Shown: positions 1 to 64,000 of the stretch, piece after piece
Numbering within the stretch: position 1 is the first letter of the stretch
How the letters are laid out: each line of letters starts with the position of its first letter
Origin: a virus
Taxonomy: Duplodnaviria > Caudoviricetes
Length of the DNA: 64,000 nucleotides
Virus record (IMG/VR): IMGVR_UViG_2913820460_000006
Coordinates: 18,803 to 82,802 of that record
Strand: one strand, 5' to 3'
The notes under the pieces: generated by a model
Seen by the model: the letters and a program-made list of their open reading frames with translations, nothing else
Told to the model about the DNA's origin: nothing
Database searches by the model: none
Program-made: the position numbers and the translations under genes

Positions 1-2550
1 ATCAATAATGGGGCAACCAATGCAGACCAAACCGACTATGCCGGACTTACAGCCCTTACAGGTATGGATAATGTTACCGATGCTGAAACGGAAGCACAGA
101 TAATGGTTAACGATTACGAACAGGCACATGACACTGCCGACCTTTGGAAAAAAGTCAATGCTGTGAGCAAAGCAATACTTTCAAAGTCATACGAATGTGG
201 CATGATGAGCAAAGCGACCTTTGACAAGATTTCAGATATGTATGATTTTTATATTCCGTTACGTGGTTTTGATGAAAAGACCAGTACTGAAGCATACGCA
301 TATCTGACGCACAAGCAAAGTGCATTCAATGCTCCTATCAAGAAAGCGGAAGGACGAAGGTCGAAAGCGGATGACCCTTTTGCCAACCTGCAATCAATGG
401 CAGAAGGTGCTATCATGCAGGGCAACCGGAACAAATTGGTAAAACAGCGTTTCCTTAATTTCGCACTTAACCATCCGAGCGACCTTGTCAGTGTGAGCGA
501 CATTTGGGTAGAATACGATACGGTGACCAACGAATGGAAGCCTGTGTTTCCTGACAACATAGACAGTACAGACACCCCCGAAGAAGTAGAACGGAAGATG
601 CTGGACTTTGAAACAAAGATGAAATCGCTGGCACAGCAATACCCTGACCGATACAAGCATGGAAAAGATACCGTGAATATTCCTTACCGTATTGTGGAAA
701 GCAGGGATATGAGGCAGCACCAAATTATTGTGAAGCGTGGCGGCAGGGACTATGTGATTACCATTAACGGCAATCCCCGTGCGGCACAGGCATTGAACGG
801 ACAGACAAATCCCGATAACGACATGTCGGGGGCAATCGGGGCTATTCTCCGTGCAGGAGAAAATATCAACCGACAGTTGAGTGCGTTCTATACTACACGA
901 AACCCGGACTTCATCGTGTCGAACTTTATGCGAGATATGTTATACACCAATACCATGACCTGGATAAGGGAAAGCCCGAACTACGCACTGCGTTTTCATC
1001 GCAATTATATGTATGCCAACCCTGTAAGAATAAAGCAACTCTTGGCAAAACACCGCAAAGGGACACTTGACATGGGCAACAAGACGGAAGCGATGTTTCA
1101 TCAGTTCATGATGAACGGAGGAGAAACAGGCTACGCCAATATCCGTGACATTGAACAGCATAAAAACGACATACGCAGGGAACTGAAAAAATCGAGCGGC
1201 AAGATTCCTGTAAAAAAAGCATGGGACTTGTTGGGCGAACGTTTCGATGAGTACAACCGAGCCGTTGAGAACTGCGCCCGTTTTGCCGCTTTCATGACAT
1301 CACGTGAAATGGGCAGGAGCATTGACAGGTCCATTTATGATGCAAAGGAAATAAGCGTGAACTTCAACAAGAAAGGCAGCGGAGCAAAATTCTATGACAG
1401 TACAGGGCAGACAAAGGCAGGTAACGCCAGTGCATTGGTATCTGGGCTTGGTCGTAGCGGTTATGTATTTTGGAATGCCGCCATTCAAGGTACGACAAAC
1501 TTTGGGCGACAGGTGAAACGCCATCCAGCCAAATCCTTTACAGGCATTGCGGCGATGTTCCTTCTTGGTGCCATTGTTGCCTACTTGGGTGGCGATGATG
1601 ATGACGATGATGACAAGAACGCATACTACAATCTTCCCGAATATGTAAGGCGCAGCAATATTCTTTTCCGTGCAGGAAACAGTTGGGTATCCATTCCTCT
1701 TCCGGTAGAATACAGGGCAGTTTACGGCATGGGCGAACTGATGATTTCCATCCTTAATGGGAAGGAACATCTAACAGGTGGCGAAATAGCCGAATCCATA
1801 ACAGGACAGGTTACACAAATATTGCCGATTGACCTCTTGGAGGGCGGAGGCGGACTGAACGCTTTTGTGCCGAGTGCCTATAAACCCCTGTGGGAAGCCT
1901 ACGTTGCGGAAAAGAGCTGGACGGGTATGCCTTTGTACAAGGACACCCCTTGGAATAAGGATATGCCCGAATGGACAAAAGCATACAAGAGTGCCAACAA
2001 ATACATTGTCGGGCTTGCAAATGTCATGAACGAAGCTACTGGCGGTGATTCTTACACAAAAGGTGCTATCGACTTCAATCCTGCCAAGATTGAATATATG
2101 CTGAACGGTTATTTCGGTGGCGTGTTCGGAACAATCGACAAGTTGAGCAAGACAGTAGAAACCGTTACAGGCAACCGTGAGTATGACCCTCGTAGCTTCT
2201 TGTTGGCAAACAGACTGGTCAAAGCCGGGGACGAACGCACCGAGTACAGGGCTGTGAACAATGAGTATTTCCGATTGAAAGAGGAGCATGACCGATTGAA
2301 ATCCCGATTAAAGCACTATGAGGAAGATACCGACAACGACATATTTGACTATGCGGAAAAGATTGATTTCCTTTACAATTCACCCGAATACGAGCGGTAT
2401 GAAATTTTTGAGGATTATCGTAGGGATATTGACGACCTCTATAATGAACTGAATGACACAGTTGATGATGAGGAACGTAAGAATATTGAGGCTGAATTGA
2501 ATGAACTCAAAAAGGAAATGATAGAAGAAATGAACAAAACCCGTAAATAG
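1..2550 (+). CDS. C-terminal part of a giant virion/ejection-type protein with an LPD38-like domain (5' truncated)
   Basis: The frame is open from base 1 (INNGATNADQ... into the 828-aa ORF). YYNLPEYVRRSNILF...WVSIPLPVEY resembles LPD38. It has one hydrophobic segment (FTGIAAMFLLGAIVAYLG) and lies directly upstream of the portal. Confidence 0.65.
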   Translation: MNNGATNADQTDYAGLTALTGMDNVTDAETEAQIMVNDYEQAHDTADLWKKVNAVSKAILSKSYECGMMSKATFDKISDMYDFYIPLRGFDEKTSTEAYAYLTHKQSAFNAPIKKAEGRRSKADDPFANLQSMAEGAIMQGNRNKLVKQRFLNFALNHPSDLVSVSDIWVEYDTVTNEWKPVFPDNIDSTDTPEEVERKMLDFETKMKSLAQQYPDRYKHGKDTVNIPYRIVESRDMRQHQIIVKRGGRDYVITINGNPRAAQALNGQTNPDNDMSGAIGAILRAGENINRQLSAFYTTRNPDFIVSNFMRDMLYTNTMTWIRESPNYALRFHRNYMYANPVRIKQLLAKHRKGTLDMGNKTEAMFHQFMMNGGETGYANIRDIEQHKNDIRRELKKSSGKIPVKKAWDLLGERFDEYNRAVENCARFAAFMTSREMGRSIDRSIYDAKEISVNFNKKGSGAKFYDSTGQTKAGNASALVSGLGRSGYVFWNAAIQGTTNFGRQVKRHPAKSFTGIAAMFLLGAIVAYLGGDDDDDDDKNAYYNLPEYVRRSNILFRAGNSWVSIPLPVEYRAVYGMGELMISILNGKEHLTGGEIAESITGQVTQILPIDLLEGGGGLNAFVPSAYKPLWEAYVAEKSWTGMPLYKDTPWNKDMPEWTKAYKSANKYIVGLANVMNEATGGDSYTKGAIDFNPAKIEYMLNGYFGGVFGTIDKLSKTVETVTGNREYDPRSFLLANRLVKAGDERTEYRAVNNEYFRLKEEHDRLKSRLKHYEEDTDNDIFDYAEKIDFLYNSPEYERYEIFEDYRRDIDDLYNELNDTVDDEERKNIEAELNELKKEMIEEMNKTRK

Positions 2551-2551
2551 T

Positions 2552-2586
2552 TAAACATAGGATGATTGCCCGGAGCAGTATATTTG
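2552..2586 (+). promoter_or_regulatory. Putative promoter of the portal operon
   Basis: Bacteroidetes -7 box TATATTTG (2579-2586), with TAAACAT 20 nt upstream, 29 nt before the ATG. Confidence 0.55.
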
Positions 2587-2615
2587 TTCCGCGCAATCAT
2601 TAAAATGATAAAAAT

Positions 2616-4586
2616 ATGCATATAAATAAAAGCGAAAGAAAATTGCTGCCAATGAGCCGTATAGCTCCGGGAAGAAATGATGCCGCCGAGATAGATACTG
2701 TTGTTTCTGCAAAACGTTATGGTGACCGCAGGGCATTTGACATTCTTATGGAAGCACAATACTATTGGAGCCAGATGGACGACTTTCGGAAAGACCGGGA
2801 GCGAAACAAACGCTATACCTATGGTTTCCAATGGGACGATATGATTTGTGTGGACGGAAAATCCATGAGCGAGGAAGAATACATTAAAAGTCAAGGCAAC
2901 GTGCCTTTGAAAAACAACCTTATCCGTAGGCTTGTGCGAAGCGTGCTTGGCGTGTATCGAAGCCAAAGTAAAGAACCGACCTGTACCGCACGTGATCGGG
3001 ATGAACAGAAACTTGGTGAAACGATGAGTACGATACTTCAATGCAACATGCAGCTTAACCGAATGAACGATGTATATGCCCGAACTATGGAAGAGTTCCT
3101 GATAAGCGGTTTTATCGTTCACCGTAAATCGTACGGTTGGCGTAATGGAAAAGAGGATTGTTGGACGGACTATGTGCAACCCAATAATTTCTTTATCGAC
3201 AACAACATGAGAGATTTCAGAGGTTGGGATGTTTCCGTGCTTGGAGAAGTTCACGACATTTCTTTCGGACAGTTGTGTGAACAGTTCGCATCAAGTCCGC
3301 AGGAATACAGACAATTGCGTGACATTTACAAGTGGGCGGCAAGGAAAGATTACATAGCCACATACGCGGAGCGTTTCGGGTATAGCCGCTTGGAAAACTA
3401 CGATTTTCTATTCACAAGCGAACCAGGACGATGCCGTGTGATAGAGATATGGCGCAAGGAGCAAAAACCGAGATACCGTTGCCATGACTACCAAAACGGC
3501 GATATTTTCAAAATAGACGAAGAAGATTACGCACAAGTGGTGCTTACTGAAAATGAAGAACGTATGCGTATGGCCAAGGAAGCCGGTATGCCGGAAGATG
3601 AGGTTCCGTTGATAAAAGCTACTTGGTTTGTGGACGATTATTGGTATTTCTATTACCTTTCTCCTTTTGGCGACATATTGAGGGAGGGGGAAACGCCTTA
3701 CGAGCATGGAAGCCATCCATATGTTTTCAAGGCATATCCGTTCATTGATGGTGAAATCCATTCATTCGTTGCTGATGTAATCGACCAACAGCGATATACC
3801 AACCGATTGATAACCCTCTATGACTGGATAATGCGGGCGAGTGCCAAAGGCGTGCTGATGATGCCCGAAGATTGCTTGCCTGATGGTATGAGCATTGACG
3901 ATATTGCAGAGAGCTGGACAGAATTTAACGGTGTCATCGTATACAAGCCGAGCAAAAGCGGAAAAGTGCCGGAACAGGTGGCCAATAATTCCACAAATAT
4001 AGGCATTGCGGAACTGCTTAATATGCAACTCAAATTTTTTGAAGATATATCGGGAGTTACGGGCGCATTACAAGGAAAGCCCGGGTATTCCGGTGAAAGT
4101 GCATCGCACTATAACCAACAGACAGAAAACGCCACGAAGTCATTGCTCGACCTGCTTGAATGCTTCAGTTGTTTTGTAGTGGACGGAGCATATAAGGATG
4201 TGAAGAATATGCAGCAGTTTTATGATAGCAAACGTGTTTTCAATATTGCAGGTAAGAGTGGTGCACAAATCGAATATGACCCGAAGAAAATACGTGATGT
4301 AGAATTTGATTTAAGCATTACCGAAAGCACTTCAACACCGGCATACAGGCATCTTGCTAACGATATGCTTATGCAGTTGTACCAGTCTCAGGCAATCAGT
4401 GTAGAGCAGCTGCTTGAGCATGGAGATTTCCCGTTTGCAGATGAATTGTTGCAAAGTATCAAATCACAGAAGGAACAGTTGGAGCAGGGCAAAGTGCCCG
4501 ACGGTCTTTCTCCCGAACTGATGGCGCAAGCGCAGCAAGGAGCGAATATGCAGGCCGTGAACAAACTGAACAATGCAATGAGGTAA
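2616..4586 (+). CDS. Phage portal protein (P22/podophage-like)
   Basis: 656 aa, helical; RDRERNKRYTYGFQW, NLIRRLVRSVLG and DQQRYTNR segments are typical of P22-like portals; lies next to the terminase. Confidence 0.8.
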   Translation: MHINKSERKLLPMSRIAPGRNDAAEIDTVVSAKRYGDRRAFDILMEAQYYWSQMDDFRKDRERNKRYTYGFQWDDMICVDGKSMSEEEYIKSQGNVPLKNNLIRRLVRSVLGVYRSQSKEPTCTARDRDEQKLGETMSTILQCNMQLNRMNDVYARTMEEFLISGFIVHRKSYGWRNGKEDCWTDYVQPNNFFIDNNMRDFRGWDVSVLGEVHDISFGQLCEQFASSPQEYRQLRDIYKWAARKDYIATYAERFGYSRLENYDFLFTSEPGRCRVIEIWRKEQKPRYRCHDYQNGDIFKIDEEDYAQVVLTENEERMRMAKEAGMPEDEVPLIKATWFVDDYWYFYYLSPFGDILREGETPYEHGSHPYVFKAYPFIDGEIHSFVADVIDQQRYTNRLITLYDWIMRASAKGVLMMPEDCLPDGMSIDDIAESWTEFNGVIVYKPSKSGKVPEQVANNSTNIGIAELLNMQLKFFEDISGVTGALQGKPGYSGESASHYNQQTENATKSLLDLLECFSCFVVDGAYKDVKNMQQFYDSKRVFNIAGKSGAQIEYDPKKIRDVEFDLSITESTSTPAYRHLANDMLMQLYQSQAISVEQLLEHGDFPFADELLQSIKSQKEQLEQGKVPDGLSPELMAQAQQGANMQAVNKLNNAMR

Positions 4587-4607
4587 TAATTTTAATTTAA
4601 CGACATC

Positions 4608-5072
4608 ATGGAACAGAAAACTATTTGTATAGACTTTGACGGTGTCATACATGACTACAGCAAAGGTTGGCAGGGTGAAGATGTATTCGGGCAGATAATA
4701 CCGAACGCAGATACAGGTACAGCCACCCTAAAGAAAAACGGGTGGACTATCATCATATTTACGACACGCAAGAAAACTGAAAAATTAGAAAAGTGGTTGG
4801 AAGAAAACAATATTTCATACGACCATATAAACGAGAACCCGAATCAACCTGAACATGCAAGCGGAAAAATCATAGCCGATGTGTACCTTGATGACCGGGG
4901 TATCTGTTTCAGAGGACGGTGGGATTCATGGCTTATGAGAGATATTATAGAGTTTGAGCCTTGGCAGGAACAACAAAAGAGAGAAATAGAGCAACTTGCG
5001 ACATATGGCCAAACCGAAGATGATATTTGGTCAAGAGGCAACGAGAAAAGAATCAAACAAGCCCATGTTTAG
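4608..5072 (+). CDS. HAD-superfamily hydrolase/phosphatase
   Basis: N-terminal CIDFDGVI (DxD motif I), IFTTR (motif II) and KIIADVYLDDR (motifs III/IV). Confidence 0.75.
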   Translation: MEQKTICIDFDGVIHDYSKGWQGEDVFGQIIPNADTGTATLKKNGWTIIIFTTRKKTEKLEKWLEENNISYDHINENPNQPEHASGKIIADVYLDDRGICFRGRWDSWLMRDIIEFEPWQEQQKREIEQLATYGQTEDDIWSRGNEKRIKQAHV

Positions 5073-5082
5073 CGGATAAAGT

Positions 5083-5122
5083 ATGAGGGTGTATCAACTG
5101 AAGATATTTGGCACACCCTCAT
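5083..5122. terminator. Probable bidirectional terminator hairpin
   Basis: 10-bp inverted repeat ATGAGGGTGT/ACACCCTCAT between convergent operons. Confidence 0.6.
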
Positions 5123-5134
5123 GTCTAATTATTA

Positions 5135-5359
5135 TTATTCTTTGGACAGTTGGAATTTCTCTATCCAGACATCTTCCTCTCCATTGTCGAAATCAACAAC
5201 ACAGGCTTCATTCGGAATATCCAATTCCTTGACCGTACCAATGACACCATTATCGTTGCATATTACCCGGTCCCCAACTTTGAACTTATTGATATTGTCA
5301 AGTGCGAGCGGGTCGTTGGTCAGTGTGGCTATACCGTCAATGTTTCCGTACTTTCCCAT
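5135..5359 (-). CDS. Small hypothetical protein (SH3/KOW-like beta protein)
   Basis: Likely start MGKYGN overlaps the upstream stop; FKVGDRV...GTVKE...VVDFDNG pattern. Confidence 0.55.
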   Translation of the reverse strand: MGKYGNIDGIATLTNDPLALDNINKFKVGDRVICNDNGVIGTVKELDIPNEACVVDFDNGEEDVWIEKFQLSKE

Positions 5360-5690
5360 TCTCTTTGGTATTTGAAAATGAATCAAGCCATGAGAAATAC
5401 TGTTTTCGTTTCAATGCAATAACAGCAGAAGGAAGCATAGCTGAACCGTTTCCATAAGTCGTGCAGTAGAAGCATTCGCGTTCAAGGTCGCCCACAAACG
5501 TATTATGATTGATGTAGCCTTTCTGTTTCAACTTACGGAAATTCTTTCTATCCATAATGATAAGTTGACCTTTTTTCCCACCGGCAGGCATAACGTAGTA
5601 ACGTTCTCCAGTTTCTTTGTGTTTTTCGTCTGCCTGTCTGACTGCTTCACGTAAACGAAGCGAAGCTCTGATTTTTCTGAAAATGTTCAT
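5337..5690 (-). CDS. Hypothetical phage protein
   Basis: 117-aa ORF in the terminase operon with tight spacing. Confidence 0.65.
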   Translation of the reverse strand: MNIFRKIRASLRLREAVRQADEKHKETGERYYVMPAGGKKGQLIIMDRKNFRKLKQKGYINHNTFVGDLERECFYCTTYGNGSAMLPSAVIALKRKQYFSWLDSFSNTKENGKVRKH

Positions 5691-5714
5691 TGTTCCTTGT
5701 TTTTATAGTTAAAC

Positions 5715-7811
5715 TTATATTGTAGCTGCTGAAACAGCTTTTTTCTTTTTGATAACAAATCGTCCGATACGAAGCACAATCTTTGGAATTTCCATTTCAA
5801 AGAAACATATATGCAAGCCTATGGCTCTTGTCATTAGCAAGTCATCATGTTTACCGGTAATCGCTCCGAAAGCTCCGTTCGGTTTTTTCTCGTAACACAA
5901 ATATTCGTCCAGGCAACGTTCGTCACGTTCTGTGTATAAATTCTCACGAATAACCTTGACTAAGGTTGATATAATCATTGGTTTGGTTGAGACATTGGTA
6001 TGGAAGCCGTATTTGGTAGGCAATCCCTCGCGTACGGCTTCTTCGGACTGACCACGTGCATAGAGATTAGGGTAAATCTCTTTGATTTGATTAAGGATGA
6101 ACTGTGACTGGTCGCCATCTACCTGCCGCTCCTTGTCATGCGTTTCCAAGGTGTTGCTTTCTATCACCAAGAGTGAATTGTCATAAAAAGCCGCTATTTG
6201 TGCCGCTTTCCACGCAAGCTGGTCGATGTCGCAATGTCCGTACCATTGTGCCACTACGACAGGCTTGCCACCATCAATCATAAACAGACGGTCAAGCACA
6301 AGAACAACAGAGAAGTCTGCTTTATTGGAGCGTCCACCCACATCGACAATCGTGAGGTAACGATTTGTAACAACTTCCTTTTCATCTGTTTCCGGCAACT
6401 CCCAAATATGCAACAATCCCTGTTTGTCTTTCACAAAACGCAAGTTCTGCAAAGCGTTCTTGCCCTCATCCGCATCGGCACAGACTTCACCGACATATTT
6501 AGGTTTCTTGCAGGTCTTACGCATTGCATCGACCTTGTATTTGTCGAACACACGTGCTCCCGAATGTACGAAGGCTTCCACATCATCAGACGGAAATTCG
6601 GCAGCCATCTGCCCATGGTCATTGTACTTCCTGCGTTCGGCTATGTACCAATGGATAGCTTCGAGCGTAGCACCTTTTTCCCACAGCGACCAAAGATACT
6701 TACCGCATTCCTCACGTTCGGAATCTGTATTTTCATTGTCCCGATTCTGATAAAGCCATTCTGCAAAATCCCATTTTTCTTTGTCCGAATCAAAAGCGAG
6801 TGTATATTGCTCGATGTCGAACCATGAAACGAACATTGCCTCGAACTGGGATTTCCCTTCTTTTGCGGCAGTATATTCGCGATGAAAGAAGTTCCCGGTG
6901 CCATTTGCTGTGCTTTCATAAACAATCATGGTGTAGGGCTTGAGGAGAATACCCGAACAGGCGGAGCGCACAATGTCTTCCGGTTTCTTTCCCTCCGTAG
7001 CCTTCCATATTCCCACTTCGGAGAGATGTACAAGATTGTAATCACCGCCACGACACGAATCCGGGCGTTCAGCCGTACCAATCTTGATTTTGCAGTTACG
7101 CTGCGGAATACGCGATATACTTCCCGATTTTCCCACTCCTACAATCTTCGGCTCGTTCTCATTGTAGGCTTCATCAATTTTATAGAGCATTTCGACAGGA
7201 TAACTTTTAATCATCCGGTCGAACATATCCTTGATTTCATCGGAGCCTGCGCCCTGATGTGCAATGATAAGTGAGTTTAAGCCGGTTTTGTGAAGCAGCT
7301 GCAACCATGCCATATAAAGCTGTGAAGTGGTGGAACCACCCCATTGCCGTGCTTTAAGCAGGATGATGCGTATCGGTTTCCCTGCAATACGCAATTTCTC
7401 AAGCCGATCCACAAAACGCCGTTGAGGTCTTGTCAGACGAAACAGGACATCCTCACCGCCGCCTTTGGCCTTGATATAGACAAATGTTGCCGCCCAAAAC
7501 GGAAAATCCTCGCGGCTGCGTATTCGTACAAACTGCTCTATGACCTTCAAGCGATCATCCTGATTGTCTTCCACGCCCATGTAGTCCGTGAGAAATTTGG
7601 AAATAGAACCGGCTTCGATGAGTTGGCGTACAAGCGGCACTTTCATGATACGTTCCGGTAACCACTGGGTATGTATAGGAAAGTCACTGATGGTACACTT
7701 TACACGTTTACCGACAGAACCTTCTCCGGTAATTGGATTGAACTTTGCATATACAATCGCATTGCGGCGTTCATTCTCTGTCAATATGTCCTTGATGGCC
7801 TTATCTTTCAT
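5715..7811 (-). CDS. terL: Terminase large subunit
   Basis: Walker A-like ILLKARQWGGSTT, Walker B-like LVHLSE, ESTANG motif, nuclease acidic motifs IVDVGG and HDDLLM. Confidence 0.93.
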   Translation of the reverse strand: MKDKAIKDILTENERRNAIVYAKFNPITGEGSVGKRVKCTISDFPIHTQWLPERIMKVPLVRQLIEAGSISKFLTDYMGVEDNQDDRLKVIEQFVRIRSREDFPFWAATFVYIKAKGGGEDVLFRLTRPQRRFVDRLEKLRIAGKPIRIILLKARQWGGSTTSQLYMAWLQLLHKTGLNSLIIAHQGAGSDEIKDMFDRMIKSYPVEMLYKIDEAYNENEPKIVGVGKSGSISRIPQRNCKIKIGTAERPDSCRGGDYNLVHLSEVGIWKATEGKKPEDIVRSACSGILLKPYTMIVYESTANGTGNFFHREYTAAKEGKSQFEAMFVSWFDIEQYTLAFDSDKEKWDFAEWLYQNRDNENTDSEREECGKYLWSLWEKGATLEAIHWYIAERRKYNDHGQMAAEFPSDDVEAFVHSGARVFDKYKVDAMRKTCKKPKYVGEVCADADEGKNALQNLRFVKDKQGLLHIWELPETDEKEVVTNRYLTIVDVGGRSNKADFSVVLVLDRLFMIDGGKPVVVAQWYGHCDIDQLAWKAAQIAAFYDNSLLVIESNTLETHDKERQVDGDQSQFILNQIKEIYPNLYARGQSEEAVREGLPTKYGFHTNVSTKPMIISTLVKVIRENLYTERDERCLDEYLCYEKKPNGAFGAITGKHDDLLMTRAIGLHICFFEMEIPKIVLRIGRFVIKKKKAVSAATI

Positions 7812-8319
7812 GGTGCATGATTTTAACAGGCTTGTTTAGCAGAGCCATGATGAGTCCCAATACATAACACCAAAGATGCAATACGGCATTTATGCCCGGA
7901 AACAGGAAGCCTGCCACAAGGTAAAACAGCATCCATAACTGATAATACCGTTTACGTAATACCTCAAACGATATTGAACCAAACAGGGCGAAAACCAATC
8001 CGGACAATCCTACCGTTGGCGAATCCATTGTCGTGAAATATCCAAGGGTATCAACTGGAACTGTAACAGCAATCATATAGGCTGACAGCAATCTTCCTAT
8101 CCCAATATCGTAAATGAAAATAATCGATAATAAACACCATGAATTGAGCAAGGCATGAAACATATTCGTATGGAAAAACGGATACAGCAAGCGTTCTGGC
8201 ATATTACTTCCAGCGTAAATGCCGACAGTTTGCCAATCCCATTCTCCTGAAAATGACAAACACACAATCATGGCAGAAATCAGGAGAGCCGTAATCTTCT
8301 CAACTTTTCTTGCATCCAT
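7801..8319 (-). CDS. Rhomboid-family intramembrane serine protease
   Basis: Multi-TM 172 aa; RLLYPFFH (WR/FxH loop equivalent), HALLN (HxxxN), catalytic GLSG and a distal His (VLHLW); stop overlaps the terL start. Confidence 0.8.
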   Translation of the reverse strand: MDARKVEKITALLISAMIVCLSFSGEWDWQTVGIYAGSNMPERLLYPFFHTNMFHALLNSWCLLSIIFIYDIGIGRLLSAYMIAVTVPVDTLGYFTTMDSPTVGLSGLVFALFGSISFEVLRKRYYQLWMLFYLVAGFLFPGINAVLHLWCYVLGLIMALLNKPVKIMHHER

Positions 8320-8714
8320 CGTTTTTTAGCCTTGCATATCATCATCTTGGCACTACCCGGCGTGAGGTAGAATTTCGGTGCGGGTTGAGCAATCACTTTA
8401 GCACACAGCTCAGAAATGGTAAGTTCCGGGTATTCTGATTTGAGAGCGACAACCCTTGTATGAATTTCCTCATACATTTCTTTCTTCAACGGCCGCATAC
8501 CGCTTAAATCGTTCTCACCCCTCATCATGACGGAAACGACCAATGCTGCACGAATATCGCTGACCCAAAACCTCCGGGACGGCATGTTTACAATTACTTT
8601 ATACACTTCAGGCATACGGATATAATCACACGATGAAATGTATTCATCGTATGCTCTCATCAAGTCGTTCATACGCTCCATAGAGTATTCCATAACTGCT
8701 CCTTTATGCTTCAT
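8280..8714 (-). CDS. Hypothetical protein, possibly DNA-binding (small terminase or late activator candidate)
   Basis: First gene of the terminase operon; start moved to MKHKG (8714), downstream of the -7 box; basic C-terminus with a helix-turn-helix-like pattern. Confidence 0.55.
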   Translation of the reverse strand: MKHKGAVMEYSMERMNDLMRAYDEYISSCDYIRMPEVYKVIVNMPSRRFWVSDIRAALVVSVMMRGENDLSGMRPLKKEMYEEIHTRVVALKSEYPELTISELCAKVIAQPAPKFYLTPGSAKMMICKAKKRWMQEKLRRLRLS

Positions 8715-8734
8715 TTTTCTTCCCGTTATAGTAC

Positions 8735-8797
8735 CAAAGTTACCAATAGGAGCGTAAAAAGATAAACATGACATTCTGCTTTCCCTGCCTATTTTTG
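8735..8797. promoter_or_regulatory. Back-to-back divergent promoters (terminase operon / capsid operon)
   Basis: Minus-strand TAACTTTG (8742-8735) and plus-strand TATTTTTG (8790-8797), each exactly 20 nt from a central TAAACAT (8763-8769). Confidence 0.6.
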
Positions 8798-8834
8798 TCT
8801 TGTAGAATCTGACTATAAATTAAATTTTTGAATT

Positions 8835-9626
8835 ATGTCTAATAATACGGAAGTTAAGAGCAATCGCGAGCGATACACAGAGCGATTGAAAGCAAAGTAT
8901 CCGGACAGAGAATTTGCCGATGATGAAGCGTTATTCGGTCAAATCAATGACGATTACGATGGTTACGACAAGGAATTGTCCGGTTACAAGGAACGTGAAA
9001 AAGCGCTGTCCGACCTGTTTGCAAGCAACCCGCAAAGTGCCGCTTTCCTTACTGACTGGAGAAAAGGCGAAGACCCTATCATCGGTATGGTGCGCAAATT
9101 CGGGGATGATTTCAAGGCCGCACTTGAAGACCCCGAAAAGCAGGAGGCACTTGCAGCCGCCAACAAGGAATTTGCGGAACGAATCGCCCAAGAGAAAGAG
9201 TACGAGGGAGAGTATCAGAAGAACCTCGACGAAACCCTGACCACCCTTGAAGCCATGCAACAGGAAGAAGGATTGCCGGATGAGGACATCGACAGCGCAA
9301 TGGATTTCCTTGTAGGCATTGTACGTGACGGAATCATGGGTAAGTTTACACGTGAAAGTATAGAAATGGCCATAAAAGCAATCAGGCACGACAGCGATGT
9401 GGAAGCTGCCGGACACGAGGGTGAAGTAAAGGGGCGCAACAGCAAGATTGAAGAAAAACTACGCAAAGCAGGCAAAAATGACGGTACAGCCGACCTTGCC
9501 GGTAAAAACGGTGGTGGCAGTGGCGGTTCACGACAGATGCCTGACCTCGGTGCAATCGGGCGTTATGATGGTACACAGAACATTTGGGAGCGTGGCGGTG
9601 AAAAACGCAAGGCGATAAACAGATAA
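8835..9626 (+). CDS. Probable capsid scaffolding protein
   Basis: 263 aa, highly charged and helical, Gly-rich C-terminal tail, immediately upstream of the capsid gene. Confidence 0.6.
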   Translation: MSNNTEVKSNRERYTERLKAKYPDREFADDEALFGQINDDYDGYDKELSGYKEREKALSDLFASNPQSAAFLTDWRKGEDPIIGMVRKFGDDFKAALEDPEKQEALAAANKEFAERIAQEKEYEGEYQKNLDETLTTLEAMQQEEGLPDEDIDSAMDFLVGIVRDGIMGKFTRESIEMAIKAIRHDSDVEAAGHEGEVKGRNSKIEEKLRKAGKNDGTADLAGKNGGGSGGSRQMPDLGAIGRYDGTQNIWERGGEKRKAINR

Positions 9627-9667
9627 ATATAAACCAATTACATTTTTAACTTTTAAAATTTCGAGCA

Positions 9668-11110
9668 ATGAAGAAAACAATGAGTTTCTTTTGTCGCATT
9701 ACGCTGATGATATTGGCGTTTGTGACGGGTGCATCAAGCGGTGTCATGATGGCAGAAGCATCGAACCTGCCTGATGCGGGTAAAACAACAGCCGGTGCGG
9801 ACGGTACGGGTGGAACAGACGGTATTTCCACTGAAACAGGAGGGCGTGAAACCGGTGACCCAAATTTCTATTTGAGTGATGTGGACAAACGCATCGTGAA
9901 AATCCGTCCGATGGCTACTCCAATTGACCAAATCAGCCGTTATGCAAAATCAAGCTCCACCAATTCATTTGAAGTGAAGTATTACAGCGTGGGTACACGT
10001 GAAATCAAATGCAGTACCAACAAAAAGCTGGAAGCTATGCTCAGCGGTGCGAGCGTGTCGTTGCCGGTAGATGATTTGAATATGTTCACGTTGGATGATA
10101 CCATTAGGGTAGTCGGTGTCAGTGCCATCACCAAACCGGACGGAACGAAATATACGGAAGATGACAGCAACGTTCCGGACCTCGTGCTTTGTGTGTGCGG
10201 AAAGGACAGCTCAACAAATCTTCCTACAGTGTATGCCGTAAATGGCAAAATGGATGATTCAAGCAAACAGCCGATTCTTGTTCCGGAAATTCCACAAGGA
10301 ACAACGCTTGTACGCATGGGAAAAGCATGTGGGGAATTGGATGTTCAGACAGGACGATTCAATAATATCCCTATGCCTGAAACCCAGTATTGTCAGAACT
10401 TCATGATTCAGGTAGAGCAATCAACTTTTGACAAGATTGCCGCCAAAGAAGTGAACTGGAATTTCTCAGACATTGAAGAAGACGGTGTATATGATATGCG
10501 CCTCGCAATGGAAAATACTTATCTGTTCGGTGTGAAGCAGGTTATCAAGCACATTGCAAAGGACGGCATGAACACTTGGTTTACAGGTGGTATCTGGTGG
10601 ATGGCCGGAAAGGACATCGAGGTGGGCGAATGGGATACTGACAAGAAATGCGCCATAATTACCGATGAAAACCTTGTGGATATTACCAAAGACCTTTTTG
10701 TTGGTACCGGCATCGGTAACAAGCGTAAGATTTTATTTTGTGGAAGTGATATGCTCTCTGCATTCTCCAAGATAAAGAGCGAAAAATTCCGCTTGAAAGA
10801 TACCGTGGAGGTATGGAACTTGAAATTCAAATCTTGGGATACTGATTTCGGAGAAGTATTGACCATACATCATGAACTGTTCGATGTAAACGGAATGAGT
10901 GATTGCGGCTTTGCAATGGATCCGGAATATCTTTCCAAAAAAACACATGTGTCTTGGGCACGTAACGTACTCGACTTGCAAAAGGCCGGTATCCGCCGTA
11001 CCGATGCGGTAGTTATCCAAGAGGTGAGCTGCCTGTATCTGCGCTATGCAAAGGCACATGCACGTATGAGACTGGCTAAAGCACCCGCCCAAGATTTAAA
11101 TGCGGCATAA
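9668..11110 (+). CDS. Major capsid protein (SU10/DUF5309-like HK97 fold) with a hydrophobic N-terminal leader
   Basis: QYCQNFMIQVEQS, DMRLAMENTYLFG and WFTGGIWW segments match SU10-type capsids; follows the scaffold; followed by a terminator. Confidence 0.75.
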   Translation: MKKTMSFFCRITLMILAFVTGASSGVMMAEASNLPDAGKTTAGADGTGGTDGISTETGGRETGDPNFYLSDVDKRIVKIRPMATPIDQISRYAKSSSTNSFEVKYYSVGTREIKCSTNKKLEAMLSGASVSLPVDDLNMFTLDDTIRVVGVSAITKPDGTKYTEDDSNVPDLVLCVCGKDSSTNLPTVYAVNGKMDDSSKQPILVPEIPQGTTLVRMGKACGELDVQTGRFNNIPMPETQYCQNFMIQVEQSTFDKIAAKEVNWNFSDIEEDGVYDMRLAMENTYLFGVKQVIKHIAKDGMNTWFTGGIWWMAGKDIEVGEWDTDKKCAIITDENLVDITKDLFVGTGIGNKRKILFCGSDMLSAFSKIKSEKFRLKDTVEVWNLKFKSWDTDFGEVLTIHHELFDVNGMSDCGFAMDPEYLSKKTHVSWARNVLDLQKAGIRRTDAVVIQEVSCLYLRYAKAHARMRLAKAPAQDLNAA

Positions 11111-11140
11111 TAAAGAGTTCATAAAGAATTATTAATTACC

Positions 11141-11172
11141 GGGGATGGGATAAGGTGTCCCGTCCCCTTTTT
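11141..11172 (+). terminator. Intrinsic terminator after the capsid gene
   Basis: GGGGATGGGA-loop-TCCCGTCCCC followed by TTTTT. Confidence 0.7.
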
Positions 11173-11184
11173 ACTTTTAAGAAT

Positions 11185-11688
11185 ATGATTACGAAAACCT
11201 ACAAGGCGAATACCAATATCAGTATTAATGTGGTACTTCCGAGCAAGAAGAACCTGCATATCGCATTCGTTCCATTGTCAAACGGAAGCAGTGTATTCAC
11301 TACCGACAACGAGGACATACAGAAGTCTGTAGAGAACCATTACAAGTTTGGCAAACTGTTCAAACTTCATTCTGTGCACGGGCAATCCGAGACAGTAGAA
11401 ACAGCCGGAAAAGCGTCTAAAAACGGTTCATCTGAAAAACTTCATTCCGAAAGTACGCACAATGGTGAAGACACGCCTGCCAACGAAACCGGCAGACAGG
11501 ACGAAATGCCGCAAGAAGACGCAGGGGATAACAATACGACATCTCGCAAAGTCAAAGTAAGCGACATTGCAAGTGCAAAAGATTACCTTGCAGACACTTT
11601 CGGTATCAGCCGCACTTCCATGCGCTCGACCAAGGCAATCATGGAGCAGGCAGCAGCAAACGGAATTGAGTTTGAAGGTCTGGAATAA
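11185..11688 (+). CDS. Hypothetical virion-associated protein
   Basis: Start moved to MITKTY (after the terminator); folded N- and C-termini with a low-complexity linker. Confidence 0.6.
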   Translation: MITKTYKANTNISINVVLPSKKNLHIAFVPLSNGSSVFTTDNEDIQKSVENHYKFGKLFKLHSVHGQSETVETAGKASKNGSSEKLHSESTHNGEDTPANETGRQDEMPQEDAGDNNTTSRKVKVSDIASAKDYLADTFGISRTSMRSTKAIMEQAAANGIEFEGLE

Positions 11689-11700
11689 AGATAAGGGCTT

Positions 11701-12339
11701 ATGGCTGTATATCAGAAGAACAAAATACAGGAGGATGTACGCACCGCCCTGGACCAAAACATGAACAGCGATACGTTGAAGATTATAGGCGATGTGGACA
11801 CTCTTGCACTTGACGACATCATTGCATCAAAGATTTTGGAAGCAGTAAAGCGTGTGCACAGCTCTGCACCGTCCTATTTGCTTGACGGCGGACACAACTT
11901 CGGTGATGCCATATATTGGAAAGAGCATGAAAGCGGATGGATATTACTGCCGGAAGATTTCATGCGTTTTGTCGTTTTCCAAATGAACGATTGGGAGCGT
12001 GCGGTATTTAATCCCATAAACACCGATGACCCTGAATATGAAAAACAGTCTTCCCGATTTAAAGGCATAAGAGGAACGTGTCAACGGCCTGTATGCGCCA
12101 TATCCATACGACCGGAAGGAAGAGTGATGGAATTTTATTCATGCAAAACGACAGAAGCGAAAGTGAGCCGTGCTGTATATCTGCCTTACCCGAAAATAGA
12201 CAAATATGGCGCGGTAGAAATCTGTGAGAAATGTTATGATGCTGTGATATATACCATAGCTGCATTAGTATTAACGACATTCGGCGATACGGAAAAAAGT
12301 GCCGCATTGAACGAATTGGCTAAATCTGTATTAATATGA
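11701..12339 (+). CDS. Probable head-tail adaptor/structural protein
   Basis: 212 aa between the capsid and tail fibre genes; stop overlaps the next start (ATGA). Confidence 0.5.
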   Translation: MAVYQKNKIQEDVRTALDQNMNSDTLKIIGDVDTLALDDIIASKILEAVKRVHSSAPSYLLDGGHNFGDAIYWKEHESGWILLPEDFMRFVVFQMNDWERAVFNPINTDDPEYEKQSSRFKGIRGTCQRPVCAISIRPEGRVMEFYSCKTTEAKVSRAVYLPYPKIDKYGAVEICEKCYDAVIYTIAALVLTTFGDTEKSAALNELAKSVLI

Positions 12340-15300
12340 GTTACGAATCAAAGCATATAGACGGTGATGTCTCCGTTGGTCGCAATACAGCGATAGGTGG
12401 TGACGCGACCGTTCAGGGAAAGACCCACTTGAAAGGAAACGTAATGGTGGACGGCTGGCTTGAGGCAAAAAATATCAAGGGAGTGAGCAAAGGACTGTTC
12501 ACGACCATCGAAAAACTGAAAGCGGCTTATCCTTTACCACATGACGGATGGTGGGCACTTGTGGGTGTTTCCTTACCAGCTCCCATATATGTGGGCGATG
12601 GCGGAGAATGGGTTCCGACCGGACAGAGTGGAGGCAACCCGACCATAGACAGCGGTCAGTATAACGAAGCCGTAGAAAAACTGCAAGAGGATATTACCAA
12701 ACTGCAGGACGACATTACGGATATAGAAGCCCGCAACAAAGCGCAAGACACCAACCTCACCACGCTTGGTGATAGTGTCAACTCGTTGCAAGACCAAGTA
12801 AACACGACCAAGGATACTGCAAACAAGGCAAACAACAAGGCGAATGAAGTTGGAAGCCAACTGAACTCTTTCAAAGAATCAAAAGGTGAAAACGGAGGAA
12901 TCGCCCCTCTTGACGAACAAGGGAAAGTACCGAGCCGACATTTGCCCGGATACATTGATGACGTGGTAGATTTTTATGGCATTTCCGTAGGCATTACTGT
13001 AAAAAATGAATCCATAGACAAAAATTCCAACGATGAGGGTTGTAAAGTTGTATATGATAAGGAACATGGTTGCTTTGTGCTTGCATACGTTCCGACAATC
13101 GGAGAATCCGAGACTGCTACTTATTATAACAACTGGTTGGATGCAGATGTTTTCGGTACGGCAAGTACAAACGGGCGAATACCCTCTTCCGGCAAAGTCT
13201 TTCTATGTGAAGAAGATGGAAAAAGTTATCGTTGGAGCGGTAAGCAACTGACTTCAATTGGCTCCGACCTTGCTCTCGGACATACAAGCTCTACTGCATT
13301 CCCCGGTGATGAAGGTGCGAAGTTACAGGAAGATATGAAGCAGGTCGAAGAAAACAAGAAGGCAATACTTTCACTCAATAAACAAGTCGTATCGCGTAGC
13401 GTTGTGAATGTCAATCATCTGTTTGACCTTTCAGATAGGGAGATAACATTTTCCGTAGCACTTGACAGGTGTGCGACTTCTGAATATGCTTCTGCTTTGC
13501 AGATTCCGGGTGTTGTCTTGATATTCCTTACAGAAGCCGGATGGGTTTCAAAACAATGGACAAATACCTCTGATTGGAGTAAAGAAAGCAACTGGACGGA
13601 TTTCGGGACTTCCGGTGGTGGAAACGTAGGCAACACCATCAACGTGAACGACCTTTGCGGAGATGGAGAATATACTTTGGGAACAGCCATAAAAGCTGTT
13701 GTTGACCTTGAGAAAGAAAGCGGGTTCTCTTATTTGAAAAGCGGTATCGTCCTTACATTCAAGACTGCGGAAAGTGATAAAAATGGCGCACCTGTATGGC
13801 TTGCCTATCAGTTCACACGCGATAAGAGTGACATCAGCCCTGATGATCTGAAACCGTGGGTAGCATTCGGCAGTGGCGGAAGCAAGGTGGAAACATCCGA
13901 CAAACCGGCAGAGGGAGGAAAAGATGCCCTTTCCACAGGCGGGGCATACATAATGCAGGAGAAAGCTATCGGCGGATTTGATGAAGAAAGTGATGAAGAC
14001 TACATTTACTACAAAGCCACCAATCTGAATGGCGGACAGATAGAGGATATTGTGCTTAAAATACCCAAAAATGGAGGTGGTGGCGGCTCCAGTGAGGATA
14101 GTACATTGTCTATCTACTTCGAGGAAGCCGCTCCTATTATGGCATTCGGCTCAGAGATAAAAATCAATGTAGCTTTGCGTAGTGTCAGCTATCCTGATGG
14201 TAACGAGGTGCTTGGTGTCATTCGTAACATCACTATTATTGATGCAAGCACCGGACTGACATTATCCAGTGAGGATATGAACACTGTAGGCTCTGCAAGT
14301 GCGACCGATTACAAGTTTGAACTTGACTTCACAAGTTATTTCAGCAGTGCCGCCAGCAAAAGCTTCTTTGTGCAAGCTACAGATTCGGATGGAAATACCA
14401 AGAAAAAAGCCATTACCATTATGGCTGTGGATATTACCGTAGAACAACCCATGGCTTTGAATTACACAAGTGATACTATCCTTGTTGCAGGTGGTCCGGC
14501 AAAAAATATCGGACAATTCTATAAATTCCCTAATAACACTTCATCCATTCTTGCAGTAGTGGAGATGTTCTATAATGGAGAATGGAAGAAACTTGGTGAA
14601 GCAACGGTAAGCGACAGTTATACCAAAGGCATCTCTGTCAATCCAACAAATGTATTCGGTGGCGGAGAAAGACTTTCGCATGGCGCATATCCTGTACGAA
14701 TATACGGTACGGAGAAGAAATCCGGAGTAAAGGGAAACACCATCTATTCCGCTATCATGTGTGTGGACGAAAACAGTAATACTCCCATCGTCGCCATCAG
14801 GTTCAATGACAAGAACAACGGCACGTTACGTTTATATGACAACCTTACCGTAGAGGTGGCTGCGTATACTCCCGGCAAGACTGAAACGCATGTAGATGTT
14901 TTCTACAGCGAGGAGAAAGTTACAGCTGTGGAAGCTATGATTGCCGAAACGGTTACAGTGAACAAGCAGATAAGCGGATATAGTACGGACGGAAGCCAAA
15001 GTATTACCGTACATGCCGAAAGTGGCGGTGTATCCACCAATGAAATCAAGGTTACGATAAAAGGGAGTGCCATTGATATAGCGATCAAGGACGGTGCTTT
15101 GTTCGGATATGATTTTTCTACACGTAGCAACAGTGAGAGCGATCATACTATCACACATAACGGAGTGACAATGGATGTACGAGGTGCAAACTGGTCAAGC
15201 AACGGATTTGTAGACTTTCTTAAGGAGCGTTCTTTGCGTATTGCAGAAAATGTAACAGCTGAAGTATTGGATTACCATCCTTTTGGAAACGCATCAGTGG

Positions 15301-18300
15301 AAACTACGAGCGGATGTGCCATCCAATTTGCCTTTGCCACCAAAAATATCAAGGAAGCTGATTCAAAGCTGATAGAATGCTATGACCCTGATAGCGGAGC
15401 CGGTTTCTATGTCTGTGGAAATAAAGCTGCGATATACTGCAAGACCGGACAACCGGCTTTGGTGGAACGCTCATTCCGACAAGGTGAAAAAATTACCATG
15501 GCCGTAGTTGTAGAACCATCTACCATTTATGTATCACGTGGGGGAAGCAATTATTCCTGTATCAAACTGTATTTGAATGGTGAAGAGGTCGGCTGTATAG
15601 GATATATCAGTAATAGCGGTGCTATCCTTAATTCAAAAACCATAACATTTGACGGAACGGAAGGAGACCTGTATTTGTATTATGTACTTGCCTACAACAG
15701 TCATTATGAATGGGCGCAAGCTTTTAGAAACTATTTGTGCAAGTTGACTGATACTTCAGCAATGATACAGGAGTATGAAGCGGAGAATGTGCTTGATACA
15801 CAGAATCGTCCGACAATAGAAGCCCTTTCCGCAAAAGGCATACCTTATTATGTGGTCGTGTCAGACCAGCAAACCTTTGACACGTTTGACGGTGATATTG
15901 ATACAAGCAAGAAGTTCAAATGTACGTTGTTCTATTATCATCCGACTATGCCGTGGAGAAGTTTTAAGGCTATCAATGTGCAATGGCGCAGGCAGGGAAC
16001 CACTTCGGCAAAACGGCCTATCAAGAACGACCGTTTCTATCTTCAAAAGAATGATGGTTGGGAGGTAACTCCTATTTATCCGGATTATGACAGTGAAGAT
16101 GCTCAAATATCATATAAACTGATGAAAATAGGTTATGTCCGTGTAGGCGAAGATTCTATTCCGGTAAAAATAATAACGGTGAAAGTGGATTATTCCGACA
16201 GCTCCAATGCCAACGACTGCGGTGTGTGCGGTTTGATGAATGCCACATTTCGTGCACTCGGAAGTAATTACCTGACTCCCGCTCAGCGTTCATTCGATGG
16301 AACTTGGGCAAAGAGTGACATATCATTAAAGGGATTGGAAATGAATCACTCGACAGCCAATCATCCCATTGCCGCATTCCGTGCTACACAGGAAAGCTTG
16401 ACAGACGCATGGTTTCATGCAAAAGGAAACTGGAAAGAGGATAAGGGAGAACAGGTTGCGCTTGGGTTTAAAGATACTCCCGGTTACAATAAAGGCTGCG
16501 TGAACTATGGAGATTTTGTGGAATATTTCGGACAAAATGGCGAAAGCCTCGACCAGATAGAAACACGTTTTAAGAATGATATTACCACCGATAAAGAAAA
16601 GCTTTATCTTCTTTCCCTATATTGCGGACAGGACTACCGGTTTATGTCATACGAACGGGGAGAGTGGACGCGACAAGCCGGAGAGATGAAGCAGGAAAAC
16701 GGCAAGTGGAAGATTACAGGCAAGGTCCTTAATCCGGTAAGCGGTTACGAATTGCTCACATATGATGGAATGAACTGGTGGCAAGGGGTTGGCAGCGTTG
16801 AAGATATGATGGAACCTACTACCGCAGAGTCCTCGTGGGTAACGAAACTCAAACTCGGACAGGATACTTATCCGATGTGGACAAGGTACTTTGAATGCAT
16901 GATAGACGATGACCAGCTACAGATAGACTTGGCTATGGGACGGAAAGTTCCTTATGACCTTTATCAAGTCCTGAAATTCTGTGATAGTTGCGATTATGCC
17001 AAGGAAGAACTCGCAGGGAAATGGCAGGAAATTTGGAAGACAGAGATGTGGAAATACATCAATCCGTACTCATTGGTTTCCTATTATCTTTTCACCGATT
17101 ATCTTGCCGCTGTCGACCAACAGGCGAAAAACATGCAACCGATGTTCTTCCTTGAAGACGGCTGCAGCGTCAAGGACGGTGTTTATAGCGGAGCAAACGG
17201 TATGGAAGCACGAAGAATGTATCTTAATAAAGTTTATGACTGTGATACCTGTAACGGTAAGGATAATGACGGCGGGCAAACCATTGACCCGGAAGTTGAC
17301 CCCGGTGACCTGACAAACAGTGCATACGCCGGAAGAGGAAGCGTGCTTTGGAATGATATACGTGGTCAGCAGACTATGGATGTAGACCAAAATGCCAATA
17401 CAATTACATTGCCTGCAATAGCAGATACGATGCGTTCGCTTCCCGATACACTTGGAATCGGTGCCGGACCGTTTTCTCCCAAGGGGGCTGACTATTATTT
17501 TGTAAAACAGATAATGAAAAAATGGCCTAAAGTTGTTTCAAGTTATGACGGAGAACGGAAGTATATCAAATATACAGGATATAACGACCTCTATTTCTAT
17601 GCATTGCAAGGGCTGGGGCTGACATCTCTTCCCGCTTTTATAGAACAACGCTGGCGCATCCGTGACGGATACTACCGCTGTGGGGATTTCAAGGCGGAAA
17701 GCGGTTATATTGGTGGACGTATCGGTGCAAAAGAAGGTGCAGTCATCAGATTTAAAGCGGCCAAGAGTGGGTATTTCGGTATCGGTAACGATAGTGGAAA
17801 CATTACACAGGGAATCTTTCTGAAGGCAGGGGAAAGCGGTACATTCACAGATTTCCAGCATGGGGAAAACATCATGCTGTACATATATCAGGCAGACCGC
17901 ATGAGCATGATAGATTTAAGTGAAGTAAGTATTGACCCTCAATTCGGGAATACCCTTTCAAAAATGTCGTTGCTACAGGAACTGTATCTCGGTAGTGAAA
18001 ATCATAAGGAATGGAAAATGTCGCCCGGAAACACCGGATTTCTTACCAATTTGGATTTAGGAGACATGCCGTTTCTCACTACATTGGATATTCGAAACAC
18101 GGAAATTATAACCGTCAATTGCTCAAAGTGTCCACGAATGGAGAGTGTGCATGCCGATAATACTTCTTTGTCTGCAATAACGTTTGCTGAAACTTCTCCG
18201 ATAAGTACGCTTGCCCTTCCCGGTACTATCACTGAACTTGTATTGAACAATCTGCCTAATCTGACTTATCCCGGCGGGCTTTCTCTTGGTGGTGTCAGTA

Positions 18301-20273
18301 AGGTTACAAAAATATTCGTGAATGAATGTCCGTATATTGATACGATGACTCTGTTGGAACAGGTGGTCAATGCAAGTGAATTGAAAACCGTCCGTATTCC
18401 CAACGTAAATGCTACGGCGAGTGTTGAAATGCTTCGTTCCATAAAAAACGGTGGGGCTATAGGATTGGATGCGAATGGTAATGCGTACGATGAAAAAGGA
18501 CAGTGTAGCGGAATAACCGGACGATGGATATTGGTCGAACTGATAGAGCAGAACGAAATCGAAGAGCTTGTCCGGTATTTTCCCCAACTTGAACTTCATA
18601 ATTCGCAGTTCTCTATTGTGAAAATCAGCGATACGGTAGACAATGATTCGTGTGAGAAGTATAGCAATCCCGAAAATAAGACGGGGGCGGATTATGGCAA
18701 CACATATATTCCAAGCGGGCATACCCTTGCCATCAAGAAAGGATGCCATGCCTATAAATGCTCATTCAACACGAAGAAAAACCAGATGGAAGGCGTGCAG
18801 TTAAGCGATACGGATTTCAACTACCTGAAAAACGGCAGCAGCTTTGACATAACGGACACCGCCGGAGAGGGCTTTGATATATTCTGGCATGCTCCGCACC
18901 ATTGGTACAAGGGAGTGAACGACTACAAGAACCAAGTAAAGTATTTTTTCCCTTCTATAACAGAGACCGAACCGCTCTCAACTGCATTGCATAGCAGAAA
19001 ATCCCTGTTGTCGGAATTGCTATATATGGAAAATACCGGAGTGTATGCGATTGATGCCGTTGTCGGTGAAGTCATAGGCGAGGATGTCATAACCACCGCA
19101 TCCAATACGAACAGCTACAAGATGGATGTGAGAGGAATGAAGCAGGTAAGATGGCCCGGTCTGAACCATGCCCGGCTTGGAGGCGTGTTCACTGACGAAA
19201 ACAACCGTGTGCTCAGTACGTTCATCATGTCTGTAAGCCATACCTATTTTGACTTCAACATCGGTGATTATGTGTTCTGTGACATACCTAACGGTGCAAA
19301 ATGGTTTTATTTCACTTCTTTCCGTGACATTGGCGACATAGAGTGCCTTGTTGTAGACAGCAGCAGTATTGAAGCCATAGAACCTGAATGGACCGAACAC
19401 ACGGTTGGCGACAACGACAGTCTGGTCGGTGTATATCCTATTACCGTTGACGGTTTGAAGATGCCACGCAGCCTTTCCGGTGATATACGTTCGAAGAAAG
19501 GCAACGGGACGTCCGTTACATCTAACGAATGGAAATACGACAGTGAGGGTAATCCTATTGAGATGCCTATCGGCGGTTTGAATTACACGGCAAAGGATTT
19601 CCAAAACATCTGCCGCTTACGTGGAGTTGGCTATCAGTTGCAGGATTACGAACAGCATAAAGAGATTAGCAATCTATGGTGGGCTTTGAGCGGAACAACC
19701 AACGAACAGTCGGTTGTGGGCAATGGCGGACATGACAGCATTCTGAATAAACTGGATTCCATTGGCATGGCTGACAGCAATAATACCGGCAATACGCTCA
19801 ACTCCATACTTGGATTGAAGCATTATGTGGGTTGTGATTCAGAATGGATGGACTATATCGCTTTTAATGTGCCGAGCTATGAAGCGTTCTACAAGGCAAA
19901 ATGCACGGAGAACGACAGTTCATATCCAATAGATTATACAGCGCATATTTATGACCCCGTAAACAAAACCGAACGGACTGTTAAAACAGTTGACGCTTCC
20001 AATGGAAATTGTGTCGTGCGCATAGTACATGGTGCCAAGTGCGATGTATTGCCCAGCAGAGTACACAAGGGAGATACAAGTATGTATGTAACACATTATG
20101 CAGCAGGATTTTGGATAAGTGGAAGCCGAGGCCGTTGTGTTTTGCGGTCCGGCAGCTACTCGTCTGCGAACAGCGGTCTCGCTTTTGCGGGCGCGAGCTG
20201 CGCTTCTTCGTACTCGAGCACGTACTGCGGGGCGCGTCTGGCCTTCCGCGGAAAATTCGTTATAATTGAATAG
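12336..20273 (+). CDS. Giant tail fibre/receptor-binding protein, DGR target
   Basis: 2645 aa: N-terminal coiled coil, two tandem ~70-aa repeats, a ConA/LamG-like region, a CotH-kinase-like region, leucine-rich repeats and a C-terminal CLec/FGE-type domain ending in the VR (...GARLAFRGK). Confidence 0.85.
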   Translation: MSYESKHIDGDVSVGRNTAIGGDATVQGKTHLKGNVMVDGWLEAKNIKGVSKGLFTTIEKLKAAYPLPHDGWWALVGVSLPAPIYVGDGGEWVPTGQSGGNPTIDSGQYNEAVEKLQEDITKLQDDITDIEARNKAQDTNLTTLGDSVNSLQDQVNTTKDTANKANNKANEVGSQLNSFKESKGENGGIAPLDEQGKVPSRHLPGYIDDVVDFYGISVGITVKNESIDKNSNDEGCKVVYDKEHGCFVLAYVPTIGESETATYYNNWLDADVFGTASTNGRIPSSGKVFLCEEDGKSYRWSGKQLTSIGSDLALGHTSSTAFPGDEGAKLQEDMKQVEENKKAILSLNKQVVSRSVVNVNHLFDLSDREITFSVALDRCATSEYASALQIPGVVLIFLTEAGWVSKQWTNTSDWSKESNWTDFGTSGGGNVGNTINVNDLCGDGEYTLGTAIKAVVDLEKESGFSYLKSGIVLTFKTAESDKNGAPVWLAYQFTRDKSDISPDDLKPWVAFGSGGSKVETSDKPAEGGKDALSTGGAYIMQEKAIGGFDEESDEDYIYYKATNLNGGQIEDIVLKIPKNGGGGGSSEDSTLSIYFEEAAPIMAFGSEIKINVALRSVSYPDGNEVLGVIRNITIIDASTGLTLSSEDMNTVGSASATDYKFELDFTSYFSSAASKSFFVQATDSDGNTKKKAITIMAVDITVEQPMALNYTSDTILVAGGPAKNIGQFYKFPNNTSSILAVVEMFYNGEWKKLGEATVSDSYTKGISVNPTNVFGGGERLSHGAYPVRIYGTEKKSGVKGNTIYSAIMCVDENSNTPIVAIRFNDKNNGTLRLYDNLTVEVAAYTPGKTETHVDVFYSEEKVTAVEAMIAETVTVNKQISGYSTDGSQSITVHAESGGVSTNEIKVTIKGSAIDIAIKDGALFGYDFSTRSNSESDHTITHNGVTMDVRGANWSSNGFVDFLKERSLRIAENVTAEVLDYHPFGNASVETTSGCAIQFAFATKNIKEADSKLIECYDPDSGAGFYVCGNKAAIYCKTGQPALVERSFRQGEKITMAVVVEPSTIYVSRGGSNYSCIKLYLNGEEVGCIGYISNSGAILNSKTITFDGTEGDLYLYYVLAYNSHYEWAQAFRNYLCKLTDTSAMIQEYEAENVLDTQNRPTIEALSAKGIPYYVVVSDQQTFDTFDGDIDTSKKFKCTLFYYHPTMPWRSFKAINVQWRRQGTTSAKRPIKNDRFYLQKNDGWEVTPIYPDYDSEDAQISYKLMKIGYVRVGEDSIPVKIITVKVDYSDSSNANDCGVCGLMNATFRALGSNYLTPAQRSFDGTWAKSDISLKGLEMNHSTANHPIAAFRATQESLTDAWFHAKGNWKEDKGEQVALGFKDTPGYNKGCVNYGDFVEYFGQNGESLDQIETRFKNDITTDKEKLYLLSLYCGQDYRFMSYERGEWTRQAGEMKQENGKWKITGKVLNPVSGYELLTYDGMNWWQGVGSVEDMMEPTTAESSWVTKLKLGQDTYPMWTRYFECMIDDDQLQIDLAMGRKVPYDLYQVLKFCDSCDYAKEELAGKWQEIWKTEMWKYINPYSLVSYYLFTDYLAAVDQQAKNMQPMFFLEDGCSVKDGVYSGANGMEARRMYLNKVYDCDTCNGKDNDGGQTIDPEVDPGDLTNSAYAGRGSVLWNDIRGQQTMDVDQNANTITLPAIADTMRSLPDTLGIGAGPFSPKGADYYFVKQIMKKWPKVVSSYDGERKYIKYTGYNDLYFYALQGLGLTSLPAFIEQRWRIRDGYYRCGDFKAESGYIGGRIGAKEGAVIRFKAAKSGYFGIGNDSGNITQGIFLKAGESGTFTDFQHGENIMLYIYQADRMSMIDLSEVSIDPQFGNTLSKMSLLQELYLGSENHKEWKMSPGNTGFLTNLDLGDMPFLTTLDIRNTEIITVNCSKCPRMESVHADNTSLSAITFAETSPISTLALPGTITELVLNNLPNLTYPGGLSLGGVSKVTKIFVNECPYIDTMTLLEQVVNASELKTVRIPNVNATASVEMLRSIKNGGAIGLDANGNAYDEKGQCSGITGRWILVELIEQNEIEELVRYFPQLELHNSQFSIVKISDTVDNDSCEKYSNPENKTGADYGNTYIPSGHTLAIKKGCHAYKCSFNTKKNQMEGVQLSDTDFNYLKNGSSFDITDTAGEGFDIFWHAPHHWYKGVNDYKNQVKYFFPSITETEPLSTALHSRKSLLSELLYMENTGVYAIDAVVGEVIGEDVITTASNTNSYKMDVRGMKQVRWPGLNHARLGGVFTDENNRVLSTFIMSVSHTYFDFNIGDYVFCDIPNGAKWFYFTSFRDIGDIECLVVDSSSIEAIEPEWTEHTVGDNDSLVGVYPITVDGLKMPRSLSGDIRSKKGNGTSVTSNEWKYDSEGNPIEMPIGGLNYTAKDFQNICRLRGVGYQLQDYEQHKEISNLWWALSGTTNEQSVVGNGGHDSILNKLDSIGMADSNNTGNTLNSILGLKHYVGCDSEWMDYIAFNVPSYEAFYKAKCTENDSSYPIDYTAHIYDPVNKTERTVKTVDASNGNCVVRIVHGAKCDVLPSRVHKGDTSMYVTHYAAGFWISGSRGRCVLRSGSYSSANSGLAFAGASCASSYSSTYCGARLAFRGKFVIIE
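20131..20240 (+). repeat. DGR variable repeat (VR)
   Basis: 110-bp copy of 21143-21252 with 15 substitutions, all opposite TR adenines; encodes the C-terminal residues of the fibre. Confidence 0.97.
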
Positions 20274-20304
20274 AGCGGACCTCGCGATTTCGAAAAAAGC
20301 GTTG

Positions 20305-20353
20305 GAGGGAGAGCCGTAGGCTGCTCCCTCTTTCTTTTTCTCGCGTAAGCGAG
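20305..20353 (+). promoter_or_regulatory. Hairpins downstream of the VR (DGR target-recognition cruciform and/or terminator)
   Basis: GAGGGAG-AGCC-GTA-GGCT-G-CTCCCTC followed by a T-rich run, then CTCGC-GTAA-GCGAG. GC hairpins just downstream of IMH are known DGR cis elements. Confidence 0.6.
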
Positions 20354-20397
20354 TCGATTTTTGAAACTAATTTTTATGTGGTTGTATTTTTGTCTGT

Positions 20398-20434
20398 AAA
20401 ACGTTCCATATATAGAACATTTTCACTATATTTG
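20398..20434 (+). promoter_or_regulatory. Promoter/operator of the TA pair
   Basis: Imperfect palindrome AAAACGTTC-N8-GAACATTTT (20398-20423) adjacent to the -7 box TATATTTG (20427-20434). Confidence 0.5.
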
Positions 20435-20454
20435 CATTGTGAATGATATAAGAT

Positions 20455-20799
20455 ATGGAATTGAAAACGAGATTCAAAGTAATAATGTCGAGTGAAGCCG
20501 ATGCATTTCTTGACACTCTGCGCCAAGACGTTAAGGATAAAATTATCTATAATGTAGATAAGGTAGCCAATGGTTATATGGACAAAGATTTATTCAAGAA
20601 ATTAGATGATACTGACATTTGGGAGTTTCGCACCCTGTATAAAGGTATTCAATATCGTCTGTTGGCTTTTTGGGACACCGACGCGGAAACGTTGGTCATT
20701 GCCACGCATGGATTTGTGAAGAAAACACAAAAGACCCCACGCAAAGAGATAAACAAGGCGGAAGCCGTCAGAATATTATATTTCAACTCAAAAAAATAA
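20455..20799 (+). CDS. higB: RelE/HigB-family toxin (Gp49-like)
   Basis: 114 aa; FKKL..TDIWEFRTLY...YRLLAF...IATHGFVKKTQKTPRKEI pattern; toxin-first order. Confidence 0.85.
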   Translation: MELKTRFKVIMSSEADAFLDTLRQDVKDKIIYNVDKVANGYMDKDLFKKLDDTDIWEFRTLYKGIQYRLLAFWDTDAETLVIATHGFVKKTQKTPRKEINKAEAVRILYFNSKK

Positions 20800-20803
20800 G
20801 TAT

Positions 20804-21115
20804 ATGGAAGCAATTAAATTTTATACCCTTGATGAAGTTAAGGATAAACATATAGGTGAGGTCGGTACACCGCACAGGGATAAGTATGAAGCTGAATTGC
20901 AATCATTTTTGATTGGGGAAGCCATAAAAAAAGCCCGTAAATCCCAAAACATGACCCAAGAGGAATTGGCACAAAAAATCGGTGTACAGCGTTCACAAGT
21001 ATCCAAGATAGAAAGCGGACGTAATCTGACCCTTTCCACCATTGCGCGAGTGTTTAAGGCCATGGGTATGAAGGCGTCTTTGAGTATTTCCGGTTTAGGA
21101 AGCATAACTCTTTAA
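20804..21115 (+). CDS. higA: XRE-family HTH antitoxin
   Basis: IKKARKSQNMTQEELAQKIGVQRSQVSKIESG HTH; starts 4 nt after the toxin stop. Confidence 0.85.
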   Translation: MEAIKFYTLDEVKDKHIGEVGTPHRDKYEAELQSFLIGEAIKKARKSQNMTQEELAQKIGVQRSQVSKIESGRNLTLSTIARVFKAMGMKASLSISGLGSITL

Positions 21116-21142
21116 AAAAATAAAAGGCGGACAATCCCTCGC

Positions 21143-21252
21143 GCCGTTGTGTTTTGCGGTCCGGCAACAACTCGAATGCGAACAGCGGTCTCGCTTATGC
21201 GAACGCGAACAACGCTTCATCGAACTCGAACACGAACTACGGGGCGCGTCTG
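21143..21252 (+). ncRNA. DGR template repeat (TR)
   Basis: AAC-rich (reads RSGNNSNANSGLAYANANNASSNSNTNYGARL); matches the VR except at adenines; directly upstream of the RT. Confidence 0.97.
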
Positions 21253-21361
21253 AAATTCTGTTGGTTAAATTAATCGGAGACCCTGCACAGGTACGAGATT
21301 ACCACCGCCATTCTCCGAGGGATTCGAGCCTCGGCAACAGCATGATAATATATATTTATTA

Positions 21362-22852
21362 ATGGAAAGCCGGAACATATCTTTAACCACATGTGGGGAG
21401 AGGTTGGACCACTCCCCACGAGACCGGAAGGCGGTCAGCGATATATACGATTTATTCCAACCGGCCGTAGCTGCAACTGCGGTCTGTTATCCGTTATATA
21501 ATCTCATACCGGAGATTATATCCGATGAGAATTTGGAAAGGTCATTCAAGCGTGTCATGGCAAATCTGAGAAGTGCAGATACCCGAAGCGGAAATCGGCA
21601 AAGAGAGATAGCTGTAATAGATGGCATTGAATGTTCACCAAGAATGGCCCGTTATGTAAAAAACAAGCATAAGATACTTGATGCGCTGAAAGAACAGATA
21701 GGTAACGGCACATTCCATATAAAGAACCTCAAGTCGTTTACTGTGGATGACGGACCGAAAGTAAGAATTGTGCAAGCCCCGTCAGTCATAGAGCGTATTG
21801 GAAGCAATGCGATTATGGAGCCGTTGGAAAAGCATCTTTCACCCCTATTGATAGAAACAACGGCTGCATCCATACAAGGACGCGGACCGCATGGTCTGTT
21901 CCATCAGGTGCAGGATACATTGGCAGAGAACCCCAATATACACTATTATTATCAAAGCGATTATAAAGGATATTATGACAGTATTGACCATGATATATTA
22001 ATCTCCACAATCAGGCGATATGTCGGAGACCCTGTCTTATTGCCTATTCTTGAAAATTTTGTCAAAGCACTATATCCCAACGGGAAGCATGGCATAAGCA
22101 AAGGACTGCGTTCCTCACAATTCTTTGGAAACCTTTACCATAATGATATTGATCACCGGATGATTGATGAATATGGTGCAAAACATTACTTCCGTTTTTG
22201 TGATGACATCTTTATTCTCGGTGAGAGTAAACGTGATTTGTGGAAATTGCGGGACAAACTACACTATGAAGCAGCTCAAATAGGGCTGACAATAAAACCA
22301 AGCGAAAAAGTGGCTCCCATATCCTCCGGTATGGATGCCCTTGGCTTTGTCAACTACGGCGACTATACATTGCTACGAAAACGGACAAAAGTAAATGCAG
22401 CCCGAAAACTTTCCAAGATTAAATCACGGAAACGGAGACAGCAAATAATCGGTTCATTCAAGGGTATGGCCTGCCATGCAGATTGCAAACATTTATTTTA
22501 TATACTTACCAAGAACAACATGAAGAAATTTTCCGAAATGGGTGTTACGTACACTCCAGCAGATGGAAAAAAACGCTTTCCCGGCAAGGTTATGCGTTTG
22601 AGCGACATCGTAAATATTCCAATTGAGATACATGATTTTGAAACAGGAATAGACACCAAAGAGGGGGAAGACCGTTATCTGGTATCGTTCCGCAATCCCA
22701 GGACTCAAGAATGGGGAAAGTTCTTTACTGCATCGGTTGAGATGAAAGGTATTCTTGACCAAATCAGCGATATTGAGGACGGCTTTCCATTTGAAACAGT
22801 TCTCAAATGTGAAATGTTTGACGGAGGCAAACGAAAATACAATTTTACCTGA
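21362..22852 (+). CDS. DGR reverse transcriptase with a ~110-aa C-terminal extension
   Basis: RT motifs QSDYKGYYDSIDH, GISKGLRSSQFFGNLY, YFRFCDD and DALGF; adjacent TR/VR pair. Confidence 0.95.
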   Translation: MESRNISLTTCGERLDHSPRDRKAVSDIYDLFQPAVAATAVCYPLYNLIPEIISDENLERSFKRVMANLRSADTRSGNRQREIAVIDGIECSPRMARYVKNKHKILDALKEQIGNGTFHIKNLKSFTVDDGPKVRIVQAPSVIERIGSNAIMEPLEKHLSPLLIETTAASIQGRGPHGLFHQVQDTLAENPNIHYYYQSDYKGYYDSIDHDILISTIRRYVGDPVLLPILENFVKALYPNGKHGISKGLRSSQFFGNLYHNDIDHRMIDEYGAKHYFRFCDDIFILGESKRDLWKLRDKLHYEAAQIGLTIKPSEKVAPISSGMDALGFVNYGDYTLLRKRTKVNAARKLSKIKSRKRRQQIIGSFKGMACHADCKHLFYILTKNNMKKFSEMGVTYTPADGKKRFPGKVMRLSDIVNIPIEIHDFETGIDTKEGEDRYLVSFRNPRTQEWGKFFTASVEMKGILDQISDIEDGFPFETVLKCEMFDGGKRKYNFT

Positions 22853-22863
22853 CGGGAAAAAGA

Positions 22864-22898
22864 TAACATACTAATCCGCTCGGTATCCGCTACTTTTG
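22864..22898 (+). promoter_or_regulatory. Putative promoter of the lysis/tail operon
   Basis: TAACAT-N21-TACTTTTG, 21 nt upstream of the ATG at 22920. Confidence 0.5.
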
Positions 22899-22919
22899 TC
22901 GTAAATCAAAATTCATGCA

Positions 22920-23426
22920 ATGGAAAAGATTTACGGCACAAAGAAGCGGCAGGATTGTCTTGTACGTACAGGACGCTCCAAGTGGATACTGTTTTATGGC
23001 TTCGGGAAAGATGATGAGAATAGTGAGAATGGCTGGGAGTACCGGCATACATTCGACCATAAACCCACACTTTCCGAAGTCAAGGAACTTGTTGTGTCCG
23101 CTATAAACACGGCTACGGAGGAAAAGATTATAAACGGCTTTGTCTGGAACGGGAAAGCAGTATATCTTTCACCCGAAAACCAATTAAACTTTTCCGCTAT
23201 AGAACGTAGTGAAAAGATTCCTTATCCGCTTATTCTAAAAATCAATGAACAGGAAGATGGTACGCCCATCTATCATACTTTCGAGAATGCAGATGATTTT
23301 ATTGCGTTCTCCCAAGCAGCGTGCGCCTATGTGATAAAGACTGTTCAGGAAGGGTGGAAAGAAAAGGATGAAGTGGATTGGACGGTATTTAATTTAAAAA
23401 GTAATAACGATGAAAAAGTTGATTGA
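22920..23426 (+). CDS. DUF4376-like phage protein (possible fibre assembly factor)
   Basis: INTATEEKIINGFVWNGKAVYLSPENQLNF motif; follows the fibre/DGR locus. Confidence 0.5.
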   Translation: MEKIYGTKKRQDCLVRTGRSKWILFYGFGKDDENSENGWEYRHTFDHKPTLSEVKELVVSAINTATEEKIINGFVWNGKAVYLSPENQLNFSAIERSEKIPYPLILKINEQEDGTPIYHTFENADDFIAFSQAACAYVIKTVQEGWKEKDEVDWTVFNLKSNNDEKVD

Positions 23427-23655
23427 ATGGCTCGGAATGAGTAACAGGTGGAAACACCTCATAGGAGGACTGATTATCGGCATTTTTGCATTTGGTTGGT
23501 TTACCGCAATGTATGCCGGAGTTTTGACAGCAGGTGCTTTGGAATATAAAGACAAGGTGCATGGCGGTAGATGGGATTGGATTGACTTTGGTCTTACAGT
23601 AGCCGGAGCAATGATAGGACAACTAATAGAAGGAACTTTAATATGGAACAACTAA
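23410..23655 (+). CDS. Small membrane protein (holin/antiholin candidate)
   Basis: 81 aa with 2-3 hydrophobic segments, upstream of the endolysin. Confidence 0.5.
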   Translation: MKKLIEWLGMSNRWKHLIGGLIIGIFAFGWFTAMYAGVLTAGALEYKDKVHGGRWDWIDFGLTVAGAMIGQLIEGTLIWNN

Positions 23656-24002
23656 GCACGATTATCCAAGTTGTCGGTTCGCTCATCACATTAGTTATAT
23701 TGCCCTTGTTATTGCTTAGAAGCAAAAAGAAAAAGGCAGATGCCGAGGCTGAAAAAACCGAAGCAGATAACATCACAGCTTATGCTGCTGAATGGAAAGA
23801 ATTGTACGAGAAGAAGGAAAAGCGAGTTGTCGAACTGGACGCCAAAATTGACCACCTTTACGCCGAGATAACCAAGTATCGTGACGCTATCCGCGAGCTA
23901 AGCGAAAAGAACAGCGAGCTTGCCGTTCAGAATCAAGCACTGGAATTCCGGAAATGCAATAAACATGGTTGTGCAGACCGCGTCCCACCAAGTGAATATT
24001 AA
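23643..24002 (+). CDS. Holin-like protein (one TM plus coiled coil)
   Basis: N-terminal TM (IIQVVGSLITLVILPLLLL) followed by heptads; immediately upstream of the amidase. Confidence 0.5.
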   Translation: MEQLSTIIQVVGSLITLVILPLLLLRSKKKKADAEAEKTEADNITAYAAEWKELYEKKEKRVVELDAKIDHLYAEITKYRDAIRELSEKNSELAVQNQALEFRKCNKHGCADRVPPSEY

Positions 24003-24016
24003 CCAAATAAATAAGT

Positions 24017-24622
24017 ATGAAGATATTGATTGATAACGGGCATGGTGAAAACACTCCCGGAAAACGTAGTCCTGACGGTTCGTTGCGTGAATATGCTTAT
24101 GCACGTGAAATTGCAGATAGAATAGCACATGAACTTTCCGCAAGAGGTTATGATGCCGAACGCATTGTTCGGGAAACAGTAGATGTTCCACTATCAGAAC
24201 GTGCAAGGCGTGTAAACGAAGTTTGCGGACGATACGGAACGGCCAATGTAGTTCTTGTTTCTATCCACTGCAATGCTGCCGGAAACGGTGCAGAATGGAT
24301 GAACGCAAGAGGATGGAGCGCTTATACATCGAAAGGCAAGACAAAGGCTGATAAACTGGCAACTTTCTTGTATGAAGAAGCTGAAAAAAACTTTATCAGT
24401 CAAAGAATACGCAAAGATAATTCTGACGACGATCCTGACTGGGAAGAAAACTTCTATATTTTGAGTAAGACAAAATGCCCGGCTGTACTTACGGAAAACT
24501 TTTTTCAGGATAACAAGGATGATGTCCTGTACCTTTGTTCCGAAGAAGGCAAACAAGCTATTGTTAAAACCCATGTAGAGGCAATAACCAGATATATTCA
24601 GAAGTATGGTAAAATGGTTTAA
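24017..24622 (+). CDS. Endolysin, N-acetylmuramoyl-L-alanine amidase (Amidase_3)
   Basis: ILIDNGHG, LREY, VSIHCNA and PAVLTENFF zinc-amidase motifs. Confidence 0.93.
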   Translation: MKILIDNGHGENTPGKRSPDGSLREYAYAREIADRIAHELSARGYDAERIVRETVDVPLSERARRVNEVCGRYGTANVVLVSIHCNAAGNGAEWMNARGWSAYTSKGKTKADKLATFLYEEAEKNFISQRIRKDNSDDDPDWEENFYILSKTKCPAVLTENFFQDNKDDVLYLCSEEGKQAIVKTHVEAITRYIQKYGKMV

Positions 24623-25154
24623 AGATATTGTAGCAATATTGTTTGTGGTATTATTTTTCACATCACTGTTTTTTAATGTGCGTTTTTGCATATCGAATAA
24701 AAAGTTACCTATAAATGATACCACAAGAATAACTGTTTTCGATACCATACCCTATTACAAGCCTGTACCCAAGGATAGTACCGTTATTAAATACATCACG
24801 CAGATTCTTCCTACTGCAAAACCGGATAGTACGAAACAGACTCCGGACGTAGCAGATACGACTAAACCTCCAAATAAAGACAAAGACAGTGTTGAGGTTG
24901 AAATCCCCATTACGCAGAAGATGTATGAAACAGACACATATCGGGCTTATGTAAGTGGCTTTCATCCACAACTTGACAGCCTGATACTTTTTGCCGGGCG
25001 TGATATAATGACCGTAACAGGTAATTATCCCAAACCCAAGAAGAAAAAGTTCAGTATCAGTCTACAGGTAGGATATGGAATAACACTGAGAGAAACGCCG
25101 CAATTTTCTCCATGTCTTAGTGTAGGTTTATCGTATAATTTGTTTGATTTCTGA
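24606..25154 (+). CDS. Spanin-like membrane protein
   Basis: N-terminal TM, Pro/Thr-rich linker and C-terminal amphipathic beta strands ending in Phe; follows the endolysin. Confidence 0.45.
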   Translation: MVKWFKDIVAILFVVLFFTSLFFNVRFCISNKKLPINDTTRITVFDTIPYYKPVPKDSTVIKYITQILPTAKPDSTKQTPDVADTTKPPNKDKDSVEVEIPITQKMYETDTYRAYVSGFHPQLDSLILFAGRDIMTVTGNYPKPKKKKFSISLQVGYGITLRETPQFSPCLSVGLSYNLFDF

Positions 25155-25156
25155 TT

Positions 25157-25606
25157 ATGATAGATATTATATTAACGGTCAATAAGGAAAAAGTATATGA
25201 AGAGGTAGCAAAGACCACATCGTACACCGGTGCGAAAATGGATGATGAGCTTGCCTACGATCGTATATTTACGACGGATGAGGATAAAAGCATGCTTGAA
25301 CGTTTTTGGTGCGAGAGTAAGAATACCATATGCAACAGTTTAAAGAAAATGCTTCTTGACGAAACGGAAGCTGACAGTGAATACAGGCTTTCGTTGGGGC
25401 TGTCGAATTCATTCGATGAAGCTCTAAAAGAAAGTATGCAGCGTAGCTTGTTTTCATTCTTCGTGATGAATGTCACTGCAAAGTGGTACACGTTTACCAA
25501 TAAGGAAGAAGCTGCCGGATATGCAACGGAAGCTGCTACCTATATGGAGGATATAATGCGTAAGGCATTTTTCAAAAGAAAGCCCATGCGCCCGACATAC
25601 GAATAA
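25157..25606 (+). CDS. Structural protein, paralog 1 (ring/connector candidate)
   Basis: 149 aa; shares motifs with the next two genes. Confidence 0.55.
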   Translation: MIDIILTVNKEKVYEEVAKTTSYTGAKMDDELAYDRIFTTDEDKSMLERFWCESKNTICNSLKKMLLDETEADSEYRLSLGLSNSFDEALKESMQRSLFSFFVMNVTAKWYTFTNKEEAAGYATEAATYMEDIMRKAFFKRKPMRPTYE

Positions 25607-25624
25607 TCATTAATTCAAAATATT

Positions 25625-26137
25625 ATGGCAGAAAATAAGAAAACATTAACCGTGACACAACAGGTCAAAGAACTTGTCTATGATATTCAGAACAAAGCGT
25701 ATTTGACGGGACAGGCACGAGAAGCGGCCGGCAAGAGCTATCAAGTCGCATCCAATATGCAAGCAAGTGATGACGATGAAAACAGCTATCAGATACGTCG
25801 TTCGTTGGCCAATGCCTTTTCCTCTTTAAAAAGTCTGCTTGGAGAGTATCTCAATGAGGATAATACAACAAGCGATAACCTGATGGATGAAGAGATAGAT
25901 AATAACGGTAAACTTTCATTGGAGTTTTTGCTTCCGTCTAACTATAACAACGCTTCGGCGGACGCACTGGGAAATGGCATACATTCATATCTTGTAGATA
26001 TGGCACTTGGAGAGTGGTTTGCCATAACCAGTCCGGAAGATGCCAATGCGTATATACAACACTCCGGGGTGAGTCTTGAAAACGTGAAGCGTGCACTCTA
26101 CAAACGCAGCCGTCCGGAAAGACCGACTTATGATTAA
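25625..26137 (+). CDS. Structural protein, paralog 2
   Basis: 170 aa; ends RPERPTYD, like RKPMRPTYE of paralog 1. Confidence 0.55.
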   Translation: MAENKKTLTVTQQVKELVYDIQNKAYLTGQAREAAGKSYQVASNMQASDDDENSYQIRRSLANAFSSLKSLLGEYLNEDNTTSDNLMDEEIDNNGKLSLEFLLPSNYNNASADALGNGIHSYLVDMALGEWFAITSPEDANAYIQHSGVSLENVKRALYKRSRPERPTYD

Positions 26138-26683
26138 TTGATGTTCAAGCCTATGGTATATTGTCAAAACAGCCAGTCTAAAACAAAAGCGGTAACACTT
26201 GTGTTTAAAAGGGAAGAACTGCTTTACGATGCGGAGAATTATTCTTTTGTAGAGGGCGACATTATGCAAGCGGAAGATGAACACGCCAGACATCAAGTAT
26301 TCGACATCGGTCAGGACGGTAATGTGGACAGAGTTACGAGAATACTTAACCTCGTACATTCTGAATGCGTGGAAATGTTGTTTCCTTATACGAAAGAAGA
26401 AATTTCCGATAAGCAGGAACCCCTTGATAATGTTATGACCGTGCCGGAAGAATACCTCATAACCCTTGTTTTGCCTGTGGAATTTTCATTGTCTACCGTG
26501 AAGTTGCTGAAACATCTGATACACGAATATATGGTCTGCAAGGTCCTTGCCGACTGGATGAGCATAACAAATCCAGGCAGCCAAGCCAACTGGGAAGATA
26601 AAGCCCGAAATATCCGAATCAAGATACAGACTTCCCTTGTTTCACGAAAAGGCAAGATAAGACGAAAACTAAAACCGTTTTAA
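26138..26683 (+). CDS. Structural protein, paralog 3
   Basis: ~176-181 aa (start uncertain); LVLPVEF...IHEYMVCKVLADWMSITNP matches FLLPSNY...IHSYLVDMALGEWFAITSP of paralog 2. Confidence 0.55.
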   Translation: MMFKPMVYCQNSQSKTKAVTLVFKREELLYDAENYSFVEGDIMQAEDEHARHQVFDIGQDGNVDRVTRILNLVHSECVEMLFPYTKEEISDKQEPLDNVMTVPEEYLITLVLPVEFSLSTVKLLKHLIHEYMVCKVLADWMSITNPGSQANWEDKARNIRIKIQTSLVSRKGKIRRKLKPF

Positions 26684-26691
26684 GAATAGAC

Positions 26692-26724
26692 AAGAGCCGG
26701 GGTGCATCACGCATACCGGCTCTT
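26692..26724. terminator. Terminator between convergent tail operons
   Basis: AAGAGCCGG/CCGGCTCTT inverted repeat. Confidence 0.65.
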
Positions 26725-26777
26725 TCTCCTTATAAACAATCTGATAACCTTAAAAATAACTGACCTATATGTTTCAT

Positions 26778-29474
26778 TTATCGTAGTCTGTTGAGCATAC
26801 GGGGATTGAACTGGACACTAAATCCTAACAGGCTTTCGGATTTGTCAAGTGTACAAATGAGTGCAATTCTAAATGCTTTGTACGGTGTTCCTCTGAAACC
26901 ACGCATATATTTGTCTGTACTGCTCCATACAGTATGCCAATTAAACAAATCATTCGAACCGTACAGTACTTGTACTACATGTCCCGACTTAAAATATCCA
27001 CGTTGAATGATGGTATCTATCGTCTTGAACACATCTGGCTCATCCATTTTGAAAGGGCGGGTAACCACTAATGCCGTTATGTTTTCAGCAGATGATGTAG
27101 AAAAATCCACAAGTCTGTTTCCGTCAGCCATTGCTAATGCTTCCGGATACGAATTGACATTGTTCACTATGTCTGACAGCATCATTCCCCAAAGCTTTGA
27201 CTTCAACGAAAACACATAAGCATAGCGTACAGCCGGGTTATACACAATGATATGCTGATTGGTATAATCATATATCATCCGGCAAGCGGCAAGAAAATCA
27301 AAAAACGGAATCATAGCAATATCGTCAAGAGCCGTTCGTTCATTTTCGCTTGCTTTTCCATTATAAACTGATAGAAGTTTATCCGATCTTGGCAAATCAG
27401 AAATAGAAAACAAATCTTCCGCATTTAAACTTTCTGATATGCACTGCACAGTAGAACCACTTATCAGCATAATACCTCTATTGGTGGCAAACAGCACTGC
27501 ATTATCAATTTGTGTGATACTGTTCGTATTTATACAAACCTCCCGTGTTACAGGTTGCCGTGCTGAGTATGATCCCGTATTTGATACTTCTAAGGCCCAT
27601 ACACCTTCTGATGTAAAAGCATAAAGTGGAAACTGACCGAACTGTCCCTCTGATAAAGCTTTTACAGCTGAAGATATACCAAGAATAGTGCCAGTACCTA
27701 TTGTATTGATACCGAGAACCGGAAAGTGAAATGGATTATTGATTTCCGATGTGTATATTTTGTTCGGTAAATCAATTATTCGCTGTTCACGGGGACTTGC
27801 TGTAGGATAATCACTAAGTCCTGTCGGAGGATTTTCCCAACCGGCAAAATAAAAAGCTCCGTTAAGGAATTTGTGCTGTTCAAGTGGCACTTCATAATAT
27901 TGTGGTAATCCATAATGCGTCACAATAACTGCTTTGTATGCGTTTATATTAGGGTAGAACAAAAACAGCAATGGCGGATCCAATATTGACGCTTGATAAG
28001 ATTCTCCATTGACCACTATGTCCCGACCATCCTGCTTGATATAGAAGTATACAGAAACAGGCATTGTTCCATCAAAATAAGTAGGGGACATTCCATCAAA
28101 ATTAGCAACATATCCGTTGGTATATGTAATCATCGCTCCTGTGTTATACAAGTTATATAATTCTTTTTGAATGTTTGCGATGTTAAGTCTTGAATTATAA
28201 ACAAACGAATAATGTGGAAGCAATTTATCATGACTGTCATAATCATCTGTCATAACTTCTCGTGTTACCAATGACTGTAGATAATCTTCTTCGATTACCA
28301 GTTTTGTACGTGTAGTGGAAAGTTGTTCAATACGGAGACTTTCAAGCAGGTAGAATTGCGATGTTGAACGAATATCCTCTTTTACATCATCAATACTTCT
28401 ACGAGGAATCATCAAACGTCCACTTGGATAAGTCAGTCCGTTGGGGTCAAATGTAAAGGCATATAGTTTATTGAATGTATGATGTTGATAACGAATTGGA
28501 AATTTGGAGGTAGAAGCTGCTTGATTTATATGTTTGCATACACAATAAGAATTATAGTTTTCCGATTGTGCAAATCTTGTACATTTTCCGTTTTGGTCAT
28601 AAGTATAAATAGGTTTTGAAACAAACACATCAACAGATCGAACTATATCTTTCCAATTTTTAAGCATATCAAGGCGAGACTGAAGAACAACGGCACAATC
28701 AAGGTCGTGTATCATTCCACATATTCGAAGTTGCGCATCTGTATACTTTCCCTTTCCCGTCAGGTGTGTCCAAAAAACTTGCGGTGCAAGGTCTGATGAA
28801 GCAATCATCAGAATCGGAGCCGAGTGCATTGTCAATGTTCCATCGTATAGCCGATAGGCGTATCTTACAAAGAAAGGAAAAATGAATTTGCCCTTATTTG
28901 TAGACCTTTCAGCAATAAATTTATTGATATGGGCAAGTACTTGGTCTGTAATTCGCGTTTTATTGTTATCAGAGAATTCATTCCAAATGCTGCCTTCACT
29001 AATAGCATCAAATGATATTGAAAATTCATCTGTCCGAACCATTTCACCCTGCAACCCAAATGAAAGTGGGCATTCAGGTATTTTTGTACCAAGATATAAA
29101 TATCCGTCATTATTTCCTTTCCATAGAAAATAATGCATACCGTCAGTTGACAAGATGAGAAGCGTATTGCCAATAGCTGTTACCTGATATACCTCGTTAA
29201 ATGAACGAAGAAAAACAGGCTGATGTGCGTCAGAACCATTCCACCAACTGATAGAATTGTTGTTAAAGATGATATAGTGCTTGAAGTTAGCCGATTTATG
29301 AATATACATAACCGAATCACCACCTTTGAATTGTAATACTTCGGATGGCGGCAATATGGGTTTAAGTGCACCGTTTTCGGGAATAACACCTATCGATGTT
29401 GCCAAGTCCCCATCGGCGCACTCATAGTCCGATGGGTTGGCAGAATACCCGTTGTATTTTATTTCTTTAATCAT
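26778..29474 (-). CDS. Tail tubular/DNA-stabilisation (P22 gp10-like, beta-propeller) protein
   Basis: ~898 aa from MIKEIKYNG (start moved from 29549, 7 nt after the upstream stop); beta-rich; GQFGQFPLYAFTSEGVWAL segment; size and position fit a podophage nozzle. Confidence 0.55.
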   Translation of the reverse strand: MIKEIKYNGYSANPSDYECADGDLATSIGVIPENGALKPILPPSEVLQFKGGDSVMYIHKSANFKHYIIFNNNSISWWNGSDAHQPVFLRSFNEVYQVTAIGNTLLILSTDGMHYFLWKGNNDGYLYLGTKIPECPLSFGLQGEMVRTDEFSISFDAISEGSIWNEFSDNNKTRITDQVLAHINKFIAERSTNKGKFIFPFFVRYAYRLYDGTLTMHSAPILMIASSDLAPQVFWTHLTGKGKYTDAQLRICGMIHDLDCAVVLQSRLDMLKNWKDIVRSVDVFVSKPIYTYDQNGKCTRFAQSENYNSYCVCKHINQAASTSKFPIRYQHHTFNKLYAFTFDPNGLTYPSGRLMIPRRSIDDVKEDIRSTSQFYLLESLRIEQLSTTRTKLVIEEDYLQSLVTREVMTDDYDSHDKLLPHYSFVYNSRLNIANIQKELYNLYNTGAMITYTNGYVANFDGMSPTYFDGTMPVSVYFYIKQDGRDIVVNGESYQASILDPPLLFLFYPNINAYKAVIVTHYGLPQYYEVPLEQHKFLNGAFYFAGWENPPTGLSDYPTASPREQRIIDLPNKIYTSEINNPFHFPVLGINTIGTGTILGISSAVKALSEGQFGQFPLYAFTSEGVWALEVSNTGSYSARQPVTREVCINTNSITQIDNAVLFATNRGIMLISGSTVQCISESLNAEDLFSISDLPRSDKLLSVYNGKASENERTALDDIAMIPFFDFLAACRMIYDYTNQHIIVYNPAVRYAYVFSLKSKLWGMMLSDIVNNVNSYPEALAMADGNRLVDFSTSSAENITALVVTRPFKMDEPDVFKTIDTIIQRGYFKSGHVVQVLYGSNDLFNWHTVWSSTDKYMRGFRGTPYKAFRIALICTLDKSESLLGFSVQFNPRMLNRLR

Positions 29475-29481
29475 ATCTTTC

Positions 29482-29862
29482 TTACAAAAGGAGTTTGGTA
29501 ATGATTGGTAGCAATGTGCCATGATATTGGCTTTCCTTAGGCTCTCCAACGCATAATCTCGCCTTGTCTGTTACACCCGACACATCAAGTATGGCGGAGC
29601 ACAGCCTTTTAGATGAGGCTCTGAAATGTTTCCCTTGCCTATTGGATGGAAACACACATGCTTCATGCCGACCGCCGGTTGGTGAGCGGTATCTGACATA
29701 AAGATATAATTCTCCGTTCTCACTCATAATATCCAGGACATCACCTCGCGAGAGATGAAGTTGCTTGGCTATATGAGATGTAATGTCTATTCTTCCCGAA
29801 GAATAGAATACTATATCAGCCTTTCTTGTATTTCCTAATATACTTTCCATTGGGCTTTTCAA
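29482..29862 (-). CDS. Hypothetical protein (AbrB-like beta pattern)
   Basis: GRIDITSHIAKQLHLSRGDVLDI resembles a swapped-hairpin motif. Confidence 0.5.
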   Translation of the reverse strand: MKSPMESILGNTRKADIVFYSSGRIDITSHIAKQLHLSRGDVLDIMSENGELYLYVRYRSPTGGRHEACVFPSNRQGKHFRASSKRLCSAILDVSGVTDKARLCVGEPKESQYHGTLLPIITKLLL

Positions 29863-30241
29863 TTTGATAATAGATGAGACCTTTGCTTGTATGATGTATA
29901 GACACAGACAGTTTGACTATACTATCACCGGGTAACCCATGCTCATAAAGCATAAGACCGACCGACGGGCACAGACTTTCAAAGCCTATGCACTTATACT
30001 TGTCATTATATTGAATATCGCATAGTTGAGTCGGTTGTCCGATATTTGGATTGACGGTGAAGCCGAAAGAATCTTGTCCGGCAATTCTGAAAACAAACAC
30101 TTGGGCTGCATCGCCCTTTTTCGCCTTACCTTTGATATGGAGAAACAAGCGTTTGGATAGCGTGATTGAATTGTCGTTACCATCGGCAATCACATAGTAG
30201 TTACGTGACTGCCACCATGTTTTTAGTTTTTTGATAATCAT
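29816..30241 (-). CDS. Hypothetical phage protein
   Basis: 141-aa ORF overlapping the next gene; promoter-like motif upstream. Confidence 0.6.
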   Translation of the reverse strand: MIIKKLKTWWQSRNYYVIADGNDNSITLSKRLFLHIKGKAKKGDAAQVFVFRIAGQDSFGFTVNPNIGQPTQLCDIQYNDKYKCIGFESLCPSVGLMLYEHGLPGDSIVKLSVSIHHTSKGLIYYQIEKPNGKYIRKYKKG

Positions 30242-30277
30242 AATACGAAAATAGAATGATTCACAGATTATTATGGT

Positions 30278-30514
30278 TTAACTTTTTACAGACGAATCGA
30301 AATATATCCGGCGTGAACGGAAAGAAACTGTTTCGACAAACCGGAATGACAGAGTTGTTTCGATTTCCAGTCGATGCCGGTTGGCGGCTTCTTTTGTTGC
30401 AAAAATGTAAGAACAGATTTCTTGCTTTGTTGTTCCTTTTGTTGCTACAATGTTGGCATAATATTTGCGCCCGAAAAGGAATGCCATGATTTCTTTTAAT
30501 ACAGTTGAGTTCAT
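30278..30514 (-). CDS. Hypothetical phage protein
   Basis: 78-aa ORF in a tightly packed minus-strand array. Confidence 0.55.
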   Translation of the reverse strand: MNSTVLKEIMAFLFGRKYYANIVATKGTTKQEICSYIFATKEAANRHRLEIETTLSFRFVETVSFRSRRIYFDSSVKS

Positions 30515-30524
30515 ATTGTATGAT

Positions 30525-30728
30525 TTAATCAGTGAATAAATTTGTCTGTCGGGGTTCTTTGGAAACGGAAGAAACTCCGGTAATACTATTTACACGTTCA
30601 ATTTCTCCGTCAATTTCCGTTTCAAGTGCCTTGCATTTCCGCAAGTTTTGTTGGGTGCGACACTTGAAATAGTCTTTCTGTGCTTTGCGCATCAGAACTA
30701 CCTTGGTAAAGAATGTTTTTGCATCCAT
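30525..30728 (-). CDS. Hypothetical phage protein
   Basis: 67-aa ORF in the array. Confidence 0.55.
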   Translation of the reverse strand: MDAKTFFTKVVLMRKAQKDYFKCRTQQNLRKCKALETEIDGEIERVNSITGVSSVSKEPRQTNLFTD

Positions 30729-30740
30729 ATGATAAATACA

Positions 30741-30902
30741 TTAAAATTCTTTATGGGTTGCTAATTGATAATCTTTCTTTTCTTCTTCTGATAGTTCGTT
30801 GTAGCAGCTTTCGCAAACAACAGGGTAACCGTGTTCTTCTTCAAAGTACACACCACAAAGTTGGCAACACCAACCGTCTATAATATCTTCTGCAATGCTC
30901 AT
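30741..30902 (-). CDS. Small zinc-finger-like protein (absent from the ORF track)
   Basis: MSIAEDIIDGWCCQLCGVYFEEEHGYPVVCESCYNELSEEEKKDYQLATHKEF, two CxxC; fills the gap between neighbours. Confidence 0.65.
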   Translation of the reverse strand: MSIAEDIIDGWCCQLCGVYFEEEHGYPVVCESCYNELSEEEKKDYQLATHKEF

Positions 30903-30904
30903 GA

Positions 30905-31561
30905 TTATTTCATTAATTCAAATTCATACGCCCAAACATAGGGATTGCTTTCCCAAGTGCCTTTACCGGAGACTTTATCTATGAGGGCGGCAAAGGCTTC
31001 ACGTGGAGTATCAAATCCATTGTCTTTGTTTCCCTCAAATTCATAAAATATAGATGGCGGAAACTCATCATCACCCGAATCTTCATATATCCCTTCTTTC
31101 AAGCAATCTTCATCGCTAATGTCCTGTAAGCGTTCAACCTTACGATCTGTAAATTCAATATGGCGGGGCATTAGGTCGGCTTTCACAAACATTTTATTAG
31201 TCCAACCGGGATGTAATTTCAGTTCAGGCAATATAGAATCCAAGTATTCTAAGTAAGCTGCATTTTTCCCTTTTCTATGAAATCGGTCAACATCCATATA
31301 ACTTTGCGCAATGGCAACAACTTCTCCAAGTTCATATTTCGGCAATATCTCGCCCATATCAAACTCTCTTTCATCAGCATCGTACATACAAGGCCAATCA
31401 ACAATCTTTTTGTCAGAATGGCGTCTGTGTATATTGAATCCTGCGACCCATTCTCCCCTAAAAGTTCTTGGACATTTGATTATTCTTCTCGTCATAGTCT
31501 TCCGCCCTTCCAATACAGCTTGAGTTAAGCCAAATTTATCATTGAACATTATTTTCTTCAT
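30905..31561 (-). CDS. ASCH/PUA-like phage protein
   Basis: MKKIMFN...AVLEGRKTMTRR N-terminus and WESNPYVWAYEF C-terminus. Confidence 0.55.
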   Translation of the reverse strand: MKKIMFNDKFGLTQAVLEGRKTMTRRIIKCPRTFRGEWVAGFNIHRRHSDKKIVDWPCMYDADEREFDMGEILPKYELGEVVAIAQSYMDVDRFHRKGKNAAYLEYLDSILPELKLHPGWTNKMFVKADLMPRHIEFTDRKVERLQDISDEDCLKEGIYEDSGDDEFPPSIFYEFEGNKDNGFDTPREAFAALIDKVSGKGTWESNPYVWAYEFELMK

Positions 31562-32054
31562 TGTAGTATTCTTTATTAAAGTGTCCGTTGGCAATCAGCC
31601 AATCAATAGCCAATACACAAGATTCGACAGGTGATGCGGTTTCAAAGGATTTCACATAGGGATAAGAGAGTAACCAAGCATCGCTTGTTTCGTGATGCAA
31701 GCCAAAAACATTCTCACTGGTTCCTATTCTGATTTCGGTCGGAAGTAACTCCAACAGCCTACACAAACTCCATGCAGGGACATCCTCACCCCACAATCTA
31801 TCAAATACTTCTTCTCCGGCCATTGGCGATCCGTCAGGATGCTTGTGAAAAGGAAATGCAAGTTTGGCTATTCTTTGAGGAGTCCAAAACTTACCTCTCA
31901 ATGTAGGCGGCTTGGTTTGTAACTCCCACTCTAAAGCTGGTACCTTACTCTTTGTATGATGATATACCATATCAGCCGTTTCCGGCTTTAGTCCCAAAGC
32001 GAGCAATCTTTTTGACTGCTCATGGGTAGTACATATTTGCGATTTAAATTCCAT
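31539..32054 (-). CDS. Hypothetical phage protein
   Basis: 171 aa; ICTTHEQSKRLLALGLKPETADM and PAWSLCRLLELLP motifs. Confidence 0.65.
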   Translation of the reverse strand: MEFKSQICTTHEQSKRLLALGLKPETADMVYHHTKSKVPALEWELQTKPPTLRGKFWTPQRIAKLAFPFHKHPDGSPMAGEEVFDRLWGEDVPAWSLCRLLELLPTEIRIGTSENVFGLHHETSDAWLLSYPYVKSFETASPVESCVLAIDWLIANGHFNKEYYNEENNVQ

Positions 32055-32071
32055 TGCTCTTATTTTTGTTA

Positions 32072-32326
32072 TTAGTTAAAACTGATTGCCACATACCTAT
32101 AGAACCGTATGTATCCGAAACAATAAGAGGGATTCTCTGTATTATCACCTATCTCAATTCGCACGTTATAGCCTTTCATCCGTAAAAAGCGTGCAGCTAT
32201 TTCATAGGCGGTGTATCTTTTTCCATGAATATCCCAATAGCTGGATTTCCATACTGTTTGAGGAATACCTTTTTTCAGAATCTTCTTAAAGGCTTTGGCG
32301 GTTCGTATAACTTCTTTTTTATTCAT
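32072..32326 (-). CDS. Hypothetical phage protein
   Basis: 84 aa, overlapping start/stop with its neighbour. Confidence 0.55.
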   Translation of the reverse strand: MNKKEVIRTAKAFKKILKKGIPQTVWKSSYWDIHGKRYTAYEIAARFLRMKGYNVRIEIGDNTENPSYCFGYIRFYRYVAISFN

Positions 32327-32514
32327 ATTTGTTCCGATTTTAATTTCTTGTTTATTTCTTTTTCAGCAGCTCTGGTCCCTTTCTTGAAACCCTCTACAAA
32401 GCTGTCAAAACAAGCTCTATGGATTTCTAAAGTGCATCTTTGCATAAGTGGACAAATCGAACATTTTTGGCTAAGCCCTGCGGACTTTTTAGCGAGTTTC
32501 GTTACATTTTTCAT
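32323..32514 (-). CDS. Hypothetical phage protein
   Basis: 63 aa with CxxCxxxxxC. Confidence 0.55.
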   Translation of the reverse strand: MKNVTKLAKKSAGLSQKCSICPLMQRCTLEIHRACFDSFVEGFKKGTRAAEKEINKKLKSEQI

Positions 32515-32518
32515 TGGT

Positions 32519-32809
32519 TTATCCTTTCATTCTGCCTAAAAAGGCAAGTTTAATCACATCATATTGAGTTCCTATCCATGCAAATTCCAACATGGCATTA
32601 TCGTCTGCAATGTCATTAATTTGCATGATTGGGTAGTTACCTTGATTTGTGCTATAACAAACACACGAACTGTAAATAAAATCCTCAACCTCTTCTTGAC
32701 TTCTTGGAACATTGAAATAACTGTCAAGGCTTCCGATTATATGCTCTTTCAAGTATTCGGAACTATATGCAGCAGCAATCTTATCTTGATTTCTAAGTGC
32801 ATATCTCAT
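32519..32809 (-). CDS. Hypothetical phage protein
   Basis: 96 aa, ATGA overlap with its neighbour. Confidence 0.55.
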   Translation of the reverse strand: MRYALRNQDKIAAAYSSEYLKEHIIGSLDSYFNVPRSQEEVEDFIYSSCVCYSTNQGNYPIMQINDIADDNAMLEFAWIGTQYDVIKLAFLGRMKG

Positions 32810-33111
32810 AACTCATCTTTATCTCCTAATTCAGACAACGCTTGTTCAAACTCTTTGAGTTTCTTAATGGCGTAATCTCTACGATAAGTGATTATATCAC
32901 GACTTGTATAATTTGTATAGAACCGGTCTATAAGGTTTTGAATAAAAAACCTTTCAGGCTCTTCGCAATGATTCAATAGAATTACATAATTCGTGTTTCG
33001 TGGGTGGAAACATAGGAATCTATAATAATTCACTTTGCCGCAAGAACATTCAATTAAGCGTTCATCAGTCTTTAATTTCCTAATGTCTTCAGTGTTCAAT
33101 ATAGGTTTCAT
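32806..33111 (-). CDS. Hypothetical phage protein
   Basis: 101 aa in the array. Confidence 0.55.
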   Translation of the reverse strand: MKPILNTEDIRKLKTDERLIECSCGKVNYYRFLCFHPRNTNYVILLNHCEEPERFFIQNLIDRFYTNYTSRDIITYRRDYAIKKLKEFEQALSELGDKDEL

Positions 33112-33114
33112 GAT

Positions 33115-33432
33115 TTAATCCTCCATATTAGGTAGTAAATCTTCGATGTATGCCCAACGGATAATTTCTGCTTTTTTGTAAAAGTTATCCCAATTCATCG
33201 AATCAGGGATTACGTTAAATCTACCATTTTTGCATTGAGCAAGATAATTTCTTTTCCTTTCCGGACATTCTTTTGCATCATGCCACACGCTATTGATGCG
33301 CCAGTTTGCACCCCATTCCGCAGCTTTAGTGTGTTCAATAAATCTATCCACAAACCCCGGATTGTTCGGGTCTGCTGCAAACTCATTTGCATAAAGATGT
33401 TCCTTTATTGCCTCCTTGATGTTTTTTTTCAT
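33115..33432 (-). CDS. DUF551-like phage protein
   Basis: WHDAKECPE...WAYIEDLLP motif. Confidence 0.55.
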   Translation of the reverse strand: MKKNIKEAIKEHLYANEFAADPNNPGFVDRFIEHTKAAEWGANWRINSVWHDAKECPERKRNYLAQCKNGRFNVIPDSMNWDNFYKKAEIIRWAYIEDLLPNMED

Positions 33433-33896
33433 TCTTCAACTCCTTTCGGTTTGTTTATCGGTTTCCAATGGGTTATCTTGTAGTCCTTGTAGTTGCAGGT
33501 TATTTGGTCTAAATAATCTTCCGTCCACCCGTATTTATTGTAATAAGCTGTCAAGTAATCTACTTTCCATTTGTTACTACAGCATAGATATTCTACCCTT
33601 AAAATGCAATATGTTCCAATTGGTGGCACGTCTTCCGTGTCCTCTTTGCATTCGTGCCATTCTTCATGCTCATTCCAACGCCTTGCGATCTCTTCACAAA
33701 GAATATTTGAGCTTTCCACATCACCCAAGTGGATTTCTGCTATTTGGTAATTCATACCGTCCTTTATACAAAGTTCCGCATCCAATTCATCCGCACCAAA
33801 TAAGCGTTTGCCTCGTGCTGGTAGGCAAATAAGTTTCAATGTATCAGTATCTAATTCGCCTTTGGCGTATGCCCAATTCAGTTTTATTTTTGTCAT
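33429..33896 (-). CDS. Hypothetical protein with a DUF551-like C-terminus
   Basis: WHECKEDTEDVPP...ITHWKPI motif. Confidence 0.55.
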   Translation of the reverse strand: MTKIKLNWAYAKGELDTDTLKLICLPARGKRLFGADELDAELCIKDGMNYQIAEIHLGDVESSNILCEEIARRWNEHEEWHECKEDTEDVPPIGTYCILRVEYLCCSNKWKVDYLTAYYNKYGWTEDYLDQITCNYKDYKITHWKPINKPKGVEE

Positions 33897-34162
33897 AATC
33901 CAAAAATATTTTTGTAAAATTCAAAATTTCTGTTTTCTACCTTTGCATCTTCCGGATAATAAGTAGCGCGATGATACCATGCTTGATAGCATTTCGGGCA
34001 AAACCATTGATTTAGCACAGCTATGTAATAGCCTGTAGATGCAGTTTCGTTGCAGTAGTCACAAATTCCTATTGCACCATATTGTCCTAATTCCTCTACA
34101 AGTTCTTTCCTACTTATTTGGATTACCTTGAATCCTTTTTTATTGTCTTTTATATTTGCCAT
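33893..34162 (-). CDS. Zinc-finger-like phage protein
   Basis: ICDYCN...WFCPKCY. Confidence 0.6.
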   Translation of the reverse strand: MANIKDNKKGFKVIQISRKELVEELGQYGAIGICDYCNETASTGYYIAVLNQWFCPKCYQAWYHRATYYPEDAKVENRNFEFYKNIFGL

Positions 34163-34174
34163 ACCATTCCTTTT

Positions 34175-35047
34175 TTATTCACAAAGCCCATAGTAGCTCA
34201 TACAACTTGTTGCCACATCATCGTCGAACAGAGAACCACCTGCACGTTTACTTTGTACATAACGAACAACATCGCTGATTAGAGGATATTCACCCTTATA
34301 ATACTTAGATGAAATTTTATCAGGACCGAAAAAACTGCTGTTGAACTGTTGTTCGAGACCTGCAATGTAGCTTATCCTTTCTGGCTCTTGTACGCTGATA
34401 TTGTAAATGTCTTGTTGTGAAGCCATCACGCAAGGAAAGCAACCAACACGTTTGTAGCCCATTCGGTAGAGAGGATTAGGCTGTATTCCATTTTCAAGTA
34501 TATAGTCAATCACTTGTTGTGCCGACCAATCGAATACCGGACGCAATAGGTCATCAGCATATTTCTTTCGAAATGCCAATACATCTTTGCGACGATAGGT
34601 GTGGTACTTGTCCTTACCATTCTTATCCTTACCGTATGGCTGCACATAATACTTGAAGTACGTACATTGCTTGGACATTTCGGCACGCTTGGCACTCTCG
34701 GCAGCACGTATTCCTTGTATAATCAGAACATCATCGTTTACTTCATCGAGTATGTAGTCAATCATCGGAATGGTTTTCAATTCAGATGTGCAGAATCTCC
34801 GTTGCGAGGATGGCCAGCGTGATTTCTTTTTTGTCAAATCTACCATACCGTTAAACTTCTTTGACTTGACGGTAATGAGATTTAAGCCAAGTTGTTCCTG
34901 TACTTCTTCGATATATTTATAGGTCAATGGGTGTTCCCAACCTGTATCACAAAATACTGTAATAAAATCTTTTGTTAGGTTATTACGCACCCAAAGAAGT
35001 GATGCAAGACTATCTTTGCCACCACTGAATGAAACTATTACTTTCAT
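34175..35047 (-). CDS. Phosphoadenosine phosphosulfate (PAPS) reductase-family protein
   Basis: SFSGGKDS PP-loop, CDTGWEH, RRFCTSELK, GIRAAES and RVGCFPC. Confidence 0.9.
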   Translation of the reverse strand: MKVIVSFSGGKDSLASLLWVRNNLTKDFITVFCDTGWEHPLTYKYIEEVQEQLGLNLITVKSKKFNGMVDLTKKKSRWPSSQRRFCTSELKTIPMIDYILDEVNDDVLIIQGIRAAESAKRAEMSKQCTYFKYYVQPYGKDKNGKDKYHTYRRKDVLAFRKKYADDLLRPVFDWSAQQVIDYILENGIQPNPLYRMGYKRVGCFPCVMASQQDIYNISVQEPERISYIAGLEQQFNSSFFGPDKISSKYYKGEYPLISDVVRYVQSKRAGGSLFDDDVATSCMSYYGLCE

Positions 35048-35481
35048 CCTTTACCTCCTTTCTTCAATTCTGCAATAAGAGCATCAGCACCGCTAATGCT
35101 CCACTGGGCTAACGTTTCGCTACTTGCATCCACACACTGATTATGTGAATTGGCTGAAAATCCTTTCATTATCTCTTTCGCAATCTCGTATCTGCGTTGT
35201 TCCCAGTCTATGGCTTTTTCAAATTCAAGTGCTGTTCCGGGCATTCTTCGACCGTCTTTCGTTATGAATGAACCGCATAAAACCTGCATAGTACCTGACG
35301 GTTCAACATCTATGACCTCGCCGGTAGCCTTTACTTTAGCTTTAAGTTTTTCAGCAGCTCTCATTTGTCTCGTGTGTTCTGCTACACAAGTTTTACACCT
35401 GTTAGGATATGATTTGCTGAACTCTGAAATATGCTTTGTTTGCCCGCACTCTGTGCATTTTTTATAAATTGAATTGTCCAT
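35044..35481 (-). CDS. Hypothetical protein with an N-terminal zinc ribbon
   Basis: KKCTECGQTK...RCKTC; C-terminal IDWEQRRYEIAKE motif. Confidence 0.65.
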   Translation of the reverse strand: MDNSIYKKCTECGQTKHISEFSKSYPNRCKTCVAEHTRQMRAAEKLKAKVKATGEVIDVEPSGTMQVLCGSFITKDGRRMPGTALEFEKAIDWEQRRYEIAKEIMKGFSANSHNQCVDASSETLAQWSISGADALIAELKKGGKG

Positions 35482-35486
35482 GGTTA

Positions 35487-36809
35487 TTATTGATTATAAG
35501 TTTCTTGAATAGCTTGGAATATCTCATACATTACTTGTGGGACAATCGCATTGCCATATGCCTTTATCGATTCCTGCCGCCACTTTGAAAAGGCAATACC
35601 GTCCAATCTGGTGGAAATCCCATCATCTCGGCTACAAACAGGGGATTGAGTTGGGAAGTTTTTCCACCGTTCTGCGAATGATGCTCTCCTAACATTACCG
35701 GCAGGTTGCACAGAGCATCCGTCCTCATTTTCCCATTTTTTCTTTTCAATGCTTGTGGGGAAACGGAGGGTTGATAGTCCCTCGCTGCTGGAGTAGGGAG
35801 CATCCCATTCACCGCCATTGCTGTCAAAGCTGTGCCCATTTGACTGTTCGGATTGTATTTCTTGCTGTACTTGTCCGCTTCCCGGGCATTGGGAGTAGGA
35901 AGCAACCGAACCATTCTCGCAAGTCCTACGCTTCCGTTCTGTCCGTTCTGATTGATTCTCCTCGGAGTCCCGTTTCTGGTCGTAACAAATTGGTCGTTCT
36001 TTCCAATTATCGCTCCGGTTGTTGCATCGCTCGCCATCGGAGTGGGAAGAAGCCCGAACGCAGCCCCTGACGAAAGGTTGTTGAGTTTCGTACCCGTTCT
36101 GTCTTTCGTTCTCGCAGCAGCTTTCATGGGGTGTTCCACCACTTCCACGGCACGTGGTGTCGGAAGCAGTCCTACCGGATAGAATGTTGTCTTCCCATTT
36201 TCGTTGCATACCTTTAACCCCTGCGTCTGCACGGTGGGCAATAAAGAAGACACGGTCTCTTCTGTGCGGCGCTCCGACGGCACAAGCCGGAATAACAACC
36301 GGTTGGACGAAATATCCTTCACGTTCAAGGTCGTTACACACTGTTTCGACAACGTATTCCTGCCGATGCAATATTCTTTTTCGGTCAACCTCTCCGAACA
36401 GAGATTCTTCACGTCCCAACGCAGTTTCACTGCCGGGTTGTACCATTGAGAGGATTCCAGCAACGTTTTCACCAACAACCCAATCGGGCTGAATCTCCCG
36501 TATCGCTCGTAGCATTTCCGGCCAGAGGTAGCGGTCATCTTCCGCTCCCTTTCGCTGTCCGGCGCAAGAAAAAGGCTGGCAGGGAAAACCTCCGGTGAGG
36601 ACATTGATTTTTCCACGCCACTCTGTAAAATTTGTTTTCGTGATGTCTTCATAACTTTTGCTGTTTGGGAACCAATAATCAAGTATTTTTCTCCCGAACG
36701 GGTTTATTTCACAATGGAACATATTTTTCCAGCCCATTTCCTCGGCAGCTATTTCCGGACCACCGATGCCGCTGAACAAACTACCATGGGTAAACTTATT
36801 CTTTTCCAT
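35487..36809 (-). CDS. DNA cytosine-5 methyltransferase, catalytic (alpha-like) polypeptide
   Basis: Motif I FSGIGG, IV GFPCQ, VI ENV, VIII HRRDR and X GNAIVP; no clear motif IX in this frame. Confidence 0.9.
   Translation of the reverse strand: MEKNKFTHGSLFSGIGGPEIAAEEMGWKNMFHCEINPFGRKILDYWFPNSKSYEDITKTNFTEWRGKINVLTGGFPCQPFSCAGQRKGAEDDRYLWPEMLRAIREIQPDWVVGENVAGILSMVQPGSETALGREESLFGEVDRKRILHRQEYVVETVCNDLEREGYFVQPVVIPACAVGAPHRRDRVFFIAHRADAGVKGMQRKWEDNILSGRTASDTTCRGSGGTPHESCCENERQNGYETQQPFVRGCVRASSHSDGERCNNRSDNWKERPICYDQKRDSEENQSERTERKRRTCENGSVASYSQCPGSGQVQQEIQSEQSNGHSFDSNGGEWDAPYSSSEGLSTLRFPTSIEKKKWENEDGCSVQPAGNVRRASFAERWKNFPTQSPVCSRDDGISTRLDGIAFSKWRQESIKAYGNAIVPQVMYEIFQAIQETYNQ
35564..36682 (-). 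CDS. Nested alternative-frame ORF: probable methyltransferase beta subunit (TRD repeats plus motif IX)
   Basis: 372-codon open frame entirely inside the MTase gene on the same strand; five (L/M)LPT(P/V) repeats; C-terminal LNPLFVAEMMGFPPDWT is motif IX-like. The start may be the MSSPEV Met (~36604). Confidence 0.7.
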   Translation of the reverse strand: MIIGSQTAKVMKTSRKQILQSGVEKSMSSPEVFPASLFLAPDSERERKMTATSGRKCYERYGRFSPIGLLVKTLLESSQWYNPAVKLRWDVKNLCSERLTEKEYCIGRNTLSKQCVTTLNVKDISSNRLLFRLVPSERRTEETVSSLLPTVQTQGLKVCNENGKTTFYPVGLLPTPRAVEVVEHPMKAAARTKDRTGTKLNNLSSGAAFGLLPTPMASDATTGAIIGKNDQFVTTRNGTPRRINQNGQNGSVGLARMVRLLPTPNAREADKYSKKYNPNSQMGTALTAMAVNGMLPTPAARDYQPSVSPQALKRKNGKMRTDALCNLPVMLGEHHSQNGGKTSQLNPLFVAEMMGFPPDWTVLPFQSGGRNR

Positions 36810-36811
36810 GA

Positions 36812-37039
36812 TTACGGATTTTTTGTTTTTGCTACTTTAGTTGGTTCATAGTACTTGCATTTGTCTGTTCCCGGATTGTATGCTGGCCATACCCATTGCA
36901 AACGTGTATCGGGTGGATCGGGCAAATAGCGTTTACAACTCTTGCGGATTGAGCAGGTAACGCCCGAACAATAACTATAATCTGTATTCATCGTCATAAT
37001 GTTTTTAATTAGTTTACTGTTTTCTGAATGACTGCTCAT
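36812..37039 (-). CDS. Small Cys-rich protein
   Basis: YCSGVTCSIRKSCKRY...CKYY; the true start is probably an internal Met. Confidence 0.5.
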   Translation of the reverse strand: MSSHSENSKLIKNIMTMNTDYSYCSGVTCSIRKSCKRYLPDPPDTRLQWVWPAYNPGTDKCKYYEPTKVAKTKNP

Positions 37040-37757
37040 TGCCGAAATTGATGATTAGCATCATTTCACGGAAACGGTCTGCAATTCGTTCGTCGTAATA
37101 TTCTGCAATTTCTTTTGCCGTAAGATTGGATGAGACCAGCGTACAGAACTGCTCTTCATAGCGAAAAGACAGCATATCCATGGCGGCGGTTACGTAATCG
37201 CCATAATGAATGCTTTCTTTCGGTTCGGAGCCGAGTTCGTCGATTGCGAGTATTTCGATTTGGCGCAGCCTTTTGTAGCGTGCCACATCGGAGGTGTTGT
37301 CGCGTGTGGGATTGTTATACGCTTTAGCCAGCAAGACGAGTTCTTTAGCCGATACCATCATGTAGCCGCGTATCGGATATGCATCCGCATTGCTGTTATA
37401 CCCCTCATCAGAGCGCAAGTAGTTTATAAGGTTTTGCAATGCACGCAGAATGGTGGTTTTCCCATTTCCGGCATCGCCGCAAAGGAACAATCCGAAAGTG
37501 GAGGCTTCCGATGTAATCCAATTGGAAATGTCCCAAAGGTGCTTTTTGTATTGTTCGGTGGCATTAAATTCCCTATGCCTATGAGCAACTTCCACCCGGC
37601 ACGCTTCATATAGCATAGCGTAAACTTGCTTGGCGGTATATGGCAATCTAAAACGAGTTACCATATGTTTTCTCTTCATCAGATTTGAGAAGATTACCTC
37701 TGCGTTGATTTCTGCTTTCGGGTCTAACTTTATCATCTTTTCTTTTATTTTTATCAT
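37014..37757 (-). CDS. DnaC/IstB-like AAA+ ATPase (helicase loader)
   Basis: Walker A CGDAGNGKTT, Walker B ILAIDELG, SSNL...YYDERIADRFREM. Confidence 0.85.
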   Translation of the reverse strand: MIKIKEKMIKLDPKAEINAEVIFSNLMKRKHMVTRFRLPYTAKQVYAMLYEACRVEVAHRHREFNATEQYKKHLWDISNWITSEASTFGLFLCGDAGNGKTTILRALQNLINYLRSDEGYNSNADAYPIRGYMMVSAKELVLLAKAYNNPTRDNTSDVARYKRLRQIEILAIDELGSEPKESIHYGDYVTAAMDMLSFRYEEQFCTLVSSNLTAKEIAEYYDERIADRFREMMLIINFGNEQSFRKQ

Positions 37758-38448
37758 TTACAATTCTCAACCATGCGTTGAAGTGCTGTTTGGCATCCTG
37801 TAAGGAAGAATGCCGGTCTTTCCCGTCTGCCAGGCATTGCACCCGGAAGTCGTCAAGACTGCTGCGCAAAGAGGAAATATTCGTTGCATGAAGCACTTGT
37901 AATTGGTCAAGCCAACACTCGTCTTTTTTCAGTTCGGCAATTTCTTCATCGATAGTCATGGAGTAAGGCTCGTATTGCAGTTCGTTTTGCACTGTTGTAC
38001 TACCTTGTATCGTTTGTGGATTGTCATTCTTTCGTGGCAGTTTTTCAGTTTGTTTGGGCTTTCTTTTCTCGATTAGGTTATAATCCCCAATATAGCAAAC
38101 ACGACGGCACTGTACGCATATACGACTATACCTTTCCTGAATACCTTTAGAAGTCAATACTTTTTCAGCGTCAAACAATTCTTTTGAAAACAACCCCAGT
38201 GTCAGGCAGGTTTTGATTACTTCTGATATATATGCCTCCTCAAATCCCGTAAGCTCCGAGCAAATGAAAGGCAACTCTTTATCCCACTTCATATAATACC
38301 CACTCTTGTAGATATTGCAGAGCAGCAGAGCATATACCGTTATAGCTTTTCCACCTTGATACTTGATTAGTTTTCTTATTTTAAGGTCGTTAAATATATC
38401 TATATCCAGAGGGAAATAGTCAAGACCTTTTTTAAAAGTTCGTGCCAT
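37648..38448 (-). CDS. Phage replication initiator (DUF4373-like)
   Basis: KKGLDYFPLD...KIRKL...LTSKGIQERY; upstream of the loader ATPase. Confidence 0.75.
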   Translation of the reverse strand: MARTFKKGLDYFPLDIDIFNDLKIRKLIKYQGGKAITVYALLLCNIYKSGYYMKWDKELPFICSELTGFEEAYISEVIKTCLTLGLFSKELFDAEKVLTSKGIQERYSRICVQCRRVCYIGDYNLIEKRKPKQTEKLPRKNDNPQTIQGSTTVQNELQYEPYSMTIDEEIAELKKDECWLDQLQVLHATNISSLRSSLDDFRVQCLADGKDRHSSLQDAKQHFNAWLRIVNDKNKRKDDKVRPESRNQRRGNLLKSDEEKTYGNSF

Positions 38449-38459
38449 ATCTGACTTTT

Positions 38460-38873
38460 TTAAAATTCATTTCTCAAATAATCATCCACTTCACGAATGA
38501 AATCATCTAGCGAAAAGCACAGAACATATTTGTATTCTCCGTTTTCACATATTATCTTTTGCCATTCTTTTTGTGATGGAGATTGATAGCCGCCTTTCTT
38601 TTTCATTTCAATGAGCAGCGCACCATAATCACGATTGCTTTTCAACAGAATCAAATCGGATACACCGGCTGTTACGCCCTCAGCTTTCAATTTGTCACCT
38701 GTAACAGTATCACGTCTTCCTCCGTTCGGCACAGCAAACAACCGGCCTTTTAACTTCGGATACTTCAAATTGAACCACTTTACGCAAGAGCATTGTATGC
38801 GATGTTCCTCATCGTCATATTTTTGCTTCTTTTTTCGTTTCCTTTCCATTTGAAGCATTTCCTCAAGTGTCAT
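38460..38873 (-). CDS. VRR-NUC domain nuclease
   Basis: EEHRIQ, FAVPNGG, EGVTAGVSDL, LIEMK and SPSQKEWQ; start moved to MTLEEM. Confidence 0.85.
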   Translation of the reverse strand: MTLEEMLQMERKRKKKQKYDDEEHRIQCSCVKWFNLKYPKLKGRLFAVPNGGRRDTVTGDKLKAEGVTAGVSDLILLKSNRDYGALLIEMKKKGGYQSPSQKEWQKIICENGEYKYVLCFSLDDFIREVDDYLRNEF

Positions 38874-39480
38874 TGTCGCTTTGCTTTTCGGGTGTAACAA
38901 TGGTGTCTTTTCCGGTCTTGTCTACTACAACTTTTTTCCCACCAACGGTTATCGTTGTCCTGCAACCTTCGGGGAGAGATTGTATGAAATTTCGTACAAC
39001 AGGCGAATTGGCATTTTCACTGATGGTATCCGTAATGGACTCATCTGCGGCATATGGATAGACGTCCATAATGGCAGTTTCCGCTACCGATGCAATTTGG
39101 TAGTCGGCCATTGTGCCTTTCATACCCTCATCCAGTTTATTTACTGCATCACGCAAGTCGGCTGCTTGTACCAGTACGTTGGTAGCCGTCTTTTTTTCTG
39201 CTCCACTTTTTTCATCTGAGGTAATGAAATACAGCTTGCACTTGAACCAGCGGTCGGCACTGTCTTCCTCACAGGGAAAGAGCTCGCTATAGTTGGCACG
39301 TTTAATGTCGGAAACTGTAAACTCACCGGAAATAAAGGGTGTCATTTCTTCAATGATGCGTGCTTCCGCTTCCGTGAAGCTGAGCGCGTCAACCAGATAG
39401 GGTTCTGTTACTTTCTTGTTCATTCCGTTATCCATTGTCTTTTCATAACGGATTTTACATTCAAACCACGTGTGCATCAT
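38863..39480 (-). CDS. DUF4494-family protein
   Basis: WFECKIRYEK...EPYLVDALSFTEAEARI motif. Confidence 0.75.
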   Translation of the reverse strand: MMHTWFECKIRYEKTMDNGMNKKVTEPYLVDALSFTEAEARIIEEMTPFISGEFTVSDIKRANYSELFPCEEDSADRWFKCKLYFITSDEKSGAEKKTATNVLVQAADLRDAVNKLDEGMKGTMADYQIASVAETAIMDVYPYAADESITDTISENANSPVVRNFIQSLPEGCRTTITVGGKKVVVDKTGKDTIVTPEKQSDNDT

Positions 39481-39752
39481 GAGTTCATTTTTTCTTTGAG
39501 TTGTTTACTGACTACAAGTTTTACTGTTCGTCTTGCCGGAATGATTACCGTTGTTCTCTTGTAGATATTACGGGCTTTCCTTTCTTTTGTGATATAAGTC
39601 TTGATAGTGCCAAAACCACGTATATAGACACTTTCACCTTTACAAAGTGCTTTCTCAATAGCATCAAAAGCACAATCTACGGCTTGAATAGCCTGTGAGC
39701 GACTAATAGTCGTATTGTTGATAACATGTTCAACGATCTCAATTTTTCTCAT
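39477..39752 (-). CDS. hup: HU/IHF-family DNA-binding protein
   Basis: 91 aa; GESVYIRGFGT...RKARNI...IPARRTVK. Confidence 0.85.
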   Translation of the reverse strand: MRKIEIVEHVINNTTISRSQAIQAVDCAFDAIEKALCKGESVYIRGFGTIKTYITKERKARNIYKRTTVIIPARRTVKLVVSKQLKEKMNS

Positions 39753-39840
39753 TGTTTTTATTTTTATTAAAATGATAGATCACTATTGTTTGGTCTACAA
39801 TTCTCAGTTTTGTATTGAGTATTTTCAACTGATTTTTTCA

Positions 39841-40020
39841 TTATGATTCTTGATTTAAATCCGCAGATAGAAGTAGGACGATGGCTGCAATGGCAAAACT
39901 CATTCCTAAAATGGCATACGTATATGCTTTAGAGGATTTGGATTCTAAAGCAAAATGAAAGTTAACAGCAAAAATGATGATATTCAAAACAATAAATATT
40001 ATATCAAAATAGATTCTCAT
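39841..40020 (-). CDS. Small two-TM membrane protein (absent from the ORF track)
   Basis: MRIYFDIIFIVLNIIIFAVNFHFALESKSSKAYTYAILGMSFAIAAIVLLLSADLNQES. Confidence 0.5.
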   Translation of the reverse strand: MRIYFDIIFIVLNIIIFAVNFHFALESKSSKAYTYAILGMSFAIAAIVLLLSADLNQES

Positions 40021-40071
40021 ATTACTTCTTTATTTACTGGTTACTATTATTTTTCCTCATAATCACAAATG

Positions 40072-40821
40072 CTAATAGGGATTCTTGTTAAATGTTAACG
40101 AAAGCCCATTTGTAGCGGCTGTTATTTCTATCTCTGGATATAATCTTTCTATTCCATGGATAAACTCCGTAGCATTGCTGTTATTGTCGGACAGATGCAG
40201 GAGTAGAATGTTGCATACTTGAGACAGGTCATTGGCTTGCAATGTGAGGAGACAGTTATCATAGGACATGTGCGACTTAATGGTGCGTTCGTAGCGTTTC
40301 TTGTCAATGCGCCCGGCAGTGAAATTTGCATCAAGAATTTCCTTGCTATAATTGCACTCCAACATTACATTGTTAAGACCGGGAAATTTGTATTTTAGGA
40401 AATAGGTGTCTGTGGCAAACAGCACTGTTCCGCACTCTTCATGACGGATGAGGTATCCGTAAGGTTCCGCAGCATCATGTTGTACAGGGAACGGTATCAC
40501 TCTAAATCCATTTATCACAACTTGTTCGAATGGCAACAGCCCTTTTGCCCAATAGCTGGAAGAGAAACCAAGCGCATGTTTTGTGCCTTGACTCATATAG
40601 CAAGGTATGCAGGCGTTTATAAAATCGCCCACACATTTGGCATGGTCGCCATGCTCATGGCTGACGATACAACCAACAATGCTGTTTAGATTGAAGTCAA
40701 GAACTTTTTTTACTTTGTTGAACTTAACTCCGGCTTCCACTGCAAGTACCTCACCAGTCTTTTCAGACTGGAAGAGGTAACAGTTGCCTGATGATGAAGA
40801 ACCTAACACATGAAGTTTCAT
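40072..40821 (-). CDS. MBL-fold metallo-hydrolase (nuclease)
   Basis: LGSSSSGNCY, VSHEHGDH, QHDA, FATDT and LLHLS. Confidence 0.9.
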   Translation of the reverse strand: MKLHVLGSSSSGNCYLFQSEKTGEVLAVEAGVKFNKVKKVLDFNLNSIVGCIVSHEHGDHAKCVGDFINACIPCYMSQGTKHALGFSSSYWAKGLLPFEQVVINGFRVIPFPVQHDAAEPYGYLIRHEECGTVLFATDTYFLKYKFPGLNNVMLECNYSKEILDANFTAGRIDKKRYERTIKSHMSYDNCLLTLQANDLSQVCNILLLHLSDNNSNATEFIHGIERLYPEIEITAATNGLSLTFNKNPY

Positions 40822-40832
40822 TTCAAATAGGA

Positions 40833-41723
40833 TTAATAGCCCGGTCCATCATCCTCGGTTGAGGCTTGGTTTTCGGTACTTGTTTCACCTTGGGGCTCTT
40901 TAATTTCTCCTGTTTCAGGGTCAACACCTGCCGGAACTTCGTTGGAAACCGGAGCTACTGCATCATCAAAACTGATAGTGCCTTTGTTGGCTTGCGTGGA
41001 AATTTCTTTCGCAACCTGTTCTGTAACATCGACATAATCGGCGTCCTCTACATTTTCTTCAACGGTACGCATACCCATTGACAGTTCCGGTGAGTATGTA
41101 GAGCACCAGAACGAGGCGGCACGGTAACGTAACATCTGTTCGGGCATAGTACGCCACTTGCTGCCGTTTTTGCTATACCAACCCTCATCAATCGCCATTT
41201 GTATGGTAACGGCTGTACCACGTAAGGCAAGTGGTGATTTTGATGTAACCGGTTTTCCGTTCTCATCATGCGTAACACCTTTAGGAGTAGTCCATGCCAC
41301 ACACTTGACATTTGCCACACCGTTATTGCAAACTCCATTTGATGTCAATTCAAACTTCAGTGGTTCAAAGCGTCCACAAGTATTGATAGTGGCAATTAGG
41401 AACTTGGACGACCAAGATGGGCGACCATATACAATGTACAAGTTCTGCATTACCATAAGAGGGGATGCGCCAATGCGTGTGGCCACATCGAATGCGATTA
41501 CGCAGTTGGCTACTGCTTCGGCTTCAGAGACCGTTTTTTTAGGTCCTTCTCCGGTCTTACCGCCAACAACACCGCCAATGCGGTAACTTTCGGGTACAAG
41601 ACTGGAATTGGCAAACATGGTGGAGAAACGGTTGAGCGTTTCAATGGTTGTCGGGTCAAAGAAGTTGATGCCAACAGGAACGTTACTTTGATGTGTAACC
41701 GGTGTGATTTGTCTTTCGTTCAT
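40833..41723 (-). CDS. Probable ssDNA-annealing recombinase (RecT-like)
   Basis: ANCVIAFDVATRIGASPLMVMQNLYIVYGRP...W...PEQMLRYRA; acidic tail; lies between the SMC-like ATPase and the MBL nuclease. Confidence 0.6.
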   Translation of the reverse strand: MNERQITPVTHQSNVPVGINFFDPTTIETLNRFSTMFANSSLVPESYRIGGVVGGKTGEGPKKTVSEAEAVANCVIAFDVATRIGASPLMVMQNLYIVYGRPSWSSKFLIATINTCGRFEPLKFELTSNGVCNNGVANVKCVAWTTPKGVTHDENGKPVTSKSPLALRGTAVTIQMAIDEGWYSKNGSKWRTMPEQMLRYRAASFWCSTYSPELSMGMRTVEENVEDADYVDVTEQVAKEISTQANKGTISFDDAVAPVSNEVPAGVDPETGEIKEPQGETSTENQASTEDDGPGY

Positions 41724-41750
41724 AATTCTAATAATTAAAGATTTAACTAT

Positions 41751-43721
41751 TTATTTTACTGTTAGTTGACTGTCTGTTGTAACCTGCAAGAATATCATTT
41801 GTGCGTTGGAAGCAATGAATGTATTCACGCTTTCGGCACGGTCAATGAACATTGGAGCATAGACTTCGTAATGCCTTGCCAATGTGTTGGTGATGTCAAT
41901 ACCTGCGTTCACTTGCTTTGCTGTATTGCACGTACCATAGGACACACCATCAATTATAGGGATACATACTTCGTATTCGTTTCCGTCAAGAGTGGTATCG
42001 AAAAGTTTCCAGTGTACCATGCCAAACAGCGAGTTCAAACGGCTCTCACAATCATCAATGCGAGCTTTGGCAAACTTAGCAGCTATATATTCACGTTTCT
42101 CTATGTCGGCTATCTTCTGTGCGAGTTCACGACCTTCCTTTTCAAGACGCTCTATTTCTTTATCATAGTTGGCGATAATGGTACGGTTGTTTAGTTGGAT
42201 TTCCAAGTTCTTAATAGCAGATTTCACCAACTCGGCACGTTCGGACAGTTCGGTATCTGTCTGAGTATATGTGATATTTGCTATTTCTTTTTCTATCTCA
42301 TCCAAACGTTTTAGGTTTGCTGCATACGCAGGCAGCTCGTTTTCGTTGATGGCGGACGGTGCTGCTTTCGGGGTGGATTTCAGACGATCATACAGCCCTG
42401 CAATACATTCGTCAATGGCAGTAATCTTTTTGGAATGCTCTACAAGTTCTTCATTACGCCTGTTTAATTCCTCTCGGTATGATTCGACTTGTGTCGACAG
42501 GGATTTTCCACGTGATTGATTCTCTTTGAGCCTGTTTTGTTTATATTCTTCAAACTTTTGGAGAGCGTCTTGTATCATATTGTCGGGTAAAGGCTGGCCG
42601 CAATGAGGACAGATATTATCACCGGTGTACTGTGTGGCACGAATGGATGCCCATTCGGAACGTAATTCTTCAAGTCTGCTTGTTGTTCTAGTTATTTCTT
42701 CGTTCAAATACTTGATGCGTTCTTTTGCACGGGTAATGTCTATATTGCAATCCGATCGTTCGGAATGAATATTCTTCAACTCTTTCTCGATTTCATTACG
42801 TGTTTCGTTCTGCTTATCGGCTTCCTCCTGACGACTTCTCCTTTCTGCGGCAAGAATATCCTTCTGTTGCTGTTCGATTTGCCGTTTTTCACGGTTCAGC
42901 GCAGCTTTTTTATCGATGGCAGATTGCTTGCGAGCATCTTCAGAATGCAGAAGTTCGTTTATTTCTTCCAGCTCTTTCTTTTTGTCGGTGAGCATTTCTT
43001 CCAATGAGTTCCAATCCTCGGCTTCTGGTTTCATCTTGTCCGTTTGGTCGATACGTGGCTTGATTTCATCCGCTTGCATTTTTAGACGTTTTTTCTCTGC
43101 GGCAATCTGCCGACGATAATCCGCCAATGATTTGCCACTCAACATGTCTACGAGAGCGGTAAATTCTGCATTTCCCTGCGCCAATTCGTTGTCTGTTTTG
43201 GCTCCGGCAATGGACATTAACACTTCACGTTGAACATCTTGTTTTAACGATAGGAAATACTCGGTATTGGTTAGCATCTTGAAAAGGTTCTCATCAATGA
43301 TTTCGGCATTTATACGTTCCTTATACTCATTGACACGAACAGGTACGCCGTCCCATGTGCATTCGGTGACATTCCCCTTGAACACTTCCTCTACTTGTCC
43401 ACGAGGTTTGACCCATTGCTCCTTATACTCTCGTTTGATGGTAATTTCCGTTCCATCAACGACTAATGTTCCCTCTACGGAGCATTCACAATGCTGTAGG
43501 GGATTGCCCTTTTCGTCTGTGGTGCGCAAGTTGAAGTCTTTACGGTCTTTGCTGTCCTTGCCGAAAAGCAGCCAACAGAACGCATCCATGTGCCTGGACT
43601 TGCCGAGACCGTTACGACCACAGATACGTGTAACAGTGCCATCTGTATGGAACTGTGTTGTCCTTTCTTTTTCTCCACGCCAGTTGCGAAGCGTGATTGA
43701 TTTTAGCTGAATTGCTTTCAT
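41751..43721 (-). CDS. SMC/SbcC-like AAA ATPase
   Basis: Walker A GRNGLGKS, long coiled coil with a central CPHC zinc hook, C-terminal FIDRAES Walker B. Confidence 0.85.
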   Translation of the reverse strand: MKAIQLKSITLRNWRGEKERTTQFHTDGTVTRICGRNGLGKSRHMDAFCWLLFGKDSKDRKDFNLRTTDEKGNPLQHCECSVEGTLVVDGTEITIKREYKEQWVKPRGQVEEVFKGNVTECTWDGVPVRVNEYKERINAEIIDENLFKMLTNTEYFLSLKQDVQREVLMSIAGAKTDNELAQGNAEFTALVDMLSGKSLADYRRQIAAEKKRLKMQADEIKPRIDQTDKMKPEAEDWNSLEEMLTDKKKELEEINELLHSEDARKQSAIDKKAALNREKRQIEQQQKDILAAERRSRQEEADKQNETRNEIEKELKNIHSERSDCNIDITRAKERIKYLNEEITRTTSRLEELRSEWASIRATQYTGDNICPHCGQPLPDNMIQDALQKFEEYKQNRLKENQSRGKSLSTQVESYREELNRRNEELVEHSKKITAIDECIAGLYDRLKSTPKAAPSAINENELPAYAANLKRLDEIEKEIANITYTQTDTELSERAELVKSAIKNLEIQLNNRTIIANYDKEIERLEKEGRELAQKIADIEKREYIAAKFAKARIDDCESRLNSLFGMVHWKLFDTTLDGNEYEVCIPIIDGVSYGTCNTAKQVNAGIDITNTLARHYEVYAPMFIDRAESVNTFIASNAQMIFLQVTTDSQLTVK

Positions 43722-43751
43722 CTACTTTGATTTTTAATAGTGAAAAAATAG

Positions 43752-43838
43752 TGGGAGGAACAGGATTTGAACCTGTGTCCTGCTGCATCTTGGCCATTTG
43801 GGTACGTACCGCCGCTCTATCCGCTGAGCTATCCTCCC
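43752..43838 (-). ncRNA. tRNA-like element with a non-canonical, expanded anticodon arm
   Basis: Acceptor stem GGGAGGA/TCCTCCC (7/7), D arm GCTC-AGCGGATA-GAGC and T arm ACAGG-TTCAAAT-CCTGT are intact. There are 36 nt between the D and T arms (22 in class I tRNAs) and no canonical anticodon stem; it ends ACTA then a T-run. Confidence 0.7.
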
Positions 43839-43841
43839 TTA

Positions 43842-44111
43842 TCATTTGAAATAGTCTTGTTGTAACCTTTGTAGTGTACGCAGTTCGATTGTGCGGTATT
43901 CAACTTTGCCCGGACGCTTGCAGGGGGTTATTTTACCCTGCTTGCGCCATCTATCCACATTGCCACGCCCAAACATAGCGTATGCTTTTCGCTGGCTGAC
44001 CATTTCGGGGTCATTGTGTGTATCGGCAAGCATACGGACTACAGAGGACGCTACATCGCGGACGAAAGTGTCATAAGTAACGGATTTATCGGGAAAATCA
44101 ATAGTGAGCAT
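43842..44111 (-). CDS. Small DNA-binding protein (excisionase-like HTH)
   Basis: VSQRKAYAMFGRGNVDRWRKQGKI...GKVEY MerR/Xis-like pattern. Confidence 0.55.
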   Translation of the reverse strand: MLTIDFPDKSVTYDTFVRDVASSVVRMLADTHNDPEMVSQRKAYAMFGRGNVDRWRKQGKITPCKRPGKVEYRTIELRTLQRLQQDYFK

Positions 44112-44122
44112 AGGATTACGGA

Positions 44123-44335
44123 TTAAAGTGAATACTCTGCACGATAATTTTCATCGGTTTTAATGAAATATGTAAGCACTTTTATTAGGGAACGTTTAGA
44201 ACCGGGCTTGGCAATAGAGTCAACCAGACTTTCTCTCTTTTGCTTGTCTGTAGCAATAAAGATGTAGCCCACGTGTCTTGCTTCCGGTTTAAGAGGCTTG
44301 ATTTGAGAATTTAATTTTTTGAAATTGATAGACAT
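44123..44335 (-). CDS. Hypothetical early protein
   Basis: 70 aa from MSINFKK (start moved to avoid overlap with the upstream gene). Confidence 0.5.
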   Translation of the reverse strand: MSINFKKLNSQIKPLKPEARHVGYIFIATDKQKRESLVDSIAKPGSKRSLIKVLTYFIKTDENYRAEYSL

Positions 44336-44354
44336 GATATTGTAAGTTAAGAGG

Positions 44355-44552
44355 TTATTTGTTTTCATTTTGAAACTCCATCCATGATATACGTACCAGT
44401 TTCCATGTGAGAAAGATGAATACAGCTGATACAAGATAGCCAATGAACGATGCGATGTTTCCAAGTATGATATGTGCCACAATGCTGACAACCACCGCAA
44501 AAAGCATGATGCAGGATAGTATCAGTTGTGAAATATTTACAAATTTGTTCAT
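44355..44552 (-). CDS. Small two-TM membrane protein
   Basis: 65 aa, strongly hydrophobic. Confidence 0.55.
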   Translation of the reverse strand: MNKFVNISQLILSCIMLFAVVVSIVAHIILGNIASFIGYLVSAVFIFLTWKLVRISWMEFQNENK

Positions 44553-44564
44553 GATGATTACAAA

Positions 44565-44756
44565 TTACGATATTCTGATTACTGTTATGATACGCTTTTC
44601 TCGGTCCGTTTCTGTCTGGTACTTACGATTCAGGATAAGTCCGAGATCGGAAGCCTGAGCACGGACGCTCTTAGTCTTTTCAATGGGGAAAGTAACCGTT
44701 TTACCTACTTCCAAATCCGTTAAAGTTGGACGTACTTTTACTTGATTTTCTGCCAT
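44565..44756 (-). CDS. First leftward early gene (Cro-position DNA-binding protein)
   Basis: 63 aa, divergent from the cI-like gene. Confidence 0.55.
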   Translation of the reverse strand: MAENQVKVRPTLTDLEVGKTVTFPIEKTKSVRAQASDLGLILNRKYQTETDREKRIITVIRIS

Positions 44757-44796
44757 TTTATTTGTTTTTTATGGGTTATTGTTTAACTTTATAGTG

Positions 44797-44880
44797 CAAA
44801 ACTAATATATTTATTCGTGGCGAACAAATATTTTCGTCATAAAATTTAGTGTATGCGAAATTAAATATTAGTCGACTAAT
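44797..44880. promoter_or_regulatory. Lysis/lysogeny switch region
   Basis: Minus-strand -7 box TAGTTTTG (44804-44797); perfect 14-bp palindrome ATTAGTCGACTAAT (44867-44880) just upstream of cI. Confidence 0.55.
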
Positions 44881-44897
44881 TCAAGTTCCTGTAAATC

Positions 44898-45272
44898 ATG
44901 AATTTAGAAATTGTTAGAAAATTGAGCGAAAACAGAGGTGGTGGATTAAAGAAACTTGCTGCTGATGTTGGAATGAGCGAACAAAATCTACATAGATGCA
45001 TTAGAAACAATAAGATTCAAGCGGCAGACTTAGAGAAGATTGCTTTTCTATTAAAAGCTGACATACGAATTTTTTTTGATGATGAAGTATCAAGACTATC
45101 AAATAATACAGTTGAAACAAACGGCGATTTTAGTCCTGCTTCGATGATGGGCAACGTGTCTGTAGGCACAGATGCTATTCTTGTAGAACGAGTGAAGCAT
45201 TTGGAAGAATTGTTGGCTGAAAAGGAGAGGTTGATTAAGGTTTATGAAAAGTTAGTAGAGGGAAAAAAATGA
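44898..45272 (+). CDS. XRE-family prophage repressor (CI-like, no S24 domain)
   Basis: N-terminal HTH LKKLAADVGMSEQNLHRCI, C-terminal coiled coil; divergent from the early lytic genes. Confidence 0.75.
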   Translation: MNLEIVRKLSENRGGGLKKLAADVGMSEQNLHRCIRNNKIQAADLEKIAFLLKADIRIFFDDEVSRLSNNTVETNGDFSPASMMGNVSVGTDAILVERVKHLEELLAEKERLIKVYEKLVEGKK

Positions 45273-45916
45273 GATATATAGTTGGAATAATATGTCTTAT
45301 TACTTCTTTACTGTTATGTGCTTGCAGTGAAGATGACGAGAAAGGCGCTGAACGCTATTCGGGTGTATTTTTGAGTATGGAGGCTATAGATGCTATTACT
45401 CCGGAAGATTCTTTTTCTGATGTCATATTGCATAATGTTGAGTTTGAAAAAGTGGAAGTAGGAAAAGGAGAGCCTATAGAAGCTGGTGATTACACTGTGA
45501 AGACAGAAACTACTTACGACTTAATCATGCAAGAATCCGAAGCTGATCTGTATATAAAAACAGAAAAAAGAACAGATAAAATGTTTGAGGCAACTTATGT
45601 ATATAAATATGTTTTTAAGCAGGGAACTTACGGAGTGATTGAAGTATCAGAAAATGCTATTACGGTCAACGGATATCCATATTGTAAACTTCAAAAATTT
45701 ACACTAATACGTACTGAACCAATTGGAGAAAAATATTCCAAACAAGATACAGAGACAGAAAATTACAAGGGAGTATTCTCCTGCAAAAGCAATGGTAGAA
45801 GCATAACTTTGTCAAATAGTGATTATATGTTTGAAGCCGCGCTTGATGGTAACGAATGTAGGTTAACAGAATTATCTCCTGAACATAAAAATATCGGCAC
45901 ATTAGAAAAGCAATGA
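45269..45916 (+). CDS. Lipoprotein co-transcribed with the repressor
   Basis: Signal peptide with lipobox LLCAC followed by acidic SEDDE; ATGA overlaps at both ends. Confidence 0.75.
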   Translation: MRYIVGIICLITSLLLCACSEDDEKGAERYSGVFLSMEAIDAITPEDSFSDVILHNVEFEKVEVGKGEPIEAGDYTVKTETTYDLIMQESEADLYIKTEKRTDKMFEATYVYKYVFKQGTYGVIEVSENAITVNGYPYCKLQKFTLIRTEPIGEKYSKQDTETENYKGVFSCKSNGRSITLSNSDYMFEAALDGNECRLTELSPEHKNIGTLEKQ

Positions 45917-46251
45917 ACGGAGAGTACCCATATTGTAAAACAGAGCCTTTTATGGATGAATTGAAAAAAGCCGCATTCAATGCTATCTACAAAGATGGTT
46001 GTGATAATTGTGGAGATTGGATAGATACATTGGTAAACTGTTATTCCGAAGAAGTGGTGGACACTCTTGGGAATAATCCCAATGAGGTTTATGCAGAATT
46101 GGAAGATATATGGGAAACCATGGATTATGAAGACCCTCGAACCGGTATTTGCCTAACTTATCAGAATTGGGCAGAATATTTCACAGGGGAGTTTGCCCAT
46201 ACAATCTACAATGAATTGATTAAATCAAAACAGGTGAACGAACGTAAATAA
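45913..46251 (+). CDS. Hypothetical acidic protein
   Basis: 112 aa, third gene of the cI operon. Confidence 0.6.
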   Translation: MNGEYPYCKTEPFMDELKKAAFNAIYKDGCDNCGDWIDTLVNCYSEEVVDTLGNNPNEVYAELEDIWETMDYEDPRTGICLTYQNWAEYFTGEFAHTIYNELIKSKQVNERK

Positions 46252-46279
46252 TCCGTTTTAAAGCGTTCAAACCTTTAAG

Positions 46280-46345
46280 ATGATAAAAGTATCGTTTTTC
46301 GTATTTGTGTTGATTGTGGCTTATCTATTTGCCTTAAATGGGTAA
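46280..46345 (+). CDS. Candidate 21-aa hydrophobic peptide
   Basis: MIKVSFFVFVLIVAYLFALNG; AT-rich upstream context. Confidence 0.3.
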   Translation: MIKVSFFVFVLIVAYLFALNG

Positions 46346-46544
46346 TATATCAAGACTGGTAGCGGCGAGTTCTTCGATAAATGGACGAAAACATTAATCA
46401 TAATAGACAGATACGAAGAAATTGAATAAACGAATATTGTTGAGAAGTATTATATAACTCATTGAAAAGTATCTTATTTTGGCAGCGGCGCAGGCAGCTG
46501 TTGAGGAATAATTCCTAGATAGAATTATCATATTATAGCATTAT

Positions 46545-46582
46545 CAGGCTGTAATTACCGGTTTTTCGGTGGTTACAGCCTG
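46545..46582. terminator. Long hairpin, probable terminator
   Basis: CAGGCTGTAATTACCG/CGGTGGTTACAGCCTG followed by TTTT. Confidence 0.7.
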
Positions 46583-46640
46583 TTTTGCGCTTGGACGGTT
46601 CGTGCATTTGACCGCACTATTCGAGCCAAATGAACAGAAA

Positions 46641-46693
46641 TGTTTGCTCTATGTTTACCCCGAAAAGCACCATGTTTTCCACTGTTTACCCCG
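46641..46693 (+). repeat. Short direct repeats upstream of the integrase (arm-type site candidates)
   Basis: TGTTTACCCCG at 46652 and 46683, with degenerate TGTTT copies at 46641 and 46673. Confidence 0.55.
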
Positions 46694-46734
46694 GATAATT
46701 CTGATGTTTTTTAATATGTAAATTCAAATCGATT

Positions 46735-48231
46735 ATGACGACATTAAAAGTAACCGTAAAGAGACCGAAGAGTGATGGACTTTATACAGTCTATATTCGA
46801 GTGACGCATGCGCGTAAGTCCGTTTACATAAATACCAATAAGGTAGTGGACGCAGCGCATATTTCCGACAGTGGTGAACCGACAGACCCGGTGGTAAAAG
46901 AACATTGTTCACGATTGGTCCGTGAGTATATGGATCGGTTGAACCGTGTGGACACAACCGCCTGGGACGTGAAGGAAGTGCTGGAGTATTTGCAAGAGAC
47001 CAATCAAGATGTCTGCTTCAGCGAATATGCCCGGGAGTTTATCCGGAAGATGGCCAATGACGGGCATGAGCGTAATGCCAAGAACTACAAGCTGGCAGTA
47101 AACCATCTGGAACGCTTTGTGGGGTCTAACAAAGTTATGTTTAGCTACCTAACCTCTGCTGTTCTAACCCATTGGTTGGAGTATCTGTCCAAAACCAACC
47201 GGGCAAAGGAAATGTACCCCACCTGTGTCCGGCAGATTTTCAAGAAGGCTCTGGTCGAGTTCAATGATGACGAACGGGGTATCTGCCGCATCAAGTTCAA
47301 CCCGTGGCTGAAGGTACAGATACCGAAGTCTGATACCACGACGAAGATTGCCATCAGTGCAGAAGCCTGCCGTGAGTTCTTCAACCGCCCCTTGCCCAAG
47401 ACCAAGATGCTGGCTTCTACTCCCGAACTGGGAAGAGATGTGGCACTTCTTTCCTTGTGTCTGGGTGGCATCAATACAGTGGACCTCTACTTGATGAAGA
47501 AGACCGACTATCGGGATGGCATCATCTGCTACAAACGAGCCAAGACCCGTCACAGCCGCAAAGATGAAGCCTACATCGAAATGCGGGTGGAACCCTTCAT
47601 TCAGGCTACCTTTGACAAATACCTTTCTACCGATGAAAACGATGAATACCTTTTCGTATTTCACAGCCGTTTCACGGATTCCGACAGCTTCAATGCAGGT
47701 GTAAACATCGGTATCAGAAGAATTTGTACGGACATGGGAATGAAGAAGGAAGACTTCTACCATTTCTATACCTTCCGTCACACTTGGGCGACCATCGCAC
47801 AGAATGACTGTGATGCCAATCTGTATGAAGTGGCCTTCGGTATGAACCATAGCCATGGTATGAATGTGACTCGTGGTTATGTGAAGATAGACTTCTCACC
47901 TGCCTGGAGGCTGAATGCCAAGGTAATAGACTTCATCTTCTTCAGCACCAAGAAGAGTAAGCAGGGAAAGGCAAAGGATCTTGGTGCGCCACAGGACAAG
48001 ATGTTCCGCATTTCACCCAAGATGATGATCTATGCCCGTGCCTATTTCAAAGGTGAAGTGATTGCTGAGTTGACCGACATCGGGTTCAGCAACGTCGATG
48101 AAGTCATTGACAAGCTTGTGCCGATGTTGCGCAAGGACATACCCGACGGCTGTAATGTTCAATTCCGTCTGACGAATTGTGATTCTCAAAAAGAAGCTGT
48201 GTATGAACGCAGTAAAGGAAAAGGATTTTAA
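46735..48231 (+). CDS. int: Tyrosine recombinase/integrase
   Basis: N-terminal arm-binding region, SAM-like domain, catalytic K (RAKTR), YTFRHTWAT, MNH and GY. The Arg-I position reads GINTVD. C-terminal extension present. Confidence 0.9.
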   Translation: MTTLKVTVKRPKSDGLYTVYIRVTHARKSVYINTNKVVDAAHISDSGEPTDPVVKEHCSRLVREYMDRLNRVDTTAWDVKEVLEYLQETNQDVCFSEYAREFIRKMANDGHERNAKNYKLAVNHLERFVGSNKVMFSYLTSAVLTHWLEYLSKTNRAKEMYPTCVRQIFKKALVEFNDDERGICRIKFNPWLKVQIPKSDTTTKIAISAEACREFFNRPLPKTKMLASTPELGRDVALLSLCLGGINTVDLYLMKKTDYRDGIICYKRAKTRHSRKDEAYIEMRVEPFIQATFDKYLSTDENDEYLFVFHSRFTDSDSFNAGVNIGIRRICTDMGMKKEDFYHFYTFRHTWATIAQNDCDANLYEVAFGMNHSHGMNVTRGYVKIDFSPAWRLNAKVIDFIFFSTKKSKQGKAKDLGAPQDKMFRISPKMMIYARAYFKGEVIAELTDIGFSNVDEVIDKLVPMLRKDIPDGCNVQFRLTNCDSQKEAVYERSKGKGF

Positions 48232-48252
48232 GTAAGATGTGTTGTTATGTGG

Positions 48253-48294
48253 AAAGCCATCCATTTCATTGCCTCAAATGAAATGGATGGCTTT
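48253..48294. terminator. Terminator downstream of the integrase
   Basis: Perfect 18-bp inverted repeat AAAGCCATCCATTTCATT/AATGAAATGGATGGCTTT. Confidence 0.75.
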
Positions 48295-48445
48295 TGCGTA
48301 GAACTATGTTTGATGGGACTTACCCCTTGGGCTTTTGGTAAGGTTATGTAGCATTTAACCAGAGGGAAAACACTTGTTCCTTCCCCATAAGCCACACTAC
48401 CCTTTGCGGTTAAGTGCAGCTCGTTTGACCTCCGGCTACCTGGCT

Positions 48446-48706
48446 TTATTTCGGCGGTGGAGAGGAACGCAGACTGGCAAAGACCAACACGGCGACAAAC
48501 ACCAACAGCTTCCATAGCAGGACAAAGGCATGTTTCAACAGCCACACCGCCAACTGAATCAGATTAATGGCAAGCCACAGACCCAGCTTCAGCACGATGC
48601 AGAACACGAACACCACCGGTACCAGATATATGAAGAATAACAGTAAAACCATAACATACATTTTAAGTGATTGACTACCCGTATATAGGGTGTTATCTAT
48701 ACTCAA
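48446..48706 (-). CDS. Small hydrophobic membrane protein
   Basis: Almost entirely hydrophobic from MVLLLFF; start uncertain. Confidence 0.4.
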   Translation of the reverse strand: MSIDNTLYTGSQSLKMYVMVLLLFFIYLVPVVFVFCIVLKLGLWLAINLIQLAVWLLKHAFVLLWKLLVFVAVLVFASLRSSPPPK

Positions 48707-48884
48707 ATATACTAATAATCAACGAGATAAGGAAATTTTCCAGTCTCTTTTTAATGTATTTTGGGTCACTTTTTCACCTGGTTCTCAGGCTGTTTCAACC
48801 TCCAAACCAAGGTGCAGACAACAGCGAAACATCGGTAGCATGAACATTCATGCAGTCGTTCTTCCGTCAATGCTTCAAATGCAC

Positions 48885-48934
48885 TTGGTCCAACAAAAAG
48901 ATAACAAAAAATGTTTGACCACATGTTGGACCAA
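48885..48934. repeat. 11-bp inverted repeat with an internal degenerate copy
   Basis: TTGGTCCAACA (48885-48895) / TGTTGGACCAA (48924-48934), 28-bp spacer containing TGTTTGACCA. Confidence 0.6.
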
Positions 48935-49570
48935 CTTCTTTTCCCTCTCGTTCTTTGACCATCGTTCGCAAGCGCCCAAAATCCTTTTCCCTTGAAGTAT
49001 GATACATCAGCGCAAGGTACATGACGCGACGGTTTGCCGATGAACATCTATATGCTTTGAGAGTTTCATGAACCAAGAGTTCAAGGGACTTTCAGAATGG
49101 GCAAACCCGAACACGCTTGTTTGCCTATACCTATATATAGATTGCTTCGTTCGTTCCAACTTGAGAATATCTGTTCTGATGTCGGAGCCATCAAGCTACG
49201 CAGATGGACTGTACCACGGAAACAAAGCTGCAGGTACATCCATTTCTTTGTAAGCAGCATCAATGTAACTTATATTCCGTAGAGCTGATGACCGCTGTCG
49301 CAAATTAACCTTGGAGAATGTATCTCACGAATGTCATCCTCTGCTGACCAATCCCCAATGTATGTTGAACCGACAACCCCCGTAACCGGGGTTCCATGGT
49401 GCAGACGACCCGCATTTCATAGTACGCGGAAAGCCTGGTAATCAAGTAAGTTGTACAGAAGATTTCTCCAAAGAATGATGTTGTGCATTTTTGTTCTTCG
49501 CAAAATTTTGCGGTAATTTGGGTCGAGAAATACCCGGGGAGCCTTCGAACTGCGTTGCATATGGAGCCAA

Positions 49571-49626
49571 GCAAGTTGTACCCTTGTCATTACAAAACAA
49601 GTTTTGTCCTCACAAGGGTCACTTGC
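49571..49626. promoter_or_regulatory. Candidate oriT (nested inverted repeats)
   Basis: Outer GCAAGT..ACCCTTGT/ACAAGGGT..ACTTGC and inner ACAAAAC/GTTTTGT, ~90 nt upstream of the mob accessory gene. Confidence 0.5.
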
Positions 49627-49713
49627 CGACTGCCGTGCAGCGGAGCGATGTGCATCGCTGTTTCGCTTCGCGAAAGAGGTGTCCGGGAATCCGAACAACT
49701 AAAGTCAAGGCAT

Positions 49714-50103
49714 ATGAAGAACCAGCGTACCAAAGTATTTCAGTTACGGCTTACCTCCGATGAACTGTTGAATCTGAAGGAAAAAGCCGTTCCTTACCAG
49801 TCTGTGAGCAACTATATCCGGCAGGCCGTGCAGGAATTTACCCATGTGGATGTCAGACAGCAGATTGAGATGATGCAGGACTTGCGAGCATTTTACCGGA
49901 AGTTCCAGAACGAATTGTCCTGGGCAGGCAGTAACTTGAATCAGTCGGTCAAGCGGGCCAACGAACTGGCGGTCGCCGGACTGCTGGCACCCAGTTATGT
50001 GTATGAGGTCCTGCTTCCTTCGATTCAGGATATGCAGGACACCTTGAACAAGCTGAAGGAGGATCTTGAATTGCTGCACCGAAACTCACGGCTGATGCGG
50101 TAA
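49714..50103 (+). CDS. Relaxosome accessory protein (MobC/MobA-type ribbon-helix-helix)
   Basis: VFQLRLTSDE...SVSNYIR RHH pattern and GSNLNQ signature; start moved to MKNQRT. Confidence 0.8.
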   Translation: MKNQRTKVFQLRLTSDELLNLKEKAVPYQSVSNYIRQAVQEFTHVDVRQQIEMMQDLRAFYRKFQNELSWAGSNLNQSVKRANELAVAGLLAPSYVYEVLLPSIQDMQDTLNKLKEDLELLHRNSRLMR

Positions 50104-50229
50104 GCACATTCACCATTCAGCGATATGGCATACCTGGAACCTTGGAGCCTCCCGATTGGGCATCCGAGGTTTCGTGTTTTTTAGCCCCCAATTCCTTGTT
50201 TCACGAATCACCCAACAAATGAACATACC

Positions 50230-51825
50230 ATGATAGCAACCATCCTTCCCGGAAGCGCCGACTTCCATGCCGTCGGCTACAACGAACACAAGGTCTTTAA
50301 AGGAGTGGCCACCCTGCTGGAGATGCGGAACTTCGGTGGACTGGACGCTTCGGAACATCCGACCGCCAAACAGCTGGTGCAGTTCCTCCAGCTCTATAGT
50401 TCCCAGAACAGCCGGATTCAGAAACCTCAGTTCCATGTAGCCATCTCCTGCAAGGGCCACGAGATGACGGAACAGCAGTTACTTGATTTCGCGCACCAGT
50501 ATCTGCAGGAAATGGGGTATGCCGAATCCGGACAACCCTGGCTCATCTATGCGCATCACGATACAGACAACACTCACTTGCACATTGTGACTTCGAGAGT
50601 GGCGCCCGACGGTCGCAAGATACAGCACGACCATGAACGCAGGCGCTCGCAGGTGGTTATTGACAAGATACTTGGAACCGACAGAACACAAAAGACAGAG
50701 AAAGACATCGAGGCCGCCAAGCAGTACAGTTTCTCCTCCTTTGCCCAGTTCAAGGCCGTGATGGGAACCATGGGCTATGAAGTTTTCCAGAAAGACGGGA
50801 ACGTCTTCGTCAAGCAAGGCGGCCGAATCCAAAAGAAACTCCCCCTGACAGAGATTGAAGTTCTATATAAGAAAGGTTATCAGGACAAGGCACGCAATCG
50901 CCAGCTGAGAGCCTGCCTGAAGAAATACCGGGATGTATGCGCCAATAAGGAAGAACTGCAGAAGGAAATGAAGAAGAATTTCGGCGTGGATGTGGTCTTC
51001 TTCGGCAAGAAAGACAAACCCTACGGCTACATGCTGATTGACCATGCCAACAAGACCGTCATTCATGGTGCCCGGGTTCTAGCCGTAGAAGAACTCCTCG
51101 ACTTTGCTACTCCCGAACAACGCTTTGATCGGATTGAAGCCTACATTGGCCAGTTACTCCAGCTGAACCCCAAGATAACCCAGGGAGAAATCTTCCAGAA
51201 ACTCAAGAAACAGCATGCCTATATAAAGAAAGGTGTCATCTTCTACGACGGCCAGTCCCGACCTCTTCCGGAAGAAATGGCAGCAGCCATCAACCGCAAC
51301 AACCGCATCAGCTTCATCGAGAAGTTCCGTCCGCAGAATGAAGCCGAAGTGGAACTGCTGTGCAAGGCTTTCAAGGTGGACCGCCCGGATATGGTAAGCA
51401 TCTCCACGGAGCGTCCTCCCAAGTATGCCGATTCCGTCAGCCGCCTGCATGAAATCTTCAGTGATTCCGAAGTGAAGTCCCCCCGCAGCGCCATGTACCA
51501 GGAAGGCTTCATCATCCGTCAGGTCGATGATACCTACTATGCCATCAACTTCAAGGAACATATCCTGATCAACCTGAATGAAGAAGGCTTCGATGTGGAA
51601 CGGGTGAAGAAGAAATCCAAGAAGCCAAAGCGCCAGGGAGTGCCGTTCAAGAAGTCCAAGAAGAAGACGCTCAATCCAGTCAAGAGTTTGCAGCGGAAGT
51701 CGCATCAAGGACTGGGCAAACTCCGGAAAGAAGGTGTCGGCAGCCACAGCGCCAACCGTGAATGGGAAGTCGGCAAGAAGACCAACTACGACGAAGTGGA
51801 CAACGGCCACTCCATGAAATGGTAA
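50230..51825 (+). CDS. Relaxase (MOBP-type)
   Basis: AVGYN catalytic Tyr, FHVAISC and HHDTDNTHLHIV (3H motif). Confidence 0.9.
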   Translation: MIATILPGSADFHAVGYNEHKVFKGVATLLEMRNFGGLDASEHPTAKQLVQFLQLYSSQNSRIQKPQFHVAISCKGHEMTEQQLLDFAHQYLQEMGYAESGQPWLIYAHHDTDNTHLHIVTSRVAPDGRKIQHDHERRRSQVVIDKILGTDRTQKTEKDIEAAKQYSFSSFAQFKAVMGTMGYEVFQKDGNVFVKQGGRIQKKLPLTEIEVLYKKGYQDKARNRQLRACLKKYRDVCANKEELQKEMKKNFGVDVVFFGKKDKPYGYMLIDHANKTVIHGARVLAVEELLDFATPEQRFDRIEAYIGQLLQLNPKITQGEIFQKLKKQHAYIKKGVIFYDGQSRPLPEEMAAAINRNNRISFIEKFRPQNEAEVELLCKAFKVDRPDMVSISTERPPKYADSVSRLHEIFSDSEVKSPRSAMYQEGFIIRQVDDTYYAINFKEHILINLNEEGFDVERVKKKSKKPKRQGVPFKKSKKKTLNPVKSLQRKSHQGLGKLRKEGVGSHSANREWEVGKKTNYDEVDNGHSMKW

Positions 51826-52057
51826 ATGAATGATGGACAGATGATTGAATATTGTTTGATTGAAGGAAATCTTCGCATTTTCAGTTTCATGGGACTACCT
51901 TCTGTAATCTTTTCGGGCATATAGACAGAAAAACTCCGGTAAAACAGCTCAAAATACAAAAGTTTGCCCGATTCCCTGCACACTGATGTTGTGCATTTAG
52001 GTTATCAATATCCTGGAATTTATTTTTGCTTCCGATTTAATTCAGACGAAAAACAAC

Positions 52058-52912
52058 ATGATACAGACACCTGTCATAGTAACCTTTGCCAACCAGAAGG
52101 GAGGTGTCGGAAAAACCTCCCTTTGCGTAACCTTCGCCAATTACCTGGTGACGAAAGGCGTCCGTGTGGTCGTTATCGACTGCGACTTCCAGCACTCCAT
52201 CATGAAGTGCCGCAAGTCAGACATCAAGCGCTACGGAGAAGAACTCATCCCCTATGAAGTATGGTCCTACGAAGTCAACGACAACAATGCCATGACCTCG
52301 CTGGTCGAGAAACTCCATAACGACCCGGAGATAGACGTGGCGCTGATGGACTCACCGGGCAGCCTGATGGCCAACGGACTGGTGCCGATGTTTGTCAACT
52401 CCGACATCATCGTTGTGCCTTTTCACTATGACCTGGTAACGGTTCCCTCCACCGCCAGCTTCCTGATGTTTTTGGATCGGCTCCGTAAAATGGTCGGTGC
52501 AAAGATGAAAGCCCGGCTCTTCATTGTACCCAATCAGCATGATCTCCGTGTGGGCAGGCGCTCGGAACTCCTCCTTTGGGACAACACCCGGGAAACCTTT
52601 TCCAACTACGGGTATGTCACCGCCAAGATTCCCAAACGGGCAGACATGGAAAGGTTCAGTACCATTGCAGGTCTGGATATGGCCTTGCCGATAGCAGCCC
52701 AAGTTTTTGACAAGCTGTATTCCTGCATCTTCGACACCCTGGACCCTCTGCGGGAAGTGGAACTCTCCGGCATCCAGCTCACGGAAAACCTCTATCCCAA
52801 GAGCGGAAAGAAAAAGTATCAGGCCGCCGCCACATCCATCGCCCTGTCCGAGGACGCAGCAGAAGATGAAAGTGAAGCAGCAGAGCCAGACGATAATCAA
52901 CTCAATCAGTAA
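52058..52912 (+). CDS. parA: ParA/TraA-family ATPase
   Basis: FANQKGGVGKTS, VIDCDFQ and LMDSPG. Confidence 0.9.
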   Translation: MIQTPVIVTFANQKGGVGKTSLCVTFANYLVTKGVRVVVIDCDFQHSIMKCRKSDIKRYGEELIPYEVWSYEVNDNNAMTSLVEKLHNDPEIDVALMDSPGSLMANGLVPMFVNSDIIVVPFHYDLVTVPSTASFLMFLDRLRKMVGAKMKARLFIVPNQHDLRVGRRSELLLWDNTRETFSNYGYVTAKIPKRADMERFSTIAGLDMALPIAAQVFDKLYSCIFDTLDPLREVELSGIQLTENLYPKSGKKKYQAAATSIALSEDAAEDESEAAEPDDNQLNQ

Positions 52913-52932
52913 CCATCAAAATAGCATTGCGT

Positions 52933-53370
52933 ATGAAAAATGACATTCCGGCATTGGATGACCTTATGCAAGGCATCAATGACCCCGACATCATTCTGGC
53001 AGACGAATCGCCCGATATGTTGGAACCCACACCCCAATCTCACAAGGAGGAAACAACGGAAGAGAACACCGAAGCAGTCCTTTCTCCTCAGGTTGAACAG
53101 GAAAGATACTGGAACGACTTCCTGAAACATCTGGAAGCCTCCGATGAACAGAACGACAAGAGCGAAAGGCTGGTCTGCAGGCTGGACCGCGACCTGGCAG
53201 ACTCACTCGACGACTGTGTCATCTACAACCGTAGCCGCTCCGACATGGTCAATGCCATCGTCCGCTCCTTCTTCGATGCCTACCTGCCGCAGCTGGCCCA
53301 GTTTCGCAGGGAAAAGAAATCATTGTTTACCAACTTCAATCAGCAAGCCTATGAGAAAGAGAAGAACTAA
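52933..53370 (+). CDS. ParA-partner/TraB-like protein
   Basis: Acidic N-terminus, C-terminal RHH-like pattern (VCRLDRDL...RSDMVNAIVRSF); follows parA. Confidence 0.5.
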   Translation: MKNDIPALDDLMQGINDPDIILADESPDMLEPTPQSHKEETTEENTEAVLSPQVEQERYWNDFLKHLEASDEQNDKSERLVCRLDRDLADSLDDCVIYNRSRSDMVNAIVRSFFDAYLPQLAQFRREKKSLFTNFNQQAYEKEKN

Positions 53371-53947
53371 CTGGACCGAACAGAAAATAGCCCTGCTCGT
53401 CCAGCTGTATCCCATCGAAACCACACCCCACACGGCACAGGTGCTGGATATGAGCGAACGCTCCGTGAAGATGAAGGCACGTCAGCTGGGGCTCAAGAAG
53501 ATGGAAAAAACCCGTTGGCTCGAACGTGCAGACTACATACGCAACCACTTCGGGCACCGCTCCTTTGCCGAAATCGGAAAGGATCTCGGTGTGTCCAGAG
53601 AATATGTGCGGAGAATTGCCGCCAATATGGGCTTGAAGCGTACCCCATCGGAAGACTTCAACCTCTTTTCAAGGATTCACACCGACATCATGCGTCGGGA
53701 AAGACGCAGGGTCATCTTTGGGCTGAGTCCCATCACCCGCATTAAGGTTGTGTCCAACCGGGCCCGAGTCCGCCTCCGTTCCTGGCTCAGGTCACAGGGC
53801 TATGTGGCCGGAGAGGAATACGGCATACTCTACTATCCCGATCATATCCGTCGAATCAAGGAATCGGAAATGAGAGGCGCCAAACTGGGATTCCGTTTCC
53901 TGCCTTTTCCGGTCGAAGCCACGGTGGTATTGTCTAACCTGCTATAA
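53351..53947 (+). CDS. Tandem-HTH DNA-binding protein
   Basis: Start at MRKRRTNWTE; two HTH-like units (TAQVLDMSERSV, AEIGKDLGVSREYV). Confidence 0.6.
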   Translation: MRKRRTNWTEQKIALLVQLYPIETTPHTAQVLDMSERSVKMKARQLGLKKMEKTRWLERADYIRNHFGHRSFAEIGKDLGVSREYVRRIAANMGLKRTPSEDFNLFSRIHTDIMRRERRRVIFGLSPITRIKVVSNRARVRLRSWLRSQGYVAGEEYGILYYPDHIRRIKESEMRGAKLGFRFLPFPVEATVVLSNLL

Positions 53948-53957
53948 AGAATCAATC

Positions 53958-54641
53958 ATGACCTATGGACAAATAATCTCGATCCTCTTTGTGGCGCTGT
54001 TATGCTACTATGCCTTCTTGATTGTGATGGACATCCAGCGAGCCAAGGCAGCGGAAGCGGCAGAACAAGATAACCATGTAGAGGAGGATATAGACATATC
54101 GGACGAAGCCCAGTCTTTCCGACCTCACAAGGTGAGTCGGGAGGAACCGAAGAAAGAAGAGGAAAAGAAAGAAGATTCTCCAAGCGAGAATGCTTCTGAA
54201 AACAGTCAGCATGACGATGCTTCTCCAACTCAATCGGATGCCGATACTTCACAGGAATGGAAAGAAGAAACCGAAGATGAACAAGAGGAATCAGACAATT
54301 CTGAAGATGTGTACAATGAAATTGAATCTGGTACTACAACTCCTTCACAGGCAACTGAATCGGATAACGAACAGGAAGCAGCTTCTTCCCAATCTTCTGA
54401 TGATGAAACGACCGAGGGAACTGCTGAAGAAGAATCTGAAAAACCTTCTGGCGAACAAGCATCCGAAGAAAGTACCGATGACGACCAACCCTACCGCTCA
54501 CCGACCTATCGAGAAGCCATCCTGACAGACGGCATTTTGGTGGATGACATCTTCAAAGCCATCGACCAGTTGGCCGAAACCGGTGAATGTGACCTGGGTA
54601 CCATTATCTATCACTGCGAAAGCATGCGATATGCCGGGTAA
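53958..54641 (+). CDS. Membrane-anchored acidic conjugative-element protein
   Basis: N-terminal TM then a long Glu/Asp/Ser-rich low-complexity region; directly upstream of traE. Confidence 0.6.
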   Translation: MTYGQIISILFVALLCYYAFLIVMDIQRAKAAEAAEQDNHVEEDIDISDEAQSFRPHKVSREEPKKEEEKKEDSPSENASENSQHDDASPTQSDADTSQEWKEETEDEQEESDNSEDVYNEIESGTTTPSQATESDNEQEAASSQSSDDETTEGTAEEESEKPSGEQASEESTDDDQPYRSPTYREAILTDGILVDDIFKAIDQLAETGECDLGTIIYHCESMRYAG

Positions 54642-54666
54642 TACACCCGATACTACTTGGACGAAA

Positions 54667-54740
54667 GTCCACCGTTCCTTTAGCGACCTCTGATACTTGA
54701 ATGACCTCTGTTTCTTTGGCGACCTCTGTTCCTTTGGCGA
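54667..54740 (+). repeat. Four 18-bp tandem repeats upstream of traE
   Basis: GACCTCTG at 54685, 54703 and 54721 (period 18); consensus GACCTCTGTT(C/T)CTTTGGC; first unit degenerate. Confidence 0.75.
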
Positions 54741-54767
54741 TGAAATCCATTATCAAAGAAATATACA

Positions 54768-55166
54768 ATGAAACAACTCAATCAACTCGTATGCGGAAAC
54801 GAAAGCATCTTCCGCTCTATCCAGCGTTCTTCTGAAAAAGCAGTCAACCGCCTTATGGCCTGCAGTGTGGTACAGAAATGCCTCATGTTCATCTTTGCCC
54901 TTACGGTATCGGTCGGTGAAGCGATGGCAGGCAGCAAGGGAGCCGCAGGCTTTACCAAAGCCACCCAGGAAGTGAGTTCCTACCAGACTCCGGTGTCAAA
55001 CTTGATGAAAGCGATTGCAGCCGTTATAGTTTTAGTAGGAGCTTTTAACGTTTATTTTAAGATGCAGAACGGCGACCAGGATGTCAAGAAAACTATCATG
55101 CTGACCATTGGCGGATGTATTGCATTTATCGCTCTTTCTGAGGCTCTTCCGCTCTTCTTTAAGTAA
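54768..55166 (+). CDS. traE: Conjugal transfer protein TraE (DUF4134, pilin-like)
   Basis: Leader plus two TM; IAAVIVLVGAFNVYFKMQNGDQDVKKTI. Confidence 0.8.
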   Translation: MKQLNQLVCGNESIFRSIQRSSEKAVNRLMACSVVQKCLMFIFALTVSVGEAMAGSKGAAGFTKATQEVSSYQTPVSNLMKAIAAVIVLVGAFNVYFKMQNGDQDVKKTIMLTIGGCIAFIALSEALPLFFK

Positions 55167-55195
55167 TCCAATCTGTCAACATTCTATCCAGAATT

Positions 55196-55486
55196 ATGAC
55201 GATGAATCAGGAGGGTTATCCCGTTTTCAAAGGCTTGCAGAAACCGCTGGAGTTCATGGGCATACGCGGTCGTTTCCTGACTTTGGCAGCAGCGGCCATC
55301 GGTGTGTCATTCGTGGGTTTTATCGGTTTCTCCATCGCTTTGGGAAAGCTTGCCGGGTTCATCGCCATGCTGGTGATGGCAGTGGTCGGATTGGTCACCA
55401 TTTACGTCAAGCAGCGTGGCGGTCTCCACAACAAACGGCGGGCAAAGGGTATCCATGTTTACAAGAATCTGAGACGTAACTCGTAA
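55196..55486 (+). CDS. traF: Conjugal transfer protein TraF (DUF4133, VirB3-like)
   Basis: YPVFKGLQKPLEFMGIRGRF plus two TM. Confidence 0.8.
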   Translation: MTMNQEGYPVFKGLQKPLEFMGIRGRFLTLAAAAIGVSFVGFIGFSIALGKLAGFIAMLVMAVVGLVTIYVKQRGGLHNKRRAKGIHVYKNLRRNS

Positions 55487-55496
55487 AATAAAATGA

Positions 55497-58343
55497 ATGA
55501 TTATGGCACGTACCAAGAAAAGAATATTTGACGGCCTTTATGCGCAGCTGGAGGAAACGGACGGCAATGTCGTCCTTTTTTCAGCCAAGGGGGAACCGTC
55601 GGTTATTTTCGAGATAATCAATCCCGTGCAGCAGCTTTGTACCGATGCGGAGCAGTACATGCTCTTTCAGGATGTGCTCTCCAATGTGGTACAGACGCTC
55701 GGCGAGGGTTATGCCCTGCAAAAACAGGACGTGCTCTGCAAGCAGTCCTACCACCATGAGGTGCCGGAGGATGCAGAGTTCCTAACCAAAAGCTACTTCC
55801 GTTACTTTGAGGGAAGAGAATTTACGGAGATACGTACCTACCTTATCCTCACGCAGGAGGCACAGCACAGCCAGTTCGTTCAGTACGACCCGAAGAGATG
55901 GCTGGACTTCCATTCCAAGGTTTCCAAAGTGAGCGACATTCTCAAGGAGAAGAATATCAAGCATCGGAAGTTGACCAAGGAAGAGGTGAACGAGTATTGC
56001 CACCGCTTCATGGCCTTCCAGTTCCGGCATGGTCCGTTCTCGATGACCAACTTCAAGGCATCAGACGAGTATCTGAAAATCGGCGACCGGGTAGTCCGTT
56101 CTTATCCGCTGGTGGATATAGACGAGATTAACCTGCCTTCGCTGGTGAAGCCCTATACTCAGATGAACATCAACGGCTACGGCATCGCTACGGACTTGTT
56201 CTCTTTTCTGACGAGTGTGCCCCATGCTGATTGTGTGGTGTTCAACCAGGTGGTACAGATACCGAACCAACGAAAATTGCTGAGAAAACTCCAGGCAAAG
56301 GCCAAACGTCACGGCTCCATGCCTGACCCGAGCAACAAGATTGCGAAGGAAGACATTGAGGAAGTGCTGGACCGCCTGGCTGTGGACAGCACGCAGTTGG
56401 TTTATTGCAACTTCAACATTCTGGTAAGCTGCCCGGCAGACAAGGTCACCCCGGTCACTTCCTATCTGGAAACCAAGCTGTATGAATGCGGCATCATGCC
56501 GTCCCGTACCGCCTACAACCAGTTGGAATTGTTTACCGACAGCTTCCCCGGCAACGGCTATGCCTTCAATCCGGACTATGACCTCTTTTTGACGCTCTCC
56601 GATGCCGCTCTGTGCTTCTTTTTCAAGGAACATCTAAAGGGCTCGGAAGATACTCCGCTGACCACATACTACACCGACCGCCAGGGGCTGCCAGTGTGTA
56701 TTGACATCACAGGGAAAGAGGGTAAGGTGAAGATGACGGATAATGCCAACTTCTTCTGCATCGGACCTTCAGGAAGCGGGAAGTCATTCCACATGAACAG
56801 CGTGGTTCGTCAACTATTAGAGCAAAAGACGGATGTGGTTATGGTCGATACGGGTGATTCCTATGAAGGTATCTGTGGTTACTACAAGGGAACCTATATT
56901 TCTTACTCGAAGGAGAAGCCCATCTCCATGAATCCTTTCAAGGTAACAAAAGAAGAGTATGACTTGAACTTCGGGGAGAAGAAGAACTTCTTGAAGTCTT
57001 TGATATTCCTGATATTCAAGGGTAACGACTTTCCAAGCAAGATTGAGGACATGCTCATCAACCAGACCATCGTGGAATACTACGAAGCCTACTTCCAGCC
57101 CTTCACCAAGTTCACCGAAAAGGAACGTGAAGGGTTGAGACAAAAGCTGTTGGTTGCCTCCAAGATGGAAGAAGACTACGACAAGTTCTCCCACAGCATG
57201 GAAGACATTGATGCCCAAATCAGAGAAGCCGAAAGGGACAAGCAGGCAGAAAGCAGGGCACTCATGCTTCCGGCAGAAGCCCGGCGACTCAAGCTGCTCC
57301 GCCAGTGCCGTTCGCTCTATGCCCTTGCCCAGGATGAAGCTGCCAGCAAAGGGGAAAAGGAACGTGCCCTGCAGATTATCGAGAACTACAAGAAGGAACT
57401 CTACAACAACTCCATGCTTATCAAGATAGACAAGCAGATAGACCACATCGAGGAACAGAAACGCAGACTGAAAGTCCGGGAATTGTCCTTCAACTCTTAC
57501 TATGAGTTTGCATTGGAACGCATTCCGCAAATCGTGGCACAGGAGAAGATTCAGTTCAACATCCGAGACTTCGCTGCCATCCTGAAGCAGTTCTACCGAG
57601 GAGGCGAACTGGAGATGACCCTGAACTCCGACCTGGACGTGAACCTCTTCGATGAGCAGTTCATCGTCTTCGAAATCGACAAGATTAAGGATGACCCCGT
57701 GCTGTTCCCGATTGTGGTACTCATCATTATGGACGTGTTCCTGCAGAAGATGCGTATCAAGAAAGGACGAAAGGCGCTGATTATTGAGGAAGCGTGGAAG
57801 GCAATTGCTTCGCCCACCATGGCAGAATATATAAAATATTTGTACAAAACGGTAAGAAAGTTCCACGGCATAGCAGGTGTCGTTACTCAGGAGTTGAACG
57901 ATGTGATAGATTCGCCCATCGTGAAGGAAGCCATCATCAACAACTCCGACGTGAAGATACTGCTCGACCAGACCAAGTTCAAGGACCGCTACGAGGACAT
58001 TGCCGCCATCCTGGGACTGACCCCCATCCAGAGGCAGCAGATATTTACCATCAATGCCCTGAACAACCGGGAAGGACGCAGCTATTTCAAGGAAGTCTGG
58101 ATATGCCGGGGACAATACTCGGATGTGTACGGTGTGGAGGAAGCACCGGAATGCTACTGGGCTTACACTACCGAACGTACGGAGAAGGAAGCCCTCAAAC
58201 TCTATCTGGCCCACTACGGAACCATGCAGGAAGCCATCACGCACATAGAGGCAGACCGCAAACGGGACGGCGGGCATAAGTATCTGGAATTTGCCAGAAA
58301 AGTCAATCAACATCAAAAAGTCATGTCATTATGGTCAAGTTAA
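55497..58343 (+). CDS. traG: TraG, VirB4-family ATPase
   Basis: Walker A IGPSGSGKS, Walker B LIIEEAW, KTVRKFHG...VTQ. Confidence 0.92.
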   Translation: MIMARTKKRIFDGLYAQLEETDGNVVLFSAKGEPSVIFEIINPVQQLCTDAEQYMLFQDVLSNVVQTLGEGYALQKQDVLCKQSYHHEVPEDAEFLTKSYFRYFEGREFTEIRTYLILTQEAQHSQFVQYDPKRWLDFHSKVSKVSDILKEKNIKHRKLTKEEVNEYCHRFMAFQFRHGPFSMTNFKASDEYLKIGDRVVRSYPLVDIDEINLPSLVKPYTQMNINGYGIATDLFSFLTSVPHADCVVFNQVVQIPNQRKLLRKLQAKAKRHGSMPDPSNKIAKEDIEEVLDRLAVDSTQLVYCNFNILVSCPADKVTPVTSYLETKLYECGIMPSRTAYNQLELFTDSFPGNGYAFNPDYDLFLTLSDAALCFFFKEHLKGSEDTPLTTYYTDRQGLPVCIDITGKEGKVKMTDNANFFCIGPSGSGKSFHMNSVVRQLLEQKTDVVMVDTGDSYEGICGYYKGTYISYSKEKPISMNPFKVTKEEYDLNFGEKKNFLKSLIFLIFKGNDFPSKIEDMLINQTIVEYYEAYFQPFTKFTEKEREGLRQKLLVASKMEEDYDKFSHSMEDIDAQIREAERDKQAESRALMLPAEARRLKLLRQCRSLYALAQDEAASKGEKERALQIIENYKKELYNNSMLIKIDKQIDHIEEQKRRLKVRELSFNSYYEFALERIPQIVAQEKIQFNIRDFAAILKQFYRGGELEMTLNSDLDVNLFDEQFIVFEIDKIKDDPVLFPIVVLIIMDVFLQKMRIKKGRKALIIEEAWKAIASPTMAEYIKYLYKTVRKFHGIAGVVTQELNDVIDSPIVKEAIINNSDVKILLDQTKFKDRYEDIAAILGLTPIQRQQIFTINALNNREGRSYFKEVWICRGQYSDVYGVEEAPECYWAYTTERTEKEALKLYLAHYGTMQEAITHIEADRKRDGGHKYLEFARKVNQHQKVMSLWSS

Positions 58344-59068
58344 GATTCCTGTTGATGGCGGTACTGATGCTTGCCGCTTCAACGCAAATGTATGCCGGAT
58401 GGCGCATCGTTGTGGACAAGAACTGCATCAAAATCGTGTCGTCCAACCTTGCCGCCCAGAAACTCATCGAGGAACAGCACAATGCCCGGCTGGACACCAT
58501 CGCCGCCAAACAGCAGAAGGTGGAACTCTATTCGGTCAGCATGGCCACGATGAAGGAACTCTACAAACTGTCGATGCAGAACATCTCCGGTTTCGGTACG
58601 GAGAGCCTGTACTACAAGGAAATCGGCAGCTGTGCCCTCGATATCATCCGGAATGTGCCGGAACTGATAAAGACGGTCAGCAAGGCGAAGTTCACCAACC
58701 AGCTCTACTGCCTGACGGAACTCGGAGGGCTGGTGATGGAAACACAGCAGCTGGTGGGCAACTTCGTAAACATCGTGAACAATGCGAGGATTCCCAATCC
58801 GCTCAAGGGAGAAGGCACTGCCGAGAAGAAGAGCGACGGCTATAACATGCTCGACCGCTACGAGCGAATGTCACTGGCCAACTCCATCTACACCAATCTG
58901 AATGAGATCCGCTACAAGGTGGACGGCATGATGCTCATGGCACAGTATGCCACGCTGAATGACCTCTGCTTTGCCATCGACCCCGAGGGATGGGCCAACG
59001 TGATGACCATGCGCAACCAGGTGGACGGACTCGTATCGGACTGGAACGGACTGGTGGCTGCTAACTAA
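58331..59068 (+). CDS. Secreted helical conjugation protein (TraI/VirB5-like by position)
   Basis: Signal peptide, helical, between traG and traJ. Confidence 0.5.
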   Translation: MVKLRFLLMAVLMLAASTQMYAGWRIVVDKNCIKIVSSNLAAQKLIEEQHNARLDTIAAKQQKVELYSVSMATMKELYKLSMQNISGFGTESLYYKEIGSCALDIIRNVPELIKTVSKAKFTNQLYCLTELGGLVMETQQLVGNFVNIVNNARIPNPLKGEGTAEKKSDGYNMLDRYERMSLANSIYTNLNEIRYKVDGMMLMAQYATLNDLCFAIDPEGWANVMTMRNQVDGLVSDWNGLVAAN

Positions 59069-59082
59069 AAGATGAAAAAGCT

Positions 59083-59781
59083 ATGGAACACTGGAAAAAG
59101 AAATTGGGCGCAATCTGTTTGATGCTATTCCTTCTGGTGCCGGGTACGGCCACCGCTGTAGTCATACCCAAGGACCTGCCGACCATTGAAGCGCTGATAG
59201 CCCTGCACAAGTGCATCAAGAAGGACGAGGACCAGGCACTGGGCAGAGTGGCCACCAGTTTCGGGGAGCAGTCAATGGTCACCAAAGGCGCCAACAAGTT
59301 CAACGAAGTGCGGACCGCGCTAAACACCAAGATGAGCAATGCCCATTCGTACCTGGTACTGGCCGGAGCCATTTCCTCCACCGCCAACTCGCTCTACATG
59401 CTGGTCAAGGAGTACAAGGACTTTACCTCCAACACTTTCAAGCATGTCAAGAAGAAGCCCTTTGTGGGATGGTATTATGCCGATGCCAACGTGGCGATAG
59501 CCCGGGAAGTGAAGCACTGCTACAAGCTCTACGCTTCCGTGGCCGCTTCGGGCATCAACCTGATGAAGGCTTCCATGGACGAGAAGCTGAACCTGGTGAT
59601 GACGCTCAAAGCCACCATCGACAAGGCCCGTTACATCGTGGACAATGCGAACCTCTACTGCTTTCTCATTACCGACTGCGGCTGGAAGCCCGACTACATC
59701 TGGGAAATACTCAACTCCAACGTGAAGGACGAGATAGCAAATCGTGTCATCAATCAATGGAACAAAGGATATGTCAGCTAA
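59083..59781 (+). CDS. Secreted conjugation-associated protein
   Basis: Signal peptide ending ATA; helical; inside the tra operon. Confidence 0.55.
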   Translation: MEHWKKKLGAICLMLFLLVPGTATAVVIPKDLPTIEALIALHKCIKKDEDQALGRVATSFGEQSMVTKGANKFNEVRTALNTKMSNAHSYLVLAGAISSTANSLYMLVKEYKDFTSNTFKHVKKKPFVGWYYADANVAIAREVKHCYKLYASVAASGINLMKASMDEKLNLVMTLKATIDKARYIVDNANLYCFLITDCGWKPDYIWEILNSNVKDEIANRVINQWNKGYVS

Positions 59782-60457
59782 AGCAATCATCACAGGCATC
59801 ATCGCACTGATGCTGATGGGGTGTCCCTATAGCGGACATGCCCAGCGTCCAACCAAGGACAAGGAAAAGGCCCGGCAGTGGCAGTCCATGGAGAACGGTC
59901 CATGGGATTTCGCACCGGACTGGTACTACTTCCTGTTGCACAAGAAATACTCGGGCGCGGAAATGTACTGGAAGTGGGCAGGATTTCAATCCGGCTTCCG
60001 GGTACGTTTCAAGGAGCACAAATCCAACGTGAAACGCATCATGCCCACCCGGGTAACTGCGGAAGAGACCCAGCGGCAGAAAATCAAGAAGGTGGAGGAA
60101 GAGCGGCAGAAGATGGAGGAACTCTATCAGGAGGAACTGCTCCGCGAGGCAGACCGCAACGTGGACCTGATGTTCCCTTCCTACAAGGACGAGTTCAACC
60201 GGATGCAGGACTGCATCACCGACGGACTGCTCTACTGCATGCAGAAAAGCAAGGGCAAGCTCCAGTACCAGGTGGACGAACTGAGCCGCCAGAATGAAAT
60301 CCTCTGTGCCGACATCGCCTACATCCACAAGATGGGAGTCGGCTACGGACTGGAGAATGCCAAGCGGCAGAAGGCTTACGAGGAAGCCCGGCAGAAGATG
60401 GAAGAACTGGTCAAACGGACCGCCAACCTCTGCGCGGTGGCTTCCACGCATTATTAA
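59771..60457 (+). CDS. Secreted conjugation-associated protein (DUF5045-like)
   Basis: Start moved to MSAKAI; signal peptide ending GHA; W.F.PDWYY..LHKKYSGA motif. Confidence 0.55.
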   Translation: MSAKAIITGIIALMLMGCPYSGHAQRPTKDKEKARQWQSMENGPWDFAPDWYYFLLHKKYSGAEMYWKWAGFQSGFRVRFKEHKSNVKRIMPTRVTAEETQRQKIKKVEEERQKMEELYQEELLREADRNVDLMFPSYKDEFNRMQDCITDGLLYCMQKSKGKLQYQVDELSRQNEILCADIAYIHKMGVGYGLENAKRQKAYEEARQKMEELVKRTANLCAVASTHY

Positions 60458-60488
60458 AAGGAATATGTAACGAAAATAGAATGAAAAT

Positions 60489-61637
60489 ATGAATCTACTG
60501 TTAGTACCATTAACCATCGGATTGCCTGCCATTGACGAGAGTCTGGACAAGCTGCTGGTCGCCATGGAAACCTTTCCCAATGTGGCGGTGCTGGGTGATG
60601 CCATCGGACTGGCACGCATCCTCGGCCTGTTGCTGGCGCTCTGTGTAGGCTCCTACGAATGCTGGATGATGATGCTCGGGCGGCGCGGCATGGACGTGAT
60701 GAAACTCCTGCGCATCATCGGCATTTCCATCTGTATCTCTTCTTCCTCGTGGATCTGTCAGGCCCTGCAGGTTCCCGGCAAAGGACTGGAAACCGCTACC
60801 AAGGCCATGGCAAAAGCCAAGAACAAGGAAGTGGCCGCTTTCGAGTTGAAGGTGGCGCAGAAACAGAGTGAATACCTCGACCGGCTGAGAGCCGTACAGG
60901 ACTCCATTTCCACCGCCCAGCAGGTAGCCGCCATCGGACAGGATGCTGCCTGGTGGGACAAACTCATCTACAACGTGGAGAATCTGGGCAACACCATCAA
61001 CAACTATGCCCAGCGGGCAGCCGTGGCGGCTGAAACCAAGATGAGCGAATGGATCAACGATGTCATCCGTTTTGTGGGGGAACTGATATTCCAGATGTCC
61101 TACTACGGCATTCTGGTGGCGCAGCGCATCTTCATGGCCATCCTGATGATTTTCTGTCCCATCATGTTCGCCCTGTCCCTGGCGCCGCCCTGGAATTCGG
61201 CCTGGAGCCAGTGGATGTCGAAGTTCCTTTCCCTCTCGCTGTGGGGCTTCGTCACTTATATGTGTATCTACTACATCGACTTCATTCTGCTCTATAACCT
61301 GCAGCAGGACCTCATAGCTTACAACCACCTGCTTCATGGTTCGGTAAACTCCTGGGAACAGATTGGCGCACTGGGACTGCAGGGCATCGGCTCCAACTGC
61401 ATGTATGCCATGGGAATGCTGGTGGGTGCCTATATCATCCGCTTTGTGCCCGAAGTGGCTTCGTGGCTGATTCCGGGCGGTGTCAGCTCCGGTGCAGGTT
61501 CAGCAGCCGGCAGTACCGTGATGGGCATGACAGCGATGGCAGGAGGTATGGCAGGAAGTGTGGTCGGCTCTGCAGCCGGCGGTGCCGCTTCTTTGGTCAG
61601 ACCGAGCAAATCCAAGAACAGCAACAACAAGAAGTAA
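60489..61637 (+). CDS. traJ: TraJ, VirB6-like inner membrane protein
   Basis: Multi-TM; CPIMFALSLAPPWNSAWSQWMSKFLSLSLW; Gly/Ala-rich tail; precedes traK. Confidence 0.8.
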   Translation: MNLLLVPLTIGLPAIDESLDKLLVAMETFPNVAVLGDAIGLARILGLLLALCVGSYECWMMMLGRRGMDVMKLLRIIGISICISSSSWICQALQVPGKGLETATKAMAKAKNKEVAAFELKVAQKQSEYLDRLRAVQDSISTAQQVAAIGQDAAWWDKLIYNVENLGNTINNYAQRAAVAAETKMSEWINDVIRFVGELIFQMSYYGILVAQRIFMAILMIFCPIMFALSLAPPWNSAWSQWMSKFLSLSLWGFVTYMCIYYIDFILLYNLQQDLIAYNHLLHGSVNSWEQIGALGLQGIGSNCMYAMGMLVGAYIIRFVPEVASWLIPGGVSSGAGSAAGSTVMGMTAMAGGMAGSVVGSAAGGAASLVRPSKSKNSNNKK

Positions 61638-61655
61638 TCACTCAAACCATTCCCT

Positions 61656-62252
61656 ATGCTTATAGAATCCTTAGCACAGAAAACGAAACTCGCCCTGATG
61701 ACGGTGCTGGCCACGATAGGTGGCTGCACCCTCATCTGCGGGTTCACCGTCTGGTGCTGCATCTCGCTCGTGACAAAAGAACGGGAGCAGATTTACATAC
61801 TGGACGGTGACATTCCCTTCCTGGCACAGCGTGCCCAGCTGGAAGCGAACTTCACGATGGAAGCCAAGGCGCATATCCAGCTCTTCCATCAGTATTTCTT
61901 TAACCTGCCTCCCGACAACGACTACATCAAGTGGACGGTCGGCAAGGCAATGTATATGGCAGATGGTACTGCCCTCAAGCAGAAGCAGGCATTGGATGAG
62001 AACGGATTTTACTCTGATATCATCTCTTCTTCAGCGGTGTGTACCATCATGTGTGACTCCATTCAGTTCGACGAACATGAACGGAAATTTACCTACTACG
62101 GAACGCAGCTCATCAAGCGCCGTACTCGGGACCTGAAACGCTCCATGGTCACTACAGGCTACATCGAATCAGTTCCCCGTACCCGGAACAATCCGCACGG
62201 TCTGATGATTACGAATTGGAGGACGCTGGAGAACAAAGATTTAGATTACTAA
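61656..62252 (+). CDS. traK: TraK, VirB8-like
   Basis: EAKAHIQLFHQYFFNLPPD and RTRNNPHGLMI. Confidence 0.9.
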   Translation: MLIESLAQKTKLALMTVLATIGGCTLICGFTVWCCISLVTKEREQIYILDGDIPFLAQRAQLEANFTMEAKAHIQLFHQYFFNLPPDNDYIKWTVGKAMYMADGTALKQKQALDENGFYSDIISSSAVCTIMCDSIQFDEHERKFTYYGTQLIKRRTRDLKRSMVTTGYIESVPRTRNNPHGLMITNWRTLENKDLDY

Positions 62253-62273
62253 CCTATAGAGAATAAGTACCCC

Positions 62274-62765
62274 ATGAAATCATTCAGAAAGACACTTCAG
62301 GAAAGCAGGCTCAAGACGCATCACCTGATACGCTCCTGGCTGCAACCCAAGTTGGGAGCCGTCGGCACCAGGTATCGTCTGGCAGGACGCATCCGTTTGG
62401 CCAACATCTGGGCAAGGAAGCATCCCAGACGCACCTTTGCTTATGTCACCGGTTCGCTGTTTTTCCTGCTGGTAAGTACCGTTTTAATAGATGGTGTCGG
62501 ACAGCAAAATAATCGTGAGCCGGATGTCAGCAGTATTGCCCAGTTGGAACCCGTGTTTGCTGGGTTCCGCACCATTCAGGCAAACAAGAGCATCCATCGT
62601 TCCACGCTGACAGAGTTGACCCATGAAGGGCAGCTGATCCGGGAGGAACTGGACTCGCTCATTGCGATACCACGTAAAAGCCATCAGGACTCCATCCACA
62701 TCGTACAAAGTTACAACCGGCTGGAATCCATCGTCAAATCACTTCAAAACAATGACCATCCATGA
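62274..62765 (+). CDS. traL: TraL-position protein
   Basis: Single TM, between traK and traM; the call is positional. Confidence 0.5.
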   Translation: MKSFRKTLQESRLKTHHLIRSWLQPKLGAVGTRYRLAGRIRLANIWARKHPRRTFAYVTGSLFFLLVSTVLIDGVGQQNNREPDVSSIAQLEPVFAGFRTIQANKSIHRSTLTELTHEGQLIREELDSLIAIPRKSHQDSIHIVQSYNRLESIVKSLQNNDHP

Positions 62766-64000
62766 TCAGAAAAATCAATTTCAAACAGCCCAAGTACATC
62801 TTCCCGTTGGTGGTGTTCATTCCCCTGTGTGCCCTGGTGTACTTTGTGATGCAGACGTTCGGGGGCGGCGAAGATGCCCAGCAGACGGTTGCCACCGACC
62901 GCATCAATACGGAACTGCCGCAAGCCAATGCGGAGGAAGCCGGAGACAAGATGTATGAGATGTCGCGCCGTTTCGGGGACGAGGATGCCTTTACCGCCGT
63001 CGGTGCCATCGGAGAAGAACAGAAAAAAGCCGAAGAATTGGAGCACGGCTACAGCGAAGACGAACTCAACAAGCTGGATGCAGCGGAAGCGGAACGCATC
63101 CGTCAGCAGCAGGAAATGGAGGAACTGGAAAGGTCGTTGGCCGAATCCAGAAGACATATCAATTCCTTTGCATACGGGGACAATGCTCCTTCCGGAAATA
63201 GGTCTGGTAATGGAAGCAGAACCGCTTCATCAACAGCTACTGATGGCTATACCTCACAAGATGACTTCGCTAAAGACCTGGAAGAAATCCAACGCAGGAG
63301 TTACGAACGTCAGAAGGCCATTGAAAGCGGGTTGGGTATCGGGCGCTTTGACCGGGATGAACAGGCAGAGAAGCAGCGGAAGGACTCCATTGCAAGGGTC
63401 CGTCAGGCTGAAAAGGAACGCAACCGCCCAAAGCTTGTCATCAAGTCCGGTGATACCAATGCGGAGAAGTTCCACACAGTGACCTCACCTGATGATGTAG
63501 CGGAAGCCAAGCTCATTCGGGCGATGATTGACCAAACTACCAAAGCCAAGGAAGGTACTCGTTTACGCTTCAAACTTTTGGATGACATTACTGTCAGCAA
63601 TACCAAGTTGAAGAAAGGCACCTACCTGTATGGGACAGTGACAGGCTTTGGACAGCAGCGAGTGAAGGCTACCATTACCAGTATTCTGGTCGGTGATAAG
63701 TTCATTAACGTGAAACTTTCTGTGTTCGATAATGACGGCATGGAAGGGTTCTATGTACCGGAAAGTTCTTTCCGTGAGTTCGTGAAGGATGCCAGCTCCA
63801 GTGCCGTGCAACAGAACATCAGTTTTGAATCGGAGGATGGCTACGGTTCCGGTATTTCCGGTGAAGCCCTGGCACTTCAAGCCTTGCAAAATGTCTATAA
63901 CTCAGCTTCTTCGGCCATCTCGTCCAACATCCGCAAGAACAAGGCGAAAATCAAGTACAACACGATTGTCTATCTGATTAACTCGGAGGAAGCAAGGTAA
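62762..64000 (+). CDS. traM: TraM, VirB10-like
   Basis: KYIFPLVVFIPL TM, coiled coil, IRAMIDQT...GTRLRFKLLDD and FDNDGMEGFYVP; stop at the window end. Confidence 0.9.
   Translation: MIRKINFKQPKYIFPLVVFIPLCALVYFVMQTFGGGEDAQQTVATDRINTELPQANAEEAGDKMYEMSRRFGDEDAFTAVGAIGEEQKKAEELEHGYSEDELNKLDAAEAERIRQQQEMEELERSLAESRRHINSFAYGDNAPSGNRSGNGSRTASSTATDGYTSQDDFAKDLEEIQRRSYERQKAIESGLGIGRFDRDEQAEKQRKDSIARVRQAEKERNRPKLVIKSGDTNAEKFHTVTSPDDVAEAKLIRAMIDQTTKAKEGTRLRFKLLDDITVSNTKLKKGTYLYGTVTGFGQQRVKATITSILVGDKFINVKLSVFDNDGMEGFYVPESSFREFVKDASSSAVQQNISFESEDGYGSGISGEALALQALQNVYNSASSAISSNIRKNKAKIKYNTIVYLINSEEAR

Follow-up and report, generated by a model that had tools for sequence, protein, structure and literature searches.

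A conserved membrane-type leader on the major capsid protein of a Bacteroides prophage and its relation to a phage-encoded rhomboid protease

Tailed-phage heads built on the HK97 fold are thought to assemble from soluble cytoplasmic subunits. A precedent for a membrane-associated first step in tailed-phage head building is provided by T4, whose prohead is initiated at the inner membrane via the gp20 portal and gp40; in that case, however, it is the portal and not the capsid protein that touches the membrane, and neither a leader nor an intramembrane protease takes part. In the filamentous phage M13, the coat protein precursor (procoat) enters the inner membrane before assembly and has a cleavable n-h-c leader with A-x-A at its end. 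In systems employing a prohead protease (HK97 gp4/delta domain, T4 gp21, S49/ClpP-like), the HK97-fold capsid protein is extended at its N-terminus, and the phage encodes a serine protease among its head genes. Among intramembrane proteases, E. coli GlpG and Providencia stuartii AarA share a six-transmembrane (TM) core, the HxxxN and GxSG motifs and a histidine in TM6, and AarA activates TatA by trimming a short N-terminal piece beside a TM helix. To our knowledge, very few natural substrates of bacterial-type rhomboids have been described. Another rhomboid-family enzyme, rhombosortase, is associated with the GlyGly-CTERM signal, in which a Gly/Ser-rich motif, a hydrophobic helix and a basic cluster follow one another (PMC6219818).

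The locus described here lies in a stretch of 64,000 nucleotides (hereafter the window) belonging to an 82.8-kb provirus record, and its head and packaging region is organised as follows.

2616 to 4586, plus strand: P22-like portal, 656 aa (Pfam P22_portal, E=4.4e-40)
5715 to 7811, minus strand: terL, large terminase subunit, 698 aa (PHROG terminase matches)
7801 to 8319, minus strand: rhomboid protease, 172 aa, predicted six-TM and GlpG-like (Pfam, Foldseek, conserved residues)
8157 to 8143, minus strand: codons of rhomboid H55xxxN59, catalytic-type motif
8004 to 8002, minus strand: codon of S106 in rhomboid G104-L-S106-G, the GxSG motif
7878 to 7876, minus strand: codon of rhomboid H148, the TM6 His
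8280 to 8774, minus strand: small conserved gene, phrog_27246, first of the small gene-rhomboid-terL operon
8835 to 9626, plus strand: acidic protein, 263 aa, phrog_22323, scaffold-like, immediately preceding the capsid gene
9668 to 11110, plus strand: major capsid protein, 480 aa, SU10-like HK97 family, Bacteroides prophage
9668 to 9760, plus strand: capsid leader, residues 1-31 (n-region, helix, break, V26-M-M-A29-E-A31)
9761 to 9874, plus strand: capsid linker, residues 32-69, Gly/Thr/Asp-rich and predicted disordered (AF2 pLDDT, motif conservation)
9875 to 11110, plus strand: HK97-fold capsid core, residues 70-480 and stop (Pfam PF17236, Foldseek)

The capsid N-terminus quoted in the initial annotation is exact, and both a family-model match (Pfam SU10_MCP, PF17236, residues 65-468, E=1.5e-29) and an HK97 fold place the protein among the SU10-like HK97-fold capsids. 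In particular, Foldseek searches with the AF2 model (pLDDT 85.8) retrieve the capsid of Vibrio phage VP1 (E=5e-23) and also those of crAss001, SU10 and HK97. In the model, residues 2-19 form a helix, residues 21-68 are disordered (pLDDT<50) and the fold begins at about residue 70. The signal-peptide/TM-like leader, the AxA and the linker are found as originally described: a basic n-region (K2, K3, R10) is followed by the hydrophobic helix, a T20-G-A-S-S-G25 break and V26-M-M-A29-E-A31, and the linker opens with a highly conserved S-x-L-P-D-A-G-K-T. Conservation among homologous capsids had been proposed as a check of this leader, and it is extensive. The leader is kept in all of about 120 close homologues and is present in all bona fide phage members examined, while a basic n-region with a hydrophobic stretch occurs in 101 of 118 representatives (50%-identity clusters), down to 28% identity. 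Over 115 distinct capsid versions, the named positions of G-A-S-[SG]-G-V-x-M-A-x-A-[ST]-x-L-P-D-A-G-K-T are 80-100% conserved, with V26 at 86%, A29 at 92%, A31 at 87% and a variable residue between the two alanines. Moreover, codons 1-38 differ from those of near relatives by 9 synonymous and 4 non-synonymous changes in one comparison and by 6 and 4 in another. Across the whole family the leader is conserved as hydrophobic character and not as sequence, which is typical of lipid-facing segments. It is thus confirmed that the leader is real, translated and under purifying selection, and no chance or gene-calling artefact; it goes back to the ancestor of the entire phage family. With more than 2,100 capsid relatives in databases and one cluster of 2,033 member sequences, a phage family with a membrane-type capsid leader is abundant in the gut, and the conservation of this leader is at odds with the soluble-subunit picture of assembly. 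A lipoprotein reading of the leader, considered for BF1-TP2 (..G-A-T-T-G-C..), was given up, as conservation does not extend to the Cys.

The description of the neighbouring gene as a minimal rhomboid with HxxxN, GLSG and His intact is also borne out. Pfam Rhomboid (PF01694 / MEROPS S54) matches the phage ORF with 35.9 bits (cut-off 22.6, E=1e-8), a profile built from 24 phage rhomboids matches GlpG (E=1.5e-12), and the AF2 model (pLDDT 84.9) is aligned by Foldseek over its full length to about 30 GlpG structures (prob 1.00, TM 0.59-0.66). Family match, six-TM core fold, Ser-His dyad (GxSG in TM4, His in TM6) and the HxxxN of TM2 are therefore all found in the same protein. H50, H55, G104, S106, G114 and H148 are invariant across the 24 phage sequences (17-78% identity) and N59 nearly so (90% or more). 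Judged by conserved residues and modelled fold, the enzyme appears to be catalytically intact, and its charge distribution predicts an N-in/C-in arrangement with the active site facing the periplasm. An identity as rhombosortase was rejected, as the TIGR03902 score of 27.2 bits is below the cut-off of 84 and the capsid signal is N-terminal, not C-terminal. Unlike GlpG and AarA, the protein is phage-encoded, has no extra domain and sits in the terminase operon; unlike the soluble HK97/T4/S49-type proteases, which are packaged in the prohead and act on propeptides that are soluble coiled coils, it is an intramembrane enzyme close to a membrane-like extension.

The last codons of the rhomboid gene contain the terL ATG, so that stop and start overlap by 11 nt (ATGAAAGATAA), and the small gene overlaps the rhomboid start by 40 nt. 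As to the translational coupling of rhomboid and terL put forward in the initial annotation, the overlap is there and suggests the coupling. The rhomboid gene is located 1.2-2.4 kb upstream of the capsid gene, before terL, in each of the 24 lineages that carry it, among which capsid identity falls to about 30%; in 23 of them it is preceded by homologues of the small gene. The small gene was nonetheless rejected as rhomboid-specific, since iterative searching also places members of its family ahead of terL in 7 clusters that lack the rhomboid; plain BLAST against one small ORF of the rhomboid-less clade (clade A) had given no match. Position and composition suggest a scaffold role for the product of 8835 to 9626. 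Elsewhere in the window, two proteins with an N-terminal TM segment (23643-24002 and 24606-25154) flank the amidase in the lysis cassette. No Peptidase_S78, ClpP or S49 was found in the whole 82.8-kb record, with working controls, and no protease is annotated in BKO1-TP3, a 95%-identical isolate. The reported absence of a classical prohead protease consequently stands for these families; for the T4 type, the S77 (gp21) search of the provirus had a silent control. Many podophages do without a maturation protease altogether, and SU10-, P22- and T7-like heads mature without proteolysis.

The relation between leader and rhomboid was followed over 57 capsid lineages (clusters at 70% identity), with the rhomboid sought within 10 kb of the capsid gene. 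A leader with no rhomboid, the very case named at the outset as contradicting a link, occurs in 33 of the 57, so that co-occurrence does not hold as a rule; as the leader is kept in over half of the sampled lineages without the enzyme, the rhomboid is not generally required. Accordingly, Pfam Rhomboid has no match in any of 14 whole viral records of the rhomboid-less clade, 6 of which show direct terminal repeats, and a second rhomboid-less lineage likewise retains the leader. In three complete genomes of this clade there is no protein of at least 150 aa with at least 4 TM segments; nothing encoded there could therefore substitute for the rhomboid, and an alternative intramembrane protease was rejected. 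A different host phylum was rejected as well, since the relatives found in genome bins (searched with a 6-sequence alignment) are mostly Bacteroidales or Bacteroidetes. In the sample examined, the rhomboid is found only alongside leader-bearing capsid proteins. In addition, we report here that leader architecture co-varies with its presence: rhomboid-bearing lineages have a median hydrophobic span of 29.5 aa and a linker of 49 aa, whereas rhomboid-less ones have a span of about 43 aa in two segments and a linker of about 29 aa, a co-variation backed by two independent contrasts at most, with a non-significant sign test. In capsid trees (FastTree and quick IQ-TREE), the core-only alignment separates the two rhomboid-less lineages (SH-aLRT 98), but a single origin of the rhomboid-bearing group is not rejected by the AU test (p=0.12), and the co-variation may thus rest on only one contrast. 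Nevertheless, it keeps the rhomboid-leader link alive.

A harder constraint comes from topology. Because three positive charges precede the hydrophobic stretch and acidic residues and a net negative charge follow it, the positive-inside rule predicts an N-in (type II) leader. The heads of tailed phages receive their DNA in the cytoplasm, which argues against export of the capsid core. Known bacterial rhomboid substrates are N-out, of type I/III (PMC2941825), an orientation that the charges of the capsid leader do not support, and as the rhomboid site is predicted to face the periplasm this argues against a simple tether-and-release. The likeness to AarA is limited: TatA is N-out, and what the phage leader carries is a cytoplasmic capsid fold of 410 aa. 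The GlyGly-CTERM signal stands at the C-terminus in N-out orientation, and the capsid leader is its N-terminal mirror image. The A-x-A-ending n-h-c leader is shared with M13 procoat, a substrate of signal peptidase I, but in M13 a membrane protein of 50 aa serves as the coat and the virion is extruded through the membrane, whereas here the DNA-filled head of a tailed phage has to form in the cytoplasm. Regarding the cut site, rhomboids recognise a large hydrophobic residue at P4, a small one at P1 and a hydrophobic one at P2' (PMC2941825). V26-M-M-A29/E30-A31 (slash marking the cut) fits this pattern, with the helix breaker T-G-A-S-S-G just upstream. The leader also has the layout of a Sec signal, with a basic n-region, an h-region and small residues at -1/-3, so that the candidate cuts are A29/E30 (rhomboid-type) and A31/S32 (A-x-A of signal peptidase I); on sequence grounds, A29/A31 would suit the host enzyme and the rhomboid equally well.

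A membrane step in head assembly is likely. The reading that we favour, at a probability of roughly 40%, is that the leader holds the capsid precursor at the membrane and is then removed, the phage rhomboid being the likeliest cutter in rhomboid-bearing lineages. The capsid protein would be made as a precursor with a membrane-targeting leader of about 30 residues, a disordered linker of about 40 aa and the HK97-fold core; the leader would tether the fresh protein to the cytoplasmic membrane and be removed before or during head assembly. The rhomboid, expressed from the small gene-rhomboid-terL operon, would cut in V-x-M-A/x-A, where the hydrophobic segment ends towards the periplasm. Loop insertion, in which the leader goes up and the polar linker returns through a protein channel, would reconcile a cytoplasmic capsid with a periplasm-facing active site, and once cut the linker would slip back to the cytoplasm. 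In rhomboid-less relatives, the second hydrophobic arm may serve as the return path and form a hairpin anchor. We infer the insertion into the membrane, the cleavage, the protease responsible and the arrangement as a loop; the full version, in which head assembly starts at the cytoplasmic membrane, the leader is a loop or hairpin and the rhomboid is the capsid maturation protease of rhomboid-bearing lineages, is doubtful. Hence the initial proposal of a membrane-tethered capsid released by the rhomboid survives in part: the leader, the intact syntenic rhomboid and the lack of a classical protease speak for it, the rhomboid-less leaders and the topology against it.

Part of the same evidence suits a host enzyme, most simply signal peptidase I acting at A-x-A, which would remove the leader in all lineages while the rhomboid has its job elsewhere, for example in ridding the membrane of the many leader peptides left behind or in cutting a lysis, other phage or host membrane protein. 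The n-h-c Sec layout with A29 and A31 conserved around a variable residue agrees with this, as do the 33 of 57 lineages that keep leaders without a phage membrane protease, in which host activity or no cleavage must suffice. General host proteases are universal and so is a host rhomboid, the Pfam control having matched 14 of 14 reference genomes including B. thetaiotaomicron; moreover, the two N-terminal-TM lysis-cassette proteins (23643-24002 and 24606-25154) are possible rhomboid substrates and could be the real ones. However, signal peptidase I acts on the periplasmic side and hence meets the same topology problem, and it needs -1/-3 only, yet V26, M28 and L-P-D-A-G-K-T are strongly conserved; the position of the rhomboid in a head/packaging operon and the difference in leader and linker length are left unexplained. 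Removal by a host enzyme is thus possible but rather unlikely.

Still less probable is a leader that stays uncleaved and gathers capsid protein at the membrane as an anchor or hairpin, to be pulled out afterwards and end up in or on the shell, with an unrelated rhomboid. The 40-50-aa two-segment leaders of rhomboid-less lineages could form an N-in/C-in hairpin, the three rhomboid-less genomes encode no membrane protease with at least 4 TM segments, and proteolysis is dispensable for SU10-, P22- and T7-like heads; but a capsid carrying hundreds of hydrophobic helices would have no precedent, the conserved small-x-small motif with a long disordered linker resembles a processing site, and the same core is formed in leaderless relatives. 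The least probable explanation places the functional start at the internal Met27/28 and makes the long form a minor or regulatory isoform. The Met at the M28 position has a conservation of 83% within the superclade of the window. However, purifying selection acts on the leader, whose hydrophobic character is retained down to 28% identity, whole sublineages such as the L143 group (..SVLFAEGAVDLPDAGK..) have no Met between leader and core, many rhomboid-less leaders likewise lack one before the core, and the 41 nt ahead of the first ATG form an AT-rich spacer of the kind normal for Bacteroides starts.

If the full version of the favoured reading is true, tailed phages would have in this rhomboid their first known membrane-embedded maturation protease, and the leader would be a natural type II or loop substrate of a bacterial-type rhomboid; a rhomboid that cuts the leader would offer a substrate amenable to genetics as well as a novel mode of capsid maturation. 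Literature searches on a phage rhomboid with a capsid, a capsid signal peptide or a rhomboid beside the terminase returned nothing relevant; in Stenotrophomonas phages DLP3 and DLP5 a rhomboid is listed among the non-structural genes, with no function given. For the rhomboid-less clade, a search for cultured members returned, apart from remote capsids with an identity of 21-24%, only the two cultured relatives of the prophage. These are the Bacteroides phages BKO1-TP3 and BF1-TP2 (PMC12694917), which make the question directly testable; the paper describing BKO1-TP3 mentions neither rhomboid nor leader. The rhomboid-less sister clade, with its two-segment leader, provides a natural comparison.

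The window covers the right-hand 64 kb of a provirus record of 82.8 kb, and its head and packaging genes are arranged in two divergent operons. The phage part ends with the integrase, and the sequence beyond about 49 kb belongs to a conjugative transposon.

Principal features of the window
2616-4586, portal
5715-7811, minus strand, terL (large terminase gene), head and packaging operon
7801-8319, minus strand, rhomboid intramembrane protease of 172 aa, same operon as terL and the small gene
8280-8774, minus strand, small conserved gene (phrog_27246), same head and packaging operon
8835-9626, plus strand, scaffold-like acidic protein, plus-strand operon
9668-11110, plus strand, capsid protein of 480 aa, plus-strand operon together with further virion genes
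46735-48231, integrase, end of the phage part
50230-51825, relaxase of the conjugative transposon
52058-52912, ParA-like gene of the conjugative transposon
55497-58343, TraG of the conjugative transposon
62762-64000, TraM of the conjugative transposon

From 49483 to 64000 the G+C content rises to 50-55% and the sequence carries genes of a Bacteroides-type conjugative transposon; thus, the provirus adjoins or sits inside a conjugative element, even though the IMG/VR classification of the entire record is provirus. Among cultured phages, the nearest relatives are the temperate Bacteroides phages BKO1-TP3 (95% capsid protein and 79% DNA identity) and BF1-TP2 (50% capsid protein identity), published in December 2025 (PMC12694917), and gene order is common to all three. 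Their public annotations are misleading: terL is labelled 'tail spike protein' in both (L001:2027-4141 and L002:1936-3963 of our fetched loci; GenBank PQ571269 and PQ571263), and in BKO1-TP3 the rhomboid appears as 'glycoside hydrolase' and the capsid protein as 'DUF2951 domain-containing protein'.

The capsid protein belongs to the SU10-like family: its residues 65-468 match the Pfam SU10 capsid family. The AF2 model comprises a helix at residues 2-19 and disorder at 21-68, and the HK97 fold is modelled with confidence from about residue 70 onwards; among solved structures, the Vibrio phage VP1 capsid matches best. The open reading frame starts exactly with the N-terminus reported in the initial annotation, and the leader (residues 1-31) is kept in all of about 120 close homologues. 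Conservation extends well beyond these, as a basic n-region followed by a hydrophobic stretch is found in 101 of 118 full-length representatives (one per 50%-identity cluster), at identities down to 28%. In addition, synonymous changes exceed nonsynonymous ones in codons 1-38 when compared with near relatives (9:4 and 6:4), and the end of the leader follows the consensus G-A-S-[SG]-G-V-x-M-A-x-A-[ST]-x-L-P-D-A-G-K-T, whose named positions show 80-100% conservation in the superclade of the window (115 distinct variants). This conservation, the synonymous excess and the end motif show that the leader is no artefact of the longest-ORF rule. In two of the fetched loci (L003:5433-6980 and L004:1846-3375) 70-80 additional residues stand ahead of a two-segment hydrophobic leader; they have an amphipathic start and then a Gly/Asn/Asp-rich low-complexity stretch, so that the membrane segment is internal there rather than N-terminal.

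The rhomboid is intact. It scores above the Pfam cut-off, and 24 phage rhomboids, sharing as little as 17% identity, keep H55xxxN59, G104-x-S106 and H148 with little or no variation. The phage profile matches GlpG with E=1.5e-12 and the model superposes on GlpG structures with TM scores of 0.62-0.66. With 27 bits against a rhombosortase cut-off of 84, the enzyme classifies by sequence as a rhomboid family member and not as a rhombosortase. Its loop charges predict cytoplasmic N- and C-termini and an active site facing the periplasm, as in GlpG. An 11-nt overlap joins the rhomboid stop codon to the terL start, from which translational coupling may be expected. The initial annotation had seen no HK97-type (S78) or ClpP prohead protease in the head module, and no member of these families, nor of S49, was found anywhere in the provirus.

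Co-occurrence was examined in about 180 loci fetched around capsid-protein relatives, scanned with an iterated rhomboid profile and, on whole records, with Pfam, and counted per cluster at 70% capsid-protein identity. Leader and rhomboid occur together in 24 clusters; the leader occurs without a rhomboid in 33, an observation that the initial annotation had itself named as contradicting its proposal. In other words, the rhomboid implies the leader but the converse does not hold. The rhomboid, in the clusters that have it, is encoded 1.2-2.4 kb upstream of the capsid gene and on the other strand, preceded in 23/24 representatives by a homologue of the small gene. The rhomboid-less clusters form two lineages. 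The large clade comprises 31 clusters from 48-73-kb phages, and Pfam found no rhomboid in 14 of its whole records, six of them with direct terminal repeats (positive control, a rhomboid-bearing record, E=3.5e-10); likewise, three complete genomes of this clade encode no protein of at least 150 aa with at least four TM segments. Its genome-bin relatives are mostly Bacteroidales or Bacteroidetes, and a change of host phylum was therefore ruled out as the reason for the rhomboid difference. The small lineage (loci L007, L022, L005/6, L171 and L003) also retains the leader.

Leader architecture, compared per cluster, varies with rhomboid presence. In rhomboid-bearing clusters the hydrophobic span has a median of 29.5 aa (IQR 23.5-31), made of a 15-17-aa stretch, a G/S/D-rich break and 6-10 small or hydrophobic residues, and the linker to the capsid core has a median of 49 aa. 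In rhomboid-less clusters the corresponding medians are 43 aa (IQR 41-50) and 29 aa, and in the span a TM-length stretch is joined by a short polar turn to a second stretch rich in Ala, Gly and Val. Span and linker together add up to about the same length in both groups; hence, the second hydrophobic arm takes the place of the polar linker's initial part. The difference gives a Mann-Whitney p of about 1e-7 over clusters that are not independent. When the tree is built on the capsid core alone, the small rhomboid-less lineage groups as sister to the window's superclade (SH-aLRT 98) and falls within the rhomboid-bearing half. This provides two independent contrasts, both in the expected direction, a number with which significance is out of reach, and a single origin of the rhomboid-bearing group is not rejected by the AU test (p=0.12). 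For these reasons the co-variation is taken as suggestive of a link between rhomboid and leader architecture.

The hydrophobic stretch has three positive charges ahead of it and acidic residues behind it, so that the leader should lie N-in and present the conserved V-x-M-A-x-A at the periplasmic face. There it could be cut by either rhomboid or signal peptidase I: V26, A29 and A31 match the rhomboid substrate motif (large hydrophobic P4, small P1, hydrophobic P2′; PMC2941825), and A29 and A31 match the A-x-A of signal peptidase I. The cleavage motif agrees with the earlier proposal of a membrane-tethered precursor released by the rhomboid, which the 33 rhomboid-less clusters and the predicted N-in leader oppose, the bacterial rhomboid substrates known so far being N-out (PMC2941825). 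Moreover, with a single N-in span the core of the capsid protein would end up on the wrong side. We infer one geometry with which all observations would agree. The leader of rhomboid-bearing phages would pass up and the polar linker would return via a protein channel, forming a loop, and after the cut the linker would withdraw; in rhomboid-less phages, the hydrophobic second arm would offer the return path, forming a hairpin.

Processing of the leader by the phage rhomboid is tentatively preferred, with a probability of about 0.4. A possibility given rather less credence is that a host enzyme takes off the leader and the rhomboid does another job, with which the A-x-A match and the rhomboid-less clusters agree and the suggestive co-variation does not. 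That the leader is an uncleaved anchor would suit the two-segment leaders of the rhomboid-less clusters and leaves the conserved V-x-M-A-x-A aside; it appears improbable. Still less probable is an internal Met as the start of the functional capsid protein, which the conservation of the leader argues against.

Neither a tailed-phage capsid protein with a membrane-type leader nor a head module with a rhomboid is described in the searchable literature or in the paper on the cultured relatives (PMC12694917). The nearest analogies, each differing in a defining respect, are AarA with TatA for the rhomboid-leader pair, M13 procoat with signal peptidase I for the leader, HK97-type propeptide processing for the leader and protease together, and T4 membrane-bound prohead initiation for the membrane step.

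The capsid proteins that truly lack a leader make up a single clade within the small rhomboid-less lineage and belong to chromosomal four-gene cassettes rather than phages (L180:9463-13632, L182:8885-12242, L181:943-4329 and L084:146-3281). Four genes make up each cassette: a small ORF, the capsid gene (product 403-431 aa), a gene for a protein of about 170 aa and one for a short P22-like portal (416-452 aa). The surrounding genes are ordinary Bacteroidota-type chromosomal ones (SusC/SusD, RecJ, RecQ, AsnA), and no terminase, tail or rhomboid gene lies within 10 kb. Such a cassette may represent a capsid-portal module that has become domesticated, or else a satellite.

Elsewhere in the window, positions 12336-22852 encode a 2645-aa virion protein and, after it, a reverse transcriptase (21362-22852; RVT_1 E=1e-12), a pair likewise annotated in BKO1-TP3. 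Diversity-generating retroelements are reported in these temperate phages (PMC12694917), and the pair is probably one that serves to diversify the C-terminal end of the 2645-aa protein. Positions 1-2550, open at the 5′ end and adjoining the portal, hold the C-terminal 849 aa of another giant protein, whose BKO1-TP3 homologue is a single 5553-aa ORF annotated 'DarB-like antirestriction'; the protein is probably internal to the virion and ejected. Finally, a lysis cassette at 23643-25154 contains an Amidase_3 endolysin (24017-24622) flanked by holin- or spanin-like proteins of 119 and 182 aa, each with one N-terminal TM segment, which are possible alternative substrates of the rhomboid.

Follow-up and report, generated by a model that had tools for sequence, protein, structure and literature searches.

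A prophage locus apparently read in two frames for the catalytic and DNA-recognition subunits of one cytosine methyltransferase

The window, a 64,000-nucleotide stretch of viral DNA, contains a 1.3-kb prophage stretch that is apparently read in two frames to give the catalytic and DNA-recognition subunits of one cytosine methyltransferase. The outer gene, alpha (35487..36809, minus strand), starts at ATG 36809 and encodes 440 aa plus a stop, and its ORF and its matches to PF00145, TIGR00675 and phrog_363 mark it as the catalytic large-domain subunit of a C5 cytosine methyltransferase. The inner gene, beta (35564..36652, minus strand), encodes 362 aa plus a stop in the +1 frame relative to alpha, and is assigned as the recognition subunit from its ORF, its conserved ATG and its match to phrog_1008. 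Beta and alpha share a strand, the beta ORF being wholly contained in alpha, and this layout is kept in relatives. The sequence-only reading of this DNA had pointed to two same-strand frames jointly open for ~1.1 kb, and both minus-strand ORFs, 35487..36809 and 35564..36682, were indeed listed. It had also described the inner gene as 372 codons long; the longest inner ORF in the ORF listing (35564..36682, minus strand, +1 frame relative to the outer ORF) does encode 372 aa from TTG 36682, but the conserved, and probable, start is ATG 36652, which gives the 362-aa product.

Alpha matched Pfam PF00145 with 139.9 bits (cut-off 22; 1.7e-40), TIGR00675 dcm with 114.1 bits (cut-off 100.65) and phrog_363 at 9e-68. 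The motifs that had been attributed to the outer frame (I, IV, VI, VIII and X) were found there, all on the minus strand, as FSGIGG, GGFPCQPFS, ENV, PHRRDRVF and YGNAIVPQV. Motif I (FSGIGG, aa 12–17, 36759..36776), which serves AdoMet binding, falls in invariant or near-invariant columns of the alpha alignment. Motif IV (GGFPCQPFS, aa 73–81, 36567..36593) contains the catalytic Cys77 and the invariant residues G74, F75, P76, C77 and Q78, and its bases also encode beta residues about 20–29. Motif VI (ENV, aa 114–116, 36462..36470) is invariant at E114, N115 and V116, motif VIII (PHRRDRVFF, aa 181–189, 36243..36269) at P181, H182, R184 and R186, and motif X (YGNAIVPQV, aa 418–426, 35532..35558), which starts two codons past the beta stop codon, at G419, N420, V423, P424 and Q425. 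Motifs I (FxGxG), IV (PC), VI (ENV), VIII (QxRxR-like) and X (GNxV) are thus carried by one chain and are invariant across 38 homologues. The alpha linker (aa 196–375, 35685..36224, minus strand) is polar, is an out-of-frame reading of the beta modules, and shows low identity and low occupancy in the homologue alignment; neither this alignment nor 4-fold divergence revealed any constrained stretch between motif VIII and the block preceding motif X. Motif IX is absent from the alpha chain. In a single-chain enzyme the recognition region and motif IX lie between motifs VIII and X of the same chain, whereas here both are found in the +1 frame.

The beta ATG, 39 codons before T.TSG, is conserved at nearly all loci; it is provided by an alpha Tyr codon, for which TAT is used in 60 of 60 genes, compared to 47% elsewhere. 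Beta matched phrog_1008 ('DNA methyltransferase') with 104 bits and an E value of 1.9e-29. Its N-terminal domain (aa 1–136, 36245..36652, minus strand) is overprinted on alpha motifs IV–VIII, and the 4-fold divergence of alpha identifies this part as true dual coding. Similarity among beta N-termini is partly forced by the conservation of alpha in the shared bases. The domain is followed by five modules (aa 137–331, 35660..36244, minus strand; bounds 137–161, 162–200, 201–249, 250–283 and 284–331), each with an (L/M)LPT(P/V) head, and by motif IX, LNPLFVAEMMGFPPDWT (aa 335–351, 35600..35650, minus strand), in which L335–P347 and W350 are invariant or near-invariant; the five anchors and the motif IX-like stretch therefore stand as they had been read from the letters alone. 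Beta residues 158–352 align with residues 219–371 of gp71 of Mycobacterium phage Martik (hhalign probability 95.3%, E 2e-8), a single-chain protein in which the counterpart of the beta motif IX, LSAVFPEWMMGWPAGWVT, is followed in frame by motif X.

Beyond this alignment, no family in Pfam or NCBIfam matched beta, sequence and profile searches of solved structures returned chance matches only, and the ESM Atlas placed beta solely with unnamed viral and Bacteroidota clusters. The AlphaFold2 model of the window's beta alone, built from a 38-sequence alignment, had a mean pLDDT of 46.5 and was unusable, whereas that of the beta of a minimal homologue, L078, built from 101 sequences, had a mean pLDDT of 64.6, with a moderately confident N-terminal domain (73–81). 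A Foldseek search of the PDB with the latter model yielded no match under E 0.56, and in VIA-align comparisons with 48,161 chains no Z score exceeded 4.8, the matches being generic helical ones; these model-based searches point to neither a new nor a known fold.

Chance openness of the two frames is excluded. When synonymous codons were resampled in 3000 runs so that the beta protein and local codon usage were preserved, a mean of 24.9 stops (minimum 12) was expected in the alpha frame, compared to 0 observed. Synonymous resampling that kept the alpha protein gave 8.6 expected stops in the beta frame, where again 0 were observed (P(0) ~3e-4), while the third frame held 23 stops compared to 21.6 expected in the same test. 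Among homologous genes, a stop-creating T at the third position occurred at 5 of 5787 at-risk junctions, compared to ~1392 expected.

Synonymous-site analysis further demonstrated purifying selection on both frames where they functionally overlap. The 4-fold divergence of alpha was 0.71 in alpha-only sequence, 0.39 over the beta N-terminal domain and 0.24–0.36 over the beta motif IX, and both frames are under selection over about 180 codons. In the module region, by contrast, the 4-fold divergence of beta was 0.66–0.68, near neutral, compared to 0.70–0.72 at alpha-only 4-fold sites. The ~180-aa middle of alpha is kept stop-free and is otherwise unconstrained, so that the earlier impression of a compositional shadow in the middle of the outer frame agrees with a segment that evolves neutrally except for stop avoidance.

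In about 70 of 77 related IMG/VR viral contigs the alpha frame was open across all of beta and the alpha/beta layout was intact, while the third frame of those relatives was open for only 5–76 codons. The alpha frame was broken in a few relatives (L039, L067 and L030), and the alpha N-terminus was fused to beta in two others (L035 and L036). The same two-frame layout was present in Bacteroides phage BKO1-TP3, in Microcystis phage Mae-JY24, on plasmids of B. thuringiensis and B. tropicus (alpha 246/254 aa, beta 161/168 aa) and in Paenibacillus phage Bloom, whose annotation includes both CDSs and in which a Shine-Dalgarno sequence, GGGAGGTG, lies about 10 nt upstream of the beta ATG. A protein representative search (E <= 1e-10) returned about 1800 beta clusters at 50% identity. 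In a genomics paper on Paenibacillus phages, two cytosine methyltransferase genes are listed with no remark on them, and our literature search found no paper presenting this phage family as two-frame.

Considering these results, the locus likely encodes a heterodimeric alpha/beta DNA cytosine-5 methyltransferase of the M.EcoHK31I kind, produced from one mRNA in two frames. This two-chain reading, already put forward from the sequence, is supported by the occurrence of the layout across phyla, by purifying selection on both frames, by the neutral middle of alpha, and by the homology of the C-terminal half of beta to the variable region and motif IX of a single-chain enzyme. Translation from ATG 36809 would yield alpha, made up of a large domain for AdoMet binding and catalysis (motifs I, IV, VI and VIII), a ~180-aa unconstrained polar linker whose sole requirement would be the lack of a stop, and, at the C-terminus, a block with motif X that would fold back onto this large domain. 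Translation from the internal ATG 36652, in the +1 frame, would yield beta, whose ~136-aa N-terminal domain, encoded over alpha motifs IV–VIII, probably docks onto alpha, and whose five LLPTP-headed modules correspond to the variable (target-recognition) region and are supplied together with motif IX. Since alpha alone has neither a recognition region nor motif IX, activity would need both chains. We presume that both frames are translated in the host, that the products physically assemble, and that the beta N-terminal domain plays the role given to it here. Against this reading weigh the poor models of beta alone and its lack of a match to any solved fold, the similarity among beta N-termini that alpha partly imposes, and the relatives in which alpha is broken or fused to beta.

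The module array varied extensively among homologues. Comparison of repeat number, as had been recommended, gave 1 to about 11 modules and 87 architectures in 122 betas, with internal modules gained, lost and reordered. The head module, LLPTVQTQGLK, was constant and fixed in position, and a small set of 'terminal' module types adjoined motif IX. Between the anchors, module sequences were mutually unrelated. At the DNA level, the supposed tandem repeats did not hold up: only the 13–16 nt words coding for the LLPTP anchor recur, with irregular spacing, and no other tandem repeats were detected in the module region. The proposal of an expandable array therefore stands as regards the range of module numbers and the 87 orders, but not as regards slippage-prone tandem DNA repeats.

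It is plausible, if somewhat short of probable, that at least two of the modules function as recognition units, making the enzyme multispecific. More tentatively, beta may be a swappable multispecific subunit in which independent modules are shuffled on one alpha while the overlapping frames keep the subunits inseparable, with M.BatI as an unrecognised single-module member. There is nearly an even chance, however, that both chains are made and the modules form one composite DNA-binding region of single specificity, or include inactive pseudo-domains, in which case module number would tune affinity or site length and not the count of target sequences. The constant, positionally fixed head module and the few terminal module types beside motif IX are consistent with such a composite region, as are the lack of detectable similarity between beta and the recognition units of the multispecific SPbeta enzyme MtbP (hhalign probability 0.1%, E 0.43) and the fact that M.BatI, the one likely member to have been characterised, has a single module and one degenerate site. 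On the other hand, the free internal reordering seen in 87 architectures among 122 betas would be hard to accommodate in one interlocking fold, and every module carries a TL-like anchor; in the multispecific enzymes of Bacillus phages, tandem TRDs each have such an anchor.

It is improbable that alpha works as a complete methyltransferase by itself, carrying a disordered insertion, and that beta is a protein with a separate job, for example a regulator or anti-restriction factor. Beta belongs to no Pfam or NCBIfam family and resembles no solved structure, whether by sequence or through the model fold of the minimal homologue, as might be expected of such a protein. However, alpha is unconstrained between motif VIII and the pre-X block and lacks motif IX, minimal alphas comprise only 246–254 aa, and the C-terminal half of beta is homologous to the TRD and motif IX of a single-chain C5 methyltransferase; an unrelated beta was rejected on the homology with Martik gp71 and on the want of motif IX and of a constrained middle in alpha. 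Still less credible is a single polypeptide with the order I–VIII, TRD, IX, X, made by a programmed +1 frameshift following motif VIII and a second, −1, following motif IX. Such a product would restore the canonical motif order, and single-chain relatives with that order exist. Yet an open alpha linker, a conserved beta ATG and selection on the first 136 codons of beta, all three of which were seen, would be unnecessary for it, Bloom has a Shine-Dalgarno sequence before its beta ATG, and database chimeras change frame at many scattered points instead of at a single slippery site; the double frameshift was rejected on these grounds. Gene decay, or a misassembly involving a pair of compensating indels, would make the second open frame accidental; this reading was likewise rejected, for although frameshifted variants of the gene are common in sequence databases, the same frame relationship recurs in independent contigs, ~70 of them, and in genomes of phage isolates with hosts of four phyla, and the resampling and stop-avoidance counts rule out an accident.

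If beta is swappable, module exchange would let a phage change or add methylation specificities with the catalytic gene untouched, and, if the modules are independent recognition units, would provide a compact means of escape from several restriction systems. Standard gene callers give one gene at such loci and miss the specificity-setting subunit, so that predictions of methyltransferase specificity are incomplete for many phages and prophages. The locus also offers a clean natural case of overprinting, in which an old enzyme had a new ~136-aa domain written across its most conserved motifs, and of a long 'spacer' frame maintained by stop avoidance alone. M.EcoHK31I has already been used for split, targetable methyltransferases, and the two-frame family might furnish further natural parts for them.

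Compared to known enzymes, Martik gp71 shares with the window enzyme the same catalytic motifs, the LLPTPxAxD-type units followed by motifs IX (xxFxEWMMGxPxxW) and X, and a PAPS-reductase-like neighbour gene. It differs in that its three LLPTP units, motif IX and motif X lie in a single frame and a single chain with no counterpart of the beta N-terminal domain. The enzymes of SPR and phi3T and MtbP of SPbeta carry several short tandem recognition units between motifs VIII and IX; they are likewise phage enzymes with a P-T-L/P-T-type anchor (GLSPTLTT in MtbP), but, unlike the window enzyme, they are single-chain.

The known precedent for a nested alpha/beta enzyme is M.EcoHK31I of E. coli HK31 (YGGCCR), which needs both alpha and beta, beta being encoded inside alpha in another frame; the N-terminal part of its beta is needed for association with alpha, Met codons farther downstream were able to rescue this beta, and its TRD is in alpha (PMC2836561). 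Going by that description, the two enzymes agree in having motifs I–VIII and X in alpha and motif IX in beta. However, where the beta of M.EcoHK31I contributes only motif IX, in the window enzyme the TRD is not in alpha, whose middle evolves neutrally, but in beta, whose five modules match the variable region and which also has the ~136-aa domain overprinted on alpha motifs IV–VIII.

M.BatI of the B. anthracis prophage LambdaBa01 (GCDGC) has been treated as a single small protein, and expression of the whole gene methylates GCDGC (PMC8936443). The annotated protein is alpha-like, about 250 aa, with neither a TRD nor motif IX. A pattern scan of reference genomes for batIM found one close homologue, in Bacillus multifaciens, and did not find B. 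anthracis itself. In this homologue, whose alpha is 38% identical to the window's, a nested +1-frame beta carries one LL(A/P)TP module and INPQFVEWMMGLPQDWT. M.BatI differs from the window enzyme in having one module instead of five and CxGxxG as motif I. Judging from the nested gene in its homologue's DNA, M.BatI appears to be a member of the two-frame family; it was published as an unusually small methyltransferase, and such membership would explain why it looks 20–30% too small.

The nested ORF pair lies on the minus strand of the window, within the phage replication module of an 82.8-kb IMG/VR provirus, and its gene neighbours are a VRR-NUC gene, a Lin1244-type replication protein, a DnaC-like ORF, a small zinc-ribbon protein and a PAPS-reductase-like gene. 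The outer ORF, alpha (35487-36809, minus strand, 440 aa), is a C5 cytosine methyltransferase (PF00145, 1.7e-40 in Pfam; TIGR00675, 114 bits against a cut-off of 100.65; phrog_363 match) with motifs I, IV, VI, VIII and X. The inner ORF in the +1 frame, beta, was first listed at 35564-36682 (minus strand); it matches phrog_1008 'DNA methyltransferase' (1.9e-29), and profile searches of Pfam and NCBIfam returned no family for it. The sequence-only reading gave the inner gene 372 codons, but since a conserved ATG sits at 36652, beta is 362 aa long. This ATG stands 39 codons ahead of a conserved T.TSG motif in nearly all loci and arises from an alpha Tyr-Glu (TAT GAR); 60 of 60 genes use TAT for this Tyr, whereas TAT has a 47% share elsewhere in alpha. 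The PAPS-reductase-like gene (PF01507, 1.5e-31; 34175-35047, minus strand) is directly downstream of the methyltransferase, as in Bacteroides phage BKO1-TP3 (L001, 4565-5470) and Mycobacterium phage Martik (L083, 1964-2367), and the pairing recurs across phyla. The DnaC-like and Lin1244/DUF7833 replication-protein ORFs (37014-37757 and 37648-38448, minus strand) overlap by 110 nt as listed, and the start codon of one of the two probably lies further downstream.

The dual openness is beyond chance. When one protein was fixed and synonymous codons were redrawn according to the window's own usage, the alpha frame under a fixed beta was expected to hold a mean of 24.9 stops (minimum 12 in 3000 runs; observed 0) and the beta frame under a fixed alpha 8.6 stops (P(0) ~3e-4), while the third frame behaved as expected (23 stops vs 21.6). 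Divergence at four-fold degenerate sites was computed among 58 gene pairs threaded on protein alignments, the pairs compared not being phylogenetically independent; in pairs 40-80% identical, alpha values were 0.70-0.72 (saturated) outside the overlap, 0.39 over the N-terminal 142 codons of beta and 0.24-0.36 over beta motif IX, and beta values were 0.66-0.68 in the module region, which underlies the alpha linker, and 0.27-0.30 over alpha motifs IV-VIII, the similarity among beta N-termini being partly automatic from alpha conservation. Two segments, of ~142 and ~39 codons, are thus constrained and protein-coding in both frames. Over alpha residues 196-375 the sole constraint is stop avoidance. 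At 5787 beta codon junctions in 71 unique genes, a T closing the first codon would create a stop in alpha; such stops were found at 5 of them, against ~1392 expected from the use of T at third positions elsewhere.

Residues 1-136 of beta overlap alpha motifs IV-VIII, residues 137-331 comprise five modules, each headed by an (L/M)LPT(P/V) anchor, and residues 335-351 read LNPLFVAEMMGFPPDWT. In a 38-beta profile alignment, beta residues 158-352 correspond to positions 219-371 of Martik gp71 (probability 95.3%, E 2e-8). This protein is an ordinary single-chain C5 methyltransferase whose one frame carries three LLPTPxAxD units, motif IX (LSAVFPEWMMGWPAGWVT) and motif X (GNGVVPQQ). The C-terminal two-thirds of beta are therefore a variable target-recognition region (TRD) plus motif IX. 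The N-terminal domain of beta has no counterpart in Martik gp71 and must have been overprinted onto the alpha catalytic motifs. AlphaFold2 predicted two helices and a long hairpin for this domain in a minimal beta (locus L078, 101-sequence alignment; pLDDT 73-81), although structure models of beta are weak, and no fold match for this model was found among solved structures. In M.EcoHK31I, N-terminal deletions of beta weaken its association with alpha (PMC2836561), and by analogy this domain probably docks beta onto alpha.

At the DNA level the modules do not form tandem repeats, only the 13-16 nt coding for the anchors being recurrent. Splitting 122 complete betas at the anchors yielded 444 modules (median 38 aa; 1-9 per beta, and ~11 by eye in database protein P0211), which fall into ~17 recurrent types in 87 different architectures. 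The head module, LLPTVQTQGLK, is first or early and never last, a few types are terminal, adjoining motif IX, and internal types vary; the window's array consists of the head, one rare type, two common internal types and a terminal type. Multispecific Bacillus phage enzymes have tandem TRDs, which the module pattern resembles, and profile comparison detected no similarity to SPbeta MtbP (probability 0.1%). The modules could confer multispecificity, which we regard as possible rather than probable.

Phages of Bacteroidota, Bacillota and cyanobacteria widely carry the two-frame architecture, which is largely unannotated. A scan of IMG/VR with the beta alignment gave 80 loci, 77 with a recognisable motif IX; in ~70 of these 77 the reading frame offset from beta by one base upstream stays free of stops over all of beta, and the third frame is open for 5-76 codons only. 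Nesting, with beta at +1 in every case found in isolate phages and plasmids, is present in BKO1-TP3, Microcystis phage Mae-JY24 and Paenibacillus phage Bloom, whose beta ATG has GGGAGGTG ~10 nt upstream. GenBank annotates both CDSs in Bloom, whereas alpha is annotated alone in BKO1-TP3 and RefSeq plasmids. Minimal forms occur on Bacillus thuringiensis and B. tropicus plasmids (alpha 246/254 aa, beta 161/168 aa). Furthermore, 1792 beta-related clusters, many starting at the same Met, were recovered at E <= 1e-10 from 1.84 billion representative proteins.

A few relatives (L030, L035, L036, L039 and L067) are broken or rearranged. In the related contigs L035 and L036, the first ~65 residues of alpha (motif I) are fused in frame to beta and the rest of alpha is startless; this is a natural frameshift variant common to the two contigs, or else the gene is inactive. 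At L067 (1227-2843), a single stop interrupts alpha downstream of motif VI, and HNH_3 plus HTH domains (PF13392, 7e-15) are inserted in frame where the pre-X block ends and motif X has yet to begin; the insertion may represent a homing endonuclease that invaded the methyltransferase gene. In L081, another IMG/VR locus, a 131-aa HNH endonuclease ORF (PF01844, 1.1e-5; 2047-2439) lies in the beta frame past the beta stop, within a lengthened alpha linker; because alpha (1230-2558, 443 aa) stays open throughout, one stretch holds three proteins. P0001, P0009, P0048 and ~40 other database proteins are chimeras of ~414 aa joining an alpha N-terminus to a beta C-terminus at no fewer than 10 different points, and each of the three named, which were checked, is consistent with a one-base deletion; since both frames are open, any indel gives a long ORF, and the chimeras may be sequencing errors or real mutants.

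M.BatI of B. anthracis prophage LambdaBa01 is a probable characterised member of this family. Its gene, expressed in E. coli, gave GCDGC methylation; the authors noted a size 20-30% below typical and proposed a new subclass, and in their alignment the annotated protein is without a TRD and essentially without motif IX (PMC8936443). Over its last 24 residues the annotated protein matches the C-terminal end of the alpha encoded on the B. thuringiensis plasmid. Pattern scanning identified a close homologue, L088, in Bacillus multifaciens, with alpha at 256-1011 (251 aa; 38% identical to the window's alpha) and a nested +1-frame ORF at 437-931 (164 aa) carrying LLATPTTSQ and INPQFVEWMMGLPQDWT. The beta encoded by this nested ORF is 50-62% identical to translated sequences that lie beneath methyltransferase genes annotated in Bacillus and Paenibacillus phages. 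From this homologue, rather than from B. anthracis DNA, we infer that M.BatI is of the alpha/beta type and that its beta went unnoticed while being co-expressed. The L088 alpha has GYRCQ in place of the catalytic GYPCQ, and this copy may be inactive.

We propose that a single transcript with two initiation sites would yield two chains, alpha binding AdoMet, performing catalysis and bringing motif X back via a disordered tether, and beta providing target recognition and motif IX. Motif X starts two codons past the beta stop, and the alpha frame is kept open over sequence meaningless in that frame because motif X must be reached. Alpha as a stand-alone enzyme is implausible, nothing being constrained at the expected TRD and motif IX positions and minimal alphas having only ~250 aa. 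Fusion of the frames by a double programmed frameshift does not fit, as it would not depend on an open linker, a conserved ATG or selection on the beta N-terminus. Conservation rules out a pseudogene with compensating indels. Judged by layout, the two-chain enzyme proposed here has its closest known system in M.EcoHK31I, which is nested in the same way and likewise has motif IX on a different chain than motifs I-VIII and X. The TRD, however, is in alpha in M.EcoHK31I (PMC2836561) and in beta in the window's pair, whose beta has an extra overprinted domain relative to M.EcoHK31I.
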